From NCBI GenBank assembly GCA_964549735.1, contig CAZJWO010000002.1, forward strand, positions 27,358 to 91,357: a stretch of DNA of 64,000 nucleotides. The letters run 5' to 3'. Under the pieces are notes generated by a model. It had not been told where the DNA came from. It was given only the letters and a program-made list of their open reading frames with translations, and searched no databases. Positions 1-64,000 of the stretch are shown here, piece by piece. The stretch is from an uncultured Fibrobacteraceae bacterium (GTDB taxonomy: Bacteria; Krumholzibacteriota; Krumholzibacteriia; LZORAL124-64-63). How positions within the stretch are numbered: position 1 is the first letter of the stretch; every line of letters starts with the position of its first letter. Made by a program: the position numbers and the translations under genes.

Positions 1-1443
1 TCTGGCCGTCCTGGTTGAAGCTGCCGCCGGCGCCCGCGGCTTGCAGGATCTCGCCCACCAGCCAGTTCGGCATGTCGGGCTCGAGATCGTCATCGACGCG
101 CACGACCACCGGGCCCGTGCCGTCATCGATGGTGAAGTTGTGCGCGGGGTTGGTGCCGCTGCTCGTGGCGATCGCGGTGATCGGTCCGGAAGCCTTGATG
201 TAGCTGCCCTCGTTGGCCGGCAGCGCCGCGTCGCCGGTCGAAAGCACGACGGGCACGAGCGGCGGGTTGCCGGTGCTGACCAGCTCGACCTCGTAGTTCT
301 GCAGCTGCAGGGTCGTGAAGTACTTGCCCACCGTGCCGCTGACCTTCACGATGTAGTCGACGTCGTTCAGCAGGTCCATGCCGGTGCTGCGGATCGTGCC
401 GAAGACGTTCAGGCCGCGGCCGTCGGCGCCCTGGATGTAGGCGGCGACGCTCACGCCGTCAGCCCGGTAGTCGCCCGGGATGTAGACCTGACCCTGGACC
501 TTGACGACCTGCCCTTCATAGGTCGCGTAGTCGTCGTGGAGCGAACCGATCGGCACGATGACCTCGGGTCCGACCGTGTAGCTGTAGTAGCCGGTCGCCG
601 GATTGCGGCTGGGCAGGCCGTCGTTGTCCAGCGCCGAGACGTAATACTCGACGAAATCGCCGTTGGCGCCGCCGGGGATCGTGGCGGTGTACGTGTCGCC
701 CGCCAGGAGGGACATCGGCGCGCTCGTCTCGCCGCCGCCATTGACCTGATAGTGCAACGTCACGCTCGCGACGGTGCCGTCGTTGTCCACGACGTCCGCC
801 GAGACCGTCACCGGGTTGCCGGCCTGCGGCAGCAGGCTGCGGTGGTAGACGTTCGTGATCGCCGGGGGCAGGCCGGTGGCCGGGCTCGGGAACTGGATGG
901 TCGCGTGGTTCGGCGCGATGACGCACAGGTAGTCGATCCAGTTCGAACCGGCCCACGGACTCGCGTTGTACGGCCGGATCTCGACGATCAGGCCCTCGCC
1001 GTCCCGCTCGACCGGCACGGTCCAGGTGTAGCCGAGCTCGGTCCAGTCGACGCCGCCGCTGTAGGTCGCCGAGCCGCTGGCGCTGCCGGAATAGGAGTTG
1101 ACGTCGCCGCCGACCGGGGTCCAGTGGCCCCAGATGCGCACGGAGGGGTTGCCGGTGATCAGGTCCAGCGTCTGGACCGTGGCCGTGACCTGATCGCCCG
1201 CTTGCAGGTTGGTGATCCAGGCCACGTAGGCCTGAGGCGTGCCGCCGTCGGCGTTCTTGTAGATCTCGAGGCTGCGGCTGCCCTCGTAGTACTGGTCGCC
1301 CGTGTTCGCGACGTACAAGATGCCGGGTAGGTAGGCGCTCAACACGGTACCGCCGTCCTCCCAGCCATAGCACAGATTCTGCTGCGCCTGGGCGACGCCG
1401 GCGGTCAACGAAAGGGCCAGAACGATCGCAAGCAAGGTCCTCA
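1..1443 (-). CDS. Secreted hypothetical protein. The N-terminal ~480 aa lie inside the window and the gene runs off the left edge. The C-terminal region visible here looks like an OB-fold or beta-rich domain.
   Basis: Minus-strand reading frame opens with ATG at 1441-1443 and has no stop down to position 1. It is absent from the ORF track because it is open-ended. The N-terminus MRTLLAIVLALSLTAGVAQAQQ is a clear Sec signal peptide, and GC3-rich codon usage is kept throughout. The overlapping track ORFs 41..1330(+) and 516..1589(-) are low-complexity R/A/G-rich artefacts. Confidence 0.6.
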
Positions 1444-1658
1444 TGGTACTCTCCCTGCTGAGAATGCCGCGCGCGACTGCCGAGGAGACCCCGAGCGCGC
1501 GACGAACTGGGGGGCTCGTAGCGTACGACGTCACTAGAATAGCACAATTGGACAAGGTTTTTGTAAAAAATCTCCGAGATTTCGACCACGCGCGTAAAAC
1601 CCGCTCAAGTCGGATCGCAATAAGCCGATATCGAAACCTAACAAGGAGTTAGCGCTGC

Positions 1659-3428
1659 ATGACCCGACCCCGCCCGCCATCCGGACGCGCGGATCGCCGC
1701 GCGGCGGACAACGGCATCGCGACCGCGACCGGACTGGATGCGGCGGCAGGCGCCGCTGCGGATCCCCGTCGCGGCGAGTTCCTGCGGTCCGAGCACCGGT
1801 TCCGCGCCTACTACGAGGCCAACAGCGACGCGATCATGACCCTGGACGGCCGCGGCTTCCTGGACTGCAACGCGGCGACCCTCCGGCTCTTCGGGTGCGC
1901 CAACCGTGCCGAGTTCCTGGCGAAACACCCCGGCGAACTCTCGCCGCCGCTACAGCCGTGCGGCACCGATTCCATCACGTTGGCCGATGAACGCATCGCG
2001 ACCGCGCTGAAGCGCGGCTATCTGCGGTTCGAATGGGTGCACCGGCGCATCGATTCGGGCGAGCCTTTCCCCGCCGAGGTGCTGCTGCAGCCTCTCGAAC
2101 TGGACGGGCAGGCGCTGTTGCAGGCGGTCGTGCGCGACATCACGGACCGCAAACGCATCGAGCTGGCCCTGCGCGAGACCAACCGCCGCCTCGAGCAGGC
2201 CACGGCGGCGGCGAGCCGCATGGCGATCCAGGCCGAGCTGGCGAACAAGGCCAAGAGCGAGTTCCTGGCGAACATGAGCCACGAGATCCGCACGCCGATG
2301 AACGGCATCATCGGCATGGCCGAGTATCTGGGGAGCACCGACCTGGACGTCGAGCAGCGCCAGTGCGTGCACGTGCTGCGCTCGAGCGGCGACGCGCTGC
2401 TCGGCATCATCAACGACATCCTGGACTTCTCGAAGATCGAGGCCAATAAACTGTCCCTGGAGGACCAGGAGTTCGCGCCGCGCACGGTCCTGGCCGAAGC
2501 CGTGGAACTGATCGCGCTGCGAGCCCGCGAGAAGGACCTGGACATCGCCTGTCAGATCGATCCGCGCCTGCCCGCCGCTCTGCGCGGCGACCCGGGCAGG
2601 CTGCGCCAGATCCTGCTGAACCTCGGCAGCAACGCCGTGAAGTTCACCCTGAAGGGAGTCGTGACGCTGACGGTCGAACTGGTCGAGGATCGCCACGACG
2701 ACGTCACGCTGCGCTTCGCGGTCACCGACACCGGCATCGGCATCGCCGCCGCGGATCAGGCCACCCTGTTCCACCCCTTCACGCAGGTCGATGGTTCGAC
2801 GACCCGCCGCTATGGCGGTACCGGGTTGGGTCTGGCCATCTGCCGGCAACTGGTCGAGCTGATGGGTGGCGAGATCGGCCTGACCAGCCAGCCGGATCAC
2901 GGCTCCACGTTCTGGTTCACGGTCGTCCTCGGCAAGGCGGACCCCGCCGCAGGCGTCGCCGCGGGCGAGGCGGCGAACGACGCCGCGGCCCGCGAGCCGA
3001 CGCGGCCGCCGGCGGGCGACGACGGCGACCGCGCGCCCCGCATCCTGCTCGCCGAGGACAACCCGACGAACCAGTTCGTGGCCCGCAAGATCCTGGCGCA
3101 GCTCGGCTACAGCGTCGACACGGTCGAGACCGGGAGCGAGGCCGTCGCGGCCTTGCGCAGCACCGCCTACGACCTCGTGCTCATGGACTGCCAGATGCCG
3201 GAGATGGACGGCTTCGAAGCGACCCGCCTGATCCGCGACCCCCGATCCGGAGCCCTGGACCCCCGGGTGCCGATCGTCGCGATGACCGCCCACGCGATGA
3301 TCGGAGATCGCGAGCGCTGCCTGGCCGCGGGTATGGACGATTACCTGAGCAAGCCGGTCCAGAGCCGCAAGCTCTACGAGATCCTGTCGCGCTGGCTCGG
3401 CTTGACCTCTCGCCCCGCGGGACGCTAG
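1659..3428 (+). CDS. Hybrid sensor histidine kinase with PAS, HisKA, HATPase_c and a C-terminal receiver domain
   Basis: H-box [18 protein letters not shown]; G2 box [22 protein letters not shown]; receiver domain [18 protein letters not shown]...[17 protein letters not shown] with the conserved Asp; AAGGAG Shine-Dalgarno ~10 nt upstream of ATG 1659. Confidence 0.9.
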
Positions 3429-3450
3429 CCCGCCCGCGCCCGCGGTCCGT

Positions 3451-4113
3451 TCAGGCGAGCCAGGCGACGGCCCGCGCCGGCGCACCGTCGGCCGCGGCGA
3501 TCTTCAGCGGCAGGCAGCAGAACACCAGGCGCCGTCCGACGAGCGGCCGCAGCCCCGTCAGGTTCTCCACGATCACCAGGCCGCGCCGCAACAGGATGCG
3601 GTGGATCGGAAGGCGCGGTGCGCCGGCGGCGTCGATCGAGACGGCGTCGATGCCGATGCCGCGCAGGCCGCCGTCTGCGAGCCAGCGCGCGGCCGCCGGC
3701 GTCAAGACGGGGTACCCTTCGTAGTACGAGGACTCGCTCCAGCGGTCCGACCAGTCCGTGCACAGCAGCACGAAATCCAGGCTGGCGAGATCAGGGAGCT
3801 GAGCCTGCAATTCCGGCAACTCGATCCGACCGTCCGCGGACAGCGCGGCATCGGCCACTGCCGCGCGGCCGATCAGGCGATCGGCCGGGTAGGCGTCGAG
3901 GGTCGCGCCGTCCGGCAGCATGTGCGCCGGCGTGTCGAGATGCGTTCCGGTGTGCGTCAGCAGGCTCACGCGCTGTTCGGCGAAGCCGTGTTCGGCGATC
4001 GTGAACGGACGGCTGAACTCCGGCGGCGCGGTGCCCGGATAATGCGGCATGCCGGGAGCGATCGTGTGCGTGAGATCGACGATCTCCGGCGTGGTCCAGC
4101 TCGGTTCGGTCAT
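3451..4113 (-). CDS. Cyclase-family protein (kynurenine formamidase-like, PF04199-type)
   Basis: HTGTHLDTPAH motif typical of the putative-cyclase / KynB fold. The start is placed at MTEPSW (internal Met of track ORF 3451..4155) and the ORF is colinear with the upstream SET-domain gene. Confidence 0.65.
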   Translation of the reverse strand: MTEPSWTTPEIVDLTHTIAPGMPHYPGTAPPEFSRPFTIAEHGFAEQRVSLLTHTGTHLDTPAHMLPDGATLDAYPADRLIGRAAVADAALSADGRIELPELQAQLPDLASLDFVLLCTDWSDRWSESSYYEGYPVLTPAAARWLADGGLRGIGIDAVSIDAAGAPRLPIHRILLRRGLVIVENLTGLRPLVGRRLVFCCLPLKIAAADGAPARAVAWLA

Positions 4114-4161
4114 GTCGCCCTGCCATTTCCGGCGCACCGCGCGGTCGGTGCGCATCTCGTG

Positions 4162-4518
4162 TCAGCGGACGTCGAACCAGGGCGCGCACTCGTACCGGTG
4201 CACGATCTCCTGTCCGGCGGCGATGTCGCGCAGCGCGACGAAATAGATCAGACCCTGCTCCTTGTCGCGCTGCGTGTACGCGTTGGGTTCATCGGCGTGA
4301 TTGTAGATCAGGCTGAAGCCCAGCGGTATCGCGCAGCGGTGCTCGCCCCAGTCGAAGTAGTAGTCCCGCAGGGCCGTGTGATTTAGCAGCTCGTATTGAT
4401 CGTCGTCCAGAACGATCACCGGCGCCTGCTCGATGATCTCCCCGGCGTGGAAGTCGCGCCGGGCGAAGACGCCGCGTCCCTTGCCCACGCTCGCGCGGAT
4501 CTCGATGTCCTGATCCAT
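4162..4518 (-). CDS. SET-domain protein (putative protein-lysine methyltransferase), 118 aa
   Basis: SET signature NHADEPNA (cf. NHSCxPN) and a downstream ...GQEIVHRYE... post-SET-like region; a compact minimal SET domain. Confidence 0.65.
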   Translation of the reverse strand: MDQDIEIRASVGKGRGVFARRDFHAGEIIEQAPVIVLDDDQYELLNHTALRDYYFDWGEHRCAIPLGFSLIYNHADEPNAYTQRDKEQGLIYFVALRDIAAGQEIVHRYECAPWFDVR

Positions 4519-4600
4519 GGCCTACACACTCCCTCAGCGCTTGAAGAAGCACGTGTGCCGTCGGTGCTGAACGGAGAGAACGGCTTCGGCCGACCGGCCG

Positions 4601-4867
4601 TCAGGCGGCGGCCTTCTTGCGGCGGATGAATCCGACCAGGTTGTTGACCGAGTCGAGGTTCTCGGGCATGAGATCCTCGTCCTGGATCTGCAGGCCGTGG
4701 TCGCCCTCCAGATACGCGACGAGCTCCATGACGCCGACCGAGTCGATGATCCCGGTGTCCAGCAACGACTGGTCGTCGCTCGTCAGGGGGTTTTCGTCGC
4801 CGAACAGGAAGTTCTCCACGATGTAGCTGCGAATCTTGTCCCGCAATTCCATGGCGGCGTTCTCCAA
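4601..4867 (-). CDS. Acyl carrier protein (phosphopantetheine-binding)
   Basis: LDTGIIDSVGVMELVAYLE with the Ser of the DSx phosphopantetheine attachment site; 80-88 aa; acidic. The true start may be the second Met (MELRDKI, at 4852). Confidence 0.8.
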   Translation of the reverse strand: MENAAMELRDKIRSYIVENFLFGDENPLTSDDQSLLDTGIIDSVGVMELVAYLEGDHGLQIQDEDLMPENLDSVNNLVGFIRRKKAAA

Positions 4868-4907
4868 GGGTCGAGTGTCCTGTCAACAGCGGGTTAAGAT
4901 CGCTCCT

Positions 4908-6983
4908 CTAGCCCGCCGGCGCCACACGCCAGACCAACTCCCCGGGGGCCAGGGCCGAGCTGTCCAGGCGGCTCGACAGCTCGGGGCCGAATTGCTGCAC
5001 CAGCAGCTGGGCGCTGAGCACGCCCACGAAAGCCATGTTCTCGCGGGCGGCCGTCAGCCGGCCGGCCTCCCATTTACGCTGCAAGCTGGCGACCCTCTCC
5101 GGCCGCCAGAAGCCCGCCGCGGCCAGCGCGGACGCGCTGAGTCGCTCGCGCGCCAGTTCGCGCCCGGCGCCGGCGACGAAGCTGGCGCTGTCCGGCGCCC
5201 GGTAGGGCTGCTTGTCGCGCGCGACGATCGGCGGCGGCAGCAGGTCGGCCACGGCCTGCTTCAGCAACGATTTCTCGTTGAGCGACTGCAGCTTGGCCGA
5301 GGCCGGCACGGTGGCGGCGAAGGCCCCCACGTCGGGATCGAGGAACGGGAAGCGGCCCTCCACCGAGTGCCCCATGAGCATCCGGTCGCCCTGGGAGTTG
5401 AGCAGGTAGCCCGACAGGAAGGTGGTCATCTCCAGGTACTGCGCGCGGGCCACGGGCCCCCAGTCGGCGAACGCGGCCGGCAGGGCGGCGGCCAGGCGCT
5501 GCTCCGGCTCGCCGCGCCGCAACGCCGCCGCCGCCTCGTCGGCGAGCAGGGAGGTCATCATGCCGGTGTTGGCCCAGCGCGGCCGGTGGCTGAAGAACGG
5601 CTCGTCGGGGCGGTCCAGACCCTGGCCGTAGAAGCGCGCCAGGAATTGCGGCGGCGACAGCTCCAGATAGGGGTACAGCCGCGTCAGCAGCAACGCGCGC
5701 CGCTCGTCCGCGGGACGGCGGCTCCAGAACCGGCGGACCTTGGCCTCGCGGAAGATGTTGTAGCCGACCCAGACCTCGTCGGCGCCCTCGCCGGTCAGCA
5801 CGACCTTGTACTGCTCGCCGCGCACCAGGCTCGACAACGCGTAGAGCGGCGCCGGCGCCGTGCGCAGGATCGGCGTCTCGGCATGCCAGATGACCGCGGG
5901 GAAATCCCGCGCGATGTCGGCGGCGCCGACGGTGATCAGGCGGTGGTCGGTGCCCAGATGGGCGACCATCAGCCGCTGCCAGGCCGATTCGTCGAAGGCG
6001 CTGTCCTCGAAACCCACGGAGAACGTCTTCAGACGCCGGTCGGTGTAGCGGTGGATGATCGCCGCGATGGCCGAAGAATCGAGACCGCCGGAGAGGTAGG
6101 CGCCCACCGGCACGTCGGCGCGCAGGCGCAGCACCGCGGCCTGGACCAGGCGCTCGCGCAGTTCGTCGGCCAGCCGGCGCTGCTCCTGCCGGTCCACGAA
6201 GCGGCGGTCCTCGTCCGCCGGCAGGAACGTCGGATGCCAGAAGCGGCGCAGGCGCAGGCGCGACGGCCAACCCGGCGCGGCCATCATGGACGCCGCGGAC
6301 GCCCCCGCGGCCGGCTGCCCGCTCGCCGCCCGCTCCTCGCCAGCGTCGAGAACCAGCGTCGCGGTGTGGCCCGCCGGCAGCTGCACGACGCCCCGGAACA
6401 CGGTGCGCGGCGGCACGGTCACCCAGTAGGTGAAGACCTCGGCGACCGCCTCGGGGTCGACCGCGGGCTGGAAGCCAGGCCAGGCCGCCAGCGCCTTGAC
6501 CTCCGAGGCGAAGAGCAGGTGGCCGGCGTGCTCGGCGACGTAGAGCGGCCGCACGCCGTAGCGGTCGCGGGCCAGGAAGAGGGTGCGGCGCGCCGAGTCC
6601 CAGATCGCGATGGCGAACTGGCCGTTGAATCGGTCGACGCAGCGGTCGCCCCATTGCTCGTAGGCGTGGACGATGACTTCGGTGTCCGAACGCGTGCGCA
6701 GGACGTGGCCCAGGGCCTCCAACTCGTGCGCCAGCTCGATGTAGTTGAAGATCTCGCCATTGAAGACGATCCAGCGGCTGGCGTCCTCGCTGGTCAGCGG
6801 CTGCTGGCCGGTCACCAGGTCGATGATGCTCAGGCGCGTATGGCCCAGGAAGGCGCGGTCGTCCCGCCAGGCTCCGAACTCGTCCGGGCCGCGGTGGCGC
6901 AAGGCGCCGACCATGCGCTCCGGCACGCCGTCGCGCAAACGCAGGGGTCCGTCGAGGGACACGACGCCACAGATGCCGCACAC
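4908..6983 (-). CDS. Asparagine synthetase (glutamine-hydrolysing) family amidotransferase, AsnB-like
   Basis: N-terminal MCGICGVV (class-II glutamine amidotransferase nucleophile Cys2); SGGLDSS PP-loop motif; 691 aa. Stop is 5 nt from the upstream ligase stop, so the two are co-transcribed. Confidence 0.9.
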   Translation of the reverse strand: MCGICGVVSLDGPLRLRDGVPERMVGALRHRGPDEFGAWRDDRAFLGHTRLSIIDLVTGQQPLTSEDASRWIVFNGEIFNYIELAHELEALGHVLRTRSDTEVIVHAYEQWGDRCVDRFNGQFAIAIWDSARRTLFLARDRYGVRPLYVAEHAGHLLFASEVKALAAWPGFQPAVDPEAVAEVFTYWVTVPPRTVFRGVVQLPAGHTATLVLDAGEERAASGQPAAGASAASMMAAPGWPSRLRLRRFWHPTFLPADEDRRFVDRQEQRRLADELRERLVQAAVLRLRADVPVGAYLSGGLDSSAIAAIIHRYTDRRLKTFSVGFEDSAFDESAWQRLMVAHLGTDHRLITVGAADIARDFPAVIWHAETPILRTAPAPLYALSSLVRGEQYKVVLTGEGADEVWVGYNIFREAKVRRFWSRRPADERRALLLTRLYPYLELSPPQFLARFYGQGLDRPDEPFFSHRPRWANTGMMTSLLADEAAAALRRGEPEQRLAAALPAAFADWGPVARAQYLEMTTFLSGYLLNSQGDRMLMGHSVEGRFPFLDPDVGAFAATVPASAKLQSLNEKSLLKQAVADLLPPPIVARDKQPYRAPDSASFVAGAGRELARERLSASALAAAGFWRPERVASLQRKWEAGRLTAARENMAFVGVLSAQLLVQQFGPELSSRLDSSALAPGELVWRVAPAG

Positions 6984-6987
6984 GGGG

Positions 6988-8610
6988 TCAGGTTCCTCTC
7001 GCCTGTTGCTTGAGCGCGAGGTAATCGATCTTGCCGCGGCTGGTGTGGGGCAACGCGCCGACCAAGGTCACGCGACCGGGCACCAGGTACGGCTCGAGTC
7101 GCTCGCGGCAGGCGCGGATGATCGCCGGCGGCGTCAGGCTGCTGCCCTCGCGCACGACGACGTAGGCGCAGACCATCTCGCCGAGGATCGGATCGGGCGC
7201 GCCGACGACGGCGGCCTCGACCACGTCCGGCAGACCATAGAGCGCGTTCTCGACCTCGCGCGGACTGACCTTCTCGCCCCGCGACTTGATGATGTCGTCG
7301 CTGCGTCCCTTGAAGTAGAGGAAGCCTTCGGCGTCCTGGGTGAACCAGTCTCCCGAGCGCAGCATGCGCTCGCCGGGCAAGGGCCCGGGCCGCAGCATCT
7401 GCGCGGTCTGTTCCGGCCGATTCCAGTAGCCCATCATGACATGCGGACCCCGCACGTGCAGGATCCCCATCTCGCCGGGCGCGACCGGCCGATTCTCGTC
7501 GTCGAGCAGCAGGACCTCGGTGCCGGGTATCGCCTTGCCCACCGACGCCGGTCGCTGCAGGACCAGCTCCGGCTCGAGGTAGCAGACCCGCTTGCATTCG
7601 GTCAGGCCGTACATCTTGTAGATGAGGGCGTTGGGGAAGATCTCGCGCAGGGCCGGCAGCATCTCGGCCGGCAGAGCGGCCGCGGTGTTCGTCACGCGCT
7701 GCACGCCGGGGAAGCAGAGGCTGCCGCGGCGGTGCAGATCGATCAGGGTGGCGAACATCGTCGGCACCCCGGGAAAGACCGTCACCTGCTCCTGGGCCAG
7801 CCGCTTGAGGATCGGCGCCGTGAACACGAAGTCCTTCTCCAGCAGGACCGTCGCGCCCACGTGCACGGCCATCAGGATCTGGTACAGGCCGTAGTCGAAG
7901 GCCAGCGGCAGGGCGCAGAGGATCCGGTGCGCGCCGTCGAGGCGCAGGTACTCGACGAGGCTGCCGCACGTGAAGACCATCGCCTGGTGCGTCATCATGA
8001 CGCCCTTCGGCTCTCCCGTGCTGCCGGAGGTATAGATCAACGCGGCGAGGTCCACCCCGATGGCCGGGCACGGCGCGTCGTCGGCGACCGACTCGGCCAG
8101 CGCGGCGGCCAGATCGTGCTCTGGCGGCGGGGCGGCGGGCGTCGCCTCGTGCGCCTCGTGCGCCTCGGCAGCGGCGGCCGCGTCGGCTGCGGCGGGATCG
8201 CCCCGGCTGACCGTCAGCACGGCTTCGAGCGACGGCAGGTCGCCGGCCGCGGAACGATACGTCGCCGCCAACCGGCGCTCGGAGATCAGGAAGCGCGCGC
8301 CGCAATCGTTCAACACGAAGCGCACCTTGTCCCGTTTGGTCTGCGGGTGGATGACCGCGAAGACCCCGCCCGCCAGGGACGTGCCGTAGATGGCGACCGC
8401 GCTCTCGACCGTGTTCTCCAGCAGGATCAGCACGCGGTCGCCGCGGCGCAGGCCCCGCCGCCGCAGCCAGGCGGCCAGCCGCCGGGCGGCGTCCCACAGC
8501 TGCCCATACGTGAGGGTCTGCGCGCCATCGCCGACGGCGGGATGAGCGGGACGCGCTGCGGCCTGGCGCGCCAGGGCATCGGGCAGCAGTCGCAGCTCCC
8601 CTGGTTGCAT
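6988..8610 (-). CDS. AMP-dependent synthetase/ligase (acyl-CoA or acyl-ACP synthetase family)
   Basis: YTSGSTGEPKGV AMP-binding motif; GEMGILHVRGPHVMMGYW; YFKGRSDDIIKSRGEKV. Start chosen at MQPGELRLL (8610), preceded by AAAGGTG. The long track ORF 6988..10152 extends upstream through a non-coding-looking stretch. Confidence 0.85.
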   Translation of the reverse strand: MQPGELRLLPDALARQAAARPAHPAVGDGAQTLTYGQLWDAARRLAAWLRRRGLRRGDRVLILLENTVESAVAIYGTSLAGGVFAVIHPQTKRDKVRFVLNDCGARFLISERRLAATYRSAAGDLPSLEAVLTVSRGDPAAADAAAAAEAHEAHEATPAAPPPEHDLAAALAESVADDAPCPAIGVDLAALIYTSGSTGEPKGVMMTHQAMVFTCGSLVEYLRLDGAHRILCALPLAFDYGLYQILMAVHVGATVLLEKDFVFTAPILKRLAQEQVTVFPGVPTMFATLIDLHRRGSLCFPGVQRVTNTAAALPAEMLPALREIFPNALIYKMYGLTECKRVCYLEPELVLQRPASVGKAIPGTEVLLLDDENRPVAPGEMGILHVRGPHVMMGYWNRPEQTAQMLRPGPLPGERMLRSGDWFTQDAEGFLYFKGRSDDIIKSRGEKVSPREVENALYGLPDVVEAAVVGAPDPILGEMVCAYVVVREGSSLTPPAIIRACRERLEPYLVPGRVTLVGALPHTSRGKIDYLALKQQARGT

Positions 8611-8700
8611 GCGCACGCACCTTTCGTCGGACGCCGGGCCGGTCAGCCGGCCGGCAAACGCCGGGAACCCTTCCATAATGAAGCACTTATGTCTTTCGAC

Positions 8701-8715
8701 CCCTTGCGGCAAGGG
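8701..8715. promoter_or_regulatory. Perfect 7-1-7 palindrome CCCTTGC-C-GCAAGGG in the divergent ligase/methyltransferase intergenic region
   Basis: Read directly from the sequence; lies ~90 nt upstream of the ligase start and ~200 nt upstream of the HemK-like gene. Confidence 0.3.
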
Positions 8716-8913
8716 TTGAGTATCATTAAGCGGGAAACCAACCTGACGCAACTGCCGGCCGCGGCGCCGCGAAATGCGGCGCACGCCAAGGCCGACCGAG
8801 ACGCCCGCGGGCCGCTGTGCTAAGCTGCCGCCAGCGCCGGCCCTCCGCCCGGATCGTCCCCATCGCTGCGGGTCGACGATGTCGTGCAACCACCCTCGCC
8901 GAAGGATTCGCAC

Positions 8914-9780
8914 ATGTTCCCTGGATTCCAACGCGTTTACGACGCCTTCCGGCAAGCGGAGATCGCCGAACCGCTCCAGGAGACGCTGCGCCTGTTCGAC
9001 GTGATCTCCAGCGGCGCCATCCGCGCCATGGATCCCGAAGCTCCCGCGGCGATCGAGCTGGAGCGTCTGGCGGCCGGACGCCAGGCCGGCACGCCGTTGG
9101 AGTACCTGCTCGGCAAGGCGGCGTTCATGGGCTTGCAGCTCACGTGCTCGCCGGACGCCCTGATCCCCCGCGCCGAGACGGAACTGCTGGCGCGCACCGC
9201 GCTGGAGCTGATCCGCGCCCGCCAGGGCGCCCAGGCGCGCCTGACGGTCGTCGACATGGGGACCGGCAGCGGCAACATCGCCGTCGCGCTGGCGGTCAAC
9301 ACGCGCGACGTCGACGTCCTGGCCAGCGACGTCAGTCCGCAGGCGGTCGACCTGGCGCGGCGGCAGGTGGCCGCCTTCGCGCTGCAGGACAGGGTGACCT
9401 TGTTCTGCGGCGACCTCTACGAACCGCTGGTCGCGGCCGGATGGGCCGGCAAGATCGACGTCCTGGTCTGCAACCCGCCCTATCTGCCGACGAGCACGCT
9501 GGCCAAGCTGGCCCGCGAGATCATCGACCACGAACCGACGGTCGCGCTCGATGCCGGGCCCTACGGCATCAACATCTACCGCCGACTGATCACCGGCGCG
9601 GGCGACATGCTCAAGCCCGATGGCGTCCTGGTCTTCGAGATCGGCGCCGGCCAGGAGAAGCTGGTGACGCGATTGCTGGAAGGCGTCGGCATCTACCCGA
9701 CGATCGATTACCACCGCGACGCCGAGGGACAGATCCGCGTCGTCAGCGCCGATCGGCGCCGGATCGCCGGCGATGCCTGA
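8914..9780 (+). CDS. HemK/PrmC-family protein (glutamine-N5) methyltransferase-like SAM-dependent methyltransferase
   Basis: VDMGTGSGNIAVALA SAM-binding motif I and NPPY catalytic motif (VLVCNPPYLP). GAAGGA RBS 8 nt upstream of ATG 8914. Confidence 0.7.
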   Translation: MFPGFQRVYDAFRQAEIAEPLQETLRLFDVISSGAIRAMDPEAPAAIELERLAAGRQAGTPLEYLLGKAAFMGLQLTCSPDALIPRAETELLARTALELIRARQGAQARLTVVDMGTGSGNIAVALAVNTRDVDVLASDVSPQAVDLARRQVAAFALQDRVTLFCGDLYEPLVAAGWAGKIDVLVCNPPYLPTSTLAKLAREIIDHEPTVALDAGPYGINIYRRLITGAGDMLKPDGVLVFEIGAGQEKLVTRLLEGVGIYPTIDYHRDAEGQIRVVSADRRRIAGDA

Positions 9781-10195
9781 ACCCGGCGCGAACGAACGCG
9801 AGGCGATCGCCCGCGCCCTGGCGGCATGGTACGAGGCCTGGCGCGCGCACGACCTCGAGAGCGTGCTGTCCCTGCTGCACGACGACGTGCGGTTCGAGCA
9901 CTGGGACGGCAGCGTGGTGGTCGGCAAGTCGGCCCTGCGCCGGGCGTGGTCCGGCTGGTTCGCCGGCCGCGACTTCCACTTCGCCGAGGAGGAGACGTTC
10001 GTCGACGCCGGTGCATGCAAGGCGCTGTTCCGCTGGCGACTGACCTGGCCGGCGCCAGGGCCCGATCGCCGCGGCGAGTTCGAAGTCCGCCGCGGCGTCG
10101 ACGTGCTGCATTTCCTGGACGCTCGGATCATCCGCAAACTCACGTACACCAAGACGACCGTGACCGCGGCCGGTCGCGGGGCTCAGCCGGCCTGA
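9773..10195 (+). CDS. NTF2-like / SnoaL-like small protein
   Basis: 140 aa; the pattern EAIARALAAWYEAWRAHDLESVLSLLHDDVRFEHW is typical of the SnoaL/DUF4440 fold. Overlaps the upstream gene by 8 nt. Confidence 0.45.
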   Translation: MPEPGANEREAIARALAAWYEAWRAHDLESVLSLLHDDVRFEHWDGSVVVGKSALRRAWSGWFAGRDFHFAEEETFVDAGACKALFRWRLTWPAPGPDRRGEFEVRRGVDVLHFLDARIIRKLTYTKTTVTAAGRGAQPA

Positions 10196-10917
10196 GCCGC
10201 GTCCGCGCCGCCCGCCAGCGCGAGCGCGCGCGGGAACAGCACGTTGTTCTCCTTGTGGATGTGGCGGTGCAGATCCCTCTCGAGCTGTTCCAACTCCTCG
10301 TAGTAGGCGCGGAAGGTGGCGCACGCATCGGCGGGCGACGCGTAACCCGAGCTCAGGTCGCGCAGTCTGGCGAGCGCGGCGCCGGCCTGTTCGTGCTCGT
10401 GTTCCATCACGCGGATCGGATTGGACAGGTGGCCGCAGTGGAACTCCGCGGCCCCCCGCGTCCGCTCGAGCATGCGGATCGCCGGGAACAGCACCTCCTC
10501 TTCCTTGCCGAGGTGCATCTCGATCTCGGCGATCAATCCCCGCAGCACGTCGCGCATCTCGACGAGTTGGGGATGCTTGGCCCCGTGCACGTCGTGGACC
10601 TTCGCCGCCAGCGCCGCCAGGCGCGGCAACGCCTCGCGCAGGTAGGCGTGATGCGTCTGTTCGAGGTGGTCGACCAGGTCGGTCAACGTGAGCCGACGGA
10701 CATCGGGCTCGGCGGCGGCGGCCGCCGCCGCGATCGGCGGTCGCGCCAGCATCCGCGCCACGGTCGCCGGGTCCAGACCGGCCTCGCGGCAGGCGTCGGC
10801 GAGCGCGCGTCCGCCGCCGCAGCAGAAGTCCAGGCCGAGCGCCTCGAGAACCGCGGCGCGAGCCGGATTCTCCGCGACCAGATCGCCCAACGTACGGTCC
10901 AGGGCCAGCGGATTCAT
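10183..10917 (-). CDS. Iron-sulfur cluster repair di-iron protein (RIC / YtfE / ScdA family)
   Basis: GLDFCCGG N-terminal motif, then two hemerythrin-like HxxxE/HHxxEE regions (HHAYLRE, HLGKEEEVLFP, MEHEHEQAG, HIHKENNVLFP). Start at MNPLAL (10917) with an AGGAGG RBS. Confidence 0.8.
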   Translation of the reverse strand: MNPLALDRTLGDLVAENPARAAVLEALGLDFCCGGGRALADACREAGLDPATVARMLARPPIAAAAAAAEPDVRRLTLTDLVDHLEQTHHAYLREALPRLAALAAKVHDVHGAKHPQLVEMRDVLRGLIAEIEMHLGKEEEVLFPAIRMLERTRGAAEFHCGHLSNPIRVMEHEHEQAGAALARLRDLSSGYASPADACATFRAYYEELEQLERDLHRHIHKENNVLFPRALALAGGADAAQAG

Positions 10918-11071
10918 GGCAGCCTCCTGATTTCGAGCATCCTTCGCCAGCGGGCGCACAGCCGCCGCCGGACTTGCGGCCACGCCCGCCGTGATGTGCG
11001 CCGCGGTGCCGGCGGCGCGAACGCGGGCGAACGATTAACCAGGGTAATTTGATCCTATATTAGCCCGCGCA

Positions 11072-11091
11072 ATTGTGGATGTCAAGGTCCA
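11072..11091 (-). promoter_or_regulatory. Operator-like motif TGGACCTTGACATCCACAAT, ~155 nt upstream of the ric start, minus orientation
   Basis: One of three copies of TGGACC-N6-TCYACAAT found in this island; see the finding at 10183-14188. Confidence 0.5.
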
Positions 11092-11124
11092 TTATATCGC
11101 AGGACCGAGACACGAGGCGGCGGG

Positions 11125-11847
11125 TCATTCCGGCCAGCCGACCGTCTGCGCGAGAAGGATGCGGTGTTCGGCCGGCAGGCCGAGCGCCGCGGACAGGCGG
11201 TCGCGATCCACCATGCCACGCACGACGGTCGCCAATCCCGCCGACGCGCAGTAGAGGTAGATGTTCTCGCTGATGAAGCCGGCGTGCGAGCCCGCCCAGA
11301 TGAGCGCGCTGTCGTCCACCTCGGCCGGCAGGCGCTCGACCAGGACCAGGTTCACGGGAGCGTCCTCGACGAAATCCTGCCGGCCGGTCAAGGCGCGCAG
11401 GTCGCCCGCGGCGATCGGCTGGAGCGTGTGCCCGTGCGCGTCGTAGAGATACGCTCCTGCGGCCAGCACGACGTACAGATCGGTGGTCTGGCGGTTGCGG
11501 GCCGACGGAGCCGTGCGATGGCCGGTTTCCGGACGGCTCACGCCCCACGCCGCCCAGAGCAGGGTCGAGAGCACCGGCAACGGCAACGGATCGGGCGCGA
11601 ACGCGCGCTGGGACTTGCGTGCCGCGAGCGCCGACAGCAGCGGCATGCCGCCGGTCGTTTCCGGAGCCGGCAGGACGATCGGCTGCAGGTCTGCCGCGAG
11701 ATCGGTCGCGACGGAGGTCGCGCCGCCAGCCGCTTCCGAGGCCGCCGGCACGACGGTGGCGAGCATGAGGAGCGCCGGCGTCAGGGCGGCGAGGCGTCCC
11801 AGGCGCAAGGCGGCGGCGTGGCGACGAGCGTCGAAGTTCCGGTCCAT
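11125..11847 (-). CDS. Nitroreductase-family protein (SagB-type / NAD(P)H nitroreductase fold) with N-terminal signal peptide or Tat-like leader
   Basis: Start at MDRNFDARRHAAALRLGRLAALTPALLMLATVVPAASEA (GGAGGA RBS). The body LWAAWGVSRP...TAPSARNRQTTDLYVV...GFISENIYLYCASAGLATVVRGMVD matches the nitroreductase fold. The N-terminal ~150 aa of track ORF 11125..12294 are discarded as non-coding. Confidence 0.65.
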   Translation of the reverse strand: MDRNFDARRHAAALRLGRLAALTPALLMLATVVPAASEAAGGATSVATDLAADLQPIVLPAPETTGGMPLLSALAARKSQRAFAPDPLPLPVLSTLLWAAWGVSRPETGHRTAPSARNRQTTDLYVVLAAGAYLYDAHGHTLQPIAAGDLRALTGRQDFVEDAPVNLVLVERLPAEVDDSALIWAGSHAGFISENIYLYCASAGLATVVRGMVDRDRLSAALGLPAEHRILLAQTVGWPE

Positions 11848-11954
11848 TGCTTCCTCCGGGGCTGGTGCTGCGGGCGAGCGTACGCTGTCGAGGGCGCCGG
11901 CGTCCAGATGCAGATCGCGATCGCTGTTCGGCTTGGTGAACACGCCTCTTCGTG

Positions 11955-11976
11955 CTATTGTAGATATCCGGGTCCA
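11955..11976 (-). promoter_or_regulatory. Operator-like motif TGGACCCGGATATCTACAATAG in the Rrf2 / nitroreductase divergent region, minus orientation
   Basis: Second copy of TGGACC-N6-TCYACAAT, ~110 nt upstream of the nitroreductase start and ~30 nt upstream of the Rrf2 start. Confidence 0.5.
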
Positions 11977-12004
11977 CATCTTTCTTCGCACGAGCGGAGG
12001 AACC

Positions 12005-12466
12005 ATGCTCTCGCAAACCGCCGAATACGCCCTGCGCGCCGTGGTCTGGCTGGCCGCGCAGAATGCCCAGACGACAACAGCCGGCGCCGGCAGTTCCGCG
12101 CGCACCACGGCGCAGATCGCCGCCGGCACCAAGGTGCCCGCCGGATATCTCGCCAAGGTGATGCAGCGGCTCGGTCGCGCCAGCCTGGTCAAGGCGCAGC
12201 GCGGACTCGGCGGCGGATTCACGCTGGCGCGCGACGCGGCGGCGATCACCGCCCTGGATGTCGTCGAGGCCGTCGAGCCGATCGCGCGCATCATCGACTG
12301 TCCGCTCGGCGTCGCCGACCACTCCGGCTGCCTCTGCCCCCTGCACAGCCGCCTCGATCAACTGCTGGAGACCGCGTCCAGGACGCTCGGCTCGACGACG
12401 ATCGCCGCGCTCGTCGCCGAGCCGGCGACCGGCCGGCCCTTCTGCGGCATCCCGCCGGAGGATTGA
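12005..12466 (+). CDS. Rrf2-family transcriptional regulator (NsrR/IscR-like)
   Basis: N-terminal MLSQTAEYALRAVVWLA winged-helix signature and a three-Cys cluster IIDCPLGVADHSGCLCPLH for Fe-S ligation. GGAGGA RBS upstream of ATG 12005. Confidence 0.8.
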   Translation: MLSQTAEYALRAVVWLAAQNAQTTTAGAGSSARTTAQIAAGTKVPAGYLAKVMQRLGRASLVKAQRGLGGGFTLARDAAAITALDVVEAVEPIARIIDCPLGVADHSGCLCPLHSRLDQLLETASRTLGSTTIAALVAEPATGRPFCGIPPED

Positions 12467-12473
12467 CCCCGGA

Positions 12474-13673
12474 TCACGCGTAGTACAGCAATCGCCGCTC
12501 GCCCTCCAGTTGCCGGATGTGGGTGACGTCCTGCGTCATCTCCAGGCAGCCCCGATAGACGCCGTCCTGTCGCACCGCGAAGTAACGGATGTGCACGAAG
12601 CGCCCCTGGAAGGTGATCCAGAACTCGGCCTGCGACTGGGTGCCGGCCCGGAAATCGGCGAGGATGCGCTCGACGGTGTCGACGCTCTTGGGCGGATGGC
12701 AGTGCTGCACCTTGCGGCCGAGGATCACGGCGGATCGCGTGAAGACGCGGTCCGGGCCCTCGCTGAAGAAGCGCACGCGATCGTCCTCGTCGACGAAGGT
12801 CAGGTCGACCGGCATGGTCGAGAACAGCAGCCGCAGCTGCTCGTGCGTCAACACGCCGGTGCCGAGGTCGATGCCGGCCGTCGCCGTCATCGCCACCGGT
12901 TCGGGGCCGGCGGCCGGTTGCGGCGGCTGCCAGGCGGCGCGCGGCATGACGAGGCACCAGCCGTATTGCGGACTATCGGCGTGGATCCGGCCCCAATCCT
13001 CCTCCGTGAAGAGGCTCTGGCACATCGGGACCAGGATCGTCTCTTCGCGCTCGACCATCTTGACCAGCAGGTCGACCGCTTCGCGTCCCGCATTCTGGAC
13101 GTCCGACCACGCCGACTGCGGCGCCAGCAGGCGATCGAAGCCGGCCAGCGCCTGGCGCACCTCGTCGTCCTTGCCCCACATGACCTTCGACGGCCCGTCG
13201 ACGCCGTGCCGCTCGAGGATCGAGAACCAGGCGTTCTCCTTGCGCTGGTAATGCTTCTCGACGTCCATCAGCGCGTTCAGGCCGCGGCGCAGGGCGAGCA
13301 GGCGCTGCTCGTCCGGCCAGGCGACCTCGCCGGAGAGCAGGTCCGCCAGCTCGCGCGCGTGGCTCTTCAGGGCGGCGTTCTCCTGCTGCAGGACGTCGAC
13401 CGGATGACCGGGCGGCACCAGCTGCACGACCGGCGCCACCAGATCGGCCACGACCTCGCGGTGCAGGTCGCACATGCCCATGATCTCGGCGACCGGCATG
13501 CCCTGGGCGATGAGCTCCTGCTCCATCGCGGCGATCTCGCCGGCGTCGCACTGCCCGACGAGTTCCCGCAGGCGGTCCTTGACCTCCGCCGCCGGGCGGC
13601 CGGCATGCAGATCGCGGATGATCGCGGCGAGCGTCGCGATGCGTCGCTGCTGGTTGTTGATGAGTTCGCTCAC
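12474..13673 (-). CDS. DUF438-family protein with hemerythrin-like cation-binding and C-terminal PAS-like region
   Basis: Apparent GTG start at 13673 (VSELINNQQRR), overlapping the DUF1858 stop by 4 nt (GTGA). HxxxE-type motifs (CDLHREV, MDVEKHYQRKENAWF). The C-terminal region LTFVDEDDRVRFFS...RKVQHCHPPKSV resembles the PAS_10 domain usually fused to DUF438. The upstream portion of track ORF 12474..14078 is in a different gene's space. Confidence 0.55.
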   Translation of the reverse strand: MSELINNQQRRIATLAAIIRDLHAGRPAAEVKDRLRELVGQCDAGEIAAMEQELIAQGMPVAEIMGMCDLHREVVADLVAPVVQLVPPGHPVDVLQQENAALKSHARELADLLSGEVAWPDEQRLLALRRGLNALMDVEKHYQRKENAWFSILERHGVDGPSKVMWGKDDEVRQALAGFDRLLAPQSAWSDVQNAGREAVDLLVKMVEREETILVPMCQSLFTEEDWGRIHADSPQYGWCLVMPRAAWQPPQPAAGPEPVAMTATAGIDLGTGVLTHEQLRLLFSTMPVDLTFVDEDDRVRFFSEGPDRVFTRSAVILGRKVQHCHPPKSVDTVERILADFRAGTQSQAEFWITFQGRFVHIRYFAVRQDGVYRGCLEMTQDVTHIRQLEGERRLLYYA

Positions 13674-13963
13674 GGATTGGCCTCCTTGGGGGCAAGGCGC
13701 GGCGCGGCACCCGCCGCCGCGCCGGTCGCCGTCGCGCCGCCGGCTTCCCGCTCGCCCGCGGCGGCGTGCAGGGCGGCCAGGACCTCGCCGAGCGCGCGGT
13801 CGTTGCGCTCGCAGGCCTGGCGCAGCGTGACCAGCCGGGACATGACCTGGCGGGTCACCGGATTGGCCAGCGGCTTGAAGCCCTGCGCCACCAGGACTTC
13901 GAGCATCCACGGATCGCGTCGCAGGAGTTCCGCCACGGTCAGGTCGGGATCGAAACGAGACAC
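13670..13963 (-). CDS. DUF1858-domain protein
   Basis: 97 aa; DLTVAELLRRDPWMLEVLVAQGFKPLANP...TLRQAC matches the DUF1858 fold that usually partners DUF438 in NO-responsive loci. Confidence 0.55.
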   Translation of the reverse strand: MSRFDPDLTVAELLRRDPWMLEVLVAQGFKPLANPVTRQVMSRLVTLRQACERNDRALGEVLAALHAAAGEREAGGATATGAAAGAAPRLAPKEANP

Positions 13964-14012
13964 GGCGCCACCTTCCTGCCGGCCGGCGCGATCGCCCGGA
14001 TTGCGCCGGCGG

Positions 14013-14033
14013 TTTCAATAACTGGACCTTGTT
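14013..14033 (+). promoter_or_regulatory. Operator-like motif TGGACCTTGTTGTCCACAATA in the DUF1858 / ldh divergent region, plus orientation
   Basis: Third and best copy; contains a perfect inverted repeat TGGAC-N6-GTCCA. Lies ~155 nt upstream of ldh and 50 nt upstream of the DUF1858 start. Confidence 0.5.
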
Positions 14034-14188
14034 GTCCACAATATAGGCGCATGCGACGCGCAGCGCAAAGGACGGCACACCGGGCGGGGCGCGGCCGGTC
14101 CGGTTGCCGCCTCCGGCGCGTTGCCCTTGCTTGTCGCAGCAGGCTGCGCGGAGGACGCGCCGCCCCCTCGAGCAGGAGGTGGACGTAG

Positions 14189-15136
14189 ATGAAGATCGGC
14201 ATCGTCGGCACCGGCATGGTCGGCTCCTCGGCCGCCTACGCGATGGTCATGAACGGCATCGGCCGCGAGATCGTCATGATCGACAAGGACCGTGCGCGCG
14301 CCGAGGCCGAAGCGGCCGACCTCTCGCACGCCGTGCCCTTCGCCCACCCGCTGCGCATCCACGCCGGCGACTACGCCGACCTCGCCGGCGCCCGCGCGGT
14401 CGTCATCGCGGCCGGCGTCGGCCGCAAACCGGACGAGTCGCGGCTGCAGCTCCTCGAGCGCAACGCCGGCGTCTTCGCCGACGTGGTGCCGCGCATCCTC
14501 GAGCACGCGCCGCAAGCGATCCTCGTGATCGCGACCAACCCCGTCGACGTCATGACGCACATGGCGGCGCGGTATGCCGAAGCGTTCGCCGTGCCGCACG
14601 GCCGCGTCATCGGCTCGGGCACGACCCTGGACACGGCCCGCTTCCGCGCGCTCCTGGGCCGCGAGCTCGGCGTCGACCCCGCGCACGTGCACGCCTACGT
14701 GATCGGCGAACACGGCGACAGCGAGGTGCTCACGTGGTCGGCCGCGACCATCGCGGGCGTGCCGCTCGCGGACTTCTGCCGGCTGCACGGGATCGACCTC
14801 GACGACGAGAAGAAGGCCCAGATCGACCACGCCGTGCGCAAGGCGGCGCCGCCGATCATCGCCGGCAAGGGCGCGACCTATTACGGCATCGGCGCGGCCC
14901 TGGCCCGCATCGTCGACGTCATCCTGCTGGATCAGCGCGCCATCCTGACGATCTGCACCATGAGCCACGGCGTGCTCGGCCACGACGACGTGACCGTCTC
15001 GTTCCCGCACCTGCTGGGCGGTTCGGGCATGCTCTTGCCGATCCCGCCGCAGGTCGACGAGGGCGAGACGAAGGCGCTGGCGGCCAGCGTCGCCGTCGTG
15101 CGCGAAGCGACGTCCGCGCTCGAGAAGCAGCGCTAG
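14189..15136 (+). CDS. ldh: L-lactate dehydrogenase (LDH/MDH superfamily)
   Basis: [13 protein letters not shown] Rossmann motif, [22 protein letters not shown], catalytic-loop [10 protein letters not shown]. 315 aa. Confidence 0.85.
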
Positions 15137-16314
15137 CCAGGCTGCGGCGCGATGCGGACGCTCTCGCTGGCGAAGACGAGCATCTGCACCGGCTGGACCC
15201 GGATGCGGACCTCGCTGCCTTCGGCCAGATCGACGGCGCCGGGCAGGCGCGCGTGCAGATGCACGGCGGCGGCCGCCGCCGCGCCGTTCAAGATCCGCAG
15301 GTGGATCAGCGTGGCGCCGGGCAGGACGCGTCGGGCCAAGACCTGCGCGGGCAGCAACGGCCCGGCGTCGGCGCGGTCCAGGCGCGTGATGTTGCCGCGG
15401 GCGGCGGCGTCGACGAGCACGGCCTCCGGCCGGAAGATCACATCGGCCGCCTGCCCGTCCTTGAGCCAGCCGGCCGGCACCGGACCGAACGGTGTCGCGA
15501 CCTCGCCGCCGCGCACGACGCCCTGCAAGCGGTTCACCTCGCCGAAGAACCCCGCCACGAACGGGCTCTGCGGCCGATAGTAGAGGTCGGTCGCCGTACC
15601 GCTCTGCAGGATGCGGCCCTGATCCATCAGCACGATGCGATCGCCCATGAACATCGCTTCTTCGGGGTCGTGCGTGACCATGACCGTGGCCACGCCGCTG
15701 GACTTCAGCACGTGCAGGGTCTCGTCGCGCACCTGGCTGCGCAGGCGCGAGTCCAGGCTCGAGAAGGGCTCGTCCAGCAGCATGATCGCCGGCGCCGGCG
15801 CCAGGGCCCGCGCCAACGCGGCGCGCTGTTGCTGGCCGCCCGAAAGCTGGTGCGGGAACGCGTGCAGATACTCGCGCAGGTCGACGCGCAGCAGCGCGCA
15901 CTCGGCGATCTCGCGGCGCTCCCGGCGGTCCTTGACCGCCGCCAGGCCGAACATCGCGTTCTGCAGGACCGTCAAGTGCGGAAAGAGCGCGAAGTCCTGG
16001 AACAGGAAGCCGATCCCGCGTTGCTCGGGCAGCAGCTGCCCGCGCTGGTCGGCGATGACGACGCCGTCCAGGCCGATCGCGCCGGCCTGCAAGGTCTCCA
16101 GACCGGCGATGAGCCGCAGCAAGGTCGTCTTGCCGCAGCCGGAAGCCCCGAGCAGGCACACGATCTCGGCCGGCGCCACGGTCAGGTGCACGTCGGCGAG
16201 CACGCGCCGGTCGCCGAACGCGTGATGGACGCCGGCGACCCGCAAGCGCGGCCGTCCGTTGCGGCCGTCGCCGACCACTTCGCGACGCGGCGGTTGCGCA
16301 CGTTCTTTCGGCAT
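15133..16314 (-). CDS. ABC transporter ATP-binding protein (Fe3+ / spermidine-type importer ATPase, FbpC/PotA-like)
   Basis: Walker [10 protein letters not shown], signature [15 protein letters not shown], Walker [11 protein letters not shown], and a C-terminal TOBE-like domain. Confidence 0.85.
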
Positions 16315-16333
16315 GCGGCGAACCCCTCGCAGG

Positions 16334-17965
16334 TCAGCGATCGGCCGCCGCGCCGGGCCGCGAGCGGGCGATCATCAGGCTGGCCAGGATCACCGGCACG
16401 ATGCCGGCGAGCACGATGGCCAAGGAAGCGCTGGCCGACTCTTTCAGCAAGCCGTCGGTCGCCAGTTCGTGCGAGCGGATCGCGAGCGTCGCCAGCCCGA
16501 ACGGGCGCATCATGAACGTCGCGGGCAGTTCCTTCATCACGTCGACGAAGACGAGCACCGCCGCGGTCAGCAGGCTGCCCCGCATCATGGGCAGGTGCAC
16601 TCGGCGCAACGTATCGCCGGCCGAGTGGCCGAGGGTGCGCGCCGCGCCGTCCATGCTCGGGGTGATCCGCTGCAGGCTCGCCTCGACGGACTTGCCCGCC
16701 AAAGCCAGGAAGCGGACCACGTAGGCGTAGATCAGCGCCGTCCACGTGCCGGTCAGCAGCAGCCCGGTCGAGCGGCTGGCCAGGCGCATCGCGAGATCGT
16801 CGATCGCGTGGTCGAGGCGGGTCAGCGGGATCATGATCCCGAGCGCGATGACGGCCCCGGGAACCGCGTAGCCGAGGTACGACGCCTGGACGGCCGCGGC
16901 CATGATCCTGCCGGGCGCCAGCCGGCGGCCATAGGCGAGCAGCACCGCCGCCGCGACGGCGACCAGCGCCGCCAGCCCGGCCAGGCCCAGGCTCGACAGG
17001 GCCATCTGCACGTACTGCGGATTGACGAAGTCGCGGGTCTGCCAGGTCCAGACGACCATCGCGACCAGCGGTAGCAGGAAGCCGAACCCGACCGGCAGTC
17101 CGCAGACGACCAGCGCCGCCGCGGCGCCCTTGCGCGTCAGGAGGTAGCGCGGGAGGCGGCGGTCGTAGCCCATCGCCAGGCTCGTGCGGCCACGGCGCGA
17201 CCAGCGCTCCAGGCAGACGAGACCCAGGACGAAGAGCATGAGCAGCGCGCCGAGCTGCGCGGCGACCTGCGGTTGCCCGAGTCCGAGCCAAGTGCGGCGG
17301 ATGCCCGTGACGAAGGTGTCGACGGCCAGGAAATCGACGGTGCCGAAGTCGTTCAAGGTCTCCATCAGGGCCAGGACCAGCCCGCCCGCGATCGCCGGCC
17401 GCGCGAGCGGCAGCGCCACGGTCAAGAACGTGCGCCAGCCGCCGCGCCCCAGCGTGCGGCTGGCCTCGAGCACGCCGACGGCCTGCTCCAAGAACGCGGC
17501 CCTGGCCAGCAGATACACGTAAGGATAGTAGACGAGGATCATCATGCAGGCTGCGCCGGGCAGCGAGCGGATCTGCGGGAACCAGTACTGCGCGGCCGAT
17601 TCCCAGCCGCCCGCCGCGCGCACCCACGACTGCACCGGCCCGGCGAACTCCAGCAAGGTCGTGTAGGTGAACGCGATGACGTAGGCGGGCACCGCGAGCG
17701 GCATCAGCAGCGCCCACTCGAAGAGGCGCCGGCCGGGAAACGCCGTCATCGTCACCAGCCAGGCCGTGGCCACGCCCAGCAGCAGCGTCCCGACGCCGAC
17801 GCCGAGCATGAGCGTCAGCGAACCGGTCAGATACCGCGGCAGGACCGTGCCGGCCAGGTGCGCCCAGACCTCGCGCGACGGCACGAAGAGATGCGCCGCC
17901 ACCACGACGATCGGGACGGCGACCAGGACGGCCACCGCGGCGGCGCCGATCGCCAACCCCTTCAT
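16334..17965 (-). CDS. ABC transporter permease with duplicated transmembrane domains (iron(III) FbpB-type)
   Basis: 543 aa, highly hydrophobic, two repeated permease halves each with an EAA-like loop. Confidence 0.8.
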   Translation of the reverse strand: MKGLAIGAAAVAVLVAVPIVVVAAHLFVPSREVWAHLAGTVLPRYLTGSLTLMLGVGVGTLLLGVATAWLVTMTAFPGRRLFEWALLMPLAVPAYVIAFTYTTLLEFAGPVQSWVRAAGGWESAAQYWFPQIRSLPGAACMMILVYYPYVYLLARAAFLEQAVGVLEASRTLGRGGWRTFLTVALPLARPAIAGGLVLALMETLNDFGTVDFLAVDTFVTGIRRTWLGLGQPQVAAQLGALLMLFVLGLVCLERWSRRGRTSLAMGYDRRLPRYLLTRKGAAAALVVCGLPVGFGFLLPLVAMVVWTWQTRDFVNPQYVQMALSSLGLAGLAALVAVAAAVLLAYGRRLAPGRIMAAAVQASYLGYAVPGAVIALGIMIPLTRLDHAIDDLAMRLASRSTGLLLTGTWTALIYAYVVRFLALAGKSVEASLQRITPSMDGAARTLGHSAGDTLRRVHLPMMRGSLLTAAVLVFVDVMKELPATFMMRPFGLATLAIRSHELATDGLLKESASASLAIVLAGIVPVILASLMIARSRPGAAADR

Positions 17966-17987
17966 GCGGAACGCCCCGCGCCGCCGG

Positions 17988-19040
17988 TCACCGCCAGCCA
18001 GCCCGGTCCATGATGCGGACCGCCTCGGCGGCGTGCTGCTCGAGCCGCGAGAGGTGCAGAGCGTCGGCCTTGAACGTCCCGAGCACGGCGACGGCGCCCG
18101 ACGGCGCGACGCGCGGATTGACCGGGTACTCGTGGTTCTCGCGGGCGTAGATCTCCTGCGCCAGCTCGCCGGACAGGAACTCCAGGAGCCGAGTCGCGGC
18201 CGCGACCTGGCGCGCGCTGCGCGTCACGCCGGCGCCGCTGAGGTTCATGTGCGCGCCGCGATCGTCCTGGTTCGGCCACAGCAGCCGCACGCCGCGGACG
18301 ACGGCCTGGTCGTCGGGCCGGTCCGACGCCGCCAGGCGCGCGAAGTAGTAGGTGTTGGCGATCGCCACGTCGCATTCGCCGGCCGCCACGGCGCGGATCT
18401 GGGCGGTGTCGTTGTCCTGCGGGCGGCGGGCGAGGTTGGCCACCAGGCCGCGCACGAGGACCTCGGCCCGCTGCGGGCCGTGGTGCGCCACCCAGGAGGC
18501 CACCAGCGACTGGTTGTAGATGTTCGTCGAGCTGCGCACGCAGAGCCGGCGCCCCAGATCCGGCTCGGCCAGGGCCTCGTAGGTGGCGATCGCCAGCGGG
18601 TCGACCCGCTCCGGCGCGTAGAAGATGACGCGCGCCCGCGCCGACAGCCCGAACCATTGTCCGTCCTGGTCGCGATACTGCGGCGGGATGTTCTGCTCGA
18701 GCACGGTCGAGGCGATCGGCTGCAGGACCCCGGCCGCCTTGGCGGCCACCAGGTTGCCCACGTCCACGGTCAGCAGCACGTCGGCCGGGCTGTGCCGACC
18801 CTCGTTGCGCAGGCGCTCGAGAAGCGCCGGCCCCTCGCCGGTCAACAGCCGGTAGGAGATGCCGGTCTCCTGCTGGAAGGCGTCGAGCAGGGGCTTGATG
18901 AGGTGCTCCTGGCGCGCGGAATAGACGTTGACCAGGGCGGCGGCGGGCGGATCGACGGCGCGCGCGGCAGCGGCGCCGCCGCCGTCCAGGAGCAAGGCGC
19001 AGGACCCCGCGAGCACCGCGCGCAGAACCGCTCTTCGCAT
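17988..19040 (-). CDS. ABC transporter periplasmic substrate-binding protein (ferric iron FbpA/AfuA-like)
   Basis: Start at MRRAVLRAVLAGSCALLL (signal peptide). Body typical of iron-binding PBP2 proteins. The track ORF 17988..19736 extends upstream in a frame overlapping the next gene and is trimmed. Confidence 0.7.
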   Translation of the reverse strand: MRRAVLRAVLAGSCALLLDGGGAAAARAVDPPAAALVNVYSARQEHLIKPLLDAFQQETGISYRLLTGEGPALLERLRNEGRHSPADVLLTVDVGNLVAAKAAGVLQPIASTVLEQNIPPQYRDQDGQWFGLSARARVIFYAPERVDPLAIATYEALAEPDLGRRLCVRSSTNIYNQSLVASWVAHHGPQRAEVLVRGLVANLARRPQDNDTAQIRAVAAGECDVAIANTYYFARLAASDRPDDQAVVRGVRLLWPNQDDRGAHMNLSGAGVTRSARQVAAATRLLEFLSGELAQEIYARENHEYPVNPRVAPSGAVAVLGTFKADALHLSRLEQHAAEAVRIMDRAGWR

Positions 19041-19048
19041 GGGCACCT

Positions 19049-19648
19049 CTATTCGTGGCCCCACGGCGCGGGCGGCGCCGGCACGGGGCGGGTGAGGTCG
19101 AAATCGACGCGGAACTCGCGGCCCGCGCGGGTCAGCCGGTAGGTGAAGGTCTCGGGGTAGATGAACATGTGCCAGGTGTTGCCGATCGACTGCGGGATGC
19201 CGTGCGCGACGAACAGCTCCTTCGAGTACTGGTCGGCCGGGAAGGCCTGCACCGTAGCCCAGCCGGCGTCGACGGTGTGGCCGCCGTACATGGTCGATTC
19301 GTCGTCGCTGCCGTCCTCGCGCCGGTGGTCGTGCTTGAGCTGGATGCCCGAGCCGGTGCGCGTCAGGACCCAGGTGCGGGACCGGTCGTCGCCCACGTGG
19401 AAGGGGATCTTGATCACGTGCTCGCCGCACTCGCGCACGTGCATCACCAGGCGCTGCGTGGCGAACGACGCGTCGCTCGCGTTGCCCTCGACGACCTTGC
19501 CTTCGAAAGCCTGCCCGCAGAGCGTCCGCAGGTTCGCGAAGAACGCGTCGTGCGTGTCGATCGAGACGAGCGGCTGCGCCGCGAGCGGCGCGGCCAGCAG
19601 CGCCAGGCAGACAGCCAGTGCAGCCGGGTTCGGATTCGGCAGCGACAT
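19049..19648 (-). CDS. Secreted hypothetical protein, first gene of the iron-transporter operon
   Basis: MSLPNPNPAALAVCLALLAAPLAAQP signal peptide; 8-nt gap to the SBP gene; no motif recognised. Confidence 0.5.
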   Translation of the reverse strand: MSLPNPNPAALAVCLALLAAPLAAQPLVSIDTHDAFFANLRTLCGQAFEGKVVEGNASDASFATQRLVMHVRECGEHVIKIPFHVGDDRSRTWVLTRTGSGIQLKHDHRREDGSDDESTMYGGHTVDAGWATVQAFPADQYSKELFVAHGIPQSIGNTWHMFIYPETFTYRLTRAGREFRVDFDLTRPVPAPPAPWGHE

Positions 19649-19748
19649 CGTTCCCTCCTCGATTGCGGACCTTCCCGGAGCCGCACTCCCTGCGGCGGGT
19701 GTGCCGTACTTGCGTCAGCGGGTCACGAAAAGGCAAGATGGGCAGGCG

Positions 19749-20798
19749 TCAACCCTGGATGTCGAGGTTCGTCAGTCCGGCCTCGCGCGCCCACTGCACC
19801 GCCTCGGCATACTCCTGCCGCGTCAGACGCCGTGCGATCTCGGGATAGTCGAAGGCCCGGTACATCGGCCGGTACTGGGACATGACGTTGACGTAGGTGT
19901 CCTTGGGCAGGTTCTCGGCGATCCAGCCGACGACTTCGCGGGTGCCGCCGACGCGGTTGGGCATGACCAGATGCCGGATCATCAGACCGCGCCGCACCAG
20001 GCCGTCGCTATCGGGCCGGGCCACGCCCACCTGCCGATGCATCTCCAGCAACGCGGCCCGCGTCGCCTCGGGATAGGCGGCCGCGCCCGCCGAATAGCGA
20101 TCGGCCATCGCGGGATCGTCGTACTTGAAATCCGGCAGATAGACGTCCACGACACCGTCGAGCAGCCGCATGACCTCGAGGTTCTCCCAGCCGCAGGTGT
20201 TGTAGACCAAAGGCAGGCGCAGGCCACGGCCGGCGGCGAGATCCAGCGCGCGCAGGATGTGGGGCGCGTAGTGCGTCGGCGTCACCACGTTGACGTTGTG
20301 GCAGCCCCGGCGCTGCAGATCGAGCATCATGCGGGCGAGGTCCTCGAGGCTGCGCCGCGCGCCGTAGCCTTCGTGGCTGGTCTCCCAGTTGATGCAGAAG
20401 ACGCAGCGCAGGCTGCAGTGGCTGAAGAAGACCGTGCCGGAGCCGCCGCTGCCGACCAGCGGCCGCTCCTCGCCGAAATGCGGGTGGTGCGAGGAGATGA
20501 CGAGGTCGGCCGCCGCACCGCAGAACCCGACCTCGCCCTGCAGGCGGTCCGTTCCGCAGCGCCGCGGGCAGATCTCGCACTGGGCCAGCGAATCCCAGAG
20601 CCGCTCGGCGCGCCGGCGCAGTTCGCCCCCGCGGTGCAGCTCGAGATAGCGGGGTTCATAGCCAGGATCCACGGCCGGTTTCCGGTCTCCGAGGACGATC
20701 AAGGGGCTGGCGGCCGCACGCGCGCAGCACACGGCACCGGCCATCGCGGCGCAAGCGCCGGACTTGACGAATTCGCGGCGGGTGAACCTGCGGCCCAT
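19749..20798 (-). CDS. Radical SAM enzyme, PFL-activating-enzyme-like (AmmeMemoRadiSam-system-type), with a Tat-like N-terminus
   Basis: CxxxCxxC radical-SAM cluster CSLRCVFCINWE and an upstream N-terminal Cys motif CEICPRRCGTDRLQGEVGFCG. The N-terminus MGRRFTRREFVKSGACAAMAGAV looks like a twin-arginine signal. Confidence 0.7.
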   Translation of the reverse strand: MGRRFTRREFVKSGACAAMAGAVCCARAAASPLIVLGDRKPAVDPGYEPRYLELHRGGELRRRAERLWDSLAQCEICPRRCGTDRLQGEVGFCGAAADLVISSHHPHFGEERPLVGSGGSGTVFFSHCSLRCVFCINWETSHEGYGARRSLEDLARMMLDLQRRGCHNVNVVTPTHYAPHILRALDLAAGRGLRLPLVYNTCGWENLEVMRLLDGVVDVYLPDFKYDDPAMADRYSAGAAAYPEATRAALLEMHRQVGVARPDSDGLVRRGLMIRHLVMPNRVGGTREVVGWIAENLPKDTYVNVMSQYRPMYRAFDYPEIARRLTRQEYAEAVQWAREAGLTNLDIQG

Positions 20799-21070
20799 CT
20801 CCGGCGATCCTCGACGAGGTCCATGGTCCGAAGATGCCCGAGCGAGACGGTCCGGTCAAGCGATACCGGCCGGGCACGAGATCTGCGCCAGGCTGCGCGC
20901 GATCGCACGGAACCGCAAGAGTCGGGACCCAGGAGTTCGGCGAGGACATCATCGGATGACGTCGTCATGCGGGTCTGCACAAATCGAACATCCCAGTTTC
21001 CATTTGCGCAGCGCGAGACGACTGGACGCGACGAAGACATCACATCTCTCCCGTTATGGATCGAAAAAAA

Positions 21071-21956
21071 TGATGATGATCCCTCGTGCAATGCTATCGA
21101 CTCTCCAGCAACGCGCCGAGACGAACCAGGTCGTCACGCTGACCGGCCCCGTCAAGCCGGCAAGACGACTCTGGCCCGAGCGGCTTTCCCCAATCATCAA
21201 TATCTCGACCTCGAGGATCCCGAAGTCCGCGAATACGCGCGAACGGATCCGCAAGAATTCGTTCTTCAGATTAAAGATAAGGTTATCCTCGACGAGCCGC
21301 AGAAAGCGCCTGAGCTCTTGCCGTACCTCCAGGCTTCGTTCGCGGCCGCCGAACGCCGCGGTCGCTTCCTGTTGATCGCTTCTCGCAACCACATGCCGCT
21401 GCCTGCCGCTGCGTCGACGAACTTGCACCTTCTACCGCTCGCACACAGCGAGGTCGCGCGCACCAGGCCGTTGTATCTCAATAATCTCGGGTGGATTACG
21501 CCATTCCGGCAGCAACGTGGCAGCCAGCGACCCGATTTGCTGGATGTGCTTCTCGTTGGCGGATATCCGGCCGTCCATCGCCAGTGCCGCGGCTGCCCGC
21601 CGCCGGCAGCGACGCTGGCGGAAGACTGCGGCATCACCCATCCGACGGCGCGACGGTGGCTCGCGGTCCTCGAATCCAGCTGTCTGATCACCCTCGTCTG
21701 GCCTCATCGGCGGCACTTCCACACGCGCCAGGCGAAGAGTCCGAAGCTCTTCTTCCTCGATACGGGGCTGTTGTGCTATCTCCTGCGCATCCGCAACGCC
21801 AATGATCTGAGAACGCATCCGGGACGCTCGACGGTCTTCAAGTCGTTCGTCGTCTCGGAGTTCGCCAAGAACTTCTTGAACCGGCGGCTGACCGCCGGTC
21901 TGGCGTATTGGCGCGGCCCGCGCGGTCACCTCGTCCTGACGTGGTCGGCGCTTTGA
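21071..21956 (+). pseudogene. Decayed AAA+ ATPase of the DUF4143 / AAA_14 family (COG1373-like), frameshifted and truncated
   Basis: MLSTLQQRAETNQVVTLTGP is followed in the +1 frame by RQAGKTTLARAAFPNHQYLDLEDPE... (Walker A GPRQAGKTT split by a -1 shift in the C-run at ~21150). The later C-terminal motif KLFFLDTGLL is present. The product is ~295 aa instead of ~400 and ends abruptly. Local GC is markedly lower than the surroundings. Confidence 0.6.
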
Positions 21957-21996
21957 CGGCGACGGGCGCGATCAAGCGACCGACCGCTGTCTGAGG

Positions 21997-23562
21997 TCAA
22001 GGCGTGTAGGTCAGCGGCGCGCCCGGCCCGAGCGGCAGCTCCAGCAGCATCCAGATCACGAGCATCGGGATGCGCACCAGCGCGAAGACCACCGCGAACG
22101 GCAGCATCATGGAGATGATCGTGCCGATCCCGATGCTCTTCTGGTACTTCTGCGCGAACACGATGATCAGCGGGAAGTACGGCAAGAGCGGGGTCAGGAT
22201 GTTGCTGTACGAGTCGCCGATCCGGTAGGCCGCCTGGGTCAGCTCCGGCGAGTAGCCCATGAGCATGAGCATCGGCACGAAGATCGGCGCCATGATCGCC
22301 CACTTCGCCGACGCGCTGCCGATGACGATGTTGATCAACGACGCCACCAGGACGAAGACCACGATGAGCGGAATCCCGGTGAACCCCACCTGCTTGAGCA
22401 GGTCGGCGCCGCTGATCGCGAAGATCACGCCCAGGTTCGACCAGTTGAAATACGCCACGAACTGGGCCGCCACGAACGCGAGCACGATGTACGCGCCCAT
22501 GTCGGACATCGACTTGGCCGTCATCTCGGCGACCTGCTTGTCGCCGCGGATGCTGCCGGTGACCAACCCGAAGACGAGGCCCGGGATGAAGAACAGGAAC
22601 AGCATGATCGCCACGATGCTCGTGAACAGCGGGCTGAACGACGCGGGCGTCAGCTCGCTGCCGGCGCGGAAGATCGAGTCGGCGGGAATGGTCGCCCAGG
22701 CCAGCAGGCCCAGCAGGACCACGCCGGTCAGGTTGGCCCACAAGAGGCCCTTCTTCTCCAGCGGCGTCAACTGCTGGTTGTCGTCGCCGAGCGGAGTCTC
22801 GTCGTCGTACTTGCCCAGACGCGGTTCGAGGATCTTCTCGGTCACGAAGGTGCCGGCGAGACCCACGATCGGCACCGAGGCCGCGAGCAGGTACCAGTTC
22901 GCCGTGGCGTCGACGATGTACTCGGGGTCGATCATGCGGGCGGCGGGCTGGGTGAAACCGGCCATCAGGGGATCGAGGCTGGTCAGGAGGATGTTCGCGC
23001 CGAAGCCGCCCGAGACGCCGGCGAAGCCGGCGGCCAGGCCCGCCAGCGGATGGCGGCCCATGCTGTGGAAGATGACCGCGCCGAGCGGGATCAGCACGAC
23101 GTAGCCCGCGTCGGCGGCGACGCTCGAGAGCATGCCCGCAGTCACCAGCGCGAAGGTCACGAGCCGGCGCGGCATCGCCGACACGAACCCCTTCAGCGCG
23201 GCGGCGATCAGGCCCGAGCGCTCGGCCACGCCGATGCCCAGCATGACCGCCAGCACGAGGCCGAGCGGCGGGAAGTCGGTGAAGACCTTGACCATCTCGG
23301 TGAAGATGCGGCGCAGGCCGAGGCGGTCCAGGAGATTGACCGCGCGGATCGTCTCGCCCGTGCCGGGATGGACGGCCGCCGTGCCCAGCAGCGAGAAGAT
23401 CCACGAAGCCACGAGCACGATGCCGATCAGGATCGCGAAGAGCGTCACCGGCTGCGGCAGGCGGTTGCCCACCCGTTCGACGACGTCGAGAGCTTTCTGG
23501 ATCGGTCCGGATGGCGCTGGCGCGGGTTTCGCCGCACCGCCGCGATGGTCGAGGTTGCTCAT
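21997..23562 (-). CDS. AbgT-family transporter (p-aminobenzoyl-glutamate transporter-like)
   Basis: ~520 aa polytopic membrane protein. Start at MSNLDHRGG, N-terminal region KALDVVERVGNRLPQPVTLFAILIGIVL typical of AbgT/MtrF. Confidence 0.75.
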   Translation of the reverse strand: MSNLDHRGGAAKPAPAPSGPIQKALDVVERVGNRLPQPVTLFAILIGIVLVASWIFSLLGTAAVHPGTGETIRAVNLLDRLGLRRIFTEMVKVFTDFPPLGLVLAVMLGIGVAERSGLIAAALKGFVSAMPRRLVTFALVTAGMLSSVAADAGYVVLIPLGAVIFHSMGRHPLAGLAAGFAGVSGGFGANILLTSLDPLMAGFTQPAARMIDPEYIVDATANWYLLAASVPIVGLAGTFVTEKILEPRLGKYDDETPLGDDNQQLTPLEKKGLLWANLTGVVLLGLLAWATIPADSIFRAGSELTPASFSPLFTSIVAIMLFLFFIPGLVFGLVTGSIRGDKQVAEMTAKSMSDMGAYIVLAFVAAQFVAYFNWSNLGVIFAISGADLLKQVGFTGIPLIVVFVLVASLINIVIGSASAKWAIMAPIFVPMLMLMGYSPELTQAAYRIGDSYSNILTPLLPYFPLIIVFAQKYQKSIGIGTIISMMLPFAVVFALVRIPMLVIWMLLELPLGPGAPLTYTP

Positions 23563-23805
23563 CTCGTGTCCGCCTGTCCTTGTTCGTGTCTGGCCATCTG
23601 ACTGCCCGGCAGTCAAGGGCATGTGGACGCTGCCCGCAACTCGCGGCCGCAGGCGCATTCCCGTTGTCTAGCACGACCGCCAGGCCTGGGCAACCCAAAC
23701 CGGCCCGCCGGCGGCCGGCCGGAAACCTCGCGGCGCTGCGCGTCATCTGCAAGAGCGCGATGGCAGGTTGACCGTGGCCCCCGTAACCCGTTGCCAGCTC
23801 TACAA

Positions 23806-23847
23806 TTTCTGGAAATGTACAAAAATCCAGAAATAATCCAGAATTAT
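23806..23847. promoter_or_regulatory. AT-rich repeat cluster TTCTGGAA-N11-TCCAGAA-N4-TCCAGAA in the AbgT / fasciclin divergent promoter region
   Basis: Read from sequence; followed by TTGACA (23851-23856) and, 18 nt later, an ACAATA-type -10-like element ahead of the fasciclin gene. Confidence 0.35.
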
Positions 23848-23950
23848 ACCTTGACACATCTCAAAACCTGGACAATAATAGTCGCGTTATGAAAACCCTG
23901 ACGAGCAGGGCTTTCCAACAACGAACCGCAGACCAACGGAGAGTCTCGAC

Positions 23951-24610
23951 ATGAAGCGCTACCTGATGATCGCCTTGAGCCTGGTGGCCGTCCTCGGCCT
24001 CGCGGCCTGTTCCGACCAGACCAGCAGCATCACCGGCCCGTCCGCGGGCGACAATGCCGACAAGTCCGCCCCCCTCGCCATGAACAGCAACTTCCGCGCG
24101 CCGGCGCCCGGCGGCCAGACGATCGCCGAGATCGCCGACGCCGCGGGATTCACCCTGCTGCTCGCCGCCGTGGGCTACATCGCCGACACGAACCCGGACA
24201 GCCCCCTGGTGGCCGGCCTGCTGGATCGTTCCCAGCTGACCGTCTTCGCGCCGACGGATGAGGCGTTCGTCAACCTGGTCGAGGCGGTCGCGCCGCTGCT
24301 GAATCCCGATGTCCTGGACCAAGACGGCCCGTTCGCCGCCATCGATGATCTGCTGGGCTTCGGCACCATCGAGGCCGTCGTCGCCTACCACGTGACCGAG
24401 GGCCGCCGGGCCGCCAACAGCGTGGTCCCCCGCCGGGGCGAGCGCGTGATCAGCACGCTGCTCGAGGGCGCGACGTTCAGCGTCTCCGCCGCGGCGACCA
24501 TCACCGCCGTCGGCAACACGGCCAACATCGTCAGCCCCAACATCTCGGCCAGCAACGGCATCATCCATGTCATCGACGCCGTCATCCTGCCGGTGGACCT
24601 CGGTCTGTAG
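23951..24610 (+). CDS. Fasciclin (FAS1) domain lipoprotein
   Basis: Lipobox LGLAAC|S; FAS1 motifs TVFAPTDEAF and IIHVIDAVILP. Confidence 0.8.
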   Translation: MKRYLMIALSLVAVLGLAACSDQTSSITGPSAGDNADKSAPLAMNSNFRAPAPGGQTIAEIADAAGFTLLLAAVGYIADTNPDSPLVAGLLDRSQLTVFAPTDEAFVNLVEAVAPLLNPDVLDQDGPFAAIDDLLGFGTIEAVVAYHVTEGRRAANSVVPRRGERVISTLLEGATFSVSAAATITAVGNTANIVSPNISASNGIIHVIDAVILPVDLGL

Positions 24611-24637
24611 ACCCGGATCCGCGCGCAGCGAACGAAA

Positions 24638-24663
24638 GGCCGGACCTCTCGCGGGGTCCGGCC
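24638..24663. terminator. Bidirectional hairpin GGCCGGACC-tctcgcgg-GGTCCGGCC between convergent genes
   Basis: Perfect 9-bp GC-rich stem flanked by A-rich (CGAAA) and T-containing (TTCGCC) sequence, 28 nt after the fasciclin stop. Confidence 0.5.
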
Positions 24664-24684
24664 TTCGCCTGTCGGCCACGCCTT

Positions 24685-27600
24685 CTATCTGACGAGCACC
24701 ATCTTGCCGACGAGCGTCTGCCCGGCGGCGCGCAGCTCGTGGAAGTACACCCCGGACGCCGCCGCCCTGCCGCGGTCGTCCGTTCCGTCCCACGGGATCT
24801 CGTGCAGGCCGGCCGCGAGCCGGCCCGCGACCAGGGTCCGCACCAGCTCGCCGCGCAGGTTGAACACCTTCAGGCCGACCTCGCCGCTCTGCGGCAGGGT
24901 CAGGCGGATCGTGGTCGACGGGTTGAAGGGGTTGGGGAAATTCGTCGCCGCGAGCACGGCCTCGGGCGCCACGCCGGTCGGGATCGAGCCGCCGGCCTGG
25001 CCGAAGCTCGCCAGGATGTCCTGCAGGACGAGCGCGCGGGTCGCGACCGGGCCGTTGCCACCCCCGCCCGCTTGCTGATGAATGAACATGAAGTCATACG
25101 GCAAGTAGACGATCGTCGCGTCATCATCGGCGCGGTAGTTGCGCACCGCCGCCGCGTACGGATAGGGATCGTCGGTGCCGCCAGGCCCGGTGAAGCCTGC
25201 CAACCGCTCGGCAGTGCCCCAGGGCGCGACGGCGTCGAACGTATTGAGCCGCCGGCAGCCGCCGTAGACGATCCAGGCGTGGCTGTCGTCGAGCACGCCG
25301 TTGCCCGCGAGCGGCCGCACGAGCGGCGACGACTGATTGTCGATCAACGGCCGCAGGTTCGACGCCAGGTACGTCACGCCGAGGTAGTCTTGGCGGAACA
25401 CGAGGGCGGCGCCGTGGGTCTGGTGCAGCTCATAGGCGAGGTTGTCCCCGGTCAGGAGCGCCTTCTTGCTCCCCAGGGCGAACCAGGCCGTCAAGAGGCC
25501 GATGTCGTCGGCAGGGTTCGCGCCGTCGCCGACGCCGAGCATCCGGCCGGTTCCAGTGCTCGCTTCGCGGCGATCGCCGAACGTGACGAGCAAGACCTCA
25601 TAGCCGGCCAGTTGGGGCGCCGCGGCGCGGCCGCCGAGCGAATTGCCCATCTGTTCGCGCGCGGCCAAGGTGCGGTAGAGATCGACATCGACACCGGGAC
25701 GGTAGCCTAGCTGTGCGAGAGCATACAGCCACTCGTCCTGGCCACCGTCGGCCGGGAAGTGCTGAGACCAGGGCTTGTCCGAATTGTCCCACCACAGGAC
25801 TCCGGGCTGATCGCCCGGCTCGGCTGAACGCAACGTGGGCAGACCGCGCACGGTGAAGTTCCGGTCGAAACCGAAGAGCCGGTCGAAATCGCCGAAGTGT
25901 TCCAGATCCGCCGGCAGGCGGGTGGTGCCGACGCTGGAAGAATCATCGCCGAATATGTCCTGCGCCTCGATGTAGTAGTGCAGGATGTCGCCGGGGAAGA
26001 AGAAGTGCGCGTCCGGCAGATCGAAGTTCCAGCGATTCGGCACCAGCGAACCCTGGGCATTGTACGTTGGCAGGCCCTCCACATGGCCGCTGACGACCCC
26101 GCCAGCGAACGTCACGCCTTGCAGCACCGGATCGCTCAAGTCGCGCACCTCGTCGAAGAGCGGGTTCGTCTTCAGCGCGAAATGGAGCCGCGGCGGTCCG
26201 GCGAGCTGGAAACCCGCCCTGATCACCGCGATATCGACAGCGATCGAGTCGCCGGGCGTATTGCCGCCGTGCGACGGCGGCGAGATGTTGCTCGCCATGT
26301 CGAGCCGGATCGAGTTGGCGCCGAGTTCGACGAAGTCGAGCGTGCCGCTCGCGGGGAAGCTGTCCTGGAACAGATGGATGGCGCGCGCCGAAATGGCCGG
26401 TCCCCGGAACGGAAAGCCCAGCACCGCCACGTTGTCGAAATACGGGGCGGGAGTGCTGTCGGCGCCGATCAGCGAGGGACTCTGTCTTGCGCTGAGGGCG
26501 ACCTGCACATGGGTCCGGCCCGGCGCCAGGTAGGGGGTGATGTCGAAACGCTGGCGCTTGTACGTGGGTTCGGAGGAGAAGTAGAGCAAGCCGGTACTCA
26601 CCCAGGGAGCCGACGCGAGATCGGCCGGATCGCCGGTGTCGACCGACCTGACGGACCAGGTGTCGAAGGTCGGTGTCGTCGAGCCGCTGAAATCGATGAC
26701 GGTGTGTTGGTAGACATCGTAGGCGAGGATCAGGCCGTCGACGCTCTCGGGCACGACGAGCGGAGGGCTGATCACGCCGTTGTACAGGCGATCGTACCCG
26801 CCGAGCAGGCCGCCGGAATGATTGACGACGTACCCGCCTGGACCGTAGGTCCACGTCCAGCCGGTGGTGCCACCGGTGCCGGGCACCACGACGCCGTCGT
26901 CGATGAACGCCACCTGCGGGGAGAAATTAGCCACGCAGGGATCGAGATCCTGCAACGCGATGTACAGCGCCGCGAAATCGCCGACGCCCGGCAGATCGAC
27001 CACCCAATTGCCGAACGTCGAATTCTCGCCCGGTTGGTCGGGCTCGATCGCCTCGAAATCCTCGGTCTCGATCAACTCGCCGTCGACCCAGACGACGATG
27101 TCGTCGAGCTGCAGAGCCCCGCGCAAGGTCGGCGCCATGCCGTCCTCGTCGGAAAAGATGCCGTCCGAACGGAACCGGACCCGGAGTTCGATCCGATCGC
27201 CGGACGGGCCGCCGTAACTTGCGGGCGCATACACGAACGTCTCGTCGAACTGCGCCGTGCCCGACCCGTCGAACTCGGCAAGCACCACCCAGGCGCCGCC
27301 CTGCCGGTACTCCAGATAGCTGAAATCGTACCCGGGTTCGCTGTCATAGCAGATCGCCAGGCGCCAGCGGACCGTGCTGGCCGTGAGCGGATCGGCGACC
27401 GTATGCGCGAAGACCACCGCCTGGCGCCAGTCGTTGCCGTAACCCGGACCGGGCCACGGCGACCCGGCCGGAAAACGGCGGCCGAGCCATAGCGACCGCT
27501 GACCGCCGCATACCAGCGCGGGGTCGTCCGTCACCGACCAGTGATGGGCGGCATTGGCCGTGAAATCGACGCCAGTCCAGCCGTGCCAGGCCGGCGTTCC

Positions 27601-27804
27601 GCTCGCGGTCTGGAACCTCCCTTCGATCGTACCCGGGCCGCCCAGGAGAAAGCTCGTGTCTGGAGGTGCTTTCGCGAAGCCGACTGGCCGGCCACGCAGA
27701 TCATCGCCGGCATGGCTCGAGAGCGCGAGAGACGGCTGGCGCGCTTCGACGGTCGCCAGGCCCAGGCCGAGCATGATCAATAACGACGACGTGAAACGAT
27801 ACAT
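24685..27804 (-). CDS. Large secreted protein (1039 aa) with C-terminal T9SS-type / FlgD-Ig-like sorting domain; function unknown
   Basis: Signal peptide MYRFTSSLLIMLGLGLATVEA. C-terminus NFPNPFNPSTTIRLTLPQSGEVGLKVFNLRGELVRTL...HEIPWDGTDDRGRAAASGVYFHELRAAGQTLVGKMVLVR. Confidence 0.7.
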   Translation of the reverse strand: MYRFTSSLLIMLGLGLATVEARQPSLALSSHAGDDLRGRPVGFAKAPPDTSFLLGGPGTIEGRFQTASGTPAWHGWTGVDFTANAAHHWSVTDDPALVCGGQRSLWLGRRFPAGSPWPGPGYGNDWRQAVVFAHTVADPLTASTVRWRLAICYDSEPGYDFSYLEYRQGGAWVVLAEFDGSGTAQFDETFVYAPASYGGPSGDRIELRVRFRSDGIFSDEDGMAPTLRGALQLDDIVVWVDGELIETEDFEAIEPDQPGENSTFGNWVVDLPGVGDFAALYIALQDLDPCVANFSPQVAFIDDGVVVPGTGGTTGWTWTYGPGGYVVNHSGGLLGGYDRLYNGVISPPLVVPESVDGLILAYDVYQHTVIDFSGSTTPTFDTWSVRSVDTGDPADLASAPWVSTGLLYFSSEPTYKRQRFDITPYLAPGRTHVQVALSARQSPSLIGADSTPAPYFDNVAVLGFPFRGPAISARAIHLFQDSFPASGTLDFVELGANSIRLDMASNISPPSHGGNTPGDSIAVDIAVIRAGFQLAGPPRLHFALKTNPLFDEVRDLSDPVLQGVTFAGGVVSGHVEGLPTYNAQGSLVPNRWNFDLPDAHFFFPGDILHYYIEAQDIFGDDSSSVGTTRLPADLEHFGDFDRLFGFDRNFTVRGLPTLRSAEPGDQPGVLWWDNSDKPWSQHFPADGGQDEWLYALAQLGYRPGVDVDLYRTLAAREQMGNSLGGRAAAPQLAGYEVLLVTFGDRREASTGTGRMLGVGDGANPADDIGLLTAWFALGSKKALLTGDNLAYELHQTHGAALVFRQDYLGVTYLASNLRPLIDNQSSPLVRPLAGNGVLDDSHAWIVYGGCRRLNTFDAVAPWGTAERLAGFTGPGGTDDPYPYAAAVRNYRADDDATIVYLPYDFMFIHQQAGGGGNGPVATRALVLQDILASFGQAGGSIPTGVAPEAVLAATNFPNPFNPSTTIRLTLPQSGEVGLKVFNLRGELVRTLVAGRLAAGLHEIPWDGTDDRGRAAASGVYFHELRAAGQTLVGKMVLVR

Positions 27805-27837
27805 GGCGAACCTTTCGCCTGGCGAGATTCCGCCCGG

Positions 27838-27893
27838 TAGAAAAACAGGAGTTCCGATTCCGCAGCCACCGACACCTTAATAGACGGAACTCC
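27838..27893 (-). terminator. Stem-loop GGAGTTCCG...CGGAACTCC followed by UGUUUUUCU on the minus-strand transcript, downstream of the S8 peptidase gene. A second small UUCG-tetraloop hairpin (AGGATTA-ttcg-TAATCC) lies just 5' of it.
   Basis: 9-bp perfect stem with a U-tract on the coding (minus) strand. It sits only ~35 nt upstream of the next gene start, so it could alternatively be a 5'-UTR element. Confidence 0.4.
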
Positions 27894-27979
27894 TAATGGG
27901 ATTACGAATAATCCTATTGACTGACACCGCGCTTCGTATTGATCCCTCGGTTTCGCCGAGGGCCACGGTCAGGGCGCGC

Positions 27980-30454
27980 TCATTTCAACAGCGTGACCTT
28001 GCGCATCTGGCGCTCGCCGTCCTGCTCGAGCACGCAGAAGTAGATGCCCGACGGCGCCAGGCGCCCGCGCAGATCGGTGCCGTCCCAGTGCACGCTGTGC
28101 GCGCCCTCGCCGTGCCAGCGGTCGCGCAGGGAGCGGACCAGCACGCCGCGCACGTCGTAGATCTTCAGGCTGGCCGGCCCGCTGCGCGGCAGGTAGAAGG
28201 GGATCCAGGTGACGGGATTGAACGGGTTGGGATGGTTCTGGCCCAGCAGCAGGCCCGGCGGCAGGGCGCCGGCGGCCATGTCCTCGACGGCCGTAACGAC
28301 CCCGATCGCCCCGAGGATGCGCAGCTTGCCGAAGCCCCACCAGTCGTTGTAGACCTCGCCGGTGAACTCGTCCTGCAGGGCGCTGCTGGCCAGCCGGTCC
28401 TCGATCTCGGCGACCGGCGCGGCGGGGAAGGCTTGCCGGACGAGCGCCGCCGCCGCCGCGACGTGCGGACCCGCCGCGCTGGTGCCGCTGAACTGGCGGT
28501 AGCTGCCCAGCGGGTAGCCCTGCGCAGTCTGGTGGGACATCGTCGTGTAGACGTCGTAGTTGCCCGGCGAGACGATGTCCAGCAGGTGCTTGCCGTCGAT
28601 GCGCGCGCCACGCCCGCTGAACTCGCTGAGCGCTCCGGGCGGGATCGAACCGCCGCCCGGCCCGAACGAGCTCTCGAAGCCGCGGGTCGAATAGGACCCG
28701 TTGCAGAAGGCACTGTCGGCGGTCGCGGGCCAGGTCACGTTGCGGTCGTTCGAGACGTGGGCCGTGAACTCGGCGCCGTCGGCCCATGACGAGCGGTTGT
28801 CCGCCACGTTGCTGATCACCTCGATGGCCCCGCCGGTCGGGTTGCCGACCAGCAGCTGCCAGGCGCCGTTGACGTGGGGGTTCTGGTCGCGGTCGATGAA
28901 GAGGTCGAGCTTGTTGGTGCCGCGCGGGCTCGTGTCGCGGCTGCTCCACACGTAGTATCCGTCGACGTCCTGGGCGCCGCCGGTGATGGGGATCTGGCCG
29001 CCCAGCGGCGAGGTCAAGGTGAAGGCGAGGTCGCCGACGCCGGTGCGCCAGAGGGTCGTCCAGTAGAGCACGCCCAGGTCCTGGCCGCCGAACGGCACGG
29101 CTCCGACCGGCAGGTTCACGCTGCCGCCGGCCGGCGCGACCGCGATCGCGTGCTTGCCGCCGCGGGCGAGGTTGCCCGAGGGCGTGATCTGGATGATCGT
29201 CTCGTTCTCGATGGAGATGGCCTGCTCGTCGAGCGTCGTGCCGTCCAGGAAGCGCCAGACGAAGCCCCCGAACTCGTAGAGCATGACGTCGGCCTCGTGG
29301 GCGCGCGCCCACGGGATCAGGTACGAGATGGGCACGCCGCTGAAGAAGTAGCCGGCGAGCAGTTCGGCGTCCGGCGCGATGCCCGCGAAGCGGTGGCGCC
29401 CGCGCTCGCCGCCGGAGACGATGCCCATGACCGCGGTGCCGTGCCCGTTGACGTCGGGGTCGGAGTGGATGAGATCGACGCCGCGCACGCGCTCGACCGT
29501 GCCCGAGCCGACCGTCGCGTAGATCTTCGACGTGCCGAGCTGCACGAGGCGTTCGCCGGCGTCCAGCACGCCGTTGCCGTTCGCGTCGAGGGCGATGAAC
29601 AGAGGTTCGCCGAAGCCGGGATCGCTCTCGGCGTAGCCGGCCGCGGGGCCGTAATCGCGCACGCCGTTGCCGTTGGTGTCGGCGTAGAGCCAGTCCCAGT
29701 AGGTCTGCAGGACGCCGTCGTCGTTGGACGGCGCGCCGCCGCCCCAGACCTGCGCCCAGTCGAGGATCCAGCCGTCGCGCAGGCGCAACTCCTCGCCGGG
29801 GTCGAACACGCCGTTGCGGTCGAGATCGACGTAGGCCTGGCCGTCGACGAACACGCCCGTGCCGCTGAGGTCGTGCCAGTCGAAGGTGTCGCCGTCGGCG
29901 AAGAAGAACGACGGATGGAACACGTCGATGCCGGTGTCGAAGTCGGCGACGCGGGTCCCCTTGCCGGTCAACGGATAGCCGAAGGGGTCGGTGTAGCCCC
30001 AGGCCAGATCGGCCTCGATCTCCGGCACCGAGACGTCGAGCGTCGGGAAGACCGCGGGCGCCCAGGCGGCCTCCACGCGCAGCACCTCGCGGCGCTGCGC
30101 GAAGGCGGCGACCTCCGACCACGGGATCTGCACCGGGTAGATCGCGCGCGTGCGCGCGATCTCGCCCTTGACGCGGAAGAATCCGTAACCGCGCGCCTCG
30201 AAGTCGGCGATCTGCGCCGCCGACAGCTCGCGATCGAACGCGACTGTCACGGTCACGCGGTCCGCCTGCAGGATGTCGCGCACCTCGGCGTCGAGCGAGG
30301 CCGCCTTGTGCGGCGCGGCGCGCATCTCCAGCAGGAAGCGCAGCGACGAGTCGACCGGCGCCTGTTCGGCGGCGGTCGCGGCGACCGCTGCCGGTCCGCT
30401 GGACAAGGGCGCCAGGACCGCGAGGATCAACGCGATGACGGCGGATCGATGCAT
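27980..30454 (-). CDS. Secreted subtilisin-like serine peptidase (S8 family) with C-terminal T9SS-type / FlgD-Ig-like domain
   Basis: Signal peptide MHRSAVIALILAVLAPLSS. Catalytic triad motifs DTGIDVFHP (Asp), HGTAVMGIVSG (His), GTSAAGPHVAAAAAL (Ser). C-terminus NHPNPFNPVTWIPFYLP...HSVHWDGTDLRGRLAPSGIYFCVL...MRKVTLLK. Confidence 0.85.
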   Translation of the reverse strand: MHRSAVIALILAVLAPLSSGPAAVAATAAEQAPVDSSLRFLLEMRAAPHKAASLDAEVRDILQADRVTVTVAFDRELSAAQIADFEARGYGFFRVKGEIARTRAIYPVQIPWSEVAAFAQRREVLRVEAAWAPAVFPTLDVSVPEIEADLAWGYTDPFGYPLTGKGTRVADFDTGIDVFHPSFFFADGDTFDWHDLSGTGVFVDGQAYVDLDRNGVFDPGEELRLRDGWILDWAQVWGGGAPSNDDGVLQTYWDWLYADTNGNGVRDYGPAAGYAESDPGFGEPLFIALDANGNGVLDAGERLVQLGTSKIYATVGSGTVERVRGVDLIHSDPDVNGHGTAVMGIVSGGERGRHRFAGIAPDAELLAGYFFSGVPISYLIPWARAHEADVMLYEFGGFVWRFLDGTTLDEQAISIENETIIQITPSGNLARGGKHAIAVAPAGGSVNLPVGAVPFGGQDLGVLYWTTLWRTGVGDLAFTLTSPLGGQIPITGGAQDVDGYYVWSSRDTSPRGTNKLDLFIDRDQNPHVNGAWQLLVGNPTGGAIEVISNVADNRSSWADGAEFTAHVSNDRNVTWPATADSAFCNGSYSTRGFESSFGPGGGSIPPGALSEFSGRGARIDGKHLLDIVSPGNYDVYTTMSHQTAQGYPLGSYRQFSGTSAAGPHVAAAAALVRQAFPAAPVAEIEDRLASSALQDEFTGEVYNDWWGFGKLRILGAIGVVTAVEDMAAGALPPGLLLGQNHPNPFNPVTWIPFYLPRSGPASLKIYDVRGVLVRSLRDRWHGEGAHSVHWDGTDLRGRLAPSGIYFCVLEQDGERQMRKVTLLK

Positions 30455-30492
30455 GACGGAACACTCCCGGGTCTAGAGGCGGCGACGGGCCC

Positions 30493-30524
30493 GGGACCAT
30501 GGTCCAGGGCCCGTCGGTTGCGGT
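30493..30524. repeat. 32-bp near-perfect palindrome GACGGGCCCGGGACCATGGTCCAGGGCCCGTC between the metalloprotease-like and S8 genes
   Basis: Only two symmetric mismatches. Lies 29 nt after one stop and ~70 nt before the next start. No U-tract follows on the minus strand. Confidence 0.5.
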
Positions 30525-30552
30525 CGGTCGGAGCGCCTCGGGGCGCCGCCGC

Positions 30553-33500
30553 CTACCGGGCGAGGATCATCTTGCGGGTCGCCGTCTGGCTGCCCGCTTG
30601 CAGGCGGGCCAGATAGGCGCCCGAGGAGACGGCGCGGCCTGCGTTGTCGCGGCCGTCCCAGACCAGCGAACGTTCGCCGGCCGGCAGATCTCCGGCGAAG
30701 AGCGAACGCACCAGCCGGCCCTGCAGGTCGAGGATGTCGACCTTCGCCTGCCCGGGCTCGGCCAGGCTGAAGGACAAGGTCGTCAACGGATTGAACGGGT
30801 TCGGCGCGACCGAGCGCAGCGCGAAGGCGTGCGGCGTGTCGCCGACCGCGGTCTGGGGATCGACGACGGTCAAGGTCACCGGCACGACGTCCGCCGACGA
30901 ATCGGCGTTGCTGACGATGACCACGTACGCGGTGTAGTCGCCGGGCGTCAGGCCCGCGCTGTCGAAGCTCAGCTCGATGATCTGGCTCTGGCCTTGCCCG
31001 AGCGCGGCGGAGTCCGGCGCGATCGCCAGCCAGTCGACCGTCTCGTAGACCCAGAACGGCGCCTCGCTCTGGCCGGTGTGGAGGCCGTCGGTGCTGCCGA
31101 CGCGCAGCAGGCAGTTCTGCGACGCGGGGCCGCCCAGGACGAGCGACTGGGAGCCGTCGTTCGGCGTCGACGCGAGCAGGGTCTGCCAGCTGCCGCCGCC
31201 GTTGCGGCTCAGCTCGATCTTGACCTCGCTCAGCAGCGTGGCGTTCCACTGCACCAGGGTCGGCAGCTGGGCCGCCAGTACCTCTCCGCCGTTGGGCGCG
31301 ATGACGCCGACCTCCGGCTGCGCGACGCCGCAGCAGTCGACGTCGGCCCAGATCAGCCAGTTGCCGGCGAAGCCGTAACCGGCGACCACGTCCTGCCAGC
31401 CGGCGCCCCACTGGTTGTAGTTGACGCAGGTCGCCGGGGAGGAGTCGACCGGGATGCCCACCGGGCCGGCGGCGTTCGTGAACTCGAAGATCAGGAAGTA
31501 CTCGCTGCCCATGTCCTGGCAGGCGAAGTCGCAGGGGATCTCGATGTCGTAGTAGCCGTTGGACGGGATGCCCGAGACGGTGATCGGCGCCGAAGAAGCG
31601 AGGATGGTCCCCGGCCCTGTGCACGGTTCGCCGGCAGCGGCCAGGTGCGCGCGCACCTGCGGCGCCGAGGTCGTCTGCAGGTAGAGCACCATGTGCACGG
31701 CCCGCACGTTGAAGCCGGGGTTGCAGCCGCACGTGTAGTCCGCGGGGTCGATGCGCGTCGCGTAGGATTCGTTGCCCTCCCACCAGCTGCCGTAGTAGCC
31801 CTGGATCCCGGCCAGGTTGTTGTTGCCGAAGAGGCAGTCGCCGTCGTAGCGCATGGCGCCCTGCAGTTCAGCGGTCGACAGATCGCGGCCCAGAAGCTCG
31901 GGCAGCGTCTTGTCGACGCCGGCATGGCCGGGCTGGCCCAGCCCCGCGGCACGCTGCGCCTTGGCGACCGGCGCCTGGGTCATGACGTAGGCCGTGAAAT
32001 CGAGGATCGACCCCGCCTCGCCGCTGTTGGTGACGGTCAGATAGTCCACGTCGGTCTGGTTCGGCTCCAGCGACGGCGCGAAGGAGGCGCTGCTGAGCTG
32101 GACCGCCGGCTCGGGCTGCGGCGCGACCTTGCTGAGGGTCAGCGACCAGGTCTTGTTGTCGCCGGTGATGGCGGCGTTCGACATCACGATGCCGACGCGC
32201 TCGATCTGGGCCAGCGGCACGCTGAGCTGCACATCGGCGTCGTTGGTCGCGTTCAGGCCGACCGTCTCCAGCAGGCCGGTGCCGTCCCGCTTCTTGATGA
32301 CGGCGACCAGGCCCAGCGTGGCGGTGTCGTCGCCGTCGAACTGCACGCGCAGATGGCCGGGTTCGCCGGCCGTGAAGCCGATGCAATGGAAGTTGCGGGC
32401 CGAAAGGTGGTTCATGGTGCCGCTACTGTTGTACGGATAGCTGTTGACCGTCGTCGCCGAGCTCGTGGGATAGGACGCGGCCTCGCTGTAGCCGATACCG
32501 GGGATCGACCGCGCACCGCTCGCGTAGTTCCAGGCGGCGTACTGCGGGAAGCCCTGCGCGATCGACGAGCCATAGGCCTGCAGAATGACGTTGTAGGACA
32601 CGAGGACGGCCTGGCCCGTGTTGGTGGAGCGATGGGTCCAGAAGTCGACGATGATCTGGTTGGTGAAGGTCTCGCTCATCCAGAACTGCCAGATGCAGTC
32701 ATCGTAGGAGCCCGTGCCGCCCTGGTCGAGCGAGGACTGCGGATGGCTGATGCCGCTGCCGGAGCTGATGTAGTTGTAGTAGTCGTTGGTCGCGTCGAAG
32801 ACGATGTCCTCCATCCAGGTGGCGTCGACCTCGACCCAGCCGCCCTCGCTCCACAGCGAGGTGGCGCGCTGGGAGGCGTGCTTGAACTCGTGCGCGCAGG
32901 TGACCTTGGCCGCGCCGAGCTGGTTGCCGTCGGGATCGGTGTTCGGCGGGAAGCCGATGAAGTTCCGGTGCAGCACGATGCGGGTCCGCGTACCGGTCAC
33001 CACGGTGGTGTAGCCGTAAGCCGACATGTTCTCGAAGGAGATCTCGTAGTACGGGTTCAGCGGCGGCGCGGTGAACCCCATGTTGGTGATCTCCACCAGC
33101 CAGGAATAATCGAGGTACTCGGCGCACCGCTCGACGAAGTCCGGAATTCCATTGGCCGGATTGACATCCGTCGTCGGCACGGCGTGGGTGCCGGTCGTCT
33201 CGTACGTGAGCCGGAACCTGCCGGACGGGCTGATGTAGGTCGCCCTGCTCTCGCCGAGTTTCGGCGCCAGGTAGAGCTCGATGGTCTCGATGGTCCGCCG
33301 GTCGAGGTCGGCGCGGTCGCCTTCGAACGCGGCGATGAGCCCGGTTGCCGATTTGATCGGTGTCACGTCGTCGGGCCGGAATTCCGCCGGCAGATTATCG
33401 ATGTCGAAGACGTAATAGAACTTGTAGAGCAGCGCCTGCTCGGCATCGATCTTGCCCTCGGCCAGGGCCTCTTCGATGCGCGAGAACTGCGGCGTCGATG

Positions 33501-33564
33501 CGTGGGCGACGGCCGCGAAGAGCAGCAGAGCTGCGGCGACGGCCAGCATGAACGAACGGAACAT
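30553..33564 (-). CDS. Large secreted protein (~1003 aa) with HExxH zinc-metallopeptidase motif and C-terminal T9SS-type / FlgD-Ig-like domain
   Basis: Start at MFRSFMLAVAAALLLFAAVAHAS (AGGAGG RBS). HEFKH at VTCAHEFKHASQ. C-terminus APNPFNPLTTLSFSL...LVWDGRDNAGRAVSSGAYLARL...TRKMILAR. The 46 codons upstream in track ORF 30553..33702 are discarded. Confidence 0.7.
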   Translation of the reverse strand: MFRSFMLAVAAALLLFAAVAHASTPQFSRIEEALAEGKIDAEQALLYKFYYVFDIDNLPAEFRPDDVTPIKSATGLIAAFEGDRADLDRRTIETIELYLAPKLGESRATYISPSGRFRLTYETTGTHAVPTTDVNPANGIPDFVERCAEYLDYSWLVEITNMGFTAPPLNPYYEISFENMSAYGYTTVVTGTRTRIVLHRNFIGFPPNTDPDGNQLGAAKVTCAHEFKHASQRATSLWSEGGWVEVDATWMEDIVFDATNDYYNYISSGSGISHPQSSLDQGGTGSYDDCIWQFWMSETFTNQIIVDFWTHRSTNTGQAVLVSYNVILQAYGSSIAQGFPQYAAWNYASGARSIPGIGYSEAASYPTSSATTVNSYPYNSSGTMNHLSARNFHCIGFTAGEPGHLRVQFDGDDTATLGLVAVIKKRDGTGLLETVGLNATNDADVQLSVPLAQIERVGIVMSNAAITGDNKTWSLTLSKVAPQPEPAVQLSSASFAPSLEPNQTDVDYLTVTNSGEAGSILDFTAYVMTQAPVAKAQRAAGLGQPGHAGVDKTLPELLGRDLSTAELQGAMRYDGDCLFGNNNLAGIQGYYGSWWEGNESYATRIDPADYTCGCNPGFNVRAVHMVLYLQTTSAPQVRAHLAAAGEPCTGPGTILASSAPITVSGIPSNGYYDIEIPCDFACQDMGSEYFLIFEFTNAAGPVGIPVDSSPATCVNYNQWGAGWQDVVAGYGFAGNWLIWADVDCCGVAQPEVGVIAPNGGEVLAAQLPTLVQWNATLLSEVKIELSRNGGGSWQTLLASTPNDGSQSLVLGGPASQNCLLRVGSTDGLHTGQSEAPFWVYETVDWLAIAPDSAALGQGQSQIIELSFDSAGLTPGDYTAYVVIVSNADSSADVVPVTLTVVDPQTAVGDTPHAFALRSVAPNPFNPLTTLSFSLAEPGQAKVDILDLQGRLVRSLFAGDLPAGERSLVWDGRDNAGRAVSSGAYLARLQAGSQTATRKMILAR

Positions 33565-33758
33565 GAGATCCTCCTGAAGTTGGAAACCGGTCGCGGAGCC
33601 TCGACGAGCAACGGAACCGGGCCCCGGACCGACCCGCGGCGTTACGACGAGCCTCACTAAGATACCACGTTTTTCTTTCAAATTTATCACAAACCTACCC
33701 AAAAAGACGCGATGTCACGCCTTAATCGATATTGAATATCATCAGACGGGTGGATTCG

Positions 33759-34736
33759 CTATTCCGAATACAGCTCGATCGATCCCCCCGCGGCAGCGGA
33801 CCGGTAGCAGCCGTCGACGATCTCCAGCGTGCGCAGGCCATCGACGGCCGTGACCGGCACGGCGGCGCGGCCGAGCACGGCGTCGCGCCAGGCGGCCAGG
33901 ACCCCGGGCAGCGTCGGCGCCGCGCCGTCGTACTCCTCGCGAACTTCCTCGCGCCCCCGTCGCCAGACCAGGCTGGCGCCGAGGTAGTCGACCGCCAGCT
34001 GCCCTCGCTCGCCCACCGCCTCGAGCCAGCAGGCACGGCTCTGGGTGTACTTGCTGACCTCCAGGCTGACCCAGCAGCCGTCGTCGAGCTCGGCGCTGGC
34101 CAGGAAGAGGTCCTCGACCACCGGATTGAGCACCCGCCGCTGCCGCGAGTCGATGCGGGCGAACTCGCGGCCGGTCAGCCAACGCGCGAGATCGAAGATG
34201 TGGACCCCGGTCAGGAGCACCGAGCCGCCGACGGTCTCGGCGATCGCGCGTTGCCAGGCGAGCGTGGTCGGCTGCAACCGTTGCGCGAGACGCACGAGGT
34301 GCACCCGGCCCAGCTCGCTCCACAGCGCGCGGGCGCGTTGCAGGGCGGGATGCCAGCGCAAGGTCTGGGCGACCATCAGGCTCGGCGCCGACGGCCTCGC
34401 CGCCAGGTCCGCCAGCTCGCGCGCTTCGGCCAGGGTGCCGGTCATGGGCTTCTCCACCAGGACCGGTTTGCCTGCGGCCAGCGCCCGCGCCGCCAGTGGG
34501 AAGTGCGTGCTCGGCGGCGTGGCGATGATGACCGCGGCGATGCGGCGATCGGCGAGGAGATCGTCCGCCCGCCCGATCCAGCGGATGTCCAGCTCGGCCG
34601 CCAGGCGGCGGCCGGCTACTTCGTCGCGGCGGCACAGCGCGACGGCCCGCAGTCCGGGGACGTCCCCGCGCGCGATATGCCGCAGGTAGCGGGCGCCGTG
34701 CGTGCCGGCGCCGATGACTCCGACGTCGATGGTCAT
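33759..34736 (-). CDS. Gfo/Idh/MocA-family NAD(P)-dependent oxidoreductase
   Basis: N-terminal VGVIGAGTHGARYL Rossmann motif and EKPMTGTLAEAREL typical of the family. Start at MTIDVGV. Confidence 0.8.
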   Translation of the reverse strand: MTIDVGVIGAGTHGARYLRHIARGDVPGLRAVALCRRDEVAGRRLAAELDIRWIGRADDLLADRRIAAVIIATPPSTHFPLAARALAAGKPVLVEKPMTGTLAEARELADLAARPSAPSLMVAQTLRWHPALQRARALWSELGRVHLVRLAQRLQPTTLAWQRAIAETVGGSVLLTGVHIFDLARWLTGREFARIDSRQRRVLNPVVEDLFLASAELDDGCWVSLEVSKYTQSRACWLEAVGERGQLAVDYLGASLVWRRGREEVREEYDGAAPTLPGVLAAWRDAVLGRAAVPVTAVDGLRTLEIVDGCYRSAAAGGSIELYSE

Positions 34737-34910
34737 GGCGACAGGTCCGCTCCCGAGCGACGGGACTGCGGCCGGGAACACTCTCCGGCTTGCCCGCGGC
34801 CCTCGCTTGCTTGTAACCTGTCCGGGGCGGCCGGTCAACCAGCACCGAGGACGGCCGCGCCGGACGCGGGCCGTTCGCTCGCCGACAACTCCGAGCCCAG
34901 GAGTACCGCC

Positions 34911-35492
34911 ATGCCCGTCAAAGTGCTCGCGCTCGCCGGATCGTCCCGCCGAGGCTCTTTCAACCAGCGCGTCCTGCGCATCGGGATGCGCGCGGCCGAA
35001 GGCGCCGGTGCCGACGTCGCGTTCATCGACCTCAAGGACCTGCAGCTGCCGCTCATGGACCAGGACCTCGAGGCCGCGCAGGGCCTGCCGGCGGGCGCCC
35101 AGCGCTTGAAGGAGGCCCTCGCGGCGGCCGACGCCCTGCTCGTCGCCACGCCGGAATACAATGCGAGCTACCCGCCGCTGCTCAAGAACGCGCTGGACTG
35201 GGCGTCGCGCCGATCCGGCGACGAGAAGCCCCTGGTCGCCTTCGCGGGCAAGACGGCGGGCCTGCTCGCGGCCTCGCCGGGCGTCCATGGCGGCATGCGA
35301 GCGCTGCTGGTGCTGCGCTCCCTGCTGCAGAACCTGCAAGTCCTGGTGCTGCCGGCGATGGCGGCGACGCCCGCCGTGAAGAACGAGAGCTTCGACGCCG
35401 CCGGCGATCTGCGCGACGCCGCCGCGCAGCAACGCATCGAGACCGTCGCGCGCGACCTGGTCGCCCTGACCGCGCGGCTGCATGGCCGCTGA
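34911..35492 (+). CDS. NAD(P)H-dependent FMN reductase (flavodoxin-like fold, ArsH/ChrR/SsuE-type)
   Basis: MPVKVLALAGSSRRGSFNQ...LLVATPEYNASYPPLLKNALDWAS signature of NADPH-dependent FMN reductases. Confidence 0.75.
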   Translation: MPVKVLALAGSSRRGSFNQRVLRIGMRAAEGAGADVAFIDLKDLQLPLMDQDLEAAQGLPAGAQRLKEALAAADALLVATPEYNASYPPLLKNALDWASRRSGDEKPLVAFAGKTAGLLAASPGVHGGMRALLVLRSLLQNLQVLVLPAMAATPAVKNESFDAAGDLRDAAAQQRIETVARDLVALTARLHGR

Positions 35493-35514
35493 CATCGCGA
35501 ACCGAGGAGGCAAC

Positions 35515-35895
35515 ATGTCCCGCAAGATCATCGCGACCGACAAGGCGCCGGGCGCCATCGGGCCCTACAACCAGGCGGTCGCCGCCGGCGGCTTCCTGTT
35601 CACGGCCGGGCAGATCCCCATGGACCCGGTCACGCTGCAGATCGTGGGCGCGACCGCGGCCGAACAGGCGCGGCAGGCGTTGCGCAACGCCCAGGCGGTC
35701 GTCGAGGCCGGCGGCATGGCGCTGGCCGATGTCGTCAAGGTGACGGTGTTCATCCGCGACATGAAAGAGTTCGCGGCCATCAACGAGGTCTACGCGCAGT
35801 TCTTCCCCGCGGACCAGCCCGCCCGCTCGGTCGTCGAGGTCTCGCGCCTGCCGAAGGACGTGCTGGTCGAGGTCGAGATGGTCGCGCACCGCTAG
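35515..35895 (+). CDS. RidA/YjgF-family reactive-intermediate deaminase
   Basis: KAPGAIGPYNQAV...GQIPMDP...VVKVTVFIRDMKEFAAINEVYAQFF...PARSVVEV; 126 aa; GAGGAGG RBS. Confidence 0.85.
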   Translation: MSRKIIATDKAPGAIGPYNQAVAAGGFLFTAGQIPMDPVTLQIVGATAAEQARQALRNAQAVVEAGGMALADVVKVTVFIRDMKEFAAINEVYAQFFPADQPARSVVEVSRLPKDVLVEVEMVAHR

Positions 35896-36098
35896 CCCGG
35901 ATCGATCAGGAGGGGCCGCGGCGGGGAACGGGGAACGGACTTGATCTCCGGTGTTCTCCGTGCCATCTTCCGTCTGACAACGCGATAACAGGTCCGAAAT
36001 TCTCCGAGCCCTGATCCCTACGGGCGCCCGCCTAGGGGACTGGGCCGACAGGGTCGTGCTGGAAACGGCACGGCCTCCCGCGGGAAAGGAGAAAGGCC

Positions 36099-36950
36099 AT
36101 GCCGCGCGCCGGCGTCATCCCCTTCGCCTATCTGACTCCGATCGTCCTCTCGGCGCTGCTGCTGGCCGCCTGCGGTTCAGAGGACGATCCCGCCGCTCCG
36201 ATCGACCGCGGCGAGTACGTCCTCGTGCATCACGACGGTGATTCCCTGCGGGTGTACCTGGACGAACTGCCCAGCGTGCAGATCGACGGCCAGGATGTCA
36301 TCTATCTCGACGATTTCGTCAGCCAGGACCTGCTGCCGCCGTATCAGGCCGCCGCAATCCGGCACGACACGCGCGCTCTCTACGCCTACGAGATCGAGGG
36401 CGCCGACGGGTTCTCGGCCCATGGCAGGCGCGGCTATCCGAACAACACCTGGGACCAGATGCCTCTCGGATACCTCGTCAAGTCGACCCGGCGCGCCATC
36501 TTCCCCGACGAGGCGATCGATCTGCCGGGCGCCTACAACGTCAAGGATGTGCGCCATGTGCGCGTCTGGCGCAAGTTCGACGTCGAGATCGCAGCCGCCG
36601 ACACGACCGTGTTCTACGAGTTGCGCCGCCTGGAGGATCGGACCGCCGACATCGCCTTTCCGCCGGTGGGCGACGAACAGCACGCACAGGTCCTCGCCGC
36701 GATCCCCCTGGCCGCCTTCATCGAGCGTCTGGTGGCCGACGAGCGGCTCGACGATCCGTCCGGGCACGCCTACCGCCTGACGGCCATCGACGGCGCCGTG
36801 ACCCCGGGTCTTCTGGACTGGCAGCAGATCCAGACGGGCTACTGGCTGGTCGCGACGTCGCGCACGCGATTCACGGGTCCCGGACTGCTGGAACCGGGCT
36901 ATCGGCTGACCCATCTGCGACGGATATCGGTCGAGGCCTCCGCCCCATGA
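36099..36950 (+). CDS. Lipoprotein of unknown function
   Basis: Lipobox LLLAAC|GS after a hydrophobic N-terminus. The stop overlaps the start of the TonB-dependent receptor (ATGA). Confidence 0.5.
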   Translation: MPRAGVIPFAYLTPIVLSALLLAACGSEDDPAAPIDRGEYVLVHHDGDSLRVYLDELPSVQIDGQDVIYLDDFVSQDLLPPYQAAAIRHDTRALYAYEIEGADGFSAHGRRGYPNNTWDQMPLGYLVKSTRRAIFPDEAIDLPGAYNVKDVRHVRVWRKFDVEIAAADTTVFYELRRLEDRTADIAFPPVGDEQHAQVLAAIPLAAFIERLVADERLDDPSGHAYRLTAIDGAVTPGLLDWQQIQTGYWLVATSRTRFTGPGLLEPGYRLTHLRRISVEASAP

Positions 36951-38893
36951 GCCGGCGTGATCCCAGCCGGCTCGTCCTGGCGATCGCCCTGTTCGTGGCG
37001 GGGCCGCCGACCGCGGCCTCCGCGCGCGCGGAGGCCGGCGGGGCGACCGCCGCGCCGGACTCGCTGCAAGCACCTTACCGACTCGAGGAAGTGGTCGTCT
37101 ACGGCGAGACGCCGGCCGGGCCGGGGATGATCACGAATCTCCGCGGCGCCGAGCTCCTGGATCGCGGCGGGGGCGATGTCGCGCACCTCCTGCGTCTTGA
37201 CCCCGGGCTGGCGGTGTCGGCCGGGGGCAAGGCGGAGACCGAGACCCGCCTGCGCGGCATGCCGGCGCGCGCCACCCTGATCCTGGTCGACGGCCGGCCC
37301 GTCAACCCCGGCTACTACGGCAAGGTCGACCTGACCATGTTCTCCTCGTCGGGCCTGGCGGCCGTGCAGGTCGTCAAGGGCCCGGCTTCGGCCGCATACG
37401 GCCCCAACGCCATGGGCGGGGTCGTCAACATCATCACCCGCAGCGGCTTCGACGCGCCAGGCACCGCCTTCAGCACGCGCCTGGGAGAAGACGGGCTGCG
37501 GCGGCTGTCGCTCAGCCATGCGCAACGGCGCGGATCGCTCGCTATTTCGGTCCACGGCTACGAGCAGCACAGCGACGGCTTCCGACTGAGCGGCGACTTC
37601 TCCCCGACTTCGGTCGAAGACGGCGGCCTGCGGGCCAACAGCGGCTACCGCAAAGCGGGCGGCGGCGTGAAGGCCGGTTTCGAGCGCGGCGACCGTGACA
37701 TCTACACCGTGACGTTCGACTACCACTGGTCGCGGCGACAGATCCCGGCGACCATCTACGCCTGGGAATCCCCCACGTGGCGGGATTTTCCGGTCTGGAA
37801 GCGCTACGGCGCCTCCCTGAACAACCAGCGGCGCTTCGGTCCCGGGCTCGAGCTGGTGACGGTGCTCTACGCCGACGGGCAGCATGACCGTCTCATCGAC
37901 TACCAGAGCCGCGACCTCGCCGACGACGCGGTCAACTTCGATTCGCTCCTCAAGAACCGCGCCGTGGGAGGTTCGGTGAACCTGAGCGGCTGGGCCGGCG
38001 CGCGGCACCGCTTCCGGATGGGCCTCATCTACAGGCATGACTTCCTGGACAAGCAGCCCGACACGGACGCCGCCTGGGAACGCCACGCGCTCGGCACGGG
38101 TTCGCTGTTCCTGGAAGACCGCTACGACGTCGCCGACGCGGTCGCCTTGCTGGGCAGCCTCCAGACCTCCTGGCATGCCACCGATCGGCATGATGCGAAG
38201 CGCCTGGCGGCCAGCCCGGCGCTGTCCGTGCACTGGACGCCGCGGCGCGACACGGCGTTGCGCGCCGCGTATGGCCGGGCGACGCGCTACCCGACCCTGC
38301 ACGCGCTATACAGCCAGACGTCGGGCAACCCGGACCTCCGTCCCGAAACCGCCGCCAAGTATGAAGTCGGCCTGGAACGCCGCTTCTGGAGCGGCACGCA
38401 GCGGAGCTTGTCCGCCGAGGTCGCCTGGTTCCGCAGCGACCTCGCCGACCTCATCGATCGCCCCGCGCGCTCGCAGCAGTTCCGCAACGTGGCCTCGGCG
38501 CGGCTCGGCGGCCTCGAGACTGCGGTCCGTGCGCGCCTGGCGACCCATCTGCAGGCTGACGTCGGCTACATGTGGATCGACCGCGGCGCGACGTCGGCCG
38601 AAATGCTGCGCGAACTGGCGCCGCATCGCTTCAGCGTGGGTCTGACCGCCGATACGCCTTTCGGCACGCGGCTGCGCTATGACGTCACGGCGCAGGACGA
38701 GCGGACCACGTACGTTCCGGATCGGCGGCACGCGGCCTACCGCCTGCACAGCGTGACGATCCGGCAGTCGCTCAGCCGCGGCCTCGTGCTGCACTTCGAG
38801 GTATTCAACCTCACCGACGTCGATTTCGAGGAAGAGCTCGGGTATCCCGCGCCCGGCCGCACGATCGCTTTCGGCCTCGATTGGTGGAGATGA
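36947..38893 (+). CDS. TonB-dependent outer-membrane receptor
   Basis: Signal peptide, TonB-box-like LEEVVVYGE, plug motif VQVVKGPASAAYGPNAMGGVVNIITR, and a C-terminal beta-barrel ending in an aromatic residue (...FGLDWWR). Confidence 0.8.
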   Translation: MSRRDPSRLVLAIALFVAGPPTAASARAEAGGATAAPDSLQAPYRLEEVVVYGETPAGPGMITNLRGAELLDRGGGDVAHLLRLDPGLAVSAGGKAETETRLRGMPARATLILVDGRPVNPGYYGKVDLTMFSSSGLAAVQVVKGPASAAYGPNAMGGVVNIITRSGFDAPGTAFSTRLGEDGLRRLSLSHAQRRGSLAISVHGYEQHSDGFRLSGDFSPTSVEDGGLRANSGYRKAGGGVKAGFERGDRDIYTVTFDYHWSRRQIPATIYAWESPTWRDFPVWKRYGASLNNQRRFGPGLELVTVLYADGQHDRLIDYQSRDLADDAVNFDSLLKNRAVGGSVNLSGWAGARHRFRMGLIYRHDFLDKQPDTDAAWERHALGTGSLFLEDRYDVADAVALLGSLQTSWHATDRHDAKRLAASPALSVHWTPRRDTALRAAYGRATRYPTLHALYSQTSGNPDLRPETAAKYEVGLERRFWSGTQRSLSAEVAWFRSDLADLIDRPARSQQFRNVASARLGGLETAVRARLATHLQADVGYMWIDRGATSAEMLRELAPHRFSVGLTADTPFGTRLRYDVTAQDERTTYVPDRRHAAYRLHSVTIRQSLSRGLVLHFEVFNLTDVDFEEELGYPAPGRTIAFGLDWWR

Positions 38894-38976
38894 TGCGGTC
38901 GCAACGATCCGATAGTCCCGTCGAACAACTGGCCTCATGCGCACGCATGGCCGGCCGCCAATAGAAGGAGAATCCG

Positions 38977-39909
38977 ATGAATGGCTCGCTACGATCCGGC
39001 AAGGCGACGACGATGCTAACGGTGCTCGTCTTCGCGGCCCTCTCGCTCGGCACGCAGGCCCTGGCCGAGACCTACCTCTGCCCCGTCATCAACGACGTCT
39101 ACATCGACCAGGGCCGCCCGGACGACACCCAGGGCCACCGCACGCGGGTCCTCGTGTCGTGGCACAGCACGAACCTGGCGGCCCGCGGCCTCTGGCGATT
39201 CGACATCCCGCCGGCGATCGCCGCGGCGCAGATCGTCAGCGCCGTCATGCACGTCTCGCGCAACTCGACCGGCGGCGCCGGGACGGCGATCGACGTCGAC
39301 GTCTTCGCGTTGAACGCCCCCTTCGACGAGGCGACCGACACCTGGAACTCCCTGGCCGGCGGCAGCTTCGACACGAGCGTGGTCGCCAGCGGGACCCTGC
39401 CCGCCTGGGCGTGCCCGCCTCCCTGCACCGCCGCGATCGACCTGACCAGCCTGCTGCAGGGCAACCTGGACAAGGTGCGCGACCACGGCATCCTGATGAT
39501 GGTCCAGGACGAGGGCACCGGCGCGAACCGCAACCAGAACTTCGCCACCAAGGAGGACGTCCCGCCGTCGACGGGCGCCTACCTGGAGATCGTCGTCGCG
39601 AGCGAAGCGGATGCCGCGCCGTCCGCGCCGCTGGCGACCCTCTACCCGAACGCCCCCAACCCGTTCAATCCGCGCACGACCATCGCCTTCACGGTCGTCT
39701 CGCCGCAAGCCGTCGACTTGCGGATCTGCGATCTGGCGGGGCGCGTGGTGCGCGTATTGCGGCGAGAGAACGTCGCGGCGGGCCGGCATGAAGTCACCTG
39801 GGACGGCACGAACGCTGCGGGACTCGCCGCTCCGTCCGGAGCATATCTCGTGATTCTGACCCCGGACGCCGGCGAGCGCCGCGTCGTGAAGGCGACGTTG
39901 AGCCGCTAG
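38977..39909 (+). CDS. Secreted DNRLRE-like domain protein with C-terminal T9SS-type / FlgD-Ig-like domain
   Basis: Signal peptide. Pattern VYIDQGRPDDT...RVLVSWHS...LWRFDIP...IVSAVMHV...DVFALNAPFDEATDTWNS...NRNQNFATKE...AYLEIVV resembles the DNRLRE domain. C-terminus YPNAPNPFNPRTTIAFT...VTWDGTNAAGLAAPSGAYLVIL. Confidence 0.5.
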   Translation: MNGSLRSGKATTMLTVLVFAALSLGTQALAETYLCPVINDVYIDQGRPDDTQGHRTRVLVSWHSTNLAARGLWRFDIPPAIAAAQIVSAVMHVSRNSTGGAGTAIDVDVFALNAPFDEATDTWNSLAGGSFDTSVVASGTLPAWACPPPCTAAIDLTSLLQGNLDKVRDHGILMMVQDEGTGANRNQNFATKEDVPPSTGAYLEIVVASEADAAPSAPLATLYPNAPNPFNPRTTIAFTVVSPQAVDLRICDLAGRVVRVLRRENVAAGRHEVTWDGTNAAGLAAPSGAYLVILTPDAGERRVVKATLSR

Positions 39910-39952
39910 ACCGCGTTCGCCGCCGTGATCTCCAGCATGAAGGCGGAGCAAT

Positions 39953-41053
39953 ATGCGCGACGTGATCCGACGAAACCACGCCGCCTTCTTCGCAGGCGGC
40001 TTCATCCTGGCCGCGTTGCTCACCGCCGCCTCGTGCTGGATGGTCCAGGGCAAGAGACGACACATCGACATCGCGGCCGTCACCGGCGCCACGCCGCTCG
40101 CTCTGAAAACGGACGTCCCGGGCGGTCTGGCGCTGGAGGTGTCGGGCGACACGGAGAGGATCTACCGGTTCGGCAGCCGCGCCCTCGACGCCCTCGCGCC
40201 CGTCTATCGGCGCACGCTGGAGGTCTCGCCCGACGGAGAATTCGAGGGCAGCTATCGCTACTGCGGCATCCCCGTGCTGCACATCCTGGAAGGGGTCGTG
40301 CCGAAGAAGGCTGCGGGCGCGCCTTTCGACAGGCCTCTCGACATGATCGTGGCGATCGTCTCGCGCACGGGCGAGGAGCGGCTTTTCAGCTATGGCGAGT
40401 TGACCATGGCCGATGACAGCGAACCCGTCATGCTCGCCTACGCGCGGTCCGAGCTGCTGCCCGCGAAGGCCGGCGCGGAAGAGGCGTTCGAGTGGAACCG
40501 GCGCCGGGGTCCGCTCGCCGGATTGCGGCTGGTCTGCCCGGGCGACCGGGACACCGGCCGCTACCTCGACGACGTGGTGCGGATCGTGCTCGCCGAACCC
40601 GTCGTGGACGTCCCGGGTCTGCCCGAGATGAAGCGCGGCGAACGCTGCGTCGCCGACTCCGTCGCGGTCGTCAGCGGGAGCGTCGCGCGCCCCCTCGCGC
40701 TCGACGGGGTCGAGACCGCGGCCGTCGGCGGCTGGGTACGCACCGGCCATGGCCTGGGCTTCAAGGGGATCTCCGCCGCTTCCGGGTACGACCTGCGCGC
40801 GTTATTGCGGCGCAACTTCCCGGGCGCCGGCGAAGATCAGTTCTACCTGTTCGTGGCCTGCGACGGCTACCGGGCGATCTTCTCCGGACGCGAGATCTTC
40901 GGCACCGAGGCGGGGCGGCGCATGCTGCTGATCGAGGAGATGGACGGACAGCCCCGGCCAGGGGGGGCCAGCCTGGGGCCGGTGAAGGACTACTTCGTGG
41001 ACCGCGTTCTGAGGGCGGTGACGCACATCGTCATGCTCGAGGACGTCCGTTAG
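39953..41053 (+). CDS. Membrane-anchored hypothetical protein with two tandem ~150-aa repeats resembling the molybdopterin-dependent-oxidoreductase (Oxidored_molyb / MOSC-like) fold
   Basis: N-terminal TM helix. An internal duplication is visible by eye (YCGIPVLHILEGVVP...DMIVAIVSRTGEERLFSYGELTM...PVMLAYA...LRLVCPGDRDTGRYLDDVVRIVL versus FKGISAASGYDLRALL...FYLFVACDGYRAIFSGREIFG...RMLLIEEMDG...GPVKDYFVDRVLRAVTHIVML). Confidence 0.4.
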   Translation: MRDVIRRNHAAFFAGGFILAALLTAASCWMVQGKRRHIDIAAVTGATPLALKTDVPGGLALEVSGDTERIYRFGSRALDALAPVYRRTLEVSPDGEFEGSYRYCGIPVLHILEGVVPKKAAGAPFDRPLDMIVAIVSRTGEERLFSYGELTMADDSEPVMLAYARSELLPAKAGAEEAFEWNRRRGPLAGLRLVCPGDRDTGRYLDDVVRIVLAEPVVDVPGLPEMKRGERCVADSVAVVSGSVARPLALDGVETAAVGGWVRTGHGLGFKGISAASGYDLRALLRRNFPGAGEDQFYLFVACDGYRAIFSGREIFGTEAGRRMLLIEEMDGQPRPGGASLGPVKDYFVDRVLRAVTHIVMLEDVR

Positions 41054-41066
41054 TCGCGACCCCGCG

Positions 41067-41819
41067 TCATGGATCGGCGACCGGCCGAGTCCGACCGAGC
41101 CGGGCGGCCAGCCGCGCCGTGTCGTCGGCCAGGAGCGCCTCGCAGCCGAGCAGGCGGTAGTACCAGAGGCGCCGCGACGGCGCGGTGTCGAGCGGACAGG
41201 TCAGCGCGCCGCGCCGCCGCGCCAACCACGCGTACAGGGGATTGCCGAACAGCAGGGGCCACCAGGGTCCGACGAGCTGCACGCCCCGCGTCGGCAGCAA
41301 TCTGCCGAGCGTGACATGCCCGACGGGAAGGTCCGGCGCGACGGCCTGCACGGCGCGCAGCCGCGGCAGCGAGAAGGAGACCAGCGCGGCGCGGCCGCGC
41401 AATCCGCCCGCGGCCAGTTCGGCCGCCAACTGTCGCCCGATCTCCGGTTCGAGGAACCGGTCGGTCTTCAGCTCCAGCACAATTCCACGGTCCGCGGGCA
41501 GCAGAGCCATGGCTTCGGCGAGCGTCGGCACCTTGACTCCTGCGAAGCCGCGGCGGCCGCAGCTCGCGTCCAGCGCCTGGATCCGGGCCAAGCTGAGGCC
41601 CGCGACGGCGCCGCGCCCGTCGGTCGTGCGATCGACCGTCGCGTCGTGGATGCAGACGAAGACGCCGTCGGCGGTCAAACGCACGTCGGTCTCGACGAGA
41701 TCGGCGCCGTCGGCGAGCGCGCGCGCGAACGCCGGCAGGGTGTTCTCCGGGCAGGCCGCCGAGTTGCCGCGGTGCGCGATCAGATACGGGCGCTGCCGGC
41801 CGGGTAGCTCGAGGTTCAT
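41067..41819 (-). CDS. Glycerophosphodiester phosphodiesterase (GDPD family)
   Basis: YLIAHRGNSAACPENTLPAFARALADGADLVETDVRLTADGVFVCIHD motifs (HR...EN...E.D). Confidence 0.8.
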   Translation of the reverse strand: MNLELPGRQRPYLIAHRGNSAACPENTLPAFARALADGADLVETDVRLTADGVFVCIHDATVDRTTDGRGAVAGLSLARIQALDASCGRRGFAGVKVPTLAEAMALLPADRGIVLELKTDRFLEPEIGRQLAAELAAGGLRGRAALVSFSLPRLRAVQAVAPDLPVGHVTLGRLLPTRGVQLVGPWWPLLFGNPLYAWLARRRGALTCPLDTAPSRRLWYYRLLGCEALLADDTARLAARLGRTRPVADP

Positions 41820-41830
41820 GGCGGCCTCGT

Positions 41831-43009
41831 TCAGCCGCCTTGCCGCGCCGCCAGCGCCGCCAGCGCCGCCTGCTCACGTTCCGGATCGAGGCCCGCCCTC
41901 GCGGTCACCCGCTCGCGGTCCTGCGGCGGCAATTCGTCGTACCACGCCAGCGTGTCGCGGACCGTCGCGGCCAGGGGCCGCAACGCGAGCCCGGCCGCCA
42001 GCGCGCGATCGACGTTGCGCGAGCCGAAACCCGCGTAGTCCCCGTCGGCCGGCACCCAGCACGGCATGTCCATCCAGGCGCCGATGCCCTGCTCCGTCAG
42101 GAACTCGGGATCGGCCCAGACGAACCTCGCGTCGGCGCCGCTCGCCTCGCGGCAGATCTCGAGGTAGCGCCGCATGGTCAACGGCTCGCGCGGATGCGGC
42201 CCGACGACGTTGAACGTGCCGCTCGTGTCCTGCTCCATGCATCGCACCTGGAACGCCGTCAGGTCGCGGCCGTCGATCATCTGGATGCGGTCGCTGCCGT
42301 CGCCGGGCGCGAGGACCTCGCCGCCGCGGCGCACCCGCACCGGCCAGTAGCCGCCGCGGAAGCTCAGGTCGCGCGGACCGACGATCAGGCCCGGCCGGAA
42401 GATCGTATGACGCTCGGGATAGTACCGGCGGACACGGTTCTCGCATTCCGCCTTGAACGGACCGAAGAGGCTGTTGTCGTACTCGAGTTCGTCGGCGTCG
42501 GGCGCCTCGCCGACCGATGCCGTCTCGTCGGCGTTCGGCTGCGAGTTGTCGGCATAGACCGACAACGACGAGACGAACATGTAACGCTCGACATTGTCCT
42601 GCAGCAGCTCGGCCGTGTGCTCGACGATGCGCGGGATGTGCGGCCAGATGTCGATGCAGACGTCCCAGCGGCGGCCGCTGGCGATCTCCTGCTCGAGCGC
42701 CTGCAGACCGTCGCCGCGCTCGAACGTGCGGTCGCCGATGAGCGTCTCGACCTCGGGGAACAGGTCCGGAGCGCGGCGGCCGCGATTGAACATCGTGACC
42801 GAGTGCCCGCCGTCGAGAAGATCGCGGATCAGATGCGGACCGGTCTGGCCGGTGCCGCCGAGCACCAGGACGCGGAGCTTGCGCGGTGCGTCCTTCCCCG
42901 CGCGCGCGCAGCCGCCGCCGGAGGCCAGCACGTAGCCGCCGAGATAGATCGCCGTCCCGGCGAGGGTCATCGACTTCAGGAACTCGCGTCGCGAAGGTCC
43001 GGTATGCAT
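41831..43009 (-). CDS. NAD-dependent epimerase/dehydratase-family (atypical SDR) protein with twin-arginine signal
   Basis: MHTGPSRREFLKSMTLAGTAIYLGG Tat motif, then VLVLGGTGQTGPHLIRDLL Rossmann motif. Confidence 0.7.
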   Translation of the reverse strand: MHTGPSRREFLKSMTLAGTAIYLGGYVLASGGGCARAGKDAPRKLRVLVLGGTGQTGPHLIRDLLDGGHSVTMFNRGRRAPDLFPEVETLIGDRTFERGDGLQALEQEIASGRRWDVCIDIWPHIPRIVEHTAELLQDNVERYMFVSSLSVYADNSQPNADETASVGEAPDADELEYDNSLFGPFKAECENRVRRYYPERHTIFRPGLIVGPRDLSFRGGYWPVRVRRGGEVLAPGDGSDRIQMIDGRDLTAFQVRCMEQDTSGTFNVVGPHPREPLTMRRYLEICREASGADARFVWADPEFLTEQGIGAWMDMPCWVPADGDYAGFGSRNVDRALAAGLALRPLAATVRDTLAWYDELPPQDRERVTARAGLDPEREQAALAALAARQGG

Positions 43010-43136
43010 GGTATTCTCCCGGGGTTGAGCGCCTGCGGCTATCGTAGGGTTTCTTGACGCCGGATGCACGTTTCATGTTTCATCGCTTGCGAAAGGTCTC
43101 GCGCGTGGTGATGTCCGCCGACAGAAGGAATAGCGC

Positions 43137-44447
43137 ATGCCCGGAACATCGCGGATCCTCTGGCCGCTGGCCAGCCTTCTCGTGGCCCTCGGCTGCCTGC
43201 TGTCCTGCCGCGGAACGCCGGCGGCCGTGAACATCGAGCACGCCAACGCGCAGTTCGCCTGGAGCCTCTACGGCGAGGTCGCGGGCGACCCCGGCAACCT
43301 GTTCTTCTCGCCCTTCAGCGTCTCCAGCGCCCTCGGCATGACGCTGCTGGGGGCTCGCGGCGAGACGCAACAGCAGATGCAGCAGGTGCTGTTCGGCGGC
43401 GGCGACCTGCACGAGCAGCTCGGCGCCTTGACGCGACAGCTCGTCGAGGCCGGCCGACCCGCCGCACAGGGGACTGGCGAGGGCGGCGGCTCGGCAGCCG
43501 GCGAACCCTTCGCGCCGGCGGGTGGCCAGCCGGGCGGGCGCGCGGCCGCGACGCAGGCCTACGAGCTGACCGTCGCCAACGCCCTCTGGCTTCAGGATGG
43601 CTTCACGCTGCGCGCGGGATTCCTGGGCGCGACGGCGGATCACTATGGAGCGCAGCCCTTCGCGGTCGATTTCCGGGCGCAGCCGGACGCCGCGCGCCAG
43701 CGCGTCAACACGTGGGTCGCGGACGAGACCCGGCAGAAGATCCGGGACCTGCTCGCCCCCGGCAGCGTCACGCCGGCCACGCGCCTGGTGCTGGCCAACG
43801 CCATCTATTTCAAGAGCGCCTGGCAGACGCCCTTCCAGGCCGCCGCCACCCAGCCGGCGCCATTCCATCTGGCGAACGGAGAGGTCGTCGAGGCGCCGCT
43901 GATGCGGCAGACCGGTCGATTCGCCTATCGGGAGATCGACGGCGCGCAGGTGCTGCGGCTGCCGTACAAGGGCGGCGAGCTGGCCATGCTCGTGGTCCTG
44001 CCGCGGACGGCCGCCGGCCTGGGCGAGATGGAGTCTTCGCTGACCGCCGCCGCGCTGCTGGACCTGGTGGCCGGCGCCGGCGAAACCGTCCGCCGGGTCG
44101 AGGTGCACCTGCCACGCTTCCGCGTCGAGAAGCTGCTGAACCTCGGTCCGCCGCTAGCCGCTCTGGGCATGCCCGCGGCGTTCTCGCCCGAGCAAGCGGA
44201 CTTCTCGGGCATGACCGGCGGCAAGGATCTGTGTATCGACGCGGTCGTGCACAAGGCCTTCGTCGAGGTCGACGAGGAGGGGACCGAGGCGGCGGCGGCC
44301 ACGGCCGTCACGATGATGGCGACGTCGATCGCGATGGATCCGGAGGAGCCGGTCGTCTTCAAGGCCGATCGGCCGTTCCTGTTCTGCATCGTGCACCAGC
44401 CCAGCAACTCGCTGCTGTTCCTGGGCCGCATGGTCGATCCCGCTTAA
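43137..44447 (+). CDS. Serpin (serine-protease inhibitor) lipoprotein/secreted
   Basis: Hinge EEGTEAAAATAV and C-terminal FKADRPFLFCIVHQPSNSLLFLGRMVDP are canonical serpin signatures. ANAIYFKSAWQTPF is the breach/shutter region. N-terminal signal with LGC. Confidence 0.85.
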   Translation: MPGTSRILWPLASLLVALGCLLSCRGTPAAVNIEHANAQFAWSLYGEVAGDPGNLFFSPFSVSSALGMTLLGARGETQQQMQQVLFGGGDLHEQLGALTRQLVEAGRPAAQGTGEGGGSAAGEPFAPAGGQPGGRAAATQAYELTVANALWLQDGFTLRAGFLGATADHYGAQPFAVDFRAQPDAARQRVNTWVADETRQKIRDLLAPGSVTPATRLVLANAIYFKSAWQTPFQAAATQPAPFHLANGEVVEAPLMRQTGRFAYREIDGAQVLRLPYKGGELAMLVVLPRTAAGLGEMESSLTAAALLDLVAGAGETVRRVEVHLPRFRVEKLLNLGPPLAALGMPAAFSPEQADFSGMTGGKDLCIDAVVHKAFVEVDEEGTEAAAATAVTMMATSIAMDPEEPVVFKADRPFLFCIVHQPSNSLLFLGRMVDPA

Positions 44448-44470
44448 CGCGGCGGGTTGACGCCGGCCGA

Positions 44471-44493
44471 CGAGGTCGGCCGGCTTCATCATC
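44471..44493. terminator. Hairpin GCCGGCCGAC-gag-GTCGGCCGGC between the convergent serpin gene and the NifX-like gene
   Basis: Perfect 10-bp stem followed by TTCATCAT on the plus strand. Confidence 0.45.
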
Positions 44494-44516
44494 GGGCGCC
44501 GTCGTGAGCGGCGTCA

Positions 44517-44852
44517 GTGGTCGCAAGCATTCACGCCGTTCGCCAGCGTGCCGGCGAGGAACGCCGCCGCCAGCTCTTCCGGCGTCTCGACCGGAGCGCC
44601 AACGACGACTCGCACCCCGTGCCCCGCGAACAGCTCTTGGGCGCGCCGGCCCATGCCGCCGGCGATGACGACAGCCGCTCCTCGCTCCGCGAGCCACGCC
44701 GGCAACAGACCCGGTTGATGGGCCGGCGCGGCGACGTCTTGCCGTGCGGTGATCATCCCGGTGGCATCGTCGACGTCGACCATCGCGAAGCGCTCGCAAT
44801 GGCCGAAATGCTGAGCCAGGCGTCCGCTGGCGAGGGGAATCGCGATCCTCAT
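44517..44852 (-). CDS. NifX/NifB-like dinitrogenase FeMo-cofactor-binding-domain protein (PF02579-type), copy 1
   Basis: MRIAIPLASGRLAQHFGHCERFAMVDVD...VIAGGMGRRAQELFAGHGVRVV. ~111 aa. Start overlaps the stop of the next gene. Confidence 0.65.
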
Positions 44853-45766
44853 GAATGAGACCTCCACAGGTTGTTCTTCGGGGCTTCGCGATCTGCCGGC
44901 AACGCGGCGATCCGCGTCCAGCTCTCGCGTATGTCTTCGGCGCACGCGGCGCCGATCTCGACGGCCGCCCTCGCGCGCATCTGCGCCCGCGTGACGGCGT
45001 TGTCGTAGCGGATGCGACCTGCGACGAACGCGCCGGCGCGTCGCGCCAGGTCCTCGATCCGTTCCGTCAGACGCGGATTGAGGTTCCACTTGTTCACGCA
45101 AACTGCGGCGGGCAGACGGAAATGGCGCGTCAGGGCCAGTACCCGCGCGAGATCGTGCTCCCCGGAAACCGTCGGTTCGGTGACGATCACCGCCAGCGTG
45201 GCCCCGGTCACCGCCGCGATGACGGGGCAGCCGATCCCGGGTGGACCGTCGATGATGATCAGGGAACGCCGCTCGGCAGCGGCGATCTCGCGCGCTTGTT
45301 GACGGACCGTGGCGACCAGTTTGCCCGAGTTCTCGGCGCCGGCCCTGAGCCTGGCGTGCACCAGCGGCCCACAGCGCGTGACCGAGGTCATCCAGACGCC
45401 GCAAAGGCGCTCGGAGAACGCGATCGCCCGCTGCGGACAGAACCGGACGCAGACGCCACAGCCCTCGCAAGCCGCCGGATCGACGGCGAAGCGGGCCGCC
45501 CCCGAGGGGTCGGGGATCACGGCGCCGAAGCGGCAATGCGTCGCGCAAGTGCCGCAGCCGACGCATATCCGCGGGCGGATCGCCGCTTCGCGCCCGCTAT
45601 AGAAGTCGTGGCATTCCTCGCCGCTGGGCGACAGGACCAGATGCAGATCGGCCGCATCGACGTCGCAGTCGGCGATGACCGGCCGGTCGGCCAGAACGGC
45701 GAACGACGCCGTCAAGCTGGTCTTGCCGGTGCCCCCCTTGCCGCTGATGACGACGATCTCTTTCAC
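44849..45766 (-). CDS. MinD/ParA-superfamily P-loop ATPase with inserted 2x[4Fe-4S] ferredoxin domain (COG1149-like), copy 1
   Basis: P-loop ISGKGGTGKTS. CVGCGTCATHC and CEGCGVCVRFCP ferredoxin motifs. Confidence 0.8.
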   Translation of the reverse strand: MKEIVVISGKGGTGKTSLTASFAVLADRPVIADCDVDAADLHLVLSPSGEECHDFYSGREAAIRPRICVGCGTCATHCRFGAVIPDPSGAARFAVDPAACEGCGVCVRFCPQRAIAFSERLCGVWMTSVTRCGPLVHARLRAGAENSGKLVATVRQQAREIAAAERRSLIIIDGPPGIGCPVIAAVTGATLAVIVTEPTVSGEHDLARVLALTRHFRLPAAVCVNKWNLNPRLTERIEDLARRAGAFVAGRIRYDNAVTRAQMRARAAVEIGAACAEDIRESWTRIAALPADREAPKNNLWRSHS

Positions 45767-45773
45767 GGCGCCG

Positions 45774-46619
45774 CTATCCCGTCCTCTGCAGCTTCTGCAT
45801 GATCCGGTCGCGCAGACGCGCGAAGAGCTCCGCGTAGCGCGGCAGAGCCTCGACGATCAGGGCCCCGCGCGAGTAGGCCTCGGCGATGCCGCGATCGTCG
45901 GGTATGTCGAGCAGCACCGGCAGGGCCTGTTCGCGACAGTAGGCGTGCACCCGGTCATCGCCCTGCCCGACGCGATTGACGACGACGCTGCAGTCGATGC
46001 CGAGTTCGCGCACGACCGGCACGGCCAGGGCGAGATCGTGCAGCCCGAACGGCGTCGGTTCGGCGACCAGCACGACGTGGTCGGCGCCGCGCAGGGTCGC
46101 CACGACCGTGCACGCCGTGCCCGGAGGAGCGTCCAGGATCGCGGGCCGCGTCCGATCGATGCGATCCTTGACCGCCCGGATCAGCGGCGGCGCCGAGGCG
46201 ACGCCCACATCCAGCCGGCCGTGTATCAGCGAGATATCGCCCGACCTGAACGACTCGACGACGCCGATGCGTCGGCTGCTCTCGCGGATCGCGCCGCGAG
46301 GACAGACCTTCGCGCAGCCGCCACAGCCGTGGCAGAGCTCGGGAAACACCAGCGGCGACGTTCCGAAGGAAACGATCGCGTGAAAGGCGCAGAAGCGTCC
46401 GCACTCGCCGCAACCGTCGCAGAGCGAAGCGTCGACGTCGGGCACGGGCACGAAGACCTCCGCGCAGGCCACCGGCGCGCCGGCGAGGAACAGATGCGCG
46501 TTGGGTTCCTCGACGTCGCAGTCCAGAAGCTGGACGCCATCGCCGATGACTCGGGCCAGGTTCGTCGCGACCGTCGTCTTGCCGGTCCCCCCCTTGCCGG
46601 AGGCTATCGCAAGGATCAT
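45774..46619 (-). CDS. MinD/ParA-superfamily P-loop ATPase with ferredoxin domain, copy 2
   Basis: P-loop ASGKGGTGKTT. CDGCGECGRFC and CHGCGGCAKVCP. Confidence 0.8.
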   Translation of the reverse strand: MILAIASGKGGTGKTTVATNLARVIGDGVQLLDCDVEEPNAHLFLAGAPVACAEVFVPVPDVDASLCDGCGECGRFCAFHAIVSFGTSPLVFPELCHGCGGCAKVCPRGAIRESSRRIGVVESFRSGDISLIHGRLDVGVASAPPLIRAVKDRIDRTRPAILDAPPGTACTVVATLRGADHVVLVAEPTPFGLHDLALAVPVVRELGIDCSVVVNRVGQGDDRVHAYCREQALPVLLDIPDDRGIAEAYSRGALIVEALPRYAELFARLRDRIMQKLQRTG

Positions 46620-46680
46620 GCGCGTTCCTCATGATCACCGCGCAGCGCCGTGAAGAGGCGGGCCTGGCTGGCGGGAGCGG

Positions 46681-47046
46681 TCATACCCAGTGGTCCTCGA
46701 CGTCCGCCGCGGCGGCCTCGGTCAACTCGCCCGCACGGTACAGGGCGAGGGCGGCCGCCACCGTCGGCGCCTCCGTCACGAAGACCCTGATTCCGGCTGC
46801 CGCGAGCACGCGGAAGGCCTTCGGACCGCAGTGGCCGGTCACGACGGCCTGCACACCTAGGCGCGCCACGGTCTGCGCCGCCTGGATGCCGGCGCCCTGC
46901 GCCGCCTCGAGGCTCTGACGATTGTCGACCGTGGTGAACGTGTCCTGGTCCAGGTCATAGACGAGGAATCCGGCGGCGCGGCCGAACCTGGGGTCCAGCG
47001 GCGCTTGCAGATCCCGTCCCGCGGTCGTGAGCGCGATCGTCATCAT
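46681..47046 (-). CDS. NifX/NifB-like FeMo-cofactor-binding-domain protein, copy 2
   Basis: MTIALTTAGRDLQAPLDPRFGRAAGFLVYDLD...VVTGHCGPKAFRVLAAAGIRVF. Confidence 0.65.
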   Translation of the reverse strand: MMTIALTTAGRDLQAPLDPRFGRAAGFLVYDLDQDTFTTVDNRQSLEAAQGAGIQAAQTVARLGVQAVVTGHCGPKAFRVLAAAGIRVFVTEAPTVAAALALYRAGELTEAAAADVEDHWV

Positions 47047-47128
47047 GCTGCCCTTCCGGACGCCTCGGCGCGACGCGTCCAACCGTCGCCTGTCGCGCGT
47101 CGTGAAGCGGCGCGCTTGCGGCGGCCGT

Positions 47129-47506
47129 CTATGGCGCGGCATCGCCGCGGTCGATTTCGCGCAGGCGTTCCTGCATGGCGGCCAGTTCGGCCTGCAACGC
47201 GGCGATCTGGCGCTGGAGGCTCTGCATCTGGTGAGCGTTGGCAGGCAGAGGTTCGGGCGCGGCCGTTGCGACGGGCGCGCCGTGCTGGCCGAATCGGAAC
47301 CAACCGGGCAATCCCTTGGCCTGGAACATGTTCCGCCAGCCGCGGCCACCGCCGAGACCACACCACCAACCGCCACGACCCCTGCCTGGACCGCGGCCGG
47401 CCGGCGCGCGCATGCTGCCGGGCGTGTCTCCACCCGCACAGAAGCCCGCCCCGCGTCCGGTCAACGCTCCTTGTCCGAGCGGACCCGTCCGATCTCCGCC
47501 TGGCAT
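47129..47506 (-). CDS. Small Gly/Arg-rich protein with C-terminal coiled coil, DUF5320-like
   Basis: MPGGDRTGPLGQGALTGRGAGFCAGG...GRGRGGWWCGLGGGRGWRNMF...QMQSLQRQIAALQAELAAMQERLREI. 125 aa. This family is a typical neighbour of NifX-like / MinD-ferredoxin genes. Confidence 0.5.
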   Translation of the reverse strand: MPGGDRTGPLGQGALTGRGAGFCAGGDTPGSMRAPAGRGPGRGRGGWWCGLGGGRGWRNMFQAKGLPGWFRFGQHGAPVATAAPEPLPANAHQMQSLQRQIAALQAELAAMQERLREIDRGDAAP

Positions 47507-47880
47507 CGCCGCACCTTCCTTTCCCTGTTTCGCCGGCGCCGGCACCGGCAGCAACCCGGCATGATGAATTCCTCGTCCTGCAGACGGTCGTCGAGCCAGG
47601 CTTGCCTGACCGCGCGCAGATCGCCGGCCACGAACGGGATGACCTCGATCCCGTAAGCCGCGACCAATTCCTGCAGAGGTCGCGAGATCGCGCCGCAGAC
47701 CAGCGTGCCGACTTCCCATTCGACGAGCCGCAGGACCTTCTGGACCGGCAGATCCTCCGCCAGCGTCGCGGCGACCTCGCTGACGACCCGGCGGGCGACG
47801 ACCTCGACGAGCAGCAGCCGGTGCGTGGTGTCGAAGACCGGCGCGATTCGGTCCTGCCAGCATGCGAAGGCCACCCTCAT
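47461..47880 (-). CDS. NifX/NifB-like FeMo-cofactor-binding-domain protein, copy 3, with a Cys/Arg-rich C-terminal tail
   Basis: Start at MRVAFACWQDRIAPVFDTTHRLLLVEVV...LVCGAISRPLQELVAAYGIEVI. The tail MPGCCRCRRRRNRERK overlaps the start of the DUF5320-like gene by 46 nt, so the stop is uncertain. Confidence 0.5.
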   Translation of the reverse strand: MRVAFACWQDRIAPVFDTTHRLLLVEVVARRVVSEVAATLAEDLPVQKVLRLVEWEVGTLVCGAISRPLQELVAAYGIEVIPFVAGDLRAVRQAWLDDRLQDEEFIMPGCCRCRRRRNRERKVRRCQAEIGRVRSDKER

Positions 47881-47928
47881 CGCGTCCCGCCTCGCTTCGG
47901 TGCCGGGCCCGACGCCCTCCGTGGACAT

Positions 47929-47944
47929 TGCAACTGGCAGGCCA
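47929..47944 (-). promoter_or_regulatory. Sigma-54 (-24/-12) promoter TGGCCTG-CCAG-TTGCA, ~50 nt upstream of the third NifX-like gene
   Basis: Minus-strand sequence CTGGCCTGCCAGTTGCAA matches TGGCACG-N4-TTGCW with GG and GC spaced exactly 10 nt apart. A sigma-54 activator gene is adjacent. Confidence 0.6.
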
Positions 47945-48005
47945 GTGGAGAACGCAACGGCCGATTCTCCCGTTAGCCTCTGTAAATAAATAGAATAGAC
48001 GATCG

Positions 48006-48023
48006 GCCACGAAGCTTCTTGGC
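48006..48023. promoter_or_regulatory. 18-bp near-palindrome GCCACGAAGCTTCTTGGC, ~70 nt upstream of the sigma-54 promoter (candidate enhancer/UAS)
   Basis: One mismatch pair around a central AAGCTT. Its position is appropriate for a bacterial enhancer-binding-protein site. Confidence 0.35.
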
Positions 48024-48077
48024 GACCCAAGTGGTGCATTATAGCTACGATATCGCGGGGTTACTGACGCGGCAGCG

Positions 48078-49574
48078 CTACTCTACGGGTTCACGACGGG
48101 AGCGCCCATCCTGATCCGGCAGGACGATGCCCAGCTGCTTGAGGCGACGGTAGAGGGTGGTCTTGTGGATGCCGAGGTCCCGCGCGGCCGCCAGGCGATT
48201 GCCCTGATTACGCGCCAGCGCGGCGTGGATGACCTGCGTGTCGACGATATCGCGGACCTCGCGGGCCGTCCGCACGCCCTGGCGCCGGGCATCCACGCCG
48301 CGATCGGCCGTCAGCTCGACGGGCAGATGCGCGATCCCGATGAGCCCGTCTCCGCAGAGCACGAACGCCCGCTCGACCGCGTTGGCCAGCTCACGGATGT
48401 TTCCCGGCCAGTCATGGGCCATCAGCAGCGACAGGGCCTCTGGCGCTACGCCCGCCACGGCCTTGCCTTGCAGCCGATTGAAGCGGGCGATGAACTGATC
48501 GACGAGCAGGGGAATGTCCTCCTTGCGGCGGCGCAGCGGCGGCAATTCGATGCGCACGACGTTGACGCGATAGTAGAGGTCTTCACGGAAACGGCCGCGG
48601 CGCACCTGTTCGGCGAGGTCCTTGTTGGTCGCGACCACGACCCGCACGTCGGCGGTCTCGGTGCGGGTCGACCCCAGCGGTTCGAACGTCCTCTCCTGCA
48701 GCACGCGCAGGAGGCGCACCTGCAGGGCCGGACTCACCTCGCCGATCTCGTCGAGGAAGATCGTGCCGCCTCCCGCCAGGGCGAAACGGCCCGGCTTGTC
48801 GGCTTGCGCGCCGGTGAACGCGCCCGCCTTGTAGCCGAAGAGCTCGGACTCGAGCAGCGCATCGGGCAGGGCGCCGCAATTGACGGCGACGAAAGACCTG
48901 CTGCCGCGGGGACTCTGCTCATGGATGGTGCGGGCGATGAGTTCCTTGCCGGTTCCGGTTTCGCCGAGCACGAGCACCGTGCTCGGACTGGCCGCTATCG
49001 CGGGCAGGACCTCGAAGATGCGTTGCATGAGCGGACTGCGACTGGTCAGCTCGCCGATGCTGTGCCTGCCAGCCAGCTCGCGCCGGAGCGCCTCGACTTC
49101 GGCGAGATCGCGGAACGTCTCGACACCGCCGATGATGCGCCCCGCACCGTCGCGCAACACCGCGGTCGAGAGGCTGATCGGCCGATGGTTGCCCTCGGCG
49201 TCGACGATGTAGGCCGACTTGCCGATGATCGGCTTGCCGGTCTGCAGCGTCTGTTGCAGCGCGCAGTCGTCTCCGCACAGGCTGGAGCGGAAGACGTCGC
49301 AGCAGCGCCGGCCCAGAGCCTCCGCGCGGGGCACGCCGGTGATCTGTTCGGCGGCCCGATTGAAAGCGCTGATGCACCACTGGTGGTCTACGGTGAACAC
49401 GCCGTCCGAGATGCTCTCGAGGATGGTCTCCGTCGGGCTGAGGCGGACCGGCCGACGTGTCTGCTTGCGGGGATTCATCGACGGCTGCCTCCGGCGCACG
49501 CCGCTGGGAACGCCGCCCGGCGGCGTCCCGAGCGGGGCGTCTCGCGGTGGCGAAGATTGACGCTCCGCATCCAC
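48078..49574 (-). CDS. Sigma-54-dependent transcriptional activator with an N-terminal PAS sensory domain (no receiver) and C-terminal Fis-type HTH
   Basis: Walker A GETGTGKE, GAFTGA motif (KAGAFTGAQ), ESELFGY, LYYRVNVVRIELPPLRRR, and C-terminal LGIHKTTLYRRLKQLGI. Alternative start at MNPRKQ. Confidence 0.85.
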   Translation of the reverse strand: MDAERQSSPPRDAPLGTPPGGVPSGVRRRQPSMNPRKQTRRPVRLSPTETILESISDGVFTVDHQWCISAFNRAAEQITGVPRAEALGRRCCDVFRSSLCGDDCALQQTLQTGKPIIGKSAYIVDAEGNHRPISLSTAVLRDGAGRIIGGVETFRDLAEVEALRRELAGRHSIGELTSRSPLMQRIFEVLPAIAASPSTVLVLGETGTGKELIARTIHEQSPRGSRSFVAVNCGALPDALLESELFGYKAGAFTGAQADKPGRFALAGGGTIFLDEIGEVSPALQVRLLRVLQERTFEPLGSTRTETADVRVVVATNKDLAEQVRRGRFREDLYYRVNVVRIELPPLRRRKEDIPLLVDQFIARFNRLQGKAVAGVAPEALSLLMAHDWPGNIRELANAVERAFVLCGDGLIGIAHLPVELTADRGVDARRQGVRTAREVRDIVDTQVIHAALARNQGNRLAAARDLGIHKTTLYRRLKQLGIVLPDQDGRSRREPVE

Positions 49575-49666
49575 CCATCATGATAGGTGCAAGAACGCGA
49601 CGATCAAAGAAACGCCTGCAGGGCGGCGGCGGCCGCCCGCCGGCGGCGCGCCGGCAGGCGCTGGCG

Positions 49667-52600
49667 TCACCTGCTGCCGACCGTCAGCTCGAGATCGTCG
49701 GCGGATCGATCCGGCCGCGCCGCCTCCTGCGCCTGCGCCTCCGGCCGCCCGCGGTCCGCGGGCAGCCACCGGCGCAGCGCCTTGGCGACGGACCGCAAGG
49801 AGATCGGCTTGGCGATGTAGTCGTCCATGCCCCTGGCCAGGCACCGCTCGCGGTCGCCCTGCATGGCATGGGCTGTCATGGCGATGATCGGAATCCGTCG
49901 ATCGCGGACCCCGGATCGCGGATCGCGGATGGCGCGCGTCGCCGCCAGGCCGTCCATCTCCGGCATCTGGACATCCATGAGCACGAGATCGTAGGACTCG
50001 TTCTTCAGGGCTGCGACCGCGTCGGCGCCGTTGGCCACGACATCGGCGCGCAGGCCGAGCTTCCGCAGGATGCCTCGCGCCACCTGCTGATTGATGACGT
50101 TGTCCTCCGCCACGAGGATACGGGCCTCGCAGCCCGCGAACATCAGCGCCGGCTCGCGAACGGCTGCGATCTTCTCGGCGCGCGGCTGCGCGTCGGCGCC
50201 GATGTCGCCCGCGCCCAGCGCCTCGACCAGCGCCGCTGCGAGTTCGTCGCGGCGGACCGGCTTGGCCACCGACACGGCGAATCCGAGCCGCGCGGCGTCG
50301 CCGGCATCGCCGCCGCGCCCCAACGGCGCCAGGAGCACGAGCGGAAGCGCCGCCAGCCGGGAGTCGCTGCGGACGGCCTTCGCCAGCGCGAGTCCGTCCA
50401 TGCCGGTCATCTGCATGTCGACGAGGACGACCCGGAACGGATCCTCGGCGGAGGCGGCCTCGGCGAGCGCCGCGAGCGCGGCGAGGCCATCCGGCGCGAC
50501 GTCCGCGCGCACGTCCCAGGCGGACATGCAGGCGGTGAGGACTTCGCGGCTGGCCGCGTTGTCGTCGACGACCAGCGCGCGGACGCCCTTCAGGGCGGGA
50601 ACAGCTACCGGAACCGCGGCCGCGGCCGCCTCGGCCGGACAGCGGCCGAACGACATGGTGAACCAGAATTCGGCGCCCCGCCCCTCGTCGCTCTCGACAC
50701 CGATCTCACCGCCCATCAGTTCGACCAGTTCCTTGGAGATGGCGAGACCGAGTCCGGTGCCGCCGTAGCGTCGTGTCGTCGAGGCATCGATCTGGTTGAA
50801 TTTGACGAAGAGCCGATCCTGCCTGTCGCGAGGTATGCCGATACCCGTGTCGCGCACGGAGAAGCGCAACCGCACGTCCTGTTCGGACTCCCCAACGAGG
50901 GTGGCCCGCACGGCGACTTCGCCCGCGGGGGTGAACTTGATCGCATTGCCGGCCAGGTTCGTCAAGATCTGGCGCAGGCGTCCCGGATCGCCTCGCAGCC
51001 GGAGCGGCACCTTCGGTTCGACGTAGCAAGTCAGCTCGAGACCTTTCTCGTGCGCGCGGACGGCCAGGCTGGCCGCGAAATCCTCGAACATGCCGGCCAG
51101 ATCGAAATCGAGGTCTTCGATCTCGAGCCTGCGCGCTTCGATCTTGGAGAAATCCAGGATGTCGTTGATGAGTCCCAGCAGCACCTCGCCGCTCGCTTGC
51201 ACAGTCGCCGCGTAACGGTGCTGCTCCGGCGACAGCCCGGCGTCCAGCAACAGGCCCGTCATGCCGATGATCCCGTTCAACGGCGTGCGGATCTCGTGGC
51301 TCATGTTCGCCAGGAATTCGCTCTTGGCGATGTTGGCCATCTCGGCCTGGGCCGCCATGTCGCGAGCTTTGGCCATCGCGGACTCCAGCTCGCGATTGGC
51401 CACGCGGAGCTCCTGCGCCGAGCGCGCCACCGCCGCCTCCGCGTTCTTGCGCTCGGTGACGTCGCGCGCCACCGCATAGATGAAATCGCCGAGCGGATGC
51501 GATCGCCATTCGATCCAGCGGTAGGCGCCGTCCTGGCGTCGGTAACGGTTCTCGAAGCTCAAGACATCCTGGTGGGCGTCCAGCTTCGCCATCGCCGCCA
51601 ACGTGGTCTCGATGTCGTCCGGATGCACGAAATCGAGGTAGCGGCGGCCGACGAGGTCCGTCATCGCGTAACCGAGCACTTGCTGCCATCGCGGATTCAA
51701 GCGCACGAAACGGCCTTCCATGTCGGCGATGCAGAGCAGGTCGAGGCTGGAGCTGAAGTAGCGCTCCAGCTCCTCGCCCTTGGCCGCCAGGGCCCGATAG
51801 GCCTCGTTGCGCGTGATGGCCTGCGCGATGATCTCGGCGACGACCCGCAGCATGCGGACCTGGTCCTCCGGCCAGGTGCGGCGCGCGCGCACCGCGTCGA
51901 AGCCGAGGAAACCGAGCAGCCGGCCGTGATCCTGGCGCATCGGCAGGCAGATCAAGGAACGGATGCCCTGCGCCGATAGCTCCGCCTTCTCCGCGGCGGC
52001 TTCCGGCGGCAGCTCCTCGACGGCGGGGATCTGCAGCGCCGACGAGTCGAGGAACTGGGCGTTCAGCCAGGGCATCGCGGCGACCGGGAGGTTCTGTACC
52101 CGCTCGCGCTGCGGGGCGATGCCCGGCGCACACCACTCATGCGTGTTGTCCATCGTCGCCAGGTCCGTGGAGTATCGGAACAGATAGCTGCGGTCGGCCG
52201 CGAGCAGCTCGCCGAGCCTGCGCAACGCGCTATCGACGGCCTCGTCGTAGTCGCGGTCGGACAGCCGGACGAATCGCGATGAGATCTCGGCGACGGCGGT
52301 CTGGAATTCGAGCTGGAACTGCATGGCGCGCTCGGCGTGCCGGCGCGCGGAGATGTCCACGGCGGAACCGCGGTAACCCCGCAAGCCGCCAGCCTCGTCC
52401 AGCAACGGCACGCCGTTGGTGGCGACCACGACGACGCGGCCATCCTTCGCCAGCAGGGGGACCTCCAGATCCGAAATGCACTCACGCCTGGCGAACACGT
52501 CGAGCAGCGCCTGCTTGTACTCGGCGCGCTCGTCGGCCGGGAATTGATCGAAGAACGCCATGCGCCCGACGAGCTCCTGCGGCCGGTAGCCGAGGACCTG

Positions 52601-54310
52601 CTCCACGACCGGGCTCAAATAGGTGTACAGGCCCTTGGCGTCGACCTCGATGACGATGGTCCGGCTCTGCGTCGCGAGTTGGTCGTAGCGCTCCTGGCTG
52701 TCGCGCAGCTGCGCCTGCTGCGCGCAGATCTCCGCTTGCGCGTCGCGAAGCAAGACGTAGACGAAGCCCAGCAGCGACGCCAGGATCACGGCGCCCGCAG
52801 TGCCGCCAAGCACGAAGAGGCGGCTGAGCGACGCCTTTTCCGCCGTCAGGTCGCGGATGACGACCAGGCAGCCGGCGGCATCGGCGATGGAATCGGCAAG
52901 CGGCCGCGCCGTCGCGCGCCAGGTCCGGCCGTCGTGACGGATGTCGCGGCTCCGCGCGCTGGCGTTCTCATGCGCGCCCGCGACATGGTCGGCGACGCTC
53001 GTGAAGACGTCCGGCAGGCGGCCGAACGACGAGTAGACCACCACCGACGCCGGCAATCGATCCCAGTCGGCGTCGCGGTCCAGCCGCCGCATGCCGCGCT
53101 CCCAGGCTCGCCGGTCGAGATGCTGCTTGGGCAGCGTCAAGGCCAGCTCGATGCCGTAGCGCGTATGCAGCGAGCGCAAGGCGTCCTCTATCTCCTTGCC
53201 CAGCTCGACGAAACCGATCAGCTCGTCGTCGTCGCGAATGGGCACCGCCACCCGCAAGATCAGAGTGCCGAACGGTCCCGGCTCGATGCGGTAGGCCGGT
53301 TCTCGATCGCCGGCGACGCTGTTGGCGGCCACGAGACGGTCGCCGCCGGCGTCCTGGTTCGCGGCGAAGAGGCAGACCTGTTGCTCGCCGTCGCGGCCGC
53401 GGAAGCAGAGATGAGCGAGGTTGTGCGCGCGATGCAGCGATTCGAACATCGTGTGCGCGACGTTGCGCAGGTGCGGGATGTCGTGACGGCGCAGCGCGGC
53501 GCGAATGGCGGGGTCGACGGCCATGGACTGCAACGTCATGACCATCCCGGCCGCTTGGTTGTCGAGGTCGACGGCGAGCTCGCGGTGGATCTCGTCGACC
53601 GCTGCCGTACCGGATCGCACCAGCGCCTGCTGGTGCTGGCGCCACAGGAGGCCGCCGGCGCTCGCCGTCAACAGCGTGACCATCGCCGCCAGCGGCGGCA
53701 GCAGCCGCGTCAGGACGGCTCTGGGCGCTCCGTCGGCGCCGCGCGGACCGAACACCGCCGCCAGGGCGCCGATCGCCAGGATGAGGACCACACCGACCGG
53801 CAGGGCGGATTGGACGGCGACCTCCCGGCGCCAGACGGCGGCATCGACGTCCAGGCCCAGCATGGCGACCGCCGCGCCAGTCTCGGCGTCCAGCAGCGGC
53901 ACGAGCGCTGCGACCCGGTCGTCTCGTGCCTCGGCGACCGGACCCGTCCAGGTCGCGGGACTCGAATCGGCGAACTTGTAGACCGTGCCGTCGGAGCGGC
54001 GACCCAGGATATAGACGTCGCGGTAGCGGGAATCGATCGCGCGCACGGCCTGCAGGCGTTTCGCGAGCCGCTGGAAAGCGGGAACGTCGAGATCCGCCGG
54101 CGTGCCGGTCAGCGCCTCGATGTCCGCGACATCGATGTTCTGCGCGACCAGCCTCGCCTGCAGCAGCAGGTCGCCGCGCATCTGCCGATCGGCGCGCGCG
54201 GCCACCTTCCAGGCGAGCGACGCGCCCACGGCGATGGCCACCACCAGCAGGATGCCCATCCGCAGCGCGCGCGAAGGGACGCCCAGACGACCCGCCATCC
54301 GACGTATCAC
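49667..54310 (-). CDS. Multisensor hybrid histidine kinase (1547 aa): periplasmic/TM sensor, several PAS/GAF-like modules, HisKA, HATPase_c and two C-terminal receiver domains
   Basis: H-box [19 protein letters not shown]-box [22 protein letters not shown], and receivers [14 protein letters not shown]...[12 protein letters not shown] and [18 protein letters not shown]...[13 protein letters not shown]. Confidence 0.85.
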
Positions 54311-54426
54311 GCAGATGCCTCCGGGGCGAAGAACCTATGGTCCTGTCGCCTCAGATATCGGACATCCGCGGGCCTACTTGAACACGGCCTCGCATCTGGC
54401 CGCCCCAGCGGGCGCCCTCGGAGCGA

Positions 54427-57067
54427 TCACCTCCCGATCCCCCCGCGCACCGGCCAGACGGCGCTCTGGCCGCCCGTCTTGTAGTCGCTGTAGAAGTCGC
54501 CGTAGGCCATGTCCACGACCCACGCCTCGATGGGCACCTCGTACCGCGTGCTGGAGGACCAGTAACGCCAGGCCAGCACGTTCTGGAACGGATGGCCGGC
54601 GACGAGGGCGGGGTTCTTCTGGCCGTAATCGACCAGGCTATACAGCTCCTTCTTGTTGGGCAGCCGCCAGTCGGTGTAACCGGCGCCGCAGTCGGCGTAG
54701 GGGCCATCGTTGATCCCGGCGACGAAATCCAGGGCCTGCTGCCAGGCGACCTTGCCGTCGAGGTCGAACTCCTGGTGATCCGTCCAGATGCAGTTCGCAT
54801 TGCGCAGCCAGACGAGGCCGGTCAGGTTGTCCGTCACGGTGCCGTCGCCGTTGTCCGCAAAACGCGGGTCGGGCCAGGACACGCCTCGCTGCAGATCGCC
54901 GTCGTCGCCGGCGGCGACGCTGATCGATTGCCCGGTCCGCCACAGGCGCGCGGGCGGCGCCGTCTCGCCGCGCGCCAGGAGGACCTCGCGCAGGGACGTG
55001 CGGAAGCTCGCGGTCTGATAGCCGTCGTACATGATCGCCCACGCGAGGTTGTTGCCCCAATCGTCCGTGAGCCAGGTCGAGGTCCAATAGGTGCCGAAGT
55101 AGATGAGCGCGAAACCCTTCGCGTTGAGCGCCGCGGCCGGCCAGGTCTCGCCGACCTCGAAGAGGCTCTCGAGCTCGTTCATGTTCGGCAGCCGCCAATC
55201 GGTGAAGCCGCCAAGACTGCAGGCAGCGGCGGTGGCCAGCGATTCGAACCAGGTCTTGTGCCAGATGTCGACCCGGGCCCACATCAGGCCGGTCAGGTGA
55301 TCCTGGACCACGTCCGTGACGGTCTGGCCGTCGCAATCGGAGTTCTGGTCGGCGCAGGGCCCATCGGCGTCGCAGTAGACGATGGTGAACCGCGGCGAGG
55401 GGATGGCGAGGCCCGCCTGGACCTCGCCGTCCTGCCCCGTGCCGGCGCAGGGGATCTCCACGCCCGCGGGGTCGTAGCAGCGGGTCTGCCCCGTGCGCGG
55501 CAGCCGGATCACGCCGCCCGGCGCGGTCGCCGAGCGCGCCGGCCGGAAGCCGCCGCTGAAGAACGACCAGCCGGGGTCGGCCGCGTTCCGCTCCGCGGCG
55601 CGGCAATCGGCCGCCTGATCGTTCCAGTAGCCGCCGCGCCGGACGCGGAAGGCTCCCGCCGCGACGTCGAACACGGGATCCTCCTGCGGCGAGGCGTCGA
55701 AGGGGCGCAGGCCGTCCCAGACCCACTCCCAGAGATTGCCGTGCAGGTCATGGAGACCCCACGCGTTCGGCCGCTTCTGGCCGACGACCTTCACGCCGGC
55801 GGGCGTGTTGTTGCCGCAGTACCAGCCGACCTCGTCGAGATAGGGATCGACGGGATCGCATTCGGTGTGCAGGATCGGCCCGCCGCTGAACGCGGTCTGG
55901 GCGCCCGCGCGGCAGGCGTACTCCCACTCCGCCTCCGTGGGCAGGCGGTAGCCGTCGGCGTCGCGGTCCCAGGTGACGTCGCCGGCGCCGCCGTGGATCG
56001 TGTACGCGGGGGTCAGCCCCTCCTGCTGCGAGAGCGCGTTGCAGAAGGCGATCGCGTCGTTCCAGGTCACGAAGTTCTTCGCCAGGTGCGAGATCGAGGC
56101 GCCGCCCATGACCGCGTCCCACCAGGACTCGGTCACTTCGTACTTCGAGATGTAGAACCCGCGCGTGAGGGTCACCTGGTGCAAGGTCTCGAGATCCTCG
56201 TCCCGTCCCGGCTCGTCCAGCGGACTGCCCATCAGGAAGGTGCCGGCGGGCAGGAAGACGAAACTCGCGGCGTAGTCCGGCTGCACCTCGACCGCGAACT
56301 CGTTCGCTCCGGGCGCGATCTCGACGGGCCGCCGGGCCGTCGGAAACTGCGCGTGCGCCACGAGGAGGTTGATGGCCTGGGCGACGACTCGGCTCTTCCG
56401 CATGCCGCCGACCGCGGCCTCGAGCCAGCCGGCGGCCGCGGCGTCGGCGACGCTCACGCGGCGCGCCGCGATGATCCGGGCGCGCGCGCCGGCGCTCGTG
56501 ATGCGGTGCGACACCGGCGCCGAGCGCCCGTCGCTCAAGCGTAGGAAGTACACGCCGGCGGGCAGACCGCTCGGCGCTGCCAGGGCGAGGTCGTCGCCGC
56601 CTTGCGTGTGGGCCAGACGCCGGCCCCTGAGGTCGTAGAGCGCGAGTTCGACTATGGCCGACTCCGTCGGCACCACGAAGTCGAGCCGCACCTCGCGGGC
56701 GCCCACGGTCCCGCGCCAGTTGCCGGTCAGGATGCGCGCCGGCCGCCAGGCGAGGCCGTCGCGCGCATCGGCCCCCGGAGAGACGCGATCGCCGATCGCG
56801 ACGATGTCGTCGAACACGACCAGGCCGTCGGCGCCGGTCGTCTCGGCTGGCTCGACGCCTTGATCCCAGACGCCGTCGCCGTCGAGGTCGAGCGCCACGA
56901 TCGCGCCGGCGAGCGGCGCGCCGCCGGCGGTCACGAGGACTTCGACGCTTGCTGCCTCTTGCGGCTCGAGGTCGGCCGCTGACGCGCGACCGCCACCTGC
57001 GGCCAGGTTCGCGGCCACGACCCCGATCAGGACTGTAAACGCTTGGAATACAGCAAGATAACGCATG
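54427..57067 (-). CDS. Secreted multidomain protein: N-terminal FlgD-Ig/T9SS-CTD-like beta-sandwich, a formylglycine-generating-enzyme (FGE-sulfatase / SUMF1) domain, and two DUF1566 (Lcl C-terminal) domains
   Basis: Signal peptide MRYLAVFQAFTVLIGVVAA. LALYDLRGRRLAHTQ...PSGLPAGVYFLRLSDG (sorting-domain-like, but internal). FGE motifs GTFLMGSPLDEPGRDED, RLPTEAEWEYACRAG, HDLHGNLWEWVWD, RVRRGGYW. DUF1566 motifs DHLTGLMWAR...FTDWRLPNMNELESLF and DNLTGLVWLRN...YTDWRLPNKKELYSLV. Confidence 0.75.
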
Positions 57068-57183
57068 GCGGCCTCCGGGCGATGAAGACATGATGCGATA
57101 TCACAGGTGGCGAAGAGCACCCGCCGGTGATTGTACACCCGCGGCGGGATTCGGGGAATCGATGAGATCGCCAGCCGCGACGG

Positions 57184-59496
57184 TCAGACGCGTACCGGCA
57201 GCACGGATTCCACCGCCGCGACCAGGTCGCGCACCTTGATCGGCTTGGGCACGTACCCGTCCATGCCGGCCAGCAGGCACTGGTCGCGGTCGGTACGCAT
57301 GGCGTGCGCGGTCACCCCGATGATGGGCTGATGGCGACCGGTGTCGGCTTCCGCCGTGCGGATCCGCCGCGCCATCGTCAGCCCGTCCATGACGGGCATC
57401 TGCACGTCGGCGAGTACGACGTCGTATGGGCCCTCGGCCAGGAGGTCGAGGCCTTCCTGCCCGTTGTTCGCGATCACGACATCGCAGCCGAGCTTCTTGA
57501 GCAGCAACCGCGCGAAGATCTGGTTGACCGGATTGTCCTCCACCAGCAGCATCCGCAATCCCTCCAGAGACCGCGCGTGATCCTCCGGGGCCTGGCCGTC
57601 GTCCCGCCGTGGCGCGGCGTGGCCCGGCGGATAGAGGTTCGCCTGCAAGGACGTGGGCTTGATCGGAAGCCACAGCCGCTCGCGGCAGCTGGCGACCGGT
57701 TGCTCCTCATCGTCGCCGACGCGGACCATCGGGACGTGACGCACGGCGGGCCGCCGGGCCGCCGCTTCGACGGTCTCTCGCCAGACCGGCGACGCCGTGC
57801 GCAGGAGGCTCTGCTCGCAGAAGATGAGGTCGCACGGGTCGGTGTCTGCACCCAGCGAGGCGGCAAGGTCTTCGATCGAGCACCCGGCCGCGACCTCGCG
57901 GACGGCCCACCCCAGGGTGGCCAATTGCGCCGCCAGGGAGCCGCGGGCGGCGTCGTGGCGGCAGATGACCGCGGCGCGGCGTCCCCACCGCGGGGGCCAG
58001 CCGGCGTCGCCTCCCGCGACGACCGGCAGCGTCAACGTGAAATGGAAGGTGCTGCCCTCGCCCACGACGCTGTCGACGGCCAGCGTGCCGCCCATCAACG
58101 CCAGCAGCTGCGAGGAGATCGCCAGCCCGAGCCCGGTGCCGCCGAACTTGCGCGTGATCGACGCGTCCGCCTGCGCGAAGGCGTCGAAGATGCTCGCGCG
58201 CGCCTCCGGGCCGATGCCGATCCCGGTATCGGCGACGAAGAATCGGATGGTGCACGCGTCGCCCGCGGTCTCGACGAGCGACGCCGCGAGTTCGACGTGT
58301 CCCTTGGCCGTGAACTTCACCGCGTTGCCGAGCAGGTTCAGCAGCACCTGCCGCAGCCGGCCCGCGTCGCCCCGCAGCCGGCGCGGCACGCGCGGATCCA
58401 ACCGGCAGACGAATTCCAGATCATGGCGCGACGCCTCGAGCGCGAACGTGTCCGTCACGCCGTCCAGCAAGCTGTAGAGGTCGAATTCCACGATCTCGAG
58501 CTCGAGCCGGCCGGCCTCCACCTTGGAGAAGTCGAGGATGTCGTTGATGATCTCCAGCAGCGCCTCGGCGCTGTCCTTCACGATGACCATGTTGCGGCGC
58601 TGTCCGGGATCGAGATCGCCGCCCAGCGTCAGCTCCGTCATGCCGATGATGCCGTTCATCGGCGTGCGGATCTCGTGCGACATATTCGCCAGGAACTGGC
58701 TCTTGGCGCGGCTGGCGCGATCGGCAGCCTCCTTCGCCGCGACCAGTTCGGCGGTGCGGGCGGCGACCATCCCCTCGAGGTTGCGGCTGTACTGCTCGAC
58801 CTCCGCGCGCGATTGATGGACGCTGTGCGCCATCGCGTTGAACGCGGCGGCCAGTCGGCCGAGCTCATCGCCTTCGTCGTGATGTACGCGCACGTCCAGT
58901 CGGCCGGCCGCCATGGCGCCCGCCGCCTCGCTGAGGGCGATCACGGGTCTCGTGATCTGGCGCGAGAGCACGCTGCCGGCGAGCAGGCCCATGAGCGCCA
59001 CCAGCAGGCTGACGTGCCAGGTCAACCGGCGGTTGCGCGCCACCTCTTGCTGGGCGGAGGTCGTGTCGAGTCGCAGGATGAGCACGCCGAGCAGATCGGC
59101 CGCGTTCGCGACCGGCGCCACGACCTCGAGCATCTCGCCGCGCGTGCGGACCTCCATGGCCGCGGGGAGTCCCACCCGCTCCGCGTCGAGCACCTGGCCG
59201 GCGACGGTCGCGCCCCGGGCGTCCAGCAACTGGACCCCCGCGATGTCGGGATTGGCGATGACGCCGCTGAGCATCTCCGCCGCGCCCTGGCTGTCATCGA
59301 ACTCCAGCGCGGCGACCAGGTTGTAGGCCAGAACCTCCGCCATCCCGACGACCTTGCCGGTCAGGGCCGCCCGGGTCAACCTGGCCAGTTGCGGCGGGAA
59401 GTAGATGGCGATCGAAACGGCGCTGACGAGCGACACGGCCAGGATGGCCCCCGTGAGCTTGGTGCGGATCGATACCATGCGCAGCGTCCGCTTCAT
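57184..59496 (-). CDS. Hybrid sensor histidine kinase with periplasmic sensor, HAMP, HisKA, HATPase_c and a C-terminal receiver
   Basis: [36 protein letters not shown], and receiver [18 protein letters not shown]...[13 protein letters not shown]. Start at [10 protein letters not shown] overlaps the stop of the DUF4154 gene. Confidence 0.85.
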
Positions 59497-60119
59497 CGGT
59501 TCACGACCTCGCACAAACGCAGGACGCGCGCGTCGAGCTGGTGCCCCTCGGCGGCCAGCGATGCGATGTCGACCTCGATGCGGATGCGCTCGCCGTCGTG
59601 CCGCAAGCCGACGGACAATCCCAGCCCGACGCTGCCGGTTTCGGCGGCGAGCGTCAGAATGCCGCGTTGGCGGGCGATTCGGGAGATGACATCCAGATGA
59701 TCGCGATGTCCGGCGGTCACGTAGAGCACTTCGATGTCCGCTTGCGCGATCTGCCGCGCGAGGTCATCGGCGTCATGCCAGCCGAGGATCGTGTGCGCGA
59801 ACGCGACGCCGTTGATCGTCTTGTGCGCGGACGCGGCGAGCGCCTCGCGCAAGGCGATCAGGCTGCGGTACGACGTCTGGTCGCCGAGCCGATGGAGCAG
59901 GCCGATCCGCAGTTTGGGCGCCGGAGTCTCCCAGAGCGTCCGATCGTAGGTGAGCAGCTTGAAATAGATCGGCAGCTGGGTCTCCGCCGGGACTGTTTCG
60001 GCGCAGGCCGCCGTGGCCAGCGTCAGCAGTTGCGCGACAACCAACGCGACGACGCCGGCCGTCCGCGCGCCGCGCGGGGCGTGTTCGCGAGATCTGCCGT
60101 GGTCCGTACCGGTCCGCAC
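59493..60119 (-). CDS. DUF4154-family periplasmic protein (YfiR-like)
   Basis: Signal peptide, then [13 protein letters not shown]...LRIGLL...DIEVLYV...GILTLAAET...GLSVGL...[25 protein letters not shown], the pattern of DUF4154 proteins usually encoded just upstream of sensor kinases or GGDEF proteins. Confidence 0.55.
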
Positions 60120-60137
60120 GCCTTGTTCGTCCTTCGC

Positions 60138-62066
60138 TCAGAAACCGATCATGACGCTGGCGGAGATCCGTCGCCGCTGCTCGATGGCCAGGGAGTGGTC
60201 TCGGAAGCGGCGATCCAGGAGATTCTCGACCGCAAGAGTCAACCGCCGCTTGCCGCCGTCAGGCTGCACCTGCCAGGCCGCGTCCAGCACGAGGCGCGCC
60301 TCGCCGGCGACGTCGTCCGGCAGGTGGTTGTCGCCCCAGACCGACGCGCTGCGGTAGCGCCCGGTCAGCTGGAGGTGATGGCCGGCGGCGGCGCGCACGC
60401 GCGCGACGGCCGCCGCCGCATGCGCGGGGGCGCGCTCGATCCGCTCGTCCGTGTCCGCGTCCGTGAGCCAGACGAAGGAATACTGTCCCGTCAAACGCAG
60501 CCACGTGGCGGGATCCGTGCGCAGACTCGCCTCGCCGCCGCGGGCGATCCAGGAGGGGCCGTTGACGAACGCCAATTCCGAGGGCATTCCCGGGATGAGG
60601 GCGGGCGGCGAGGGGAACGTCGCCACCGTTTCCATCGCGATGATCTTGTCCATGCGGTTGTGGAACAGCGCGGCCGTCAGCAGCAGGCCGTCGCGTACCA
60701 TCCCCTGGTAGCCGATCTCGACGGACGCGATCTCCTCGCTCTGGTTGTCCAGATCGCCGCGCACGATCTGGTTGACGCCCGGCGCGAGTTCGATCTCGGT
60801 GCGCCAGCGGCTCTCGACGTAGGCCGGATCGCGGTAGGCCTTGCTGTAGGAAAGGCGCAGATGATGGCGCGCCGCCGGCTTGTAGACCAGGCCGCCGCGC
60901 GGCGACAGATGGCCGCCGACCAGCGAGTGGTGTTCGTAGCGCACCCCGAACGAGAAGCGCAGATCGGGTCGCGGCGACCACTCCTCCAGCACGAACCCCG
61001 CATAGATGTTCTCGTCGTCGCCGGTCGCGGGCTGTCCGTATTCGGTCCGGCGGTGGCGGTAGCTCCCCCCCCAGACGACGTGATGCCCCGACCAGGGACG
61101 CAGCGCGTGCTGGAACTCGAAGTCGTGCAGACGGCTCTTCAGGCGCGTGCGCGCCCCCATGAGGCCGGAATCGATGGCGTCGATGGTCACGTCGTAGGCG
61201 TTCGTGAACCAGCGCGCCATGAGATCGGCGCGCACGTAGTCGGCGCGCACGTGGTGCTGGACGCCGTCGGTCGTCAGCGGCGCGCTGACGGGCGCCAGCT
61301 TGTTGCGACCGTTGTTATGGCCGGCGCCGATCGCGAGCCACGAGTCGGGCCGCAGAGTCCAGCGCGCCTGCGCGTCGAAGCGGACGTTCTCCGCTTCCGG
61401 GGCGTCTTGTTCCCAGTCGCTGGACCGGTCCCAGATCGTCGTCAGCTTCCAGCTCAGGTCGGCGCGCCGCCCGGCGTGGCGCAGCGCGCCGTAGGCTTCG
61501 CCGAGGTCGCTGACCATGGTCCGCGCCGTCGAGCCGAGCTGCTCGCCGGGCGCGTAGGTGATGATGTTGATGACGCCCGCGAACGCGTTGGCCCCGTGCA
61601 TGGCCGAGCCCGGACCCTTGATCACTTCGATGACCCTGATGTCCTCGAGGCTGACGGTCAGCTGGTCCCAGATGACCAGACCGTAGACGTCGTCGTAGAC
61701 CGAACGGCCATCGACGAGGACGAGCATGGCGTTCGAGCCCGGCTTGTTCAGACCGCGCGCCGAGACGTCGAAGGTGGAGCTGGTGGCCTGCAGCACGTCG
61801 AGTCCGGGCACGGTGCGCAGCAGCTCCGGTATGGAGCGCGCGCCGCTGGCCGCGATCTCCTCGGCCGTGATGACCGTGGCCGCGACCGGCGCGTCGCTGA
61901 CTTTCTGGGTGTGCTTCGCCGCCGTGACGATGGTCTGATCCAGCAAGGCCTCGAGGTCGAGCTCGCTGAAGTCGGCGTAATCCGGCGGCACGGCCGCTAC
62001 GGCCAGACATGCCATGCCGGACAGCACAGCCGCCGCCAGCCGGACGGCGAGGGATGGTCCGCTCAT
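60138..62066 (-). CDS. TonB-dependent outer-membrane receptor
   Basis: Start at MSGPSLAVRLAAAVLSGMACLAVAA (GGAAGGA RBS). TonB-box region LDQTIVTAAK. Plug motif IEVIKGPGSAMHGANAFAGVINIITY. C-terminal ...SASVMIGF with terminal Phe. Confidence 0.8.
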   Translation of the reverse strand: MSGPSLAVRLAAAVLSGMACLAVAAVPPDYADFSELDLEALLDQTIVTAAKHTQKVSDAPVAATVITAEEIAASGARSIPELLRTVPGLDVLQATSSTFDVSARGLNKPGSNAMLVLVDGRSVYDDVYGLVIWDQLTVSLEDIRVIEVIKGPGSAMHGANAFAGVINIITYAPGEQLGSTARTMVSDLGEAYGALRHAGRRADLSWKLTTIWDRSSDWEQDAPEAENVRFDAQARWTLRPDSWLAIGAGHNNGRNKLAPVSAPLTTDGVQHHVRADYVRADLMARWFTNAYDVTIDAIDSGLMGARTRLKSRLHDFEFQHALRPWSGHHVVWGGSYRHRRTEYGQPATGDDENIYAGFVLEEWSPRPDLRFSFGVRYEHHSLVGGHLSPRGGLVYKPAARHHLRLSYSKAYRDPAYVESRWRTEIELAPGVNQIVRGDLDNQSEEIASVEIGYQGMVRDGLLLTAALFHNRMDKIIAMETVATFPSPPALIPGMPSELAFVNGPSWIARGGEASLRTDPATWLRLTGQYSFVWLTDADTDERIERAPAHAAAAVARVRAAAGHHLQLTGRYRSASVWGDNHLPDDVAGEARLVLDAAWQVQPDGGKRRLTLAVENLLDRRFRDHSLAIEQRRRISASVMIGF

Positions 62067-62353
62067 ACCGCATCCTTCCAGGGTCGTCTGCAGGCCGTGG
62101 ACAGTTCTCGGCCCCATGGTCGACGGCATCGGCAGCGACGACGATCTATTAAGCATTACCCCAGGGCGGGCTAAAGCGGGCCCGTATCTCCGGCGCAAAT
62201 ATATGCTAAAACAACATGTTATAAGATCATCGGGCCGGGCCGCCGCCGTACGGCGCCGCCCGGACAACGCTGCGCGAGCGTTTGCAGATCGTGCTATACT
62301 GCCGCTGTTCGCGTTCGGTATCCAGTCGACCTCTCGATCAAGGGGGTATCGCC

Positions 62354-63265
62354 ATGAGGTCCACCATCGTCGGCGCGATGATCACGTTGTCGGCCTTGGC
62401 CGTGGCGGCGAGCGCGCAACCCACCCTGGATTCGCTCTGGCCCAACGACGACGGCATGCGCTGGGAATACGAGTTCTCCTACGAAGAAGCGGACCTACCG
62501 CCGTATTTCGAAGAACGCTCCTTCACGTCTTCCGCTTTCCTGCAACTGGATGGGACGCACCCGATCCCCGGCGGCCTGGCGCAGGTGCTGCGCGGCGAGC
62601 ACGGCTGGGTACCGGGGCGCGCCGCCGATGGCTCGCCCGCGCTATCGCCGCTCCTGCGCGCCATCTGGCGGGCGCGCCCCGATCTGCGCGACCGCCTCGC
62701 CGCGCGCCCCGGCGCCGCGCGCCAGGACGGCGTCTGGTGGCCACTCTTCCTGCATCCCGGCTACTTCGTGAAGACCGAGCAGGTCATCGAGATGTGGCAG
62801 GACGATTGGGATCACCCGACGTGGACCTACCTCGAGGACGACCTCAGCGTCGGCGCGTCGTTCGTGCACCAGCTGGCGCCCGAACTCGCCGACGACATCT
62901 TCCTCTATGGGACCGTCGGCGCGATCGATGCCACGGTGTCGACCGACGCCGGCGTCTTCACCGACGCCGTGCGGATGGATTACGTGATCGATATGGGATG
63001 GAATGTCGTGACGGACGAGCAGGGCGATCCGCTCGGTCGGATACGCAGCGAAGAGATCGGTCACGTGCACTTCGGCCCCAACGTCGGCCCGCTGGACATG
63101 GTGCAGGAATATATCTTCATCGCGGAGATCGACTGCGACGACTGTCCCCCCGAATGGAGCGATATCTTGGGCGTACCCATGGTGACCCAGACGCTCTCCT
63201 TGACGAGCATGCCGGTGGCGAACCGATCGCTGACCTGGAGCGGCGTCAAGGCGTTGTTCGACTAG
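62354..63265 (+). CDS. Secreted hypothetical protein
   Basis: Start at MRSTIVGAMITLSALAVAASAQ (AAGGGGG RBS), trimmed from track ORF 62282..63265. No motif recognised. Confidence 0.5.
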   Translation: MRSTIVGAMITLSALAVAASAQPTLDSLWPNDDGMRWEYEFSYEEADLPPYFEERSFTSSAFLQLDGTHPIPGGLAQVLRGEHGWVPGRAADGSPALSPLLRAIWRARPDLRDRLAARPGAARQDGVWWPLFLHPGYFVKTEQVIEMWQDDWDHPTWTYLEDDLSVGASFVHQLAPELADDIFLYGTVGAIDATVSTDAGVFTDAVRMDYVIDMGWNVVTDEQGDPLGRIRSEEIGHVHFGPNVGPLDMVQEYIFIAEIDCDDCPPEWSDILGVPMVTQTLSLTSMPVANRSLTWSGVKALFD

Positions 63266-63305
63266 CGGCGCGGCGGGGGCGGGTTGTTCGCGGCGCCGGC
63301 CGCGG

Positions 63306-63920
63306 TCACGGCCGCGCCGCGGCGTCGGTCAGCAGGCACTCGAGGGCCAGGTTCGCCTGCATCGCGGCCACCAGCGCGACCCGCGCCGCGCACAGCCCGC
63401 CGGACATGTCGGACGCGAAGTCGCCGCACATGATGATCCGCCCCGCGCGGCGCACAGTGATCGCCTCGGTGCGGCCGATCCCGGACAGCCCGCTGGCGCC
63501 GACGACCCAGCGCCCGGGGAACGCGGCGCACCAGGCTTCCAGCAACCAGCGTTTGGCTTCCGCCTGATCGAACGCCTCGAGCAGCAGATCGGCGGTGGTC
63601 AGCCCCGCGACATCAGCGGGCCCCAGGCGCAGCGCCCGGAGTTCGAGGTCGACCGCCGGCTGGATGCGCCGCAGATGCGCGGCGAGGGCCTCGGTCTTCG
63701 GGCGCCCGATATCGTCCAGGAAGAAGTGCTGGCGGTTGAGGTTCGAGGCCTCGACCACATCGTGGTCGATGAGGATCAACCGGCCGACGCCCGCGCGCAC
63801 GAGGGCGACGGCCGCGTTCGAGCCCAGCCCGCCGCAGCCCGCGATCGCGACCGTCTTGCGCCGCAGGATCTCCGTCGTGCCGGGCACGTTGCGGCGGAAG
63901 ATGTCGCGATCCGCGGTCAC
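63306..63920 (-). CDS. ThiF/MoeB/HesA-family E1-like adenylyltransferase
   Basis: VAIAGCGGLGSNAAVALVRAGVGRLILIDHDVVEASNLNRQ nucleotide-binding motif of the ThiF family. Confidence 0.75.
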   Translation of the reverse strand: MTADRDIFRRNVPGTTEILRRKTVAIAGCGGLGSNAAVALVRAGVGRLILIDHDVVEASNLNRQHFFLDDIGRPKTEALAAHLRRIQPAVDLELRALRLGPADVAGLTTADLLLEAFDQAEAKRWLLEAWCAAFPGRWVVGASGLSGIGRTEAITVRRAGRIIMCGDFASDMSGGLCAARVALVAAMQANLALECLLTDAAARP

Positions 63921-64000
63921 CTCTGGGCGTCCCTGACGATCGCCACCAGCTCGGGCAGGTCGATGCCCAGCTCCCGCAGCCGCGCGAGCGTCGGCACGCC
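63917..64000 (-). CDS. 3' end of an unidentified gene running off the right edge (translation ...GVPTLARLRELGIDLPELVAIVRDAQR*). Its stop overlaps the ThiF start by 4 nt.
   Basis: Open minus-strand frame from 64000 to a TGA at 63917-63919. Coupled to the ThiF-like gene, so possibly a thiamine or molybdopterin-pathway partner. Confidence 0.3.
   Translation of the reverse strand, partial: GVPTLARLRELGIDLPELVAIVRDAQR

Follow-up and report, generated by a model that had tools for sequence, protein, structure and literature searches.

A conserved set of VinN-like adenylating enzyme, AsnB-like amidotransferase and carrier protein in a Krumholzibacteria contig, and its possible role in carrier-dependent amidation

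Gene sets coding for an AsnB-like amidotransferase, an acyl carrier protein (ACP) and a ligase have long been catalogued as 'exosortase-associated' without an assigned function. In the XrtA/PEP-CTERM accessory set, the ligase (TIGR03098), the amidotransferase (TIGR03108) and an ACP are described as 'hypothetical equivalogs', and a PLP-dependent decarboxylase (TIGR03099) adjoins the TIGR03098 ligase according to the family description. The known members of the HemK family methylate the amide nitrogen of glutamine. In the vicenistatin pathway, VinN loads 3-methylaspartate (or Asp) onto the stand-alone ACP VinL (PMC11284099), its substrate residues being D230, F231, S299, K330 and R331, along with a short beta13-beta14 loop (reviewed in PMC11253843). 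AsnH (D-Asp cross-bridge) and AsnB/LtsA (meso-DAP), both of peptidoglycan, and OxyD and the glutarimide amidotransferases (malonamyl units) amidate the free carboxylate of a substrate that is already linked by its other carboxyl, and AsnH acts on the alpha-carboxyl of D-Asp only once the residue has been attached via its beta-carboxyl (PMC4155827).

The locus described here lies on a Krumholzibacteria MAG contig, in a window of 64 kb (the whole stretch of DNA that was analysed). Five genes coding for a ligase, an AsnB-like amidotransferase, an ACP, a SET-domain protein and a PF04199 hydrolase run in one direction on the minus strand between positions 3451 and 8610 (Table 1). The initial annotation had described them as tightly spaced and co-directional, which is borne out by intergenic gaps of 4, 55, 82 and 6 nt (the last becoming 48 nt with the alternative cyclase start). 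Each ORF passes a Pfam gathering score, and the codon-position GC of all five carries the signature of real genes (GC3 0.88-0.93 and GC2 0.31-0.54, in a window of 70% GC). The public gene call places the ligase start at 8676, and a cyclase start at Met15 (4113) would give 220 aa, as in the congener. The gene set first drawn up was incomplete, as its recurring partners, a HemK-like methyltransferase and a SnoaL-like gene, sit just outside the five-gene run. Exosortase, glycosyltransferase, PKS and NRPS domains were absent from the window ORFs scanned, as had been stated earlier, and the different sorting tail ascribed to the secreted proteins was recovered as a C-terminal FlgD_ig domain on several large window proteins.

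Table 1. Features of the amidation locus and its neighbours (positions within the window)
Feature	Position	Strand	Evidence
PF04199 'cyclase'-family metal-dependent amidohydrolase; genus-specific neighbour	3451..4155	-	PF04199 112.5 bits
Minimal SET-domain protein, 118 aa; genus-specific neighbour	4162..4518	-	PF00856 55.5 bits vs 22.4
Dedicated stand-alone acyl/aminoacyl carrier protein, 83 aa	4601..4852	-	PP-binding (PF00550) 29.6 bits vs 20.8
Glutamine-dependent AsnB-family amidotransferase, 691 aa, FCB/Krumholzibacteria clade	4908..6983	-	GATase_7, Asn_synthase
Stand-alone VinN-like ('window-type') adenylating enzyme, predicted acidic-amino-acid:ACP ligase	6988..8610	-	Pfam, NCBIfam and PDB matches
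Divergent ligase-methyltransferase intergenic region	8611..8913	.	Read directly; locally AT-richer stretch; no sigma-70 consensus
HemK/PrmC-family N-methyltransferase, module-associated paralog	8914..9780	+	NPPY motif (VCNPPYLP), TIGR03534
SnoaL/NTF2-like protein	9773..10195	+	SnoaL_2/SnoaL_3/DUF4440; overlaps the methyltransferase stop codon by 8 nt

The earlier label of the ligase, 'AMP-ligase', is correct as to the AMP-binding domain (303.7 bits, together with AMP-binding_C) but overlooks an amino-acid specificity code of the VinN type. The closest PDB entry is VinN itself (3wvn, E 7.9e-83); NRPS A domains and beta-aminoacyl-ACP synthetases come next, and by its sequence matches the enzyme is closest to stand-alone amino-acid adenylating enzymes and not to fatty-acyl ligases. 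In phmmer and MAFFT alignments, VinN D230, F231, S299, K330 and R331 correspond to D, Y, T, K and R in the window ligase and the loop is of equal length; the amino-binding Asp, a bulky residue at 231, Ser/Thr at 299 and Lys-Arg in a short loop are all retained, which in VinN hold the substrate (3-methylaspartate/Asp) by its amino group and its extra carboxylate. Among the 37 window-type ligases found in modules, the same five residues occur in 31, 37, 31, 32 and 37 sequences, respectively. The pairing of a stand-alone adenylating enzyme with a stand-alone ACP, which here lies two genes downstream of the ligase, is likewise shared with VinN/VinL. The two systems differ in their surroundings, as VinO (PLP decarboxylase), the second, protecting ligase, the acyltransferase and the PKS of the macrolactam context are all absent from the window; moreover, the residue would here be amidated rather than decarboxylated, and the module has a much wider taxonomic spread and a setting that resembles core metabolism. 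The AsnB homologs and ACPs of the FCB clade are usually accompanied by a different class of ligase, which lacks the amino-binding Asp, is CoA-ligase-like and shows similarity to oxalate- and malonyl-CoA ligases.

The AsnB-like protein starts at a GTG codon, giving the N-terminus MCGICG, and contains GATase_7 (157 bits) and Asn_synthase (303.5 bits) domains. It is labelled asparagine synthase in the public annotation and passes the generic model TIGR01536 (490.2 bits vs 267.1), with the N-terminal Cys nucleophile and the PP-loop SGGxDS present; it falls short of the model for AsnB proper (NF006949, 309 bits vs 499) and exceeds E. coli AsnB in length by about 130 aa. A set of 20 AsnB-like homologs shares without exception Cys2, R50, N75, E77, D100, the PP-loop SGGLDSS and GEGADE, all of which can be aligned with E. 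coli AsnB; the counterpart of the E. coli residue E348 is likewise a Glu, and the enzyme is predicted from this motif set to be catalytically complete. In a neighbour-joining tree, it nests within the FCB clade. By its proposed function and by its full set of catalytic motifs it may be likened to AsnH, AsnB/LtsA, OxyD and the glutarimide enzymes, all glutamine-dependent AsnB homologs, although its proposed substrate would be a thioester on a dedicated ACP, whereas theirs are lipid-linked peptidoglycan precursors or PKS intermediates. The ACP is 64-76% identical to the ACPs adjoining the other FCB-clade AsnB homologs, its phosphopantetheine Ser is unchanged in 71 of 71 module ACPs, and it fails all the AcpP-type NCBIfam models. 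Its top NCBIfam match, the ornithine-lipid ACP (OlsHI; 49.8 bits vs 130), was judged to reflect a generic resemblance among stand-alone ACPs.

The resemblance to the exosortase-A accessory genes proposed earlier holds in part. TIGR03098 is the top NCBIfam family for the ligase and TIGR03108 the second match of the amidotransferase after the generic AsnB model, but both scores are well under the cut-offs (429.6 bits vs 592.35 and 435.7 bits vs 816.9, respectively); TIGR03108 is also failed by a proteobacterial module homolog (L097, 459.6 bits). The same three families stand side by side in both systems, some module loci in other phyla lie inside XrtA/PEP-CTERM EPS loci with genes that pass TIGR03013, TIGR03027 and TIGR03015, and the members of the window AsnB subfamily found in loci passing XrtA EPS models are the more distant ones. 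In contrast, neither an exosortase nor a PEP-CTERM protein nor EPS gene context for TIGR03108 was found among the window ORFs scanned, and a PLP-dependent decarboxylase (TIGR03099) was found neither in the cassette or the window nor among the neighbour clusters that recur across 84 loci. The HemK-type methyltransferase, the SnoaL-like gene and the FlgD_ig-type tail of the secreted proteins further set the locus apart.

Genomic neighbourhoods were compared in 86 loci with an AsnB homolog, partner genes being sought within 10 kb, and ORF clustering and a fusion search were performed on 84 loci. The AsnB-like protein, the ACP and an adenylating enzyme occur together in most of the 84 homologous loci, across more than 15 phyla, and the trio is, in line with the initial annotation, a real conserved module and not a chance row of housekeeping genes. 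An ACP was found in 71 and a ligase in 64 of the 86 loci; AsnB and ACP are still paired at L017, where no ligase is nearby, while AsnB homologs of the same subfamily stand without an ACP or ligase nearby at, for example, L037, L042 and L063, of which L037 lies among genes passing XrtA/PEP-CTERM EPS models. A NadE-like ATPase is present in 54 of the 86 loci and usual in the modules of other phyla, and is absent from the window module. The fusion search returned no Rosetta-stone fusions (AsnB-ACP, ACP-ligase or others) among the 84 loci, and no conserved off-loading enzyme was found in the module. SET and cyclase genes do not travel with the trio beyond the genus: the seven-gene set that includes them is kept in two congeners, with AsnB identities of 84-85% and differing flanks, whereas neither gene was found next to an AsnB homolog from any other genus. 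The five genes do not, therefore, make up one conserved unit; the conserved unit is the ligase, the AsnB-like protein and the ACP, which pairs with the methyltransferase and not with SET or the cyclase. The genus cassette is a mosaic in which AsnB and ACP of the local clade are combined with a ligase, a methyltransferase and a SnoaL gene of foreign type, while in Krumholzibacteria and related lineages the module itself looks like a core gene set with conserved synteny. A literature search for the gene combination returned no paper on the module; a preprint on a 'terminal amidation domain' concerns an NAD-binding domain and is unrelated.

The methyltransferase passes TIGR03534 (PrmC) marginally, at 205 bits vs 199.1 (hemK_fam 192), and carries the NPPY motif; HemK proteins are its top PDB matches, led by that of T. 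maritima. Homologs of 40-51% identity occur in or beside the module at L038, L044, L048, L058, L060, L073, L093 and L097, with the gene lying between the ligase and ACP genes at L048 and L093, and the congener L098 has a copy of 79% identity. Nine modules in all, including those of other phyla, carry the methyltransferase, every one with a window-type (VinN-type) ligase (9/37 vs 0/30 with the other ligases; Fisher p = 0.003). The marginal TIGR03534 score and the nine loci in which the gene neighbours or lies within the amidation module, and not next to a release-factor gene, suggest a specialised PrmC paralog. The SnoaL-like gene is retained in L098, and in the Chloroflexota locus L058 a homolog of 55% identity is flanked by the methyltransferase gene on one side and the ACP gene on the other.

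Conspicuous as they are, the SET and cyclase genes belong to the local surroundings and not to the system. The SET protein matched no NCBIfam family, its top PDB matches being the Set7-like 5h6z and the viral vSET 1n3j, and it adjoins the trio only in the congeners L011 and L098. Since its orthologs of 76%, 71% and 66% identity are solitary and in unrelated contexts, its position is a genus-level juxtaposition. The cyclase, with the metal motif HTGTHLDTPAH visible in its translation, has the metal-dependent hydrolase 1r61, kynurenine formamidase and isatin hydrolase as top PDB matches and falls far below the arylformamidase/kynurenine formamidase model TIGR03035 (90.6 bits vs 223); no such gene was found beside AsnB-homolog loci outside the genus. 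Both genes are neighbours acquired at the genus level, outside the conserved system, and may here be co-transcribed with the trio.

The conserved trio probably amidates a carrier-bound acidic amino acid. From the above we infer a substrate, an order of steps, a methylation target and a fate of the product, and tentatively favour a carrier-protein-dependent module in which an Asp-like residue is loaded via the VinN-like enzyme, amidated by the AsnB homolog and N-methylated. The ligase would activate an acidic amino acid (aspartate or a close analogue), bound as a 'beta-amino acid', and thioesterify it onto the dedicated ACP through its side-chain carboxyl. The AsnB homolog would then hydrolyse glutamine and adenylate the free (alpha) carboxylate of the tethered residue to yield the carboxamide, a reaction for which AsnH offers a precedent, giving an isoasparaginyl-type thioester, whose new amide or amine would next be N-methylated by the HemK-type enzyme; the SnoaL-like protein might help with cyclisation or release. 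The AsnB homolog need not act on an ACP-bound group, since some homologs stand without ACP and ligase, L037 among them in an EPS-type locus, and it does not closely track ligase specificity, since FCB-clade AsnB and ACP normally pair with the other ligase class. The model is also weakened by the lack of AsnB-ACP or ACP-ligase fusions, by the absence here of the NadE-like ATPase that is usual in other phyla and by the lack of a conserved off-loading enzyme. A far-reaching and rather doubtful extension is that the trio represents a widespread (more than 15 phyla), undescribed carrier-dependent route to aspartyl (isoasparaginyl) units that are linked through the side chain, amidated at the alpha position and, in loci with the HemK-like enzyme, also N-methylated. 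Their release as an aminosuccinimide-type imide, or their transfer to a component of the envelope or the EPS, might follow, and in this genus the PF04199 amidohydrolase and the SET protein might process the product further.

A different division of labour, in the decoration of cell-surface polysaccharide that is assumed for the exosortase-A accessory genes, would have AsnB amidating a carboxylate of a glycan or envelope component (e.g. a uronic acid), with the ligase and the ACP separately supplying an acyl or aminoacyl group in a Dlt-like manner and the EPS genes lying elsewhere. The XrtA-associated families among the best NCBIfam matches, the XrtA-type genes of the other-phyla loci, the presence of Wzz/Wza, glycosyltransferases and acetyltransferases in 5-16 of the 84 loci, and the AsnB homologs without ACP or ligase in EPS-type loci are all consistent with such a role. 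It is nevertheless unlikely, as the curated XrtA cut-offs are not reached and neither the 64 kb window nor the surroundings of any FCB-clade locus yielded a gene for EPS, an exosortase or a glycosyltransferase; further, AsnB-ACP is the tightest and most conserved pair and the within-clade ACP identity is unusually high, which indicates direct cooperation between the two. The generic TIGR01536 match and the public label would fit the chance adjacency of a housekeeping asparagine synthetase B, a FadD-type acyl-CoA ligase and an ACP, a reading made barely credible by the neighbourhood data, which contradict it, by the low NF006949 score, by the failure of the ACP against every AcpP model and by the nearness of the ligase to amino-acid adenylating enzymes.

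The shared direction, the short gaps and the gene order kept in two congeners with different flanks would suit a single five-gene pathway, in which an ACP-tethered acyl group is amidated, methylated by SET and cyclised or hydrolysed by the PF04199 enzyme, the more so as PF04199 enzymes hydrolyse amides and lactams, which fits an amide product. Module loci outside the genus all lack SET and cyclase, however, the close SET orthologs are solitary, and the known SET enzymes methylate protein lysines; in addition, the SET gene of L005 and the AsnB-ACP pair of L023 lie on different contigs of apparently one lineage and the ACP-SET spacer varies from 82 nt here to 195 nt in the congeners, so that such a pathway appears quite improbable. 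Very improbable, too, is the supply of an amide-bearing starter unit (malonamyl-type, OxyD/glutarimide-like) to a PKS or NRPS encoded elsewhere. AsnB homologs of polyketide pathways do amidate carrier- or CoA-bound malonate, and the likeness of the canonical FCB-clade ligase to oxalate- and malonyl-CoA ligases fits such a role, but neither PKS nor NRPS was found in the window or among the recurrent neighbours of the 84 loci, and the module is like a whole-clade core set in conserved synteny and not a sporadic secondary-metabolite cluster.

The set is thus far wider in distribution than EPS loci and employs two classes of loading enzyme, one of which has an aspartate-type amino-acid:ACP ligase code and travels with an amide/amine N-methyltransferase. 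Taken together, these features offer a concrete hypothesis, open to testing in vitro, on a large family that is still uncharacterised; if the isoasparaginyl route is true, the ligase, ACP and amidotransferase genes of the exosortase-A accessory set would gain a biochemical role for the first time.

A relation to defence systems was discarded, as only weak methyltransferase matches came up when every cassette protein and the NadE-like partner were scanned with PADLOC. A LOG/SLOG-type gene adjoins a distant SET homolog (L008), and another lies upstream of the canonical trio; a link of such genes with SET was likewise dropped, as the two LOG-like proteins do not match each other. A scan of positions 3200-10400 for sigma-70 promoters and intrinsic terminators found none, a result that is uninformative for this phylum; the divergent spacer between the ligase and the methyltransferase is presumably their shared control region.

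The GC content of the window is about 70%, so that long spurious open reading frames (ORFs) are frequent. The five co-directional minus-strand ORFs at 3451-8610, described in the initial annotation as a likely operon, are nevertheless real genes, with a GC3 of 0.88-0.93 and a GC2 of 0.31-0.54, the codon-position signature of genuine genes, and each passed the Pfam gathering score. The AsnB homologue begins at a GTG codon that gives the obligatory MCGICG N-terminus. The intergenic gaps along the cassette are 4, 55, 82 and 6 nt; if the cyclase started at Met15 instead, the last gap would be 48 nt and the length of the protein would fit that of its 220-residue counterpart in a congener. A scan of the cassette region found no consensus promoter or terminator, and the cassette proteins gave no match to defence systems. 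The surroundings had also been described correctly: no exosortase, glycosyltransferase, PKS or NRPS was found among essentially all the credible ORFs of the window, and several large proteins carry a C-terminal FlgD_ig domain. The window matches a 148-kb metagenome contig from ENA (L001), and close homologues are labelled Candidatus Krumholzibacteria/Krumholzibacteriia.

Features of the cassette, its partners and other genes in the window and in homologous database loci (L numbers)
Feature	Position	Strand or orientation	Domains or remarks
Hybrid histidine kinase	window 1659-3428	convergent	one boundary of the cassette
Cyclase	window 3451-4155	-	PF04199 'Cyclase' (Pfam)
SET protein	window 4162-4518	-	SET (Pfam)
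ACP	window 4601-4852	-	PP-binding (Pfam)
AsnB homologue	window 4908-6983	-	GATase_7 + Asn_synthase (Pfam)
Ligase	window 6988-8610	-	AMP-binding + AMP-binding_C (Pfam)
HemK/PrmC-family methyltransferase	window 8914-9780	divergent from cassette	NPPY motif; other boundary of the cassette
SnoaL/NTF2-like gene	window 9773-10195		8-nt overlap with methyltransferase gene
RIC/ScdA cluster	window 10183-14246	-
Rrf2 gene of RIC/ScdA cluster	L001:2053-2514
Large secreted FlgD_ig proteins	window 24685-33714, 38965-39909		PF13860; also in L001, L098
Serpin	window 43134-44447	+	PF00079, 381.6 bits
CbiA/ParA and Nitro_FeMo-Co cluster	window 44849-49577	-
FGE-sulfatase/Lcl protein	window 54427-57183	-	918 aa; PF03781 + PF07603
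NadE-like ATPase	L057:12004-13008	+	~330 aa; 53 other loci among L027-L097
SLOG/LDcluster4 gene	L015:6860-7360; L013:6779-7276; L017:7223-7723; L100:8252-8764		PF18306
LYR-tailed secreted proteins	L015:11488-12117, 12440-13060; L017:12607-13197; L019 ~12660-13250		two more in L026
WbuX/PseA-like protein	L030:12355-13380		one of six loci

The AsnB homologue is one of a very large family whose members are about 670 residues long, with at least 8000 matches in the database search, among which the best outside the genus are 58-70% identical. A scan of a genome collection with the alignment of the AsnB subfamily yielded 80 loci at 43-66% identity from the Acidobacteriota, Actinomycetota, Chloroflexota, Planctomycetota, Nitrospirota, Myxococcota, several proteobacterial classes, Ignavibacteriota, Zixibacteria, Cyanobacteria, Elusimicrobiota and others. 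Of 86 loci, 71 have an ACP within 10 kb of the AsnB homologue and 64 have a ligase there, so that the co-occurrence of the ligase, the AsnB homologue and the ACP is real and the trio constitutes a widespread module; no gene fusions were found in 84 of the loci searched, and some members of the AsnB subfamily lack an ACP altogether. Cultivable bacteria that carry the module include Longilinea arvoryzae (L070) and Nocardioides sp. Root122 (L033). The phosphopantetheine serine of the ACP is invariant (71/71), and AsnB retains Cys2, the glutaminase residues, the PP-loop and a GEGADE motif, the Glu of which aligns with that of SGEGSDE in E. coli AsnB. Literature searches found no publications on the module. 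In Krumholzibacteria and related metagenome-assembled genomes the order AsnB-ACP-ligase is embedded in a conserved syntenic block, and a SLOG/LDcluster4 gene, absent from the window, is its conserved upstream neighbour in 12 loci of this clade. Small secreted proteins (about 190-210 residues) with a signal peptide and the identical extreme C-terminus S[WF][DG]x[LV]K[SAT]LYR-stop, a motif that may be a clade-specific sorting tag, are encoded immediately downstream of the canonical trio in three lineages; none occurs in the window.

The SET and cyclase genes do not share this conservation. A tblastn search of the 86 AsnB-homologue loci with the window proteins found them solely in the window's own genus, where AsnB-ACP-SET-cyclase is kept in L011 (SET 86% identical) and in the congener loci L098/L099 (AsnB 85%), with an ACP-SET spacer of 82 nt in the window versus 195 nt in the congeners. 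Elsewhere SET orthologues are solitary (76% identity in L012, 71% in L004, 66% in L005) and their contexts unrelated, comprising DUF1003/DUF386, an epimerase and AhpC, or secreted FlgD_ig proteins; in what by its names is apparently one dolphin-oral lineage, SET (L005) and AsnB-ACP (L023) lie on separate contigs. Thus, the two genes are not conserved members of the module, the five-gene 'operon' is a juxtaposition at genus level, and this aspect of the cassette proves ordinary.

Other partners, overlooked in the initial annotation, recur. Homologues of the divergent methyltransferase (40-51% identity), which passes TIGR03534 marginally (205 versus 199.1 bits), accompany the module, either inside it or next to it, in eight loci of Acidobacteria, Chloroflexota, Nitrospirota and Beta-/Gammaproteobacteria; the gene is placed between those for the ligase and the ACP in L048 and L093, and a single strand of L058 reads methyltransferase-SnoaL-ACP-ligase-AsnB-NadE. 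As the methyltransferase and SnoaL-like genes recur with the module and are both retained in a congener, the genes that function together in the window more likely span 4601-10195 than 3451-8610. Unbiased clustering of all the ORFs around the module loci identified a NadE-like PP-loop ATPase as the fourth frequent partner, present in 54 of 86 loci and in most phyla, mostly adjoining AsnB, and passing NF002048 'NAD(+) synthase' (475 versus 313 bits); neither the FCB clade nor any part of the window has it.

The best solved relatives of the ligase are VinN (E 7.9e-83), the LgrA A domain, HitB and IdnL1, with scores well above those of CoA ligases, which identifies it by similarity as a predicted amino-acid adenylating enzyme. 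VinN activates (2S,3S)-3-methylaspartate, and Asp weakly, for loading on the stand-alone ACP VinL (PMC11284099); it recognises its substrate through D230 (amino group), F231, S299 and K330/R331, the last two lying in a beta13-beta14 loop that has one residue fewer than usual (PMC11253843). A phmmer alignment places D, Y, T, K and R of the window ligase at these positions, with equal loop length. The module ligases form two classes. The window type (n = 37) carries these residues in 31, 37, 31, 32 and 37 sequences, respectively. The other type (n = 30), which takes in every canonical FCB-clade locus, has S or C in place of Asp, followed by Ala and Ser/Thr, keeps the Arg and has a loop longer by one residue; its best PDB matches are feruloyl/fatty-acyl-, oxalate- and malonyl-CoA ligases. 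The methyltransferase accompanies only the window-type ligase (9/37 versus 0/30; Fisher p = 0.003).

In a neighbour-joining tree of 87 AsnB homologues the window genus is nested in the FCB/Krumholzibacteria clade, all other members of which, where they have a ligase, carry one of the CoA-ligase-like class; methyltransferase and NadE-like genes are missing from all these other members. The window ACP is 64-76% identical to FCB-clade ACPs versus 35-54% to others, whereas the ligase is 31-35% identical to FCB-clade ligases versus up to 52% to those of Proteobacteria/Chloroflexota. The cassette is therefore a mosaic, in which AsnB and ACP genes of the local clade are joined by a ligase, a methyltransferase and a SnoaL-like gene that are all of foreign type, at a new genomic location beside SET and cyclase.

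Together these features suggest a tentative mechanism, in which the ligase would bind an Asp-like residue in the manner of VinN and transfer its side-chain carboxyl to the ACP as a thioester, the catalytically complete AsnB homologue would use ammonia from glutamine to amidate the carboxylate that is still free, and the HemK-like enzyme would methylate the amidated product; characterised HemK relatives methylate carboxamide nitrogen. Precedent for the amidation is provided by AsnH, which amidates the alpha-carboxyl of D-Asp only once the beta-carboxyl is attached to a peptidoglycan precursor (PMC4155827). Confidence in the scheme, which falls below even, is lowered by the association of the AsnB clade with two ligase classes, the ACP-less subfamily members, the NadE-like partner elsewhere and the question of product release. 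Its main rival is that AsnB and the ligase/ACP pair modify a surface polymer independently. The loading, amidation and methylation scheme nevertheless offers, for a very large and uncharacterised family, a biochemical hypothesis that is specific and can be tested.

The proposed likeness to exosortase accessory genes holds at the family level. A minority of the modules are surrounded by EPS genes, and some of these genes pass XrtA/PEP-CTERM models (TIGR03013, 421.8 versus 393 bits; TIGR03027, 216.9 versus 180; TIGR03015, 378.5 versus 324.5). The window proteins, in contrast, lack such a context and score below the curated exosortase-A family cut-offs (ligase 429.6 versus 592 bits; amidotransferase 435.7 versus 817). 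The core of the five-gene cassette is a module of a kind that is known but whose function has no explanation, found here outside EPS loci, without NadE and with a VinN-type ligase and an N-methyltransferase. In six loci a PP-loop protein near AsnB was assigned, from motifs read by eye, to the WbuX/PseA-like N-acetyl-sugar amidotransferases; if correct, this would be a further amidating enzyme of EPS-type loci.

Several other features of the window were observed. The FlgD_ig tails of the large secreted proteins, one of which is a subtilase, fit a T9SS-like C-terminal sorting domain. The cluster adjoining the module encodes a RIC/ScdA di-iron repair protein, a nitroreductase, an Rrf2 regulator and DUF438-hemerythrin-PAS and DUF1858 proteins and looks like a nitrosative/oxidative stress unit; its RIC gene is missing from the congener L098. 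A full-length serpin is encoded, serpins being uncommon in bacteria. Downstream of a PAS-sigma54 activator are genes for two CbiA/ParA-type ATPases, which carry 4Fe-4S domains, and for two proteins of the Nitro_FeMo-Co family (PF02579), and the FGE-sulfatase protein with its Lcl C-terminal domain is flanked by two large hybrid histidine kinases.

Follow-up and report, generated by a model that had tools for sequence, protein, structure and literature searches.

In the Rrf2-family regulator RsrR, one subunit contributes Glu8 and His12 to the coordination of the cluster and the other Cys90 and Cys110, positions that we checked against the 6HSD sequence. RsrR is the redox-sensing [2Fe-2S] protein of Streptomyces venezuelae, with structures deposited as PDB 6HSD and, with DNA, 6Y42 (PMC5015018). 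A second member of the family, the [4Fe-4S] NO-sensing repressor NsrR, has the published box gATGyAT-N5-ATrCATc (PMC1274295). The operator-like palindrome of the locus described here, TGGAY-N6-RTCCA, differs from this box in both sequence and spacing; a sequence-only reading of the same DNA had already claimed that it does not match published NsrR boxes.

The window, which is the whole 64-kb stretch of DNA analysed, contains three exact matches to the motif TGGACC-N6-TCYACAAT (TGGACCNNNNNNTCYACAAT), at 11072-11091 and 11957-11976 on the minus strand and at 14023-14042 on the plus strand. Each of 100 dinucleotide-preserving shuffles of the window gave zero matches, and none is expected by chance. 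The three-copy motif of the sequence-only reading is thus real. Its coordinates needed correction: the plus strand copy occupies 14023-14043 and had been placed 10 nt too low, at 14013-14033, and the third copy begins at 11956 rather than 11955. The core of the motif is a 16-bp palindrome (GGA-N8-TCC) that is A/T-rich on both sides. All three copies, here called sites A, B and C, are intergenic. A symmetrised position weight matrix (PWM) scored them at 22.6, 24.5 and 14.1 bits, respectively, and reached at least 8 bits nowhere else in the window. Two looser matches fall within coding sequence and were rejected as chance occurrences, one at 32625 and the other at 48161. The latter lies in a 498-aa ORF that resembles a sigma-54-type activator, within its C-terminal helix-turn-helix.

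Conservation was assessed in 81 rrf2 loci (702 kb), mostly from Planctomycetota MAGs together with other phyla. At least one site was found within 250 nt upstream of rrf2 in 57 of the 81 loci, usually abutting the −10 box. Two sites were found upstream of the gene in 20 loci, and no site in 24. The median gap between the end of the site and the rrf2 ATG is 31 nt, and 2.9% of the sequence holds 85 of the 109 sites. The loci scored with the 24-nt PWM had also served to train it, and independent evidence comes only from three tests, those with the strict pattern, with the three-site PWM and with k-mers. The strict pattern TGGA-N8-TCCA, derived from the window alone, occurs 55 times in the 702 kb against 8.7 expected, and nearly all copies lie at most 140 nt upstream of rrf2. 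The PWM based solely on the three sites of the window gave 93 matches compared to 23 in shuffles, with 54 of the 93 located at most 250 nt upstream of rrf2. Finally, an unseeded search for 7-mers enriched within 150 nt upstream of rrf2 returned GGATGTC in 33 of the 81 loci (0.9 expected), with TGTCAAG and ATATCCA also enriched. The site abuts a predicted promoter of the form TTGAC-N17-TAnnnT in the related loci.

The genes flanking the sites in the 81 loci include those for RIC (14 loci), qNor (11), Tll0287-like proteins (7), hemerythrins (4) and radical SAM proteins (3), and extra copies of the motif are seen ahead of qNor, RIC, hemerythrin and Tll0287-like genes. Of the NsrR targets hmp is the best conserved, and it was not seen among the flanking genes of the rrf2 loci. 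The presence of qNor and RIC in the regulon of other genomes supports the proposed link to nitrosative stress, and many environmental bacteria have the same uncharacterised pair of regulator and predicted site beside genes for defence against nitric oxide. More distantly related lineages contributed 78 DUF438 loci, which yielded only two marginal matches (13–14 bits), unlike the close relatives L089 and L090, which have strong sites. A spread of the motif over unrelated genes was looked for with the PWM in the window and in the 78 DUF438 loci, and was not seen. With conservation found in the 57 related loci, the idea of a conserved transcription-factor site that is linked to the local Rrf2 gene and overlaps promoters, in our case predicted ones, is borne out.

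Site B (11071..11095) has the core TGGATGTCAAGGTCCA at 11076-11091, read on the plus strand, flanked by AATTG and TTAT. The core fits the family consensus perfectly, and an identical core is found in eleven other loci (L011, L017, L018, L032, L033, L037, L047 and L169-L172). The site is located in the gap bounded by the ric start (10917, minus strand) and the nitroreductase stop (11125). The ric gene (10183..10917, minus strand) encodes a ytfE/scdA-type di-iron Fe-S repair protein of 244 aa with ScdA_N and Hemerythrin domains, and its identity as RIC is backed by TIGR03652 (240 bits, cutoff 205). A sigma-70 promoter for ric is predicted at 11057..11085 on the minus strand, with TTGACA at 11085-11080, a 17-nt spacer and TAATAT at 11062-11057. 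This was the sole promoter-like match in 10850-14250 (10 of 12 positions matched), and its −35 hexamer falls within site B. The same arrangement, with TTGACA inside the operator, was recognised by visual inspection of L003 and L007. Site B therefore appears to serve ric, and it is the only one of the three that we assign to the gene originally named for it.

Site C (11956..11980; core TAGATATCCGGGTCCA at 11961-11976) is the weakest copy. It lies between the start of the nitroreductase gene (11847, minus strand) and the start of rrf2 (12005), and it ends 28 nt ahead of the rrf2 ATG, close to the family median. A promoter for rrf2 is predicted at 11933..11961 on the plus strand, consisting of TTGGTG (11933-11938), a 17-nt spacer and TATTGT (11956-11961), so that site C begins with the final T of the −10 box. 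The recurring order at the rrf2-proximal sites of related loci is a −35 box TTGAC, 17–18 nt, a −10 box TAnnnT and then the operator. The copies had previously been described as ending in a −10-like ACAAT(A) pointing towards the nitroreductase gene in this case; we instead read this sequence as a −10 box (TATTGT) on the opposite strand. Moreover, the orientation proposed earlier faces away from rrf2 in 46 of the 54 rrf2-upstream matches of the three-site PWM. On these two grounds we assign site C to the rrf2 promoter as a putative autoregulatory promoter-operator, while noting that rrf2 shares this intergenic region with the nitroreductase gene. The latter gene (11125..11847, minus strand) sits between sites C and B and encodes a 240-aa protein of the nitroreductase family (PF00881) whose N-terminus carries a signal-like leader. 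The gene is probably co-regulated. In the relatives L008, L169, L172 and L089, ric and then the nitroreductase gene form one operon with a single operator ahead.

Site A (14019..14043) contains the core TGGACCTTGTTGTCCA at 14023-14038, a perfect 5-6-5 palindrome, and this is where the perfect TGGAC-N6-GTCCA inverted repeat reported for the best copy is present. The site lies between two divergent genes, 59 nt upstream of the start of a DUF1858 gene (13963, minus strand) and 150 nt upstream of the start of ldh (14189). The DUF1858 gene (PF08984; 13670..13963, minus strand) encodes 97 aa, and its start, VSRFDPDL, lines up with MSRIDPDL in L089. It is the first gene of an operon whose second gene (12474..13673, minus strand) encodes a 399-aa protein with the Pfam domains DUF438, hemerythrin and PAS_10; the GTG start of the latter overlaps the DUF1858 stop codon (GTGA). 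The operon is kept in L007, L089, L169 and L172. Its predicted promoter at 14040..14068 on the minus strand (TTGCGC at 14068-14063, a 17-nt spacer, TATATT at 14045-14040) stops 1 nt short of site A. Upstream of DUF1858 in L089, L172 and L173, operators of the form (A/T)GGA(C/T)AA-N4-TGTCC(T/A) directly follow the −10 box, and L007 has a weaker equivalent. The matching −10 boxes are TACAAT (L089, L172), TATCAT (L173) and TATATT (L007), each 1–3 nt before the operator. Site A is thus the predicted promoter-operator of DUF1858-DUF438, in a layout kept in all four relatives, and we assign it to this promoter and not, as had been suggested, to ldh.

A variant in which site A would be shared and ldh controlled from it as well, with LDH as a NO-inducible member of the regulon, is possible but in our view doubtful. 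The gene (14189..15136, plus strand) encodes an L-lactate dehydrogenase of 315 aa (TIGR01771, 335 bits, cutoff 304). The divergent ldh-DUF1858 pair recurs in three close relatives, L089, L172 and L173. In these and in the window the operator lies 145–172 nt upstream of the ldh ATG, with an A/T-rich −10-like sequence on the ldh side too. However, the four loci with this synteny are closely related, with LDH proteins 82–88% identical, so common descent may account for it. In addition, there is no acceptable ldh-facing sigma-70 promoter over site A, and a separate conserved block precedes ldh, 45–95 nt before the ATG, downstream of the operator and at least 55 nt from it. None of the 81 rrf2 loci has an LDH gene within 5 kb of rrf2, and in the L007 MAG a different gene lies upstream of DUF1858, with ldh found on a separate contig.

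The proposed binder of the three sites is an Rrf2-family regulator of 153 aa (PF02082) encoded at 12005..12466 on the plus strand. Its family membership is clear from PF02082 (91.8 bits, cutoff 30) and TIGR00738 (98.9 bits, cutoff 73.3), and the winged-helix plus dimerisation-helix fold of the family is backed by its AF2 model (pLDDT 90.7), for which the top 37 fold matches are without exception Rrf2 proteins. The description of this protein as NsrR-like with three Cys turned out to be misleading. It scored 48.1 bits with the NsrR equivalog model NF008240 (cutoff 182), and also failed the models for IscR (46.5, cutoff 207.6), RirA (43.2, cutoff 193) and CymR (34.6, cutoff 195). RsrR is the closest solved relative, with a profile E-value of 1.5e-21 and the best fold match at 34–36% identity, and ScNsrR is the fourth-best PDB sequence match (E 4.5e-11). 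Residues E7, C99, H106, C111, H114 and C147 are invariant in 195–201 of 201 sequences. The middle Cys of the NsrR/IscR motif is replaced by S, G, A, T or D in these sequences, and the remaining invariant Cys, C147, lies close to the C-terminus. Judged by sequence and fold, the regulator is a member of an RsrR-related clade and not an NsrR orthologue.

Taken together, we consider it probable that the three elements are operators of the Rrf2-family repressor encoded at 12005-12466, and that this repressor is autoregulated and has a NO-detoxification regulon. This reading builds directly on the motif with its rarity and palindromy, its conservation and fixed position beside one rrf2 clade, the families of the target genes and the kinship with RsrR in both protein and half-site. 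In the mechanism that we infer from this, a dimeric repressor would bind the 16-bp palindromes. At site B it would cover the −35 hexamer of the ric promoter, and at site C it would extend from the last base of the −10 box across the predicted rrf2 transcription start, which is the reason for proposing autoregulation. At site A its placement relative to the DUF1858-DUF438 promoter would be the same. Bound to DNA, it would block RNA polymerase. The repressor would most likely hold an Fe-S cluster through C99, C111, C147 and E7 of the partner subunit, with H106 and H114 nearby. This ligand set is a guess, because RsrR ligand H12 corresponds to an invariant Arg and the tail carrying C147 is modelled with low confidence (block mean pLDDT 63). 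Modification of the cluster by nitric oxide, or by a related nitrosative or redox insult, would take the repressor off the DNA. This would derepress RIC, the nitroreductase, DUF1858-DUF438 and the repressor itself in the window, and also qNor, small hemerythrins and Tll0287-like proteins in other genomes.

The same regulator and operators could instead respond to a signal other than NO, such as an RsrR-like [2Fe-2S] redox signal, O2 or iron status. We find this unlikely, but the better match to RsrR than to ScNsrR in both sequence and fold points that way, as do the half-site and recognition helix in common with RsrR, the missing canonical NsrR Cys triad, and the many targets that are hemerythrin-domain proteins, binders of O2 or iron. 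Against it, the commonest neighbours and site-flanked genes are qNor and RIC, which are classical NO-response genes (PMC1274295). Furthermore, RsrR ligand H12 is not kept, and its hallmark target nmrA is missing from the rrf2 loci.

We regard it as very improbable that the palindrome is bound by a regulator encoded elsewhere, for instance a NO/O2 sensor of the CRP/FNR family, with the linkage to rrf2 being incidental. CRP/FNR sites do have the same 5-6-5 geometry (TGTGA-N6-TCACA), a 16-bp site of this kind is uncommon in the Rrf2 family, where boxes of 19–25 bp have been described, and L089 and L172 have sites with no rrf2 found in the flanking sequence examined. Yet in most loci, and across several phyla, the site covers the predicted start of rrf2 transcription at a constant position, and the half-site equals that of RsrR, for which there is the DNA co-crystal 6Y42. 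Positions over +1 or −35 suit a repressor and not a class II activator at −41.5, and the motif is lost in distant lineages that retain DUF438. Mere promoter likeness or chance, with no dedicated regulator, is disfavoured and scarcely credible: site B does contain a perfect TTGACA and TATTGT-like hexamers abut all three copies, but the conserved TGGA/TCCA arms lie outside the hexamers and are dyad-symmetric, sites A and C have no TTGACA, no copies are expected by chance, and cross-phylum conservation is strong and bound to one regulator clade.

Compared with the described systems, the regulator has its fold in common with IscR and RirA. The spacing of C92, C104 and H107 in IscR (C-X12-C-X2-H) equals that of C99, C111 and H114 here, and the IRO box of RirA, TGA-N9-TCA, is a similarly compact palindrome. 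The targets, in contrast, are not isc/suf or iron-uptake genes.

The likeness to RsrR extends to the recognition helix, YLAK.MQ.L.RAGLV, which is common to both proteins, to E8 and Cys110, which correspond to E7 and C111 here, and to the autoregulation of its own gene from a divergent intergenic region, which is predicted in our case. The RsrR boxes, as we reconstructed them from three Streptomyces nmrA-rsrR intergenic regions (L176, L178 and L181), read ACTCGGAYAY-N3-RTRTCCGAGT. The half-site GGAT(A/G)T is common to both operators, whereas the RsrR box is 11-3-11 with GGA-N9-TCC and ACTC flanks, and the sites here have GGA-N8-TCC, 1 bp shorter, with A/T-rich flanks. This operator comparison was absent from the sequence-only reading. 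RsrR also differs in that its class 1 boxes form a tandem pair in the nmrA-rsrR intergenic region, its ligand H12 is an invariant Arg (R11) here, its Cys spacing is 20 residues instead of 12, and H106, H114 and C147 are extra invariant residues here. Its regulon comprises nmrA and NAD(P)H metabolism, in contrast to the qNor, RIC and hemerythrin genes found here.

Thermus thermophilus NsrR is likewise an Rrf2 Fe-S regulator, of nor/nir, and its gene neighbours one for a small ScdA-domain protein. Its target is a short palindrome and its own gene is among those that it controls, with binding being a prediction in our case (PMC5748679). It differs in its box, CTTGACC-NN-GGTCATGG with a 5-2-5 core, in its three conserved canonical-type Cys and in acting as both activator and repressor (PMC5748679). 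NsrR proper, known from E. coli, Neisseria, Bacillus and Streptomyces coelicolor (ScNsrR), has the Rrf2 fold and repressor sites that overlap promoters. Its Fe-S cluster, whose nitrosylation puts an end to DNA binding, is held in ScNsrR by the clustered Cys93, Cys99 and Cys105 and by a carboxylate of the opposite subunit. Cys93 and Cys105 of ScNsrR align to C99 and C111, and its carboxylate ligand position is E7, whereas its middle Cys (C99) is Ser, Gly, Ala, Thr or Asp in the regulator clade. The predicted regulon is of the NsrR type, with sites flanking NO-detoxification and repair genes (qNor, RIC, hemerythrin and Tll0287-like genes), and ytfE/dnrN (RIC) and norB, which it includes, also belong to the NsrR regulon of Neisseria and beta-proteobacteria (PMC1274295).

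The motif TGGACC-N6-TCYACAAT, proposed from the sequence alone as the operator of the local Rrf2 regulator, was searched for across the 64-kb window. An exact search gave exactly three matches, at 11072-11091 (minus strand), 11957-11976 (minus strand) and 14023-14042 (plus strand), all three intergenic, whereas 100 dinucleotide-preserving shuffles gave none. The threefold occurrence is thus borne out, with the correction that the plus-strand copy had been placed 10 nt too low, at 14013-14033. We refer to the copies as site A (between the DUF1858 gene and ldh), site B (upstream of ric, encoding the di-iron repair protein RIC) and site C (between the nitroreductase gene and rrf2). The core of the element is a 16-bp dyad, TGGAY-N6-RTCCA, which reads TGGACCTTGTTGTCCA at site A, a perfect 5-6-5 palindrome, and on the plus strand TGGATGTCAAGGTCCA at site B and TAGATATCCGGGTCCA at site C. 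With a symmetrised 24-nt PWM (WWWnTGGATnTnnAnATCCAnWWW) sites A, B and C score 22.6, 24.5 and 14.1 bits, respectively, and no further site of at least 8 bits was found outside them in the 64-kb window. Looser matches at 32625 and 48161 were rejected as chance, both lying within coding sequence. The match at 48161 falls inside an ORF of 498 aa (48078-49574, minus strand), in its C-terminal helix-turn-helix; by its sequence the product looks like a sigma-54-dependent activator. The ORF adjoins a 1547-aa hybrid histidine kinase (49667-54310, minus strand) with dCache, PAS, GAF and two receiver domains, a signalling module that has no bearing on the motif.

The gene identities proposed around the motif copies were confirmed: RIC (10183-10917, minus strand), a nitroreductase-family protein (11125-11847, minus), the Rrf2 regulator (12005-12466, plus), a protein combining DUF438, hemerythrin and PAS_10 (12474-13673, minus), a DUF1858 protein (13670-13963, minus) and an L-LDH (14189-15136, plus). 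The first ∼45 aa of the nitroreductase-family protein form a leader that includes a hydrophobic stretch and an RR pair (MDRNFDARRHAAALRLGRLAALTPALLMLATVVPAASEAAGG), and the protein may be exported, which would be unusual in that family; its SagB-type matches are weak and under the cutoff. Domains found in the window include FlgD_ig tails and TonB-dependent receptors, and a search of the 64 kb for tRNA genes was negative. Throughout the window, very long ORFs overlap on the two strands (e.g., 6745-8823 plus, 6830-8686 minus and 6988-10152 minus). As this is the usual artefact of ∼70% G+C, ORF lists are not usable as gene calls here.

To assess conservation, Rrf2 homologues with 50–67% identity to the window protein were placed in 81 genomic loci. 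The MAG labels of these loci are mostly Planctomycetota, with Latescibacteria, Lentisphaerae, Obscuribacterales, Armatimonadota, Verrucomicrobia and Acidobacteria also present. Linkage of the motif to rrf2 was evaluated by three tests resting on window information alone or on none, and all were positive. The strict pattern TGGA-N8-TCCA was observed 55 times against 8.7 expected, nearly always in the last 140 nt before rrf2. When the PWM was made from nothing but the three window sites, it gave 93 matches compared to 23 in shuffles, with 54 of the 93 in the 250 nt preceding rrf2. An unseeded 7-mer enrichment over the 150 nt upstream of rrf2 returned GGATGTC, ATGTCAA, TGTCAAG and ATATCCA in 24–33 of the 81 loci, where less than one was expected. 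The motif is conserved in related loci and enriched upstream of rrf2 by three independent tests. The trained PWM detected at least one site upstream of rrf2 in 57 of the 81 loci and two sites in 20; 85 of its 109 sites are concentrated in 2.9% of the sequence, with a median gap of 31 nt from the site end to the rrf2 ATG.

As a negative control we used 80 metagenomic loci with DUF438 proteins, 78 of them distant (49–58% identity) and two close (84% identity). The 78 distant loci gave no site with the PWM beyond two marginal matches of 13–14 bits, whereas both close relatives had strong sites. The motif therefore goes with the regulator clade and not with the target genes.

In many loci (L010, L014, L025, L037, L065, L076 and others) a third half-site lies 8 nt beyond the rrf2-proximal site (TGGATGTCAAGGTCCAgATATCCA, with a T-run after it). 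With this addition the element could be either a palindrome of 24 bp (TGGAT-N14-ATCCA) or a pair of overlapping sites. We did not adopt the 24-bp form as the true unit and retained the 16-bp core, because none of the three window sites has the third TCCA and the upstream partners are simple 16-mers. An RNA element was rejected because an Rfam scan of 10000-15300 gave no relevant match. The operator ATGGATGTCAAGGTC translates as Met-Asp-Val-Lys-Val, and several database Rrf2 homologues (P0029, P0068, P0097) carry spurious N-terminal extensions that begin with MDVKV or MDIFV, matched by an artefactual window ORF 'MDVKVHYIAG' at 11075-11254 (plus). Since the operator itself reads as MDVKV, these represent a recurrent start-codon miscall, an annotation error caused by the operator that we flag here.

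The gene served by each site was deduced from promoter geometry. In related loci the rrf2-proximal site comes after a TTGAC-N17/18-TAnnnT promoter, and the two share a base, the final T of the -10 box being also the T that opens TGGAT. In every case the non-palindromic centre GTCAA faces rrf2 (29 forward, 0 reverse), and the orientation originally given to the motif faces away from rrf2 in 46 of the 54 rrf2-upstream matches of the three-site PWM. As the operator adjoins the -10 and the GTCAA centre faces rrf2, the -10-like ACAAT(A) noted before is actually the -10 box TATTGT of the opposite strand. Site C, which had been assigned to the nitroreductase gene, is accordingly reassigned: its geometry predicts an rrf2 autoregulatory operator, with a candidate plus-strand promoter of TTGGTG (11933-11938), a 17-nt spacer and TATTGT (11956-11961). 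Site C also has a TACAAT directed towards the nitroreductase gene, with no -35. At site B, TTGACA on the minus strand is followed 17 nt on by TAATAT, facing ric; this is the only strong sigma-70-like promoter that the promoter scan found in the region, and the layout with TTGACA in the operator also serves ric or norB in L003 and L007. Site A reads TATATT-g-TGGACAACAAGGTCCA on the minus strand, 59 nt upstream of DUF1858, and the same order of -10 box and operator precedes DUF1858 in L089, L172 and L173, and in weaker form in L007.

Site A had been assigned to ldh by the sequence-only reading, and the layout of -10 and operator before DUF1858 corrects this. No sigma-70 promoter facing ldh at site A or the nitroreductase gene at site C passed the scan, and for ldh no acceptable promoter overlapping the operator was found. 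LDH genes were absent within 5 kb of rrf2 in all 81 loci. In three close relatives (LDH 82–88% identical) ldh is also divergent from DUF1858, with the operator 145–172 nt upstream of the ldh ATG, and ldh has its own conserved block 45–95 nt before the ATG. The L007 case is uninformative, because ldh lies on another contig of this MAG, which ends 152 nt upstream of the gene. Regulation of ldh by the local Rrf2 protein is no more than a possibility. The block upstream of ldh (14100-14145; also in L089, L172, L173 and L174) reads TTGCCG...CGTT...TTGCTTGTC; its sequence departs from the -10 consensus of sigma-70, so that it may be either a regulatory site of another kind or a promoter read by a different sigma factor.

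When 10918-12004 is compared with the relatives examined, ric and the nitroreductase gene have changed places: the nitroreductase gene precedes ric in the window, whereas ric comes first in L008, L169, L172 and L089. The operator keeps its place before ric despite the swap. Site B also retains an AATTGT flank, which elsewhere is the rrf2 -10 and here has no plus-strand gene after it. The swapped order and leftover flank look like the trace of a local rearrangement.

Counting the genes that flank sites or are divergent from rrf2, we found RIC in 14 loci, a quinol-type NO reductase (qNor; NorB_cytochrome_c-like plus COX1) in 11, Tll0287-like proteins in seven, small hemerythrins in four and radical-SAM proteins in three, as well as a NapH-like ferredoxin and c-type cytochromes. 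Both qNor and RIC belong to the classical NO response (PMC1274295), and on this basis NO is probably the signal. The NO reductase divergent from rrf2 in L003, L012, L034, L035, L056, L065, L072, L081 and L084 appears to be of the quinol type, with a NorB cytochrome-c-like N-terminal domain (PF22085), but may instead be nod-like. A preprint describes Rrf2 genes adjoining nod (NO dismutase-like) genes in other phyla. The comparative evidence supports the core of the initial proposal, a nitrosative-stress regulon in which the motif would be the operator of the local Rrf2 protein.

For the regulator itself only Rrf2 superfamily models passed, and the NsrR, IscR, RirA and CymR equivalog models all failed by wide margins. 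Among solved structures, a profile of 32 clade members matched RsrR, the [2Fe-2S] regulator of Streptomyces venezuelae, best (E = 1.5e-21; Streptomyces NsrR, ScNsrR, 4.5e-11), and RsrR was again the best match of the AF2 model (pLDDT 90.7; 34–36% identity). Most of the 201 clade members have exactly three Cys, and E7, C99, H106, C111, H114 and C147 are conserved in 195–201 of them. C99 and C111 correspond in the alignment to C93 and C105 of ScNsrR, and where the canonical motif has its middle Cys the clade has Ser, Gly, Ala, Thr or Asp. E7 aligns to the RsrR ligand E8 and C111 to RsrR C110, while the position of RsrR H12 is an invariant Arg. The label 'NsrR-like three-Cys' is therefore misleading, as the NsrR equivalog model failed and the canonical middle Cys is missing. 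Because this Cys is replaced and H12 is an Arg in the alignment to solved structures, the putative cluster-ligand set appears non-canonical. The AF2 monomer leaves C147 unplaced, the tail block having a mean pLDDT of 63. We rate the clade as putative Fe-S Rrf2 stress repressors.

What is understood of NO sensing by Rrf2 proteins comes almost wholly from NsrR of proteobacteria, Bacillus and Streptomyces. Going by MAG labels, the clade studied here is carried by Planctomycetota, Latescibacteria, Lentisphaerae, Obscuribacterales, Armatimonadota and Acidobacteria, among others, and these groups are important in the turnover of nitrogen oxides in soils, sediments and wastewater. We found no description of this regulator clade and its operator in the searchable literature, nor did a search there turn up an NsrR operator from planctomycetes or anything comparable. 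The analysis defines an uncharacterised but widespread clade of regulators along with its proposed operator and an initial regulon made up of qNor, RIC, hemerythrins and the DUF1858-DUF438 pair, and so also gives a regulatory handle on DUF438/DUF1858 function. With rather more doubt than conviction, we suggest that the clade might be a third, independently evolved type of Fe-S NO sensor from an RsrR-like ancestor. It would hold its cluster via a non-canonical ligand set, Cys99, Cys111, the C-terminal Cys147 and Glu7 of the partner subunit, with His106/His114 nearby, and would bind an RsrR-type half-site at 1-bp-shorter spacing. In Planctomycetota, and in several further environmental phyla that have been little studied, it would be the main NO switch controlling RIC and the qNor/nod-like reductases.

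The motif was described from the start as unlike published NsrR boxes, and this stands: neither the NsrR consensus gATGyAT-N5-ATrCATc (PMC1274295) nor the Thermus NsrR box CTTGACC-NN-GGTCATGG (PMC5748679) matches it. As the published RsrR logo (PMC5015018) exists as a figure only, we rebuilt the RsrR boxes from three orthologous Streptomyces nmrA-rsrR intergenic regions. These contain two tandem boxes, ACTCGGAYAY-N3-RTRTCCGAGT, in agreement with the two published sites of 25 bp (11-3-11, 1 bp apart; PMC5015018). The half-site GGAT(A/G)T is identical to that of the window motif, and the recognition helix (YLAK.MQ) is common to both proteins. However, the spacing is GGA-N9-TCC in RsrR boxes and GGA-N8-TCC in the window motif, and the flanks are ACTC in the former and A/T-rich in the latter. 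Given the same half-site and the N8 rather than N9 spacing, the window operator is a relative of the RsrR box, 1 bp shorter and coupled to a regulon resembling that of NsrR. With an RsrR half-site, a spacing different by 1 bp and a putatively different ligand set, the clade offers a natural experiment in Rrf2 evolution.

Follow-up and report, generated by a model that had tools for sequence, protein, structure and literature searches.

A shared Ig-like C-terminal domain on three adjoining large proteins suggests a T9SS-type export route in a GC-rich FCB bacterium

Three adjoining genes, A, B and C, located in a 64-kb stretch of metagenomic DNA (the window), probably belong to an FCB bacterium near Candidatus Krumholzibacteriota, are transcribed separately and encode large extracellular or surface proteins that are predicted to leave the cell by a T9SS-type route via a common C-terminal domain, here called the tail. 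[quoted passage not shown] The protein would then be recognized through its Ig-like C-terminal domain of about 90 aa, a putative FlgD_ig-like subtype of the T9SS type A CTD. Passage through an outer-membrane T9SS-type translocon would be followed by release or by attachment to the cell surface. For these three proteins and a further tailed protein, D, we infer T9SS use as well as tail cleavage or anchoring.

Results

Gene organization and N-terminal sequences

ORF calls on the window revealed three adjoining minus-strand ORFs of 1039, 824 and 1003 aa, with the lengths and coordinates given in the preliminary description of this locus. When genes were called independently on the metagenome contig from which the window derives, products of the same lengths were recovered. 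The tail-bearing genes of the window are:

24685..27804, minus strand: gene A, 1039 aa; signal peptide-like N-terminus, jelly-roll, beta-rich region, GATase1/ThuA-like domain and tail
27980..30454, minus strand: gene B, 824 aa; predicted secreted S8 subtilase with tail, Peptidase_S8 match in two stretches
30553..33564, minus strand: gene C, 1003 aa; predicted secreted zinc metalloprotease (HExxH type, MXAN_6640 family) with tail
38977..39909, plus strand: gene D, 310 aa; signal peptide-like N-terminus, DNRLRE/CBM96 domain and tail (39640-39906)
2..1648, minus strand: N-terminal part of a fifth tail-bearing gene, 872 aa; weak CBM_56 match and FlgD_ig, taken from a gene table computed beforehand for the source contig

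The tail of the 872-aa protein falls just beyond the window edge. In the gene table of the source contig this gene is followed by a sixth tailed gene, whose product of 509 aa combines GSDH with FlgD_ig.

The N-termini of A, B and C comprise a basic residue, a hydrophobic core of 12 aa (mean Kyte-Doolittle hydropathy 2.5-3.0) and an AxA-like site, and signal peptide-like N-termini are present in all four tailed window proteins A-D. Assigned by eye and hydropathy only, the N-termini of A, B and C are consistent with putative Sec signal peptides and fit the earlier claim that each of the three proteins carries one.

The shared C-terminal tail

The final 90 aa of A, B and C align without internal gaps, with pairwise identities of 39-46%. 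The three tails were placed as follows:

24688..24957, minus strand: tail of A, aa 950-1039; FlgD_ig 39.1 bits, TIGR04183 22.3 bits; seven-stranded, Ig-like
27983..28252, minus strand: tail of B, aa 735-824; FlgD_ig 28.6 bits, TIGR04183 21.2 bits; matched by the tail HMM
30556..30825, minus strand: tail of C, aa 914-1003; FlgD_ig 45.4 bits, TIGR04183 30.2 bits; seven strands at 915-1001

Together with D (41.7 bits), all four tails exceeded the gathering score of 27 of Pfam FlgD_ig (PF13860), and their E-values of 1e-6 to 8e-12 are far beyond chance. For TIGR04183 (cut-off 23 bits), C scored above the threshold and A, B and D (22.5 bits) remained 0.5-1.8 bits below it. Hence, of the two profiles that had been suggested as a check, PF13860 was passed by every tail and TIGR04183 by that of C, the other three being just below. 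PF18962 (Por_Secre_tail, cut-off 27) yielded 19.2 bits for C and 15.9 bits for A. Within the A family, all 45 scanned members matched both FlgD_ig and Por_Secre_tail (PF18962 at E <= 0.05, best 5e-7). When the four tails were used to build an HMM, it matched just those four copies in a six-frame translation of the window. The body of D matched NF033679 (DNRLRE) with 55.7 bits (cut-off 34). These results agree with the previous view that A, B and C have one tail in common and that the same tail occurs on the DNRLRE-like protein.

PDB sequence searches with the tails led to flagellar FlgD, with E-values of 5e-5 to 2e-3 for single proteins and down to 3e-8 for family profiles; PorZ was matched by family profiles alone, with non-significant E-values of 0.07 and 0.27. 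Flagellar hook-capping FlgD itself was rejected as an identity for these proteins, since the NCBIfam FlgD models, with cut-offs of 230-383, scored 16-35 bits and were matched, by the tail, only at model positions ~95-160 of ~200-290. Moreover, the signal peptides and enzyme bodies of the tailed proteins show that these are not flagellar proteins. Homologues of A and C are labelled 'T9SS type A sorting domain-containing protein' by the NCBI pipeline.

The tail has a tightly conserved consensus, PNPFNP...VRGxLVR...WDGxD..G..VASGVYF...KMxLVK, and DSSP on AF2 models assigned seven strands to it in both A (952-1037) and C (915-1001). The Gly that opens beta4, in the beta3-beta4 loop ('VRGxLV'), is kept in at least 90% of 140 tails. 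A Lys at position -6, midway along the last strand, occurs in 122 of these and a terminal K or R in 131. G985 of A is invariant in 62 homologues, and K998 of C is invariant within the C family. The C-terminal position of the tail is strict: of the 141 copies detected across 1.24 Mb of related loci, 140 finish no more than 5 residues from the stop codon, and the four window tails (A-D) all run to it. The carriers are diverse and include S8, M1, M6, M14, M36, GH57, LVIVD, CBM56, GSDH and DNRLRE proteins. Solved CTDs of the T9SS have a seven-strand architecture, and in Porphyromonas gingivalis CTDs the beta3-beta4 Gly and the last-strand Lys are both needed for secretion (PMC11285876). The cargo spectrum of the system comprises glycosidases, serine peptidases and metallopeptidases (PMC11205867). 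The tail has the terminal position, the Gly and Lys motifs and, in the models, the seven-strand Ig-like form of a T9SS CTD. Profile scores, strands and motifs alike support its earlier description as a T9SS type A-like or FlgD-Ig-fold domain on unrelated secreted proteins.

In sortase and exosortase signals (LPXTG, PEP-CTERM, GlyGly-CTERM), a short motif precedes a transmembrane helix at the C-terminus and a cluster of basic residues. A short signal of this type was excluded for the tails, which end in an amphipathic beta-strand (V-x-K-M-x-L-V-K/R) without a hydrophobic helix.

An internal copy of the tail had also been proposed for the FGE/DUF1566 protein. The region in question is:

56524..56676, minus strand: Ig-like internal domain of the FGE-sulfatase/Lcl_C protein, aa 155-205; TIGR04183 21.0 bits, E 2.4e-4

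Support for this claim is weak, the likeness being below threshold throughout: besides the TIGR04183 score, the four-tail HMM gave 4.5 bits, and Pfam at E <= 0.001 reported no tail-type domain in this protein. The region is a divergent Ig-like domain of the tail superfamily and not a tail.

Secretion route and lineage

The T9SS has been described as belonging to the FCB superphylum (PMC11205867), and a 2024 paper names several FCB phyla other than Bacteroidota that may also have it (PMC11285876). The relatives of A are nearly all from Krumholzibacteriota (MAGs of this FCB phylum), where they often form tandem arrays. With a GC content of ~70% and A homologues from these MAGs, the tail indeed occurs in a high-GC lineage outside Bacteroidota, as had been suggested. 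No report of a T9SS in Krumholzibacteriota was found in the literature searched. T9SS core genes (SprA, PorV, PorU, GldK/L/M/N, PorP) were seen neither in the 64-kb window or ~6 kb to its left nor in scattered 20-kb pieces of relatives. As the DNA covered amounts to <2% of this organism's genome plus these scattered pieces, the absence of core genes there means little.

The tail might instead be a structural or binding Ig-like module (for polysaccharide or the envelope) and no secretion signal, the proteins being periplasmic or exported by, for example, type II secretion. In line with this, FlgD_ig fits the tail sequences better than the T9SS models do, PDB sequence searches lead to flagellar FlgD, the FGE protein contains an Ig-like domain of the tail superfamily at an internal site, where a tail is impossible, and no core gene was seen in the window or to its left. 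We nevertheless consider this unlikely, since a binding module need not be the last domain, yet nearly every copy in the related loci reaches the stop codon. In addition, the Gly and Lys required for secretion in P. gingivalis are kept, and the tail is found on many unrelated hydrolases in the manner of sorting domains.

Likewise improbable, in our estimate, is that the tail directs sorting by an outer-membrane system for export or anchoring that is specific to this lineage and differs from the canonical T9SS. Such a system would be compatible with the lack of core genes in the window, its left flank and the related 20-kb pieces, with the tail being a distinct, tightly conserved subtype mostly under the TIGR04183 cut-off, and with the finding that even CTDs from two Bacteroidia species cannot replace one another (PMC11285876). 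Against it, the absence of core genes carries little weight at this coverage, the tails have no tripartite signal of the sortase/exosortase type, and fold, motifs, Sec dependence and cargo spectrum all match the T9SS.

The predicted proteases B and C

B matched Peptidase_S8 (PF00082) with 82.8 bits (cut-off 21.8) and contains the triad in the order D173 (DFDTG), H338 (NGHGT) and S659 (SGTSAA), with N428 as the candidate oxyanion Asn. The best PDB match was Vpr (8jmw, E 5.8e-11). In its Asp-His-Ser order and its DTG, HGT and GTSxA motifs, B resembles Vpr-type S8 subtilases with inserted domains; it differs from them by an Asp-His insert of ~130 aa that bears three DxNGNG-type loops (residues 210, 259 and 290) and by a long His-Ser spacer of ~320 aa. 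With its catalytic residues intact, B is predicted to be an active-looking S8 serine endopeptidase.

C matched NF045524 (MXAN_6640 family) with 158.4 bits (cut-off 140) over model positions 2-288 of 290. Its zinc motif HEFKH (225-229) is invariant in 40 homologues. The catalytic domain (~120-393) is followed by beta-sandwich and PapD/ASH-like Ig domains and by the tail. The nearest folds are M30 lugdulysin and also M1 gluzincins. Compared with the M30 peptidases hyicolysin and lugdulysin, C is 11% identical to lugdulysin, and beyond the M30/MXAN_6640 catalytic part it has ~520 more residues of beta-sandwich and PapD-like domains in addition to the tail. The model points to an active-looking gluzincin-type zinc endopeptidase with an M30-like fold, the activity of the MXAN_6640 family being putative. 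Thus, the assignment of B as an S8 subtilase and of C as an HExxH metalloprotease was confirmed.

Protein A

The model of A shows a MAM/CBM-like jelly-roll (~50-250), a beta-rich region (~255-650) and a GATase1/ThuA-like alpha/beta domain (~660-940) in front of the tail. Pfam matched the body of none of 45 A-family proteins and found no peptidase family there, in accordance with the statement that A has no recognisable catalytic motif. Its domain combination was absent from every curated family searched, and an invariant His for a Cys-His-Glu triad was not found in the GATase1-like domain. Identities to GATase1-like/ThuA-like proteins (2gk3, 3rht, 4jqs) and to non-catalytic domains of immune inhibitor A (M6) were 10-13%.

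Three T9SS-related identities were rejected for A. The M6-like inactivated T9SS protein (NF052323) reached 23.6 bits (cut-off 600) and the T9SS sortase PorU (NF033707) 25.6 bits (cut-off 420), both by tail-only matches; for PorU, Foldseek gave 6za2 with E 9e-9 but a TM-score of 0.09. PorZ (NF052228) gave no full-length match above cut-off. A belongs to a family that is restricted to its lineage and rich in paralogues; since it is devoid of a catalytic signature, a role as a binding or structural surface protein is likelier than one as a protease.

Spacers and transcriptional organization

The following elements were identified around the three genes:

33565..33780, minus strand: C upstream region; GC 0.52 compared with ~0.70 in the window, A/T-rich stretches, AGGAGG ribosome-binding site
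30484..30515, minus strand: 32-nt palindrome in the 98-nt C-B spacer; stem of 10 + 4 bp, from direct reading and folding
27839..27962, minus strand: B-A spacer elements, two hairpins, from sequence reading and folding
24631..24663, minus strand: terminator-like hairpin 3' of A; 11-bp stem and 8-nt loop, followed by TTTCGTT

The C upstream region probably holds a promoter, and the C-B palindrome is a possible terminator lacking a U-run. In the B-A spacer (175 nt, GC 0.57), which may hold the promoter of A, a 7-bp GC hairpin (27944-27962) lies 17 nt past the B stop, and the second hairpin (27839-27893) is followed by the U-run UGUUUUUCU. The hairpin 3' of A is among just 12 perfect stems of at least 9 bp in the window. 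The separation of the genes by hairpins or palindromes, noted before, was thus found in both spacers and 3' of A; folding energies of the spacers differed from shuffles by z = -1.2 to -1.7 only. We infer separate termination at these hairpins and independent transcription of the genes.

The C-B-A order was present in 0 of 75 related loci and is missing also around the C orthologue that is closest among those on long contigs. Except for two loci from the window's own contig, no relatives of B or C were detected at related loci (phmmer E < 1e-5). Homologues of A adjoin GH38, one another in arrays, or stand between glyS and lipoprotein genes, and a C orthologue at 61% identity has unrelated genes as neighbours. 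As the gene order is not conserved, the three genes do not form a dedicated protease operon. The preliminary description had spoken of a dedicated protease battery: the protease families of B and C stand, whereas A is no peptidase by any test and the order is unconserved. That A, B and C are nevertheless one functional unit, a co-regulated protease battery with A as accessory or substrate-binding partner, is very unlikely: strand, short spacers and tail are common to them, and in one related locus (L024) a tailed S8 gene lies directly upstream of an A homologue, but each spacer contains a hairpin, GC is lowered in the B-A spacer and upstream of C as in promoter regions, and the related loci show other neighbours.

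Comparison with known systems

The idea of a T9SS tail is not new, as seen from the NCBI names for homologues of A and C, and a T9SS in other FCB phyla has been raised already (PMC11285876). Because a T9SS-like tail is the usual surface route for enzymes in Bacteroidetes relatives, the finding is real but ordinary. The FlgD Ig-like domain of the hook-capping protein shares the Ig-like fold with the tail and is its top Pfam family and top PDB match. Unlike known T9SS cargo, the proteins described here come from a host outside Bacteroidota with ~70% GC, and unlike Bacteroidota CTDs, their tail is matched better by Pfam FlgD_ig than by Por_Secre_tail/TIGR04183 and has a very uniform PNPFNP...WDG...SGVYF...KMxLVK consensus. 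Otherwise they resemble T9SS type A cargo of Bacteroidota, such as RgpB of P. gingivalis and the mirolase/KLIKK peptidases of Tannerella forsythia, in having a Sec signal, a catalytic or binding body and a terminal seven-strand Ig-like domain of ~70-100 aa with the beta3-beta4 Gly and the last-strand Lys. This cargo, too, consists mostly of serine peptidases and metallopeptidases, and mirolase is, like B, a serine peptidase with a CTD (PMC11285876).

Gene calls and export signals

Three consecutive genes for large proteins were called on the minus strand:

24685-27804, minus strand: A, 1039 aa, without a recognised family
27980-30454, minus strand: B, 824 aa, S8 subtilase
30553-33564, minus strand: C, 1003 aa, counted from the ATG after an AGGAGG site, HExxH metalloprotease

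The GC content of the window is approximately 65-72% throughout and this GC-rich DNA contains many spurious ORFs. Codon-position GC (GC3 0.86-0.96) identified A, B and C as real genes, and the same three products were obtained in an independent gene call on ENA ERZ16299682 NODE_137, a 148-kb public metagenome contig containing the window sequence. The proteins encoded at 57184-63265 had no exact match on this 148-kb contig, and two of them were recovered solely from a Logan contig of 4 kb. This may reflect differences between the public assemblies in this region or in the calling of gene starts. The N-termini of A, B and C share a basic residue, a hydrophobic core of 12 residues with a mean hydropathy of 2.5-3.0, and a site of the small-x-small type. 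Judged from hydropathy and site pattern, these N-termini are consistent with Sec signal peptides.

A C-terminal domain common to A, B, C and D

When the C-terminal 90 residues of these three proteins are aligned with those of D, a DNRLRE/CBM96 protein encoded at 38977-39909 on the plus strand, no internal gaps are needed and pairwise identities are 39-46%. Pfam FlgD_ig was matched above its gathering score of 27 bits in all four proteins (A 39.1, B 28.6, C 45.4 and D 41.7 bits), confirming the common tail that the preliminary description had seen on them. The other model proposed there for checking the tail, TIGR04183 (the NCBI model for type-A T9SS domains, cut-off 23), was passed only by C (30.2 bits), while A (22.3), B (21.2) and D (22.5) fell narrowly below. 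D itself is part of a same-strand run at 36099-41053 (plus strand) consisting of a 283-aa protein, a TonB-dependent receptor, D and a 366-aa protein. The start of the receptor gene overlaps the stop of the 283-aa gene by 4 nt, and neither the 283-aa nor the 366-aa protein has a Pfam or NCBIfam match.

When the window was translated in six frames and searched with a tail HMM built from A-D, no fifth copy was detected. An internal copy had been suggested for the FGE protein, but this was an over-reading: residues 155-205 reach only a sub-threshold 21.0 bits with TIGR04183 (E 2.4e-4) and 4.5 bits with the tail HMM. This segment is an Ig-like domain that belongs to the same superfamily but has diverged, and not a tail. 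The FGE protein (54427-57066, minus strand; 879 aa, secreted) combines the internal Ig-like domain with an FGE-sulfatase domain and two Lcl_C/DUF1566 domains, and its gene adjoins two hybrid histidine kinases. The best NCBIfam scores of its FGE-sulfatase domain, 86 bits for PvdO and 51 bits for GldK, are both far below the respective cut-offs.

Two further tailed genes reach or lie left of the window, giving six within about 70 kb:

N-terminal half at 2-1648, minus strand, tail left of the window (L006:13075-17334): CBM_56 (weak) and FlgD_ig gene, 872 aa
left of the window (L006:13075-17334): GSDH and FlgD_ig gene, glucose/sorbosone dehydrogenase-like, 509 aa

The tail as a probable sorting domain

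We surveyed the tail in 81 loci (1.24 Mb) from the contig of the window and from related genomes. Among 141 significant matches, 140 end at most five residues from the stop codon. Outside the A family, the carriers are S8, M1, M6, M14, M36, GH57, LVIVD, CBM56, GSDH and DNRLRE proteins, a mix of hydrolases similar to that known for T9SS cargo (PMC11205867). The AlphaFold models of A and C (pLDDT 85.8 and 82.6, respectively) contain seven beta-strands at the C-terminus, and solved T9SS C-terminal domains (CTDs) are Ig-like sandwiches of seven strands (PMC11285876). In P. gingivalis, secretion requires two elements: the beta3-beta4 loop with its conserved Gly where beta4 begins, and the C-terminal strand with its conserved Lys (PMC11285876). 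Across 140 tails the Gly of a 'VRGxLV' motif is conserved in at least 90%, 122 have a Lys at position -6, and 131 terminate in K or R. These four lines, i.e. C-terminal position, modularity, fold and motifs, bear out the proposed resemblance to type-A CTDs and the FlgD-Ig fold and argue for a sorting domain. There is good support for the tail being a T9SS-type CTD carried by Sec-exported proteins of an FCB bacterium outside Bacteroidota, and we infer that A, B and C are secreted through a T9SS.

Two other identities of the tail were considered. The tails are not FlgD: the FlgD equivalog models, with cut-offs of 230 bits or more, scored 16-35 bits and matched through the Ig-like part only. Nor are the tails similar to short sortase or exosortase signals, because they end in an amphipathic beta-strand and not in a hydrophobic helix.

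No T9SS core component was detected among the sizeable ORFs of the window (Pfam and NCBIfam scans and the precomputed Pfam table) or in the recovered left flank. The 1.24 Mb of related loci contained neither FGE/GldK-like genes nor SprA-sized ORFs. An NCBIfam scan of 88 ORFs from these loci with signal-peptide-like N-termini matched 333 families, 25 of them listed. A homologue search with the FGE domain of the window returned generic FGE proteins only, and the neighbourhood of a 445-aa candidate from related DNA is not a gldKLMN operon. This absence carries little weight, since the DNA examined covers only a minor part of each individual genome.

The proteases B and C

B was confirmed as an S8 subtilase by a Pfam S8 score of 82.8 bits and by D173, H338 and S659, which are located in canonical motifs. 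A long spacer separates His and Ser, and an insert of about 130 residues lies between Asp and His (aa 210-337; window 29440-29830, minus strand). Within this insert, a DxNGNG(V)xD loop occurs three times, at residues 210, 259 and 290; these loops resemble calcium-binding ones. By sequence, Vpr is the best solved relative of B.

Likewise, C exceeds the cut-off of the MXAN_6640 HExxH model (158 versus 140 bits), in agreement with its initial reading as an HExxH metalloprotease. Residues H225, E226, H229, Q232, E240, D247 and E252 are invariant among 40 homologues, and the catalytic part is followed by beta-sandwich and PapD/ASH-like domains. C has closer relatives than A, with identities of up to 75%, and of 55-61% on contigs of 0.46-4.7 Mb, and some of them are named 'T9SS type A sorting domain-containing protein' or 'MXAN_6640 family putative metalloprotease' by NCBI. 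Both proteases appear capable of catalysis.

Transcription and gene order

Hairpins and palindromes were indeed present between and behind the genes:

24631-24663, 3' of A: 11-bp stem with TTTCGTT
27839-27893, B-A spacer (175 nt): hairpin with U-run
27944-27962, B-A spacer: GC hairpin
30484-30515, C-B spacer (98 nt): 32-nt palindrome

The evidence for independent termination, which had been deduced from them, is soft. Folding energies of the spacers were not significantly lower than those of shuffled sequences (z = -1.2 to -1.7), a scan for consensus terminators found nothing in the spacers, and the frequency of perfect stems of at least 9 bp in the window is only about double that in shuffled sequences. 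The hairpins, together with the lower GC content upstream of C (0.52) and of A (0.57), fit separate transcription of A, B and C.

Gene-order comparison provides stronger evidence than the hairpins against an operon or a dedicated protease battery. Except for two loci from the contig of the window, no relatives of B or C were found in the related loci searched, and a C orthologue with 61% identity is surrounded by unrelated genes. A conserved C-B-A operon was rejected on these grounds, and the earlier idea of a battery went too far. Homologues of A adjoin a GH38 mannosidase, adjoin each other or stand alone.

Other gene groups of the window

A gene cluster at 4162-8676 (minus strand) encodes a SET-domain protein of 118 aa, a small PP-binding carrier protein of 83 aa, an asparagine synthase-like amidotransferase of 691 aa and an AMP-binding enzyme of 562 aa, which suggests a small amide-forming pathway that depends on a carrier protein. 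The region 44849-48039 (minus strand) encodes two neighbouring ATPases of the MinD/ParA type, into which 4Fe-4S ferredoxin motifs are inserted, and a protein resembling the C-terminal part of MrpORP; a sigma-54 activator adjoins.

Protein A and its family

When 1.84 billion representatives (50% clustering) were searched exhaustively, 370 relatives of A were obtained at E <= 1e-30. The homologues are about 1000 aa long, nearly all carry the same tail, and the named organisms are Candidatus Krumholzibacteria. Scanning one genome per species, we found 75 loci with a best identity of 47%; most are labelled Krumholzibacteriota, some 'uncultured Fibrobacteraceae' or 'bacterium', and one Gemmatimonadales. 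Accordingly, the organism of the window is a Krumholzibacteriota-like bacterium within the FCB group. Altogether, 116 A-family ORFs are located in 81 loci, among them five paralogues of 992-1013 aa arranged head-to-tail (L004:1-12994; GCA_016277765.1).

The body of A gave no Pfam match outside the tail in any of 45 family members, and in PDB sequence and profile searches FlgD was the sole significant match, via the tail. A GATase1-like domain contains the invariant C850 but lacks an invariant His, and a Cys-His enzyme such as a cysteine peptidase or amidotransferase is therefore unsupported. The lack of Pfam matches in the body agrees with the initial observation that A has no recognisable catalytic motif. 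Equating A with PorU, with PorZ or with M6-like proteins was ruled out, as the matches are confined to the tails; the top Foldseek match was PorU with a TM-score of 0.09. Some of the 370 relatives share with A only residues ~272-948, which recur as a block in proteins of 1500-2857 aa, sometimes near the C-terminus (P0371, P0372, P0410, P0411, P0447, P0452 and P0474), which indicates that the N-terminal jelly-roll of A is exchangeable and the core a portable module.

One A orthologue is part of a same-strand block that is conserved in 12 or more Krumholzibacteriota genomes:

L036:1-22948: corC, DUF502, mgtE, recO, glyQ, glyS, A, lipoprotein, lipoprotein, BNR/GH74-like propeller, ppdK

The block is also found in L047, L063, L061, L010, L042, L009, L039, L007, L049, L067 and L076. 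The first lipoprotein (~800-930 aa) and the second (~840-880 aa) belong to no family and are weakly alike. The BNR/GH74-like propeller (~790 aa) has a classical T9SS-like CTD. It was rejected as PorZ, because only positions 663-757 of the PorZ model are matched and the body instead matches GH74-type BNR propellers. The A orthologue, the two lipoproteins and the propeller could form a conserved phylum-specific cell-surface complex. Many acidic residues are invariant in the A family, as is C850, and one orthologue is fixed in a core-genome block. From these features, a new activity or assembly role of A as a surface-protein family restricted to the Krumholzibacteriota lineage, beyond that of inert cargo, is conceivable, but we consider it rather unlikely. 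Residual interest lies in the function of this uncharacterised, paralogue-rich family.

Comparison with known T9SS

The T9SS has been described for the FCB superphylum (PMC11205867) and possibly occurs in FCB phyla beyond Bacteroidota (PMC11285876); our literature search found no published account of it in Krumholzibacteriota. CTDs are specific to their species. Recognition of the tail helps to predict which uncultured FCB bacteria degrade proteins and polymers extracellularly, and as a uniform, clean CTD subtype it offers material for studying recognition by the translocon. The architecture itself is already recognised by annotation pipelines and the mechanism is textbook knowledge, and T9SS CTDs have been linked to the FlgD_ig superfamily in the literature (PMC11611037).
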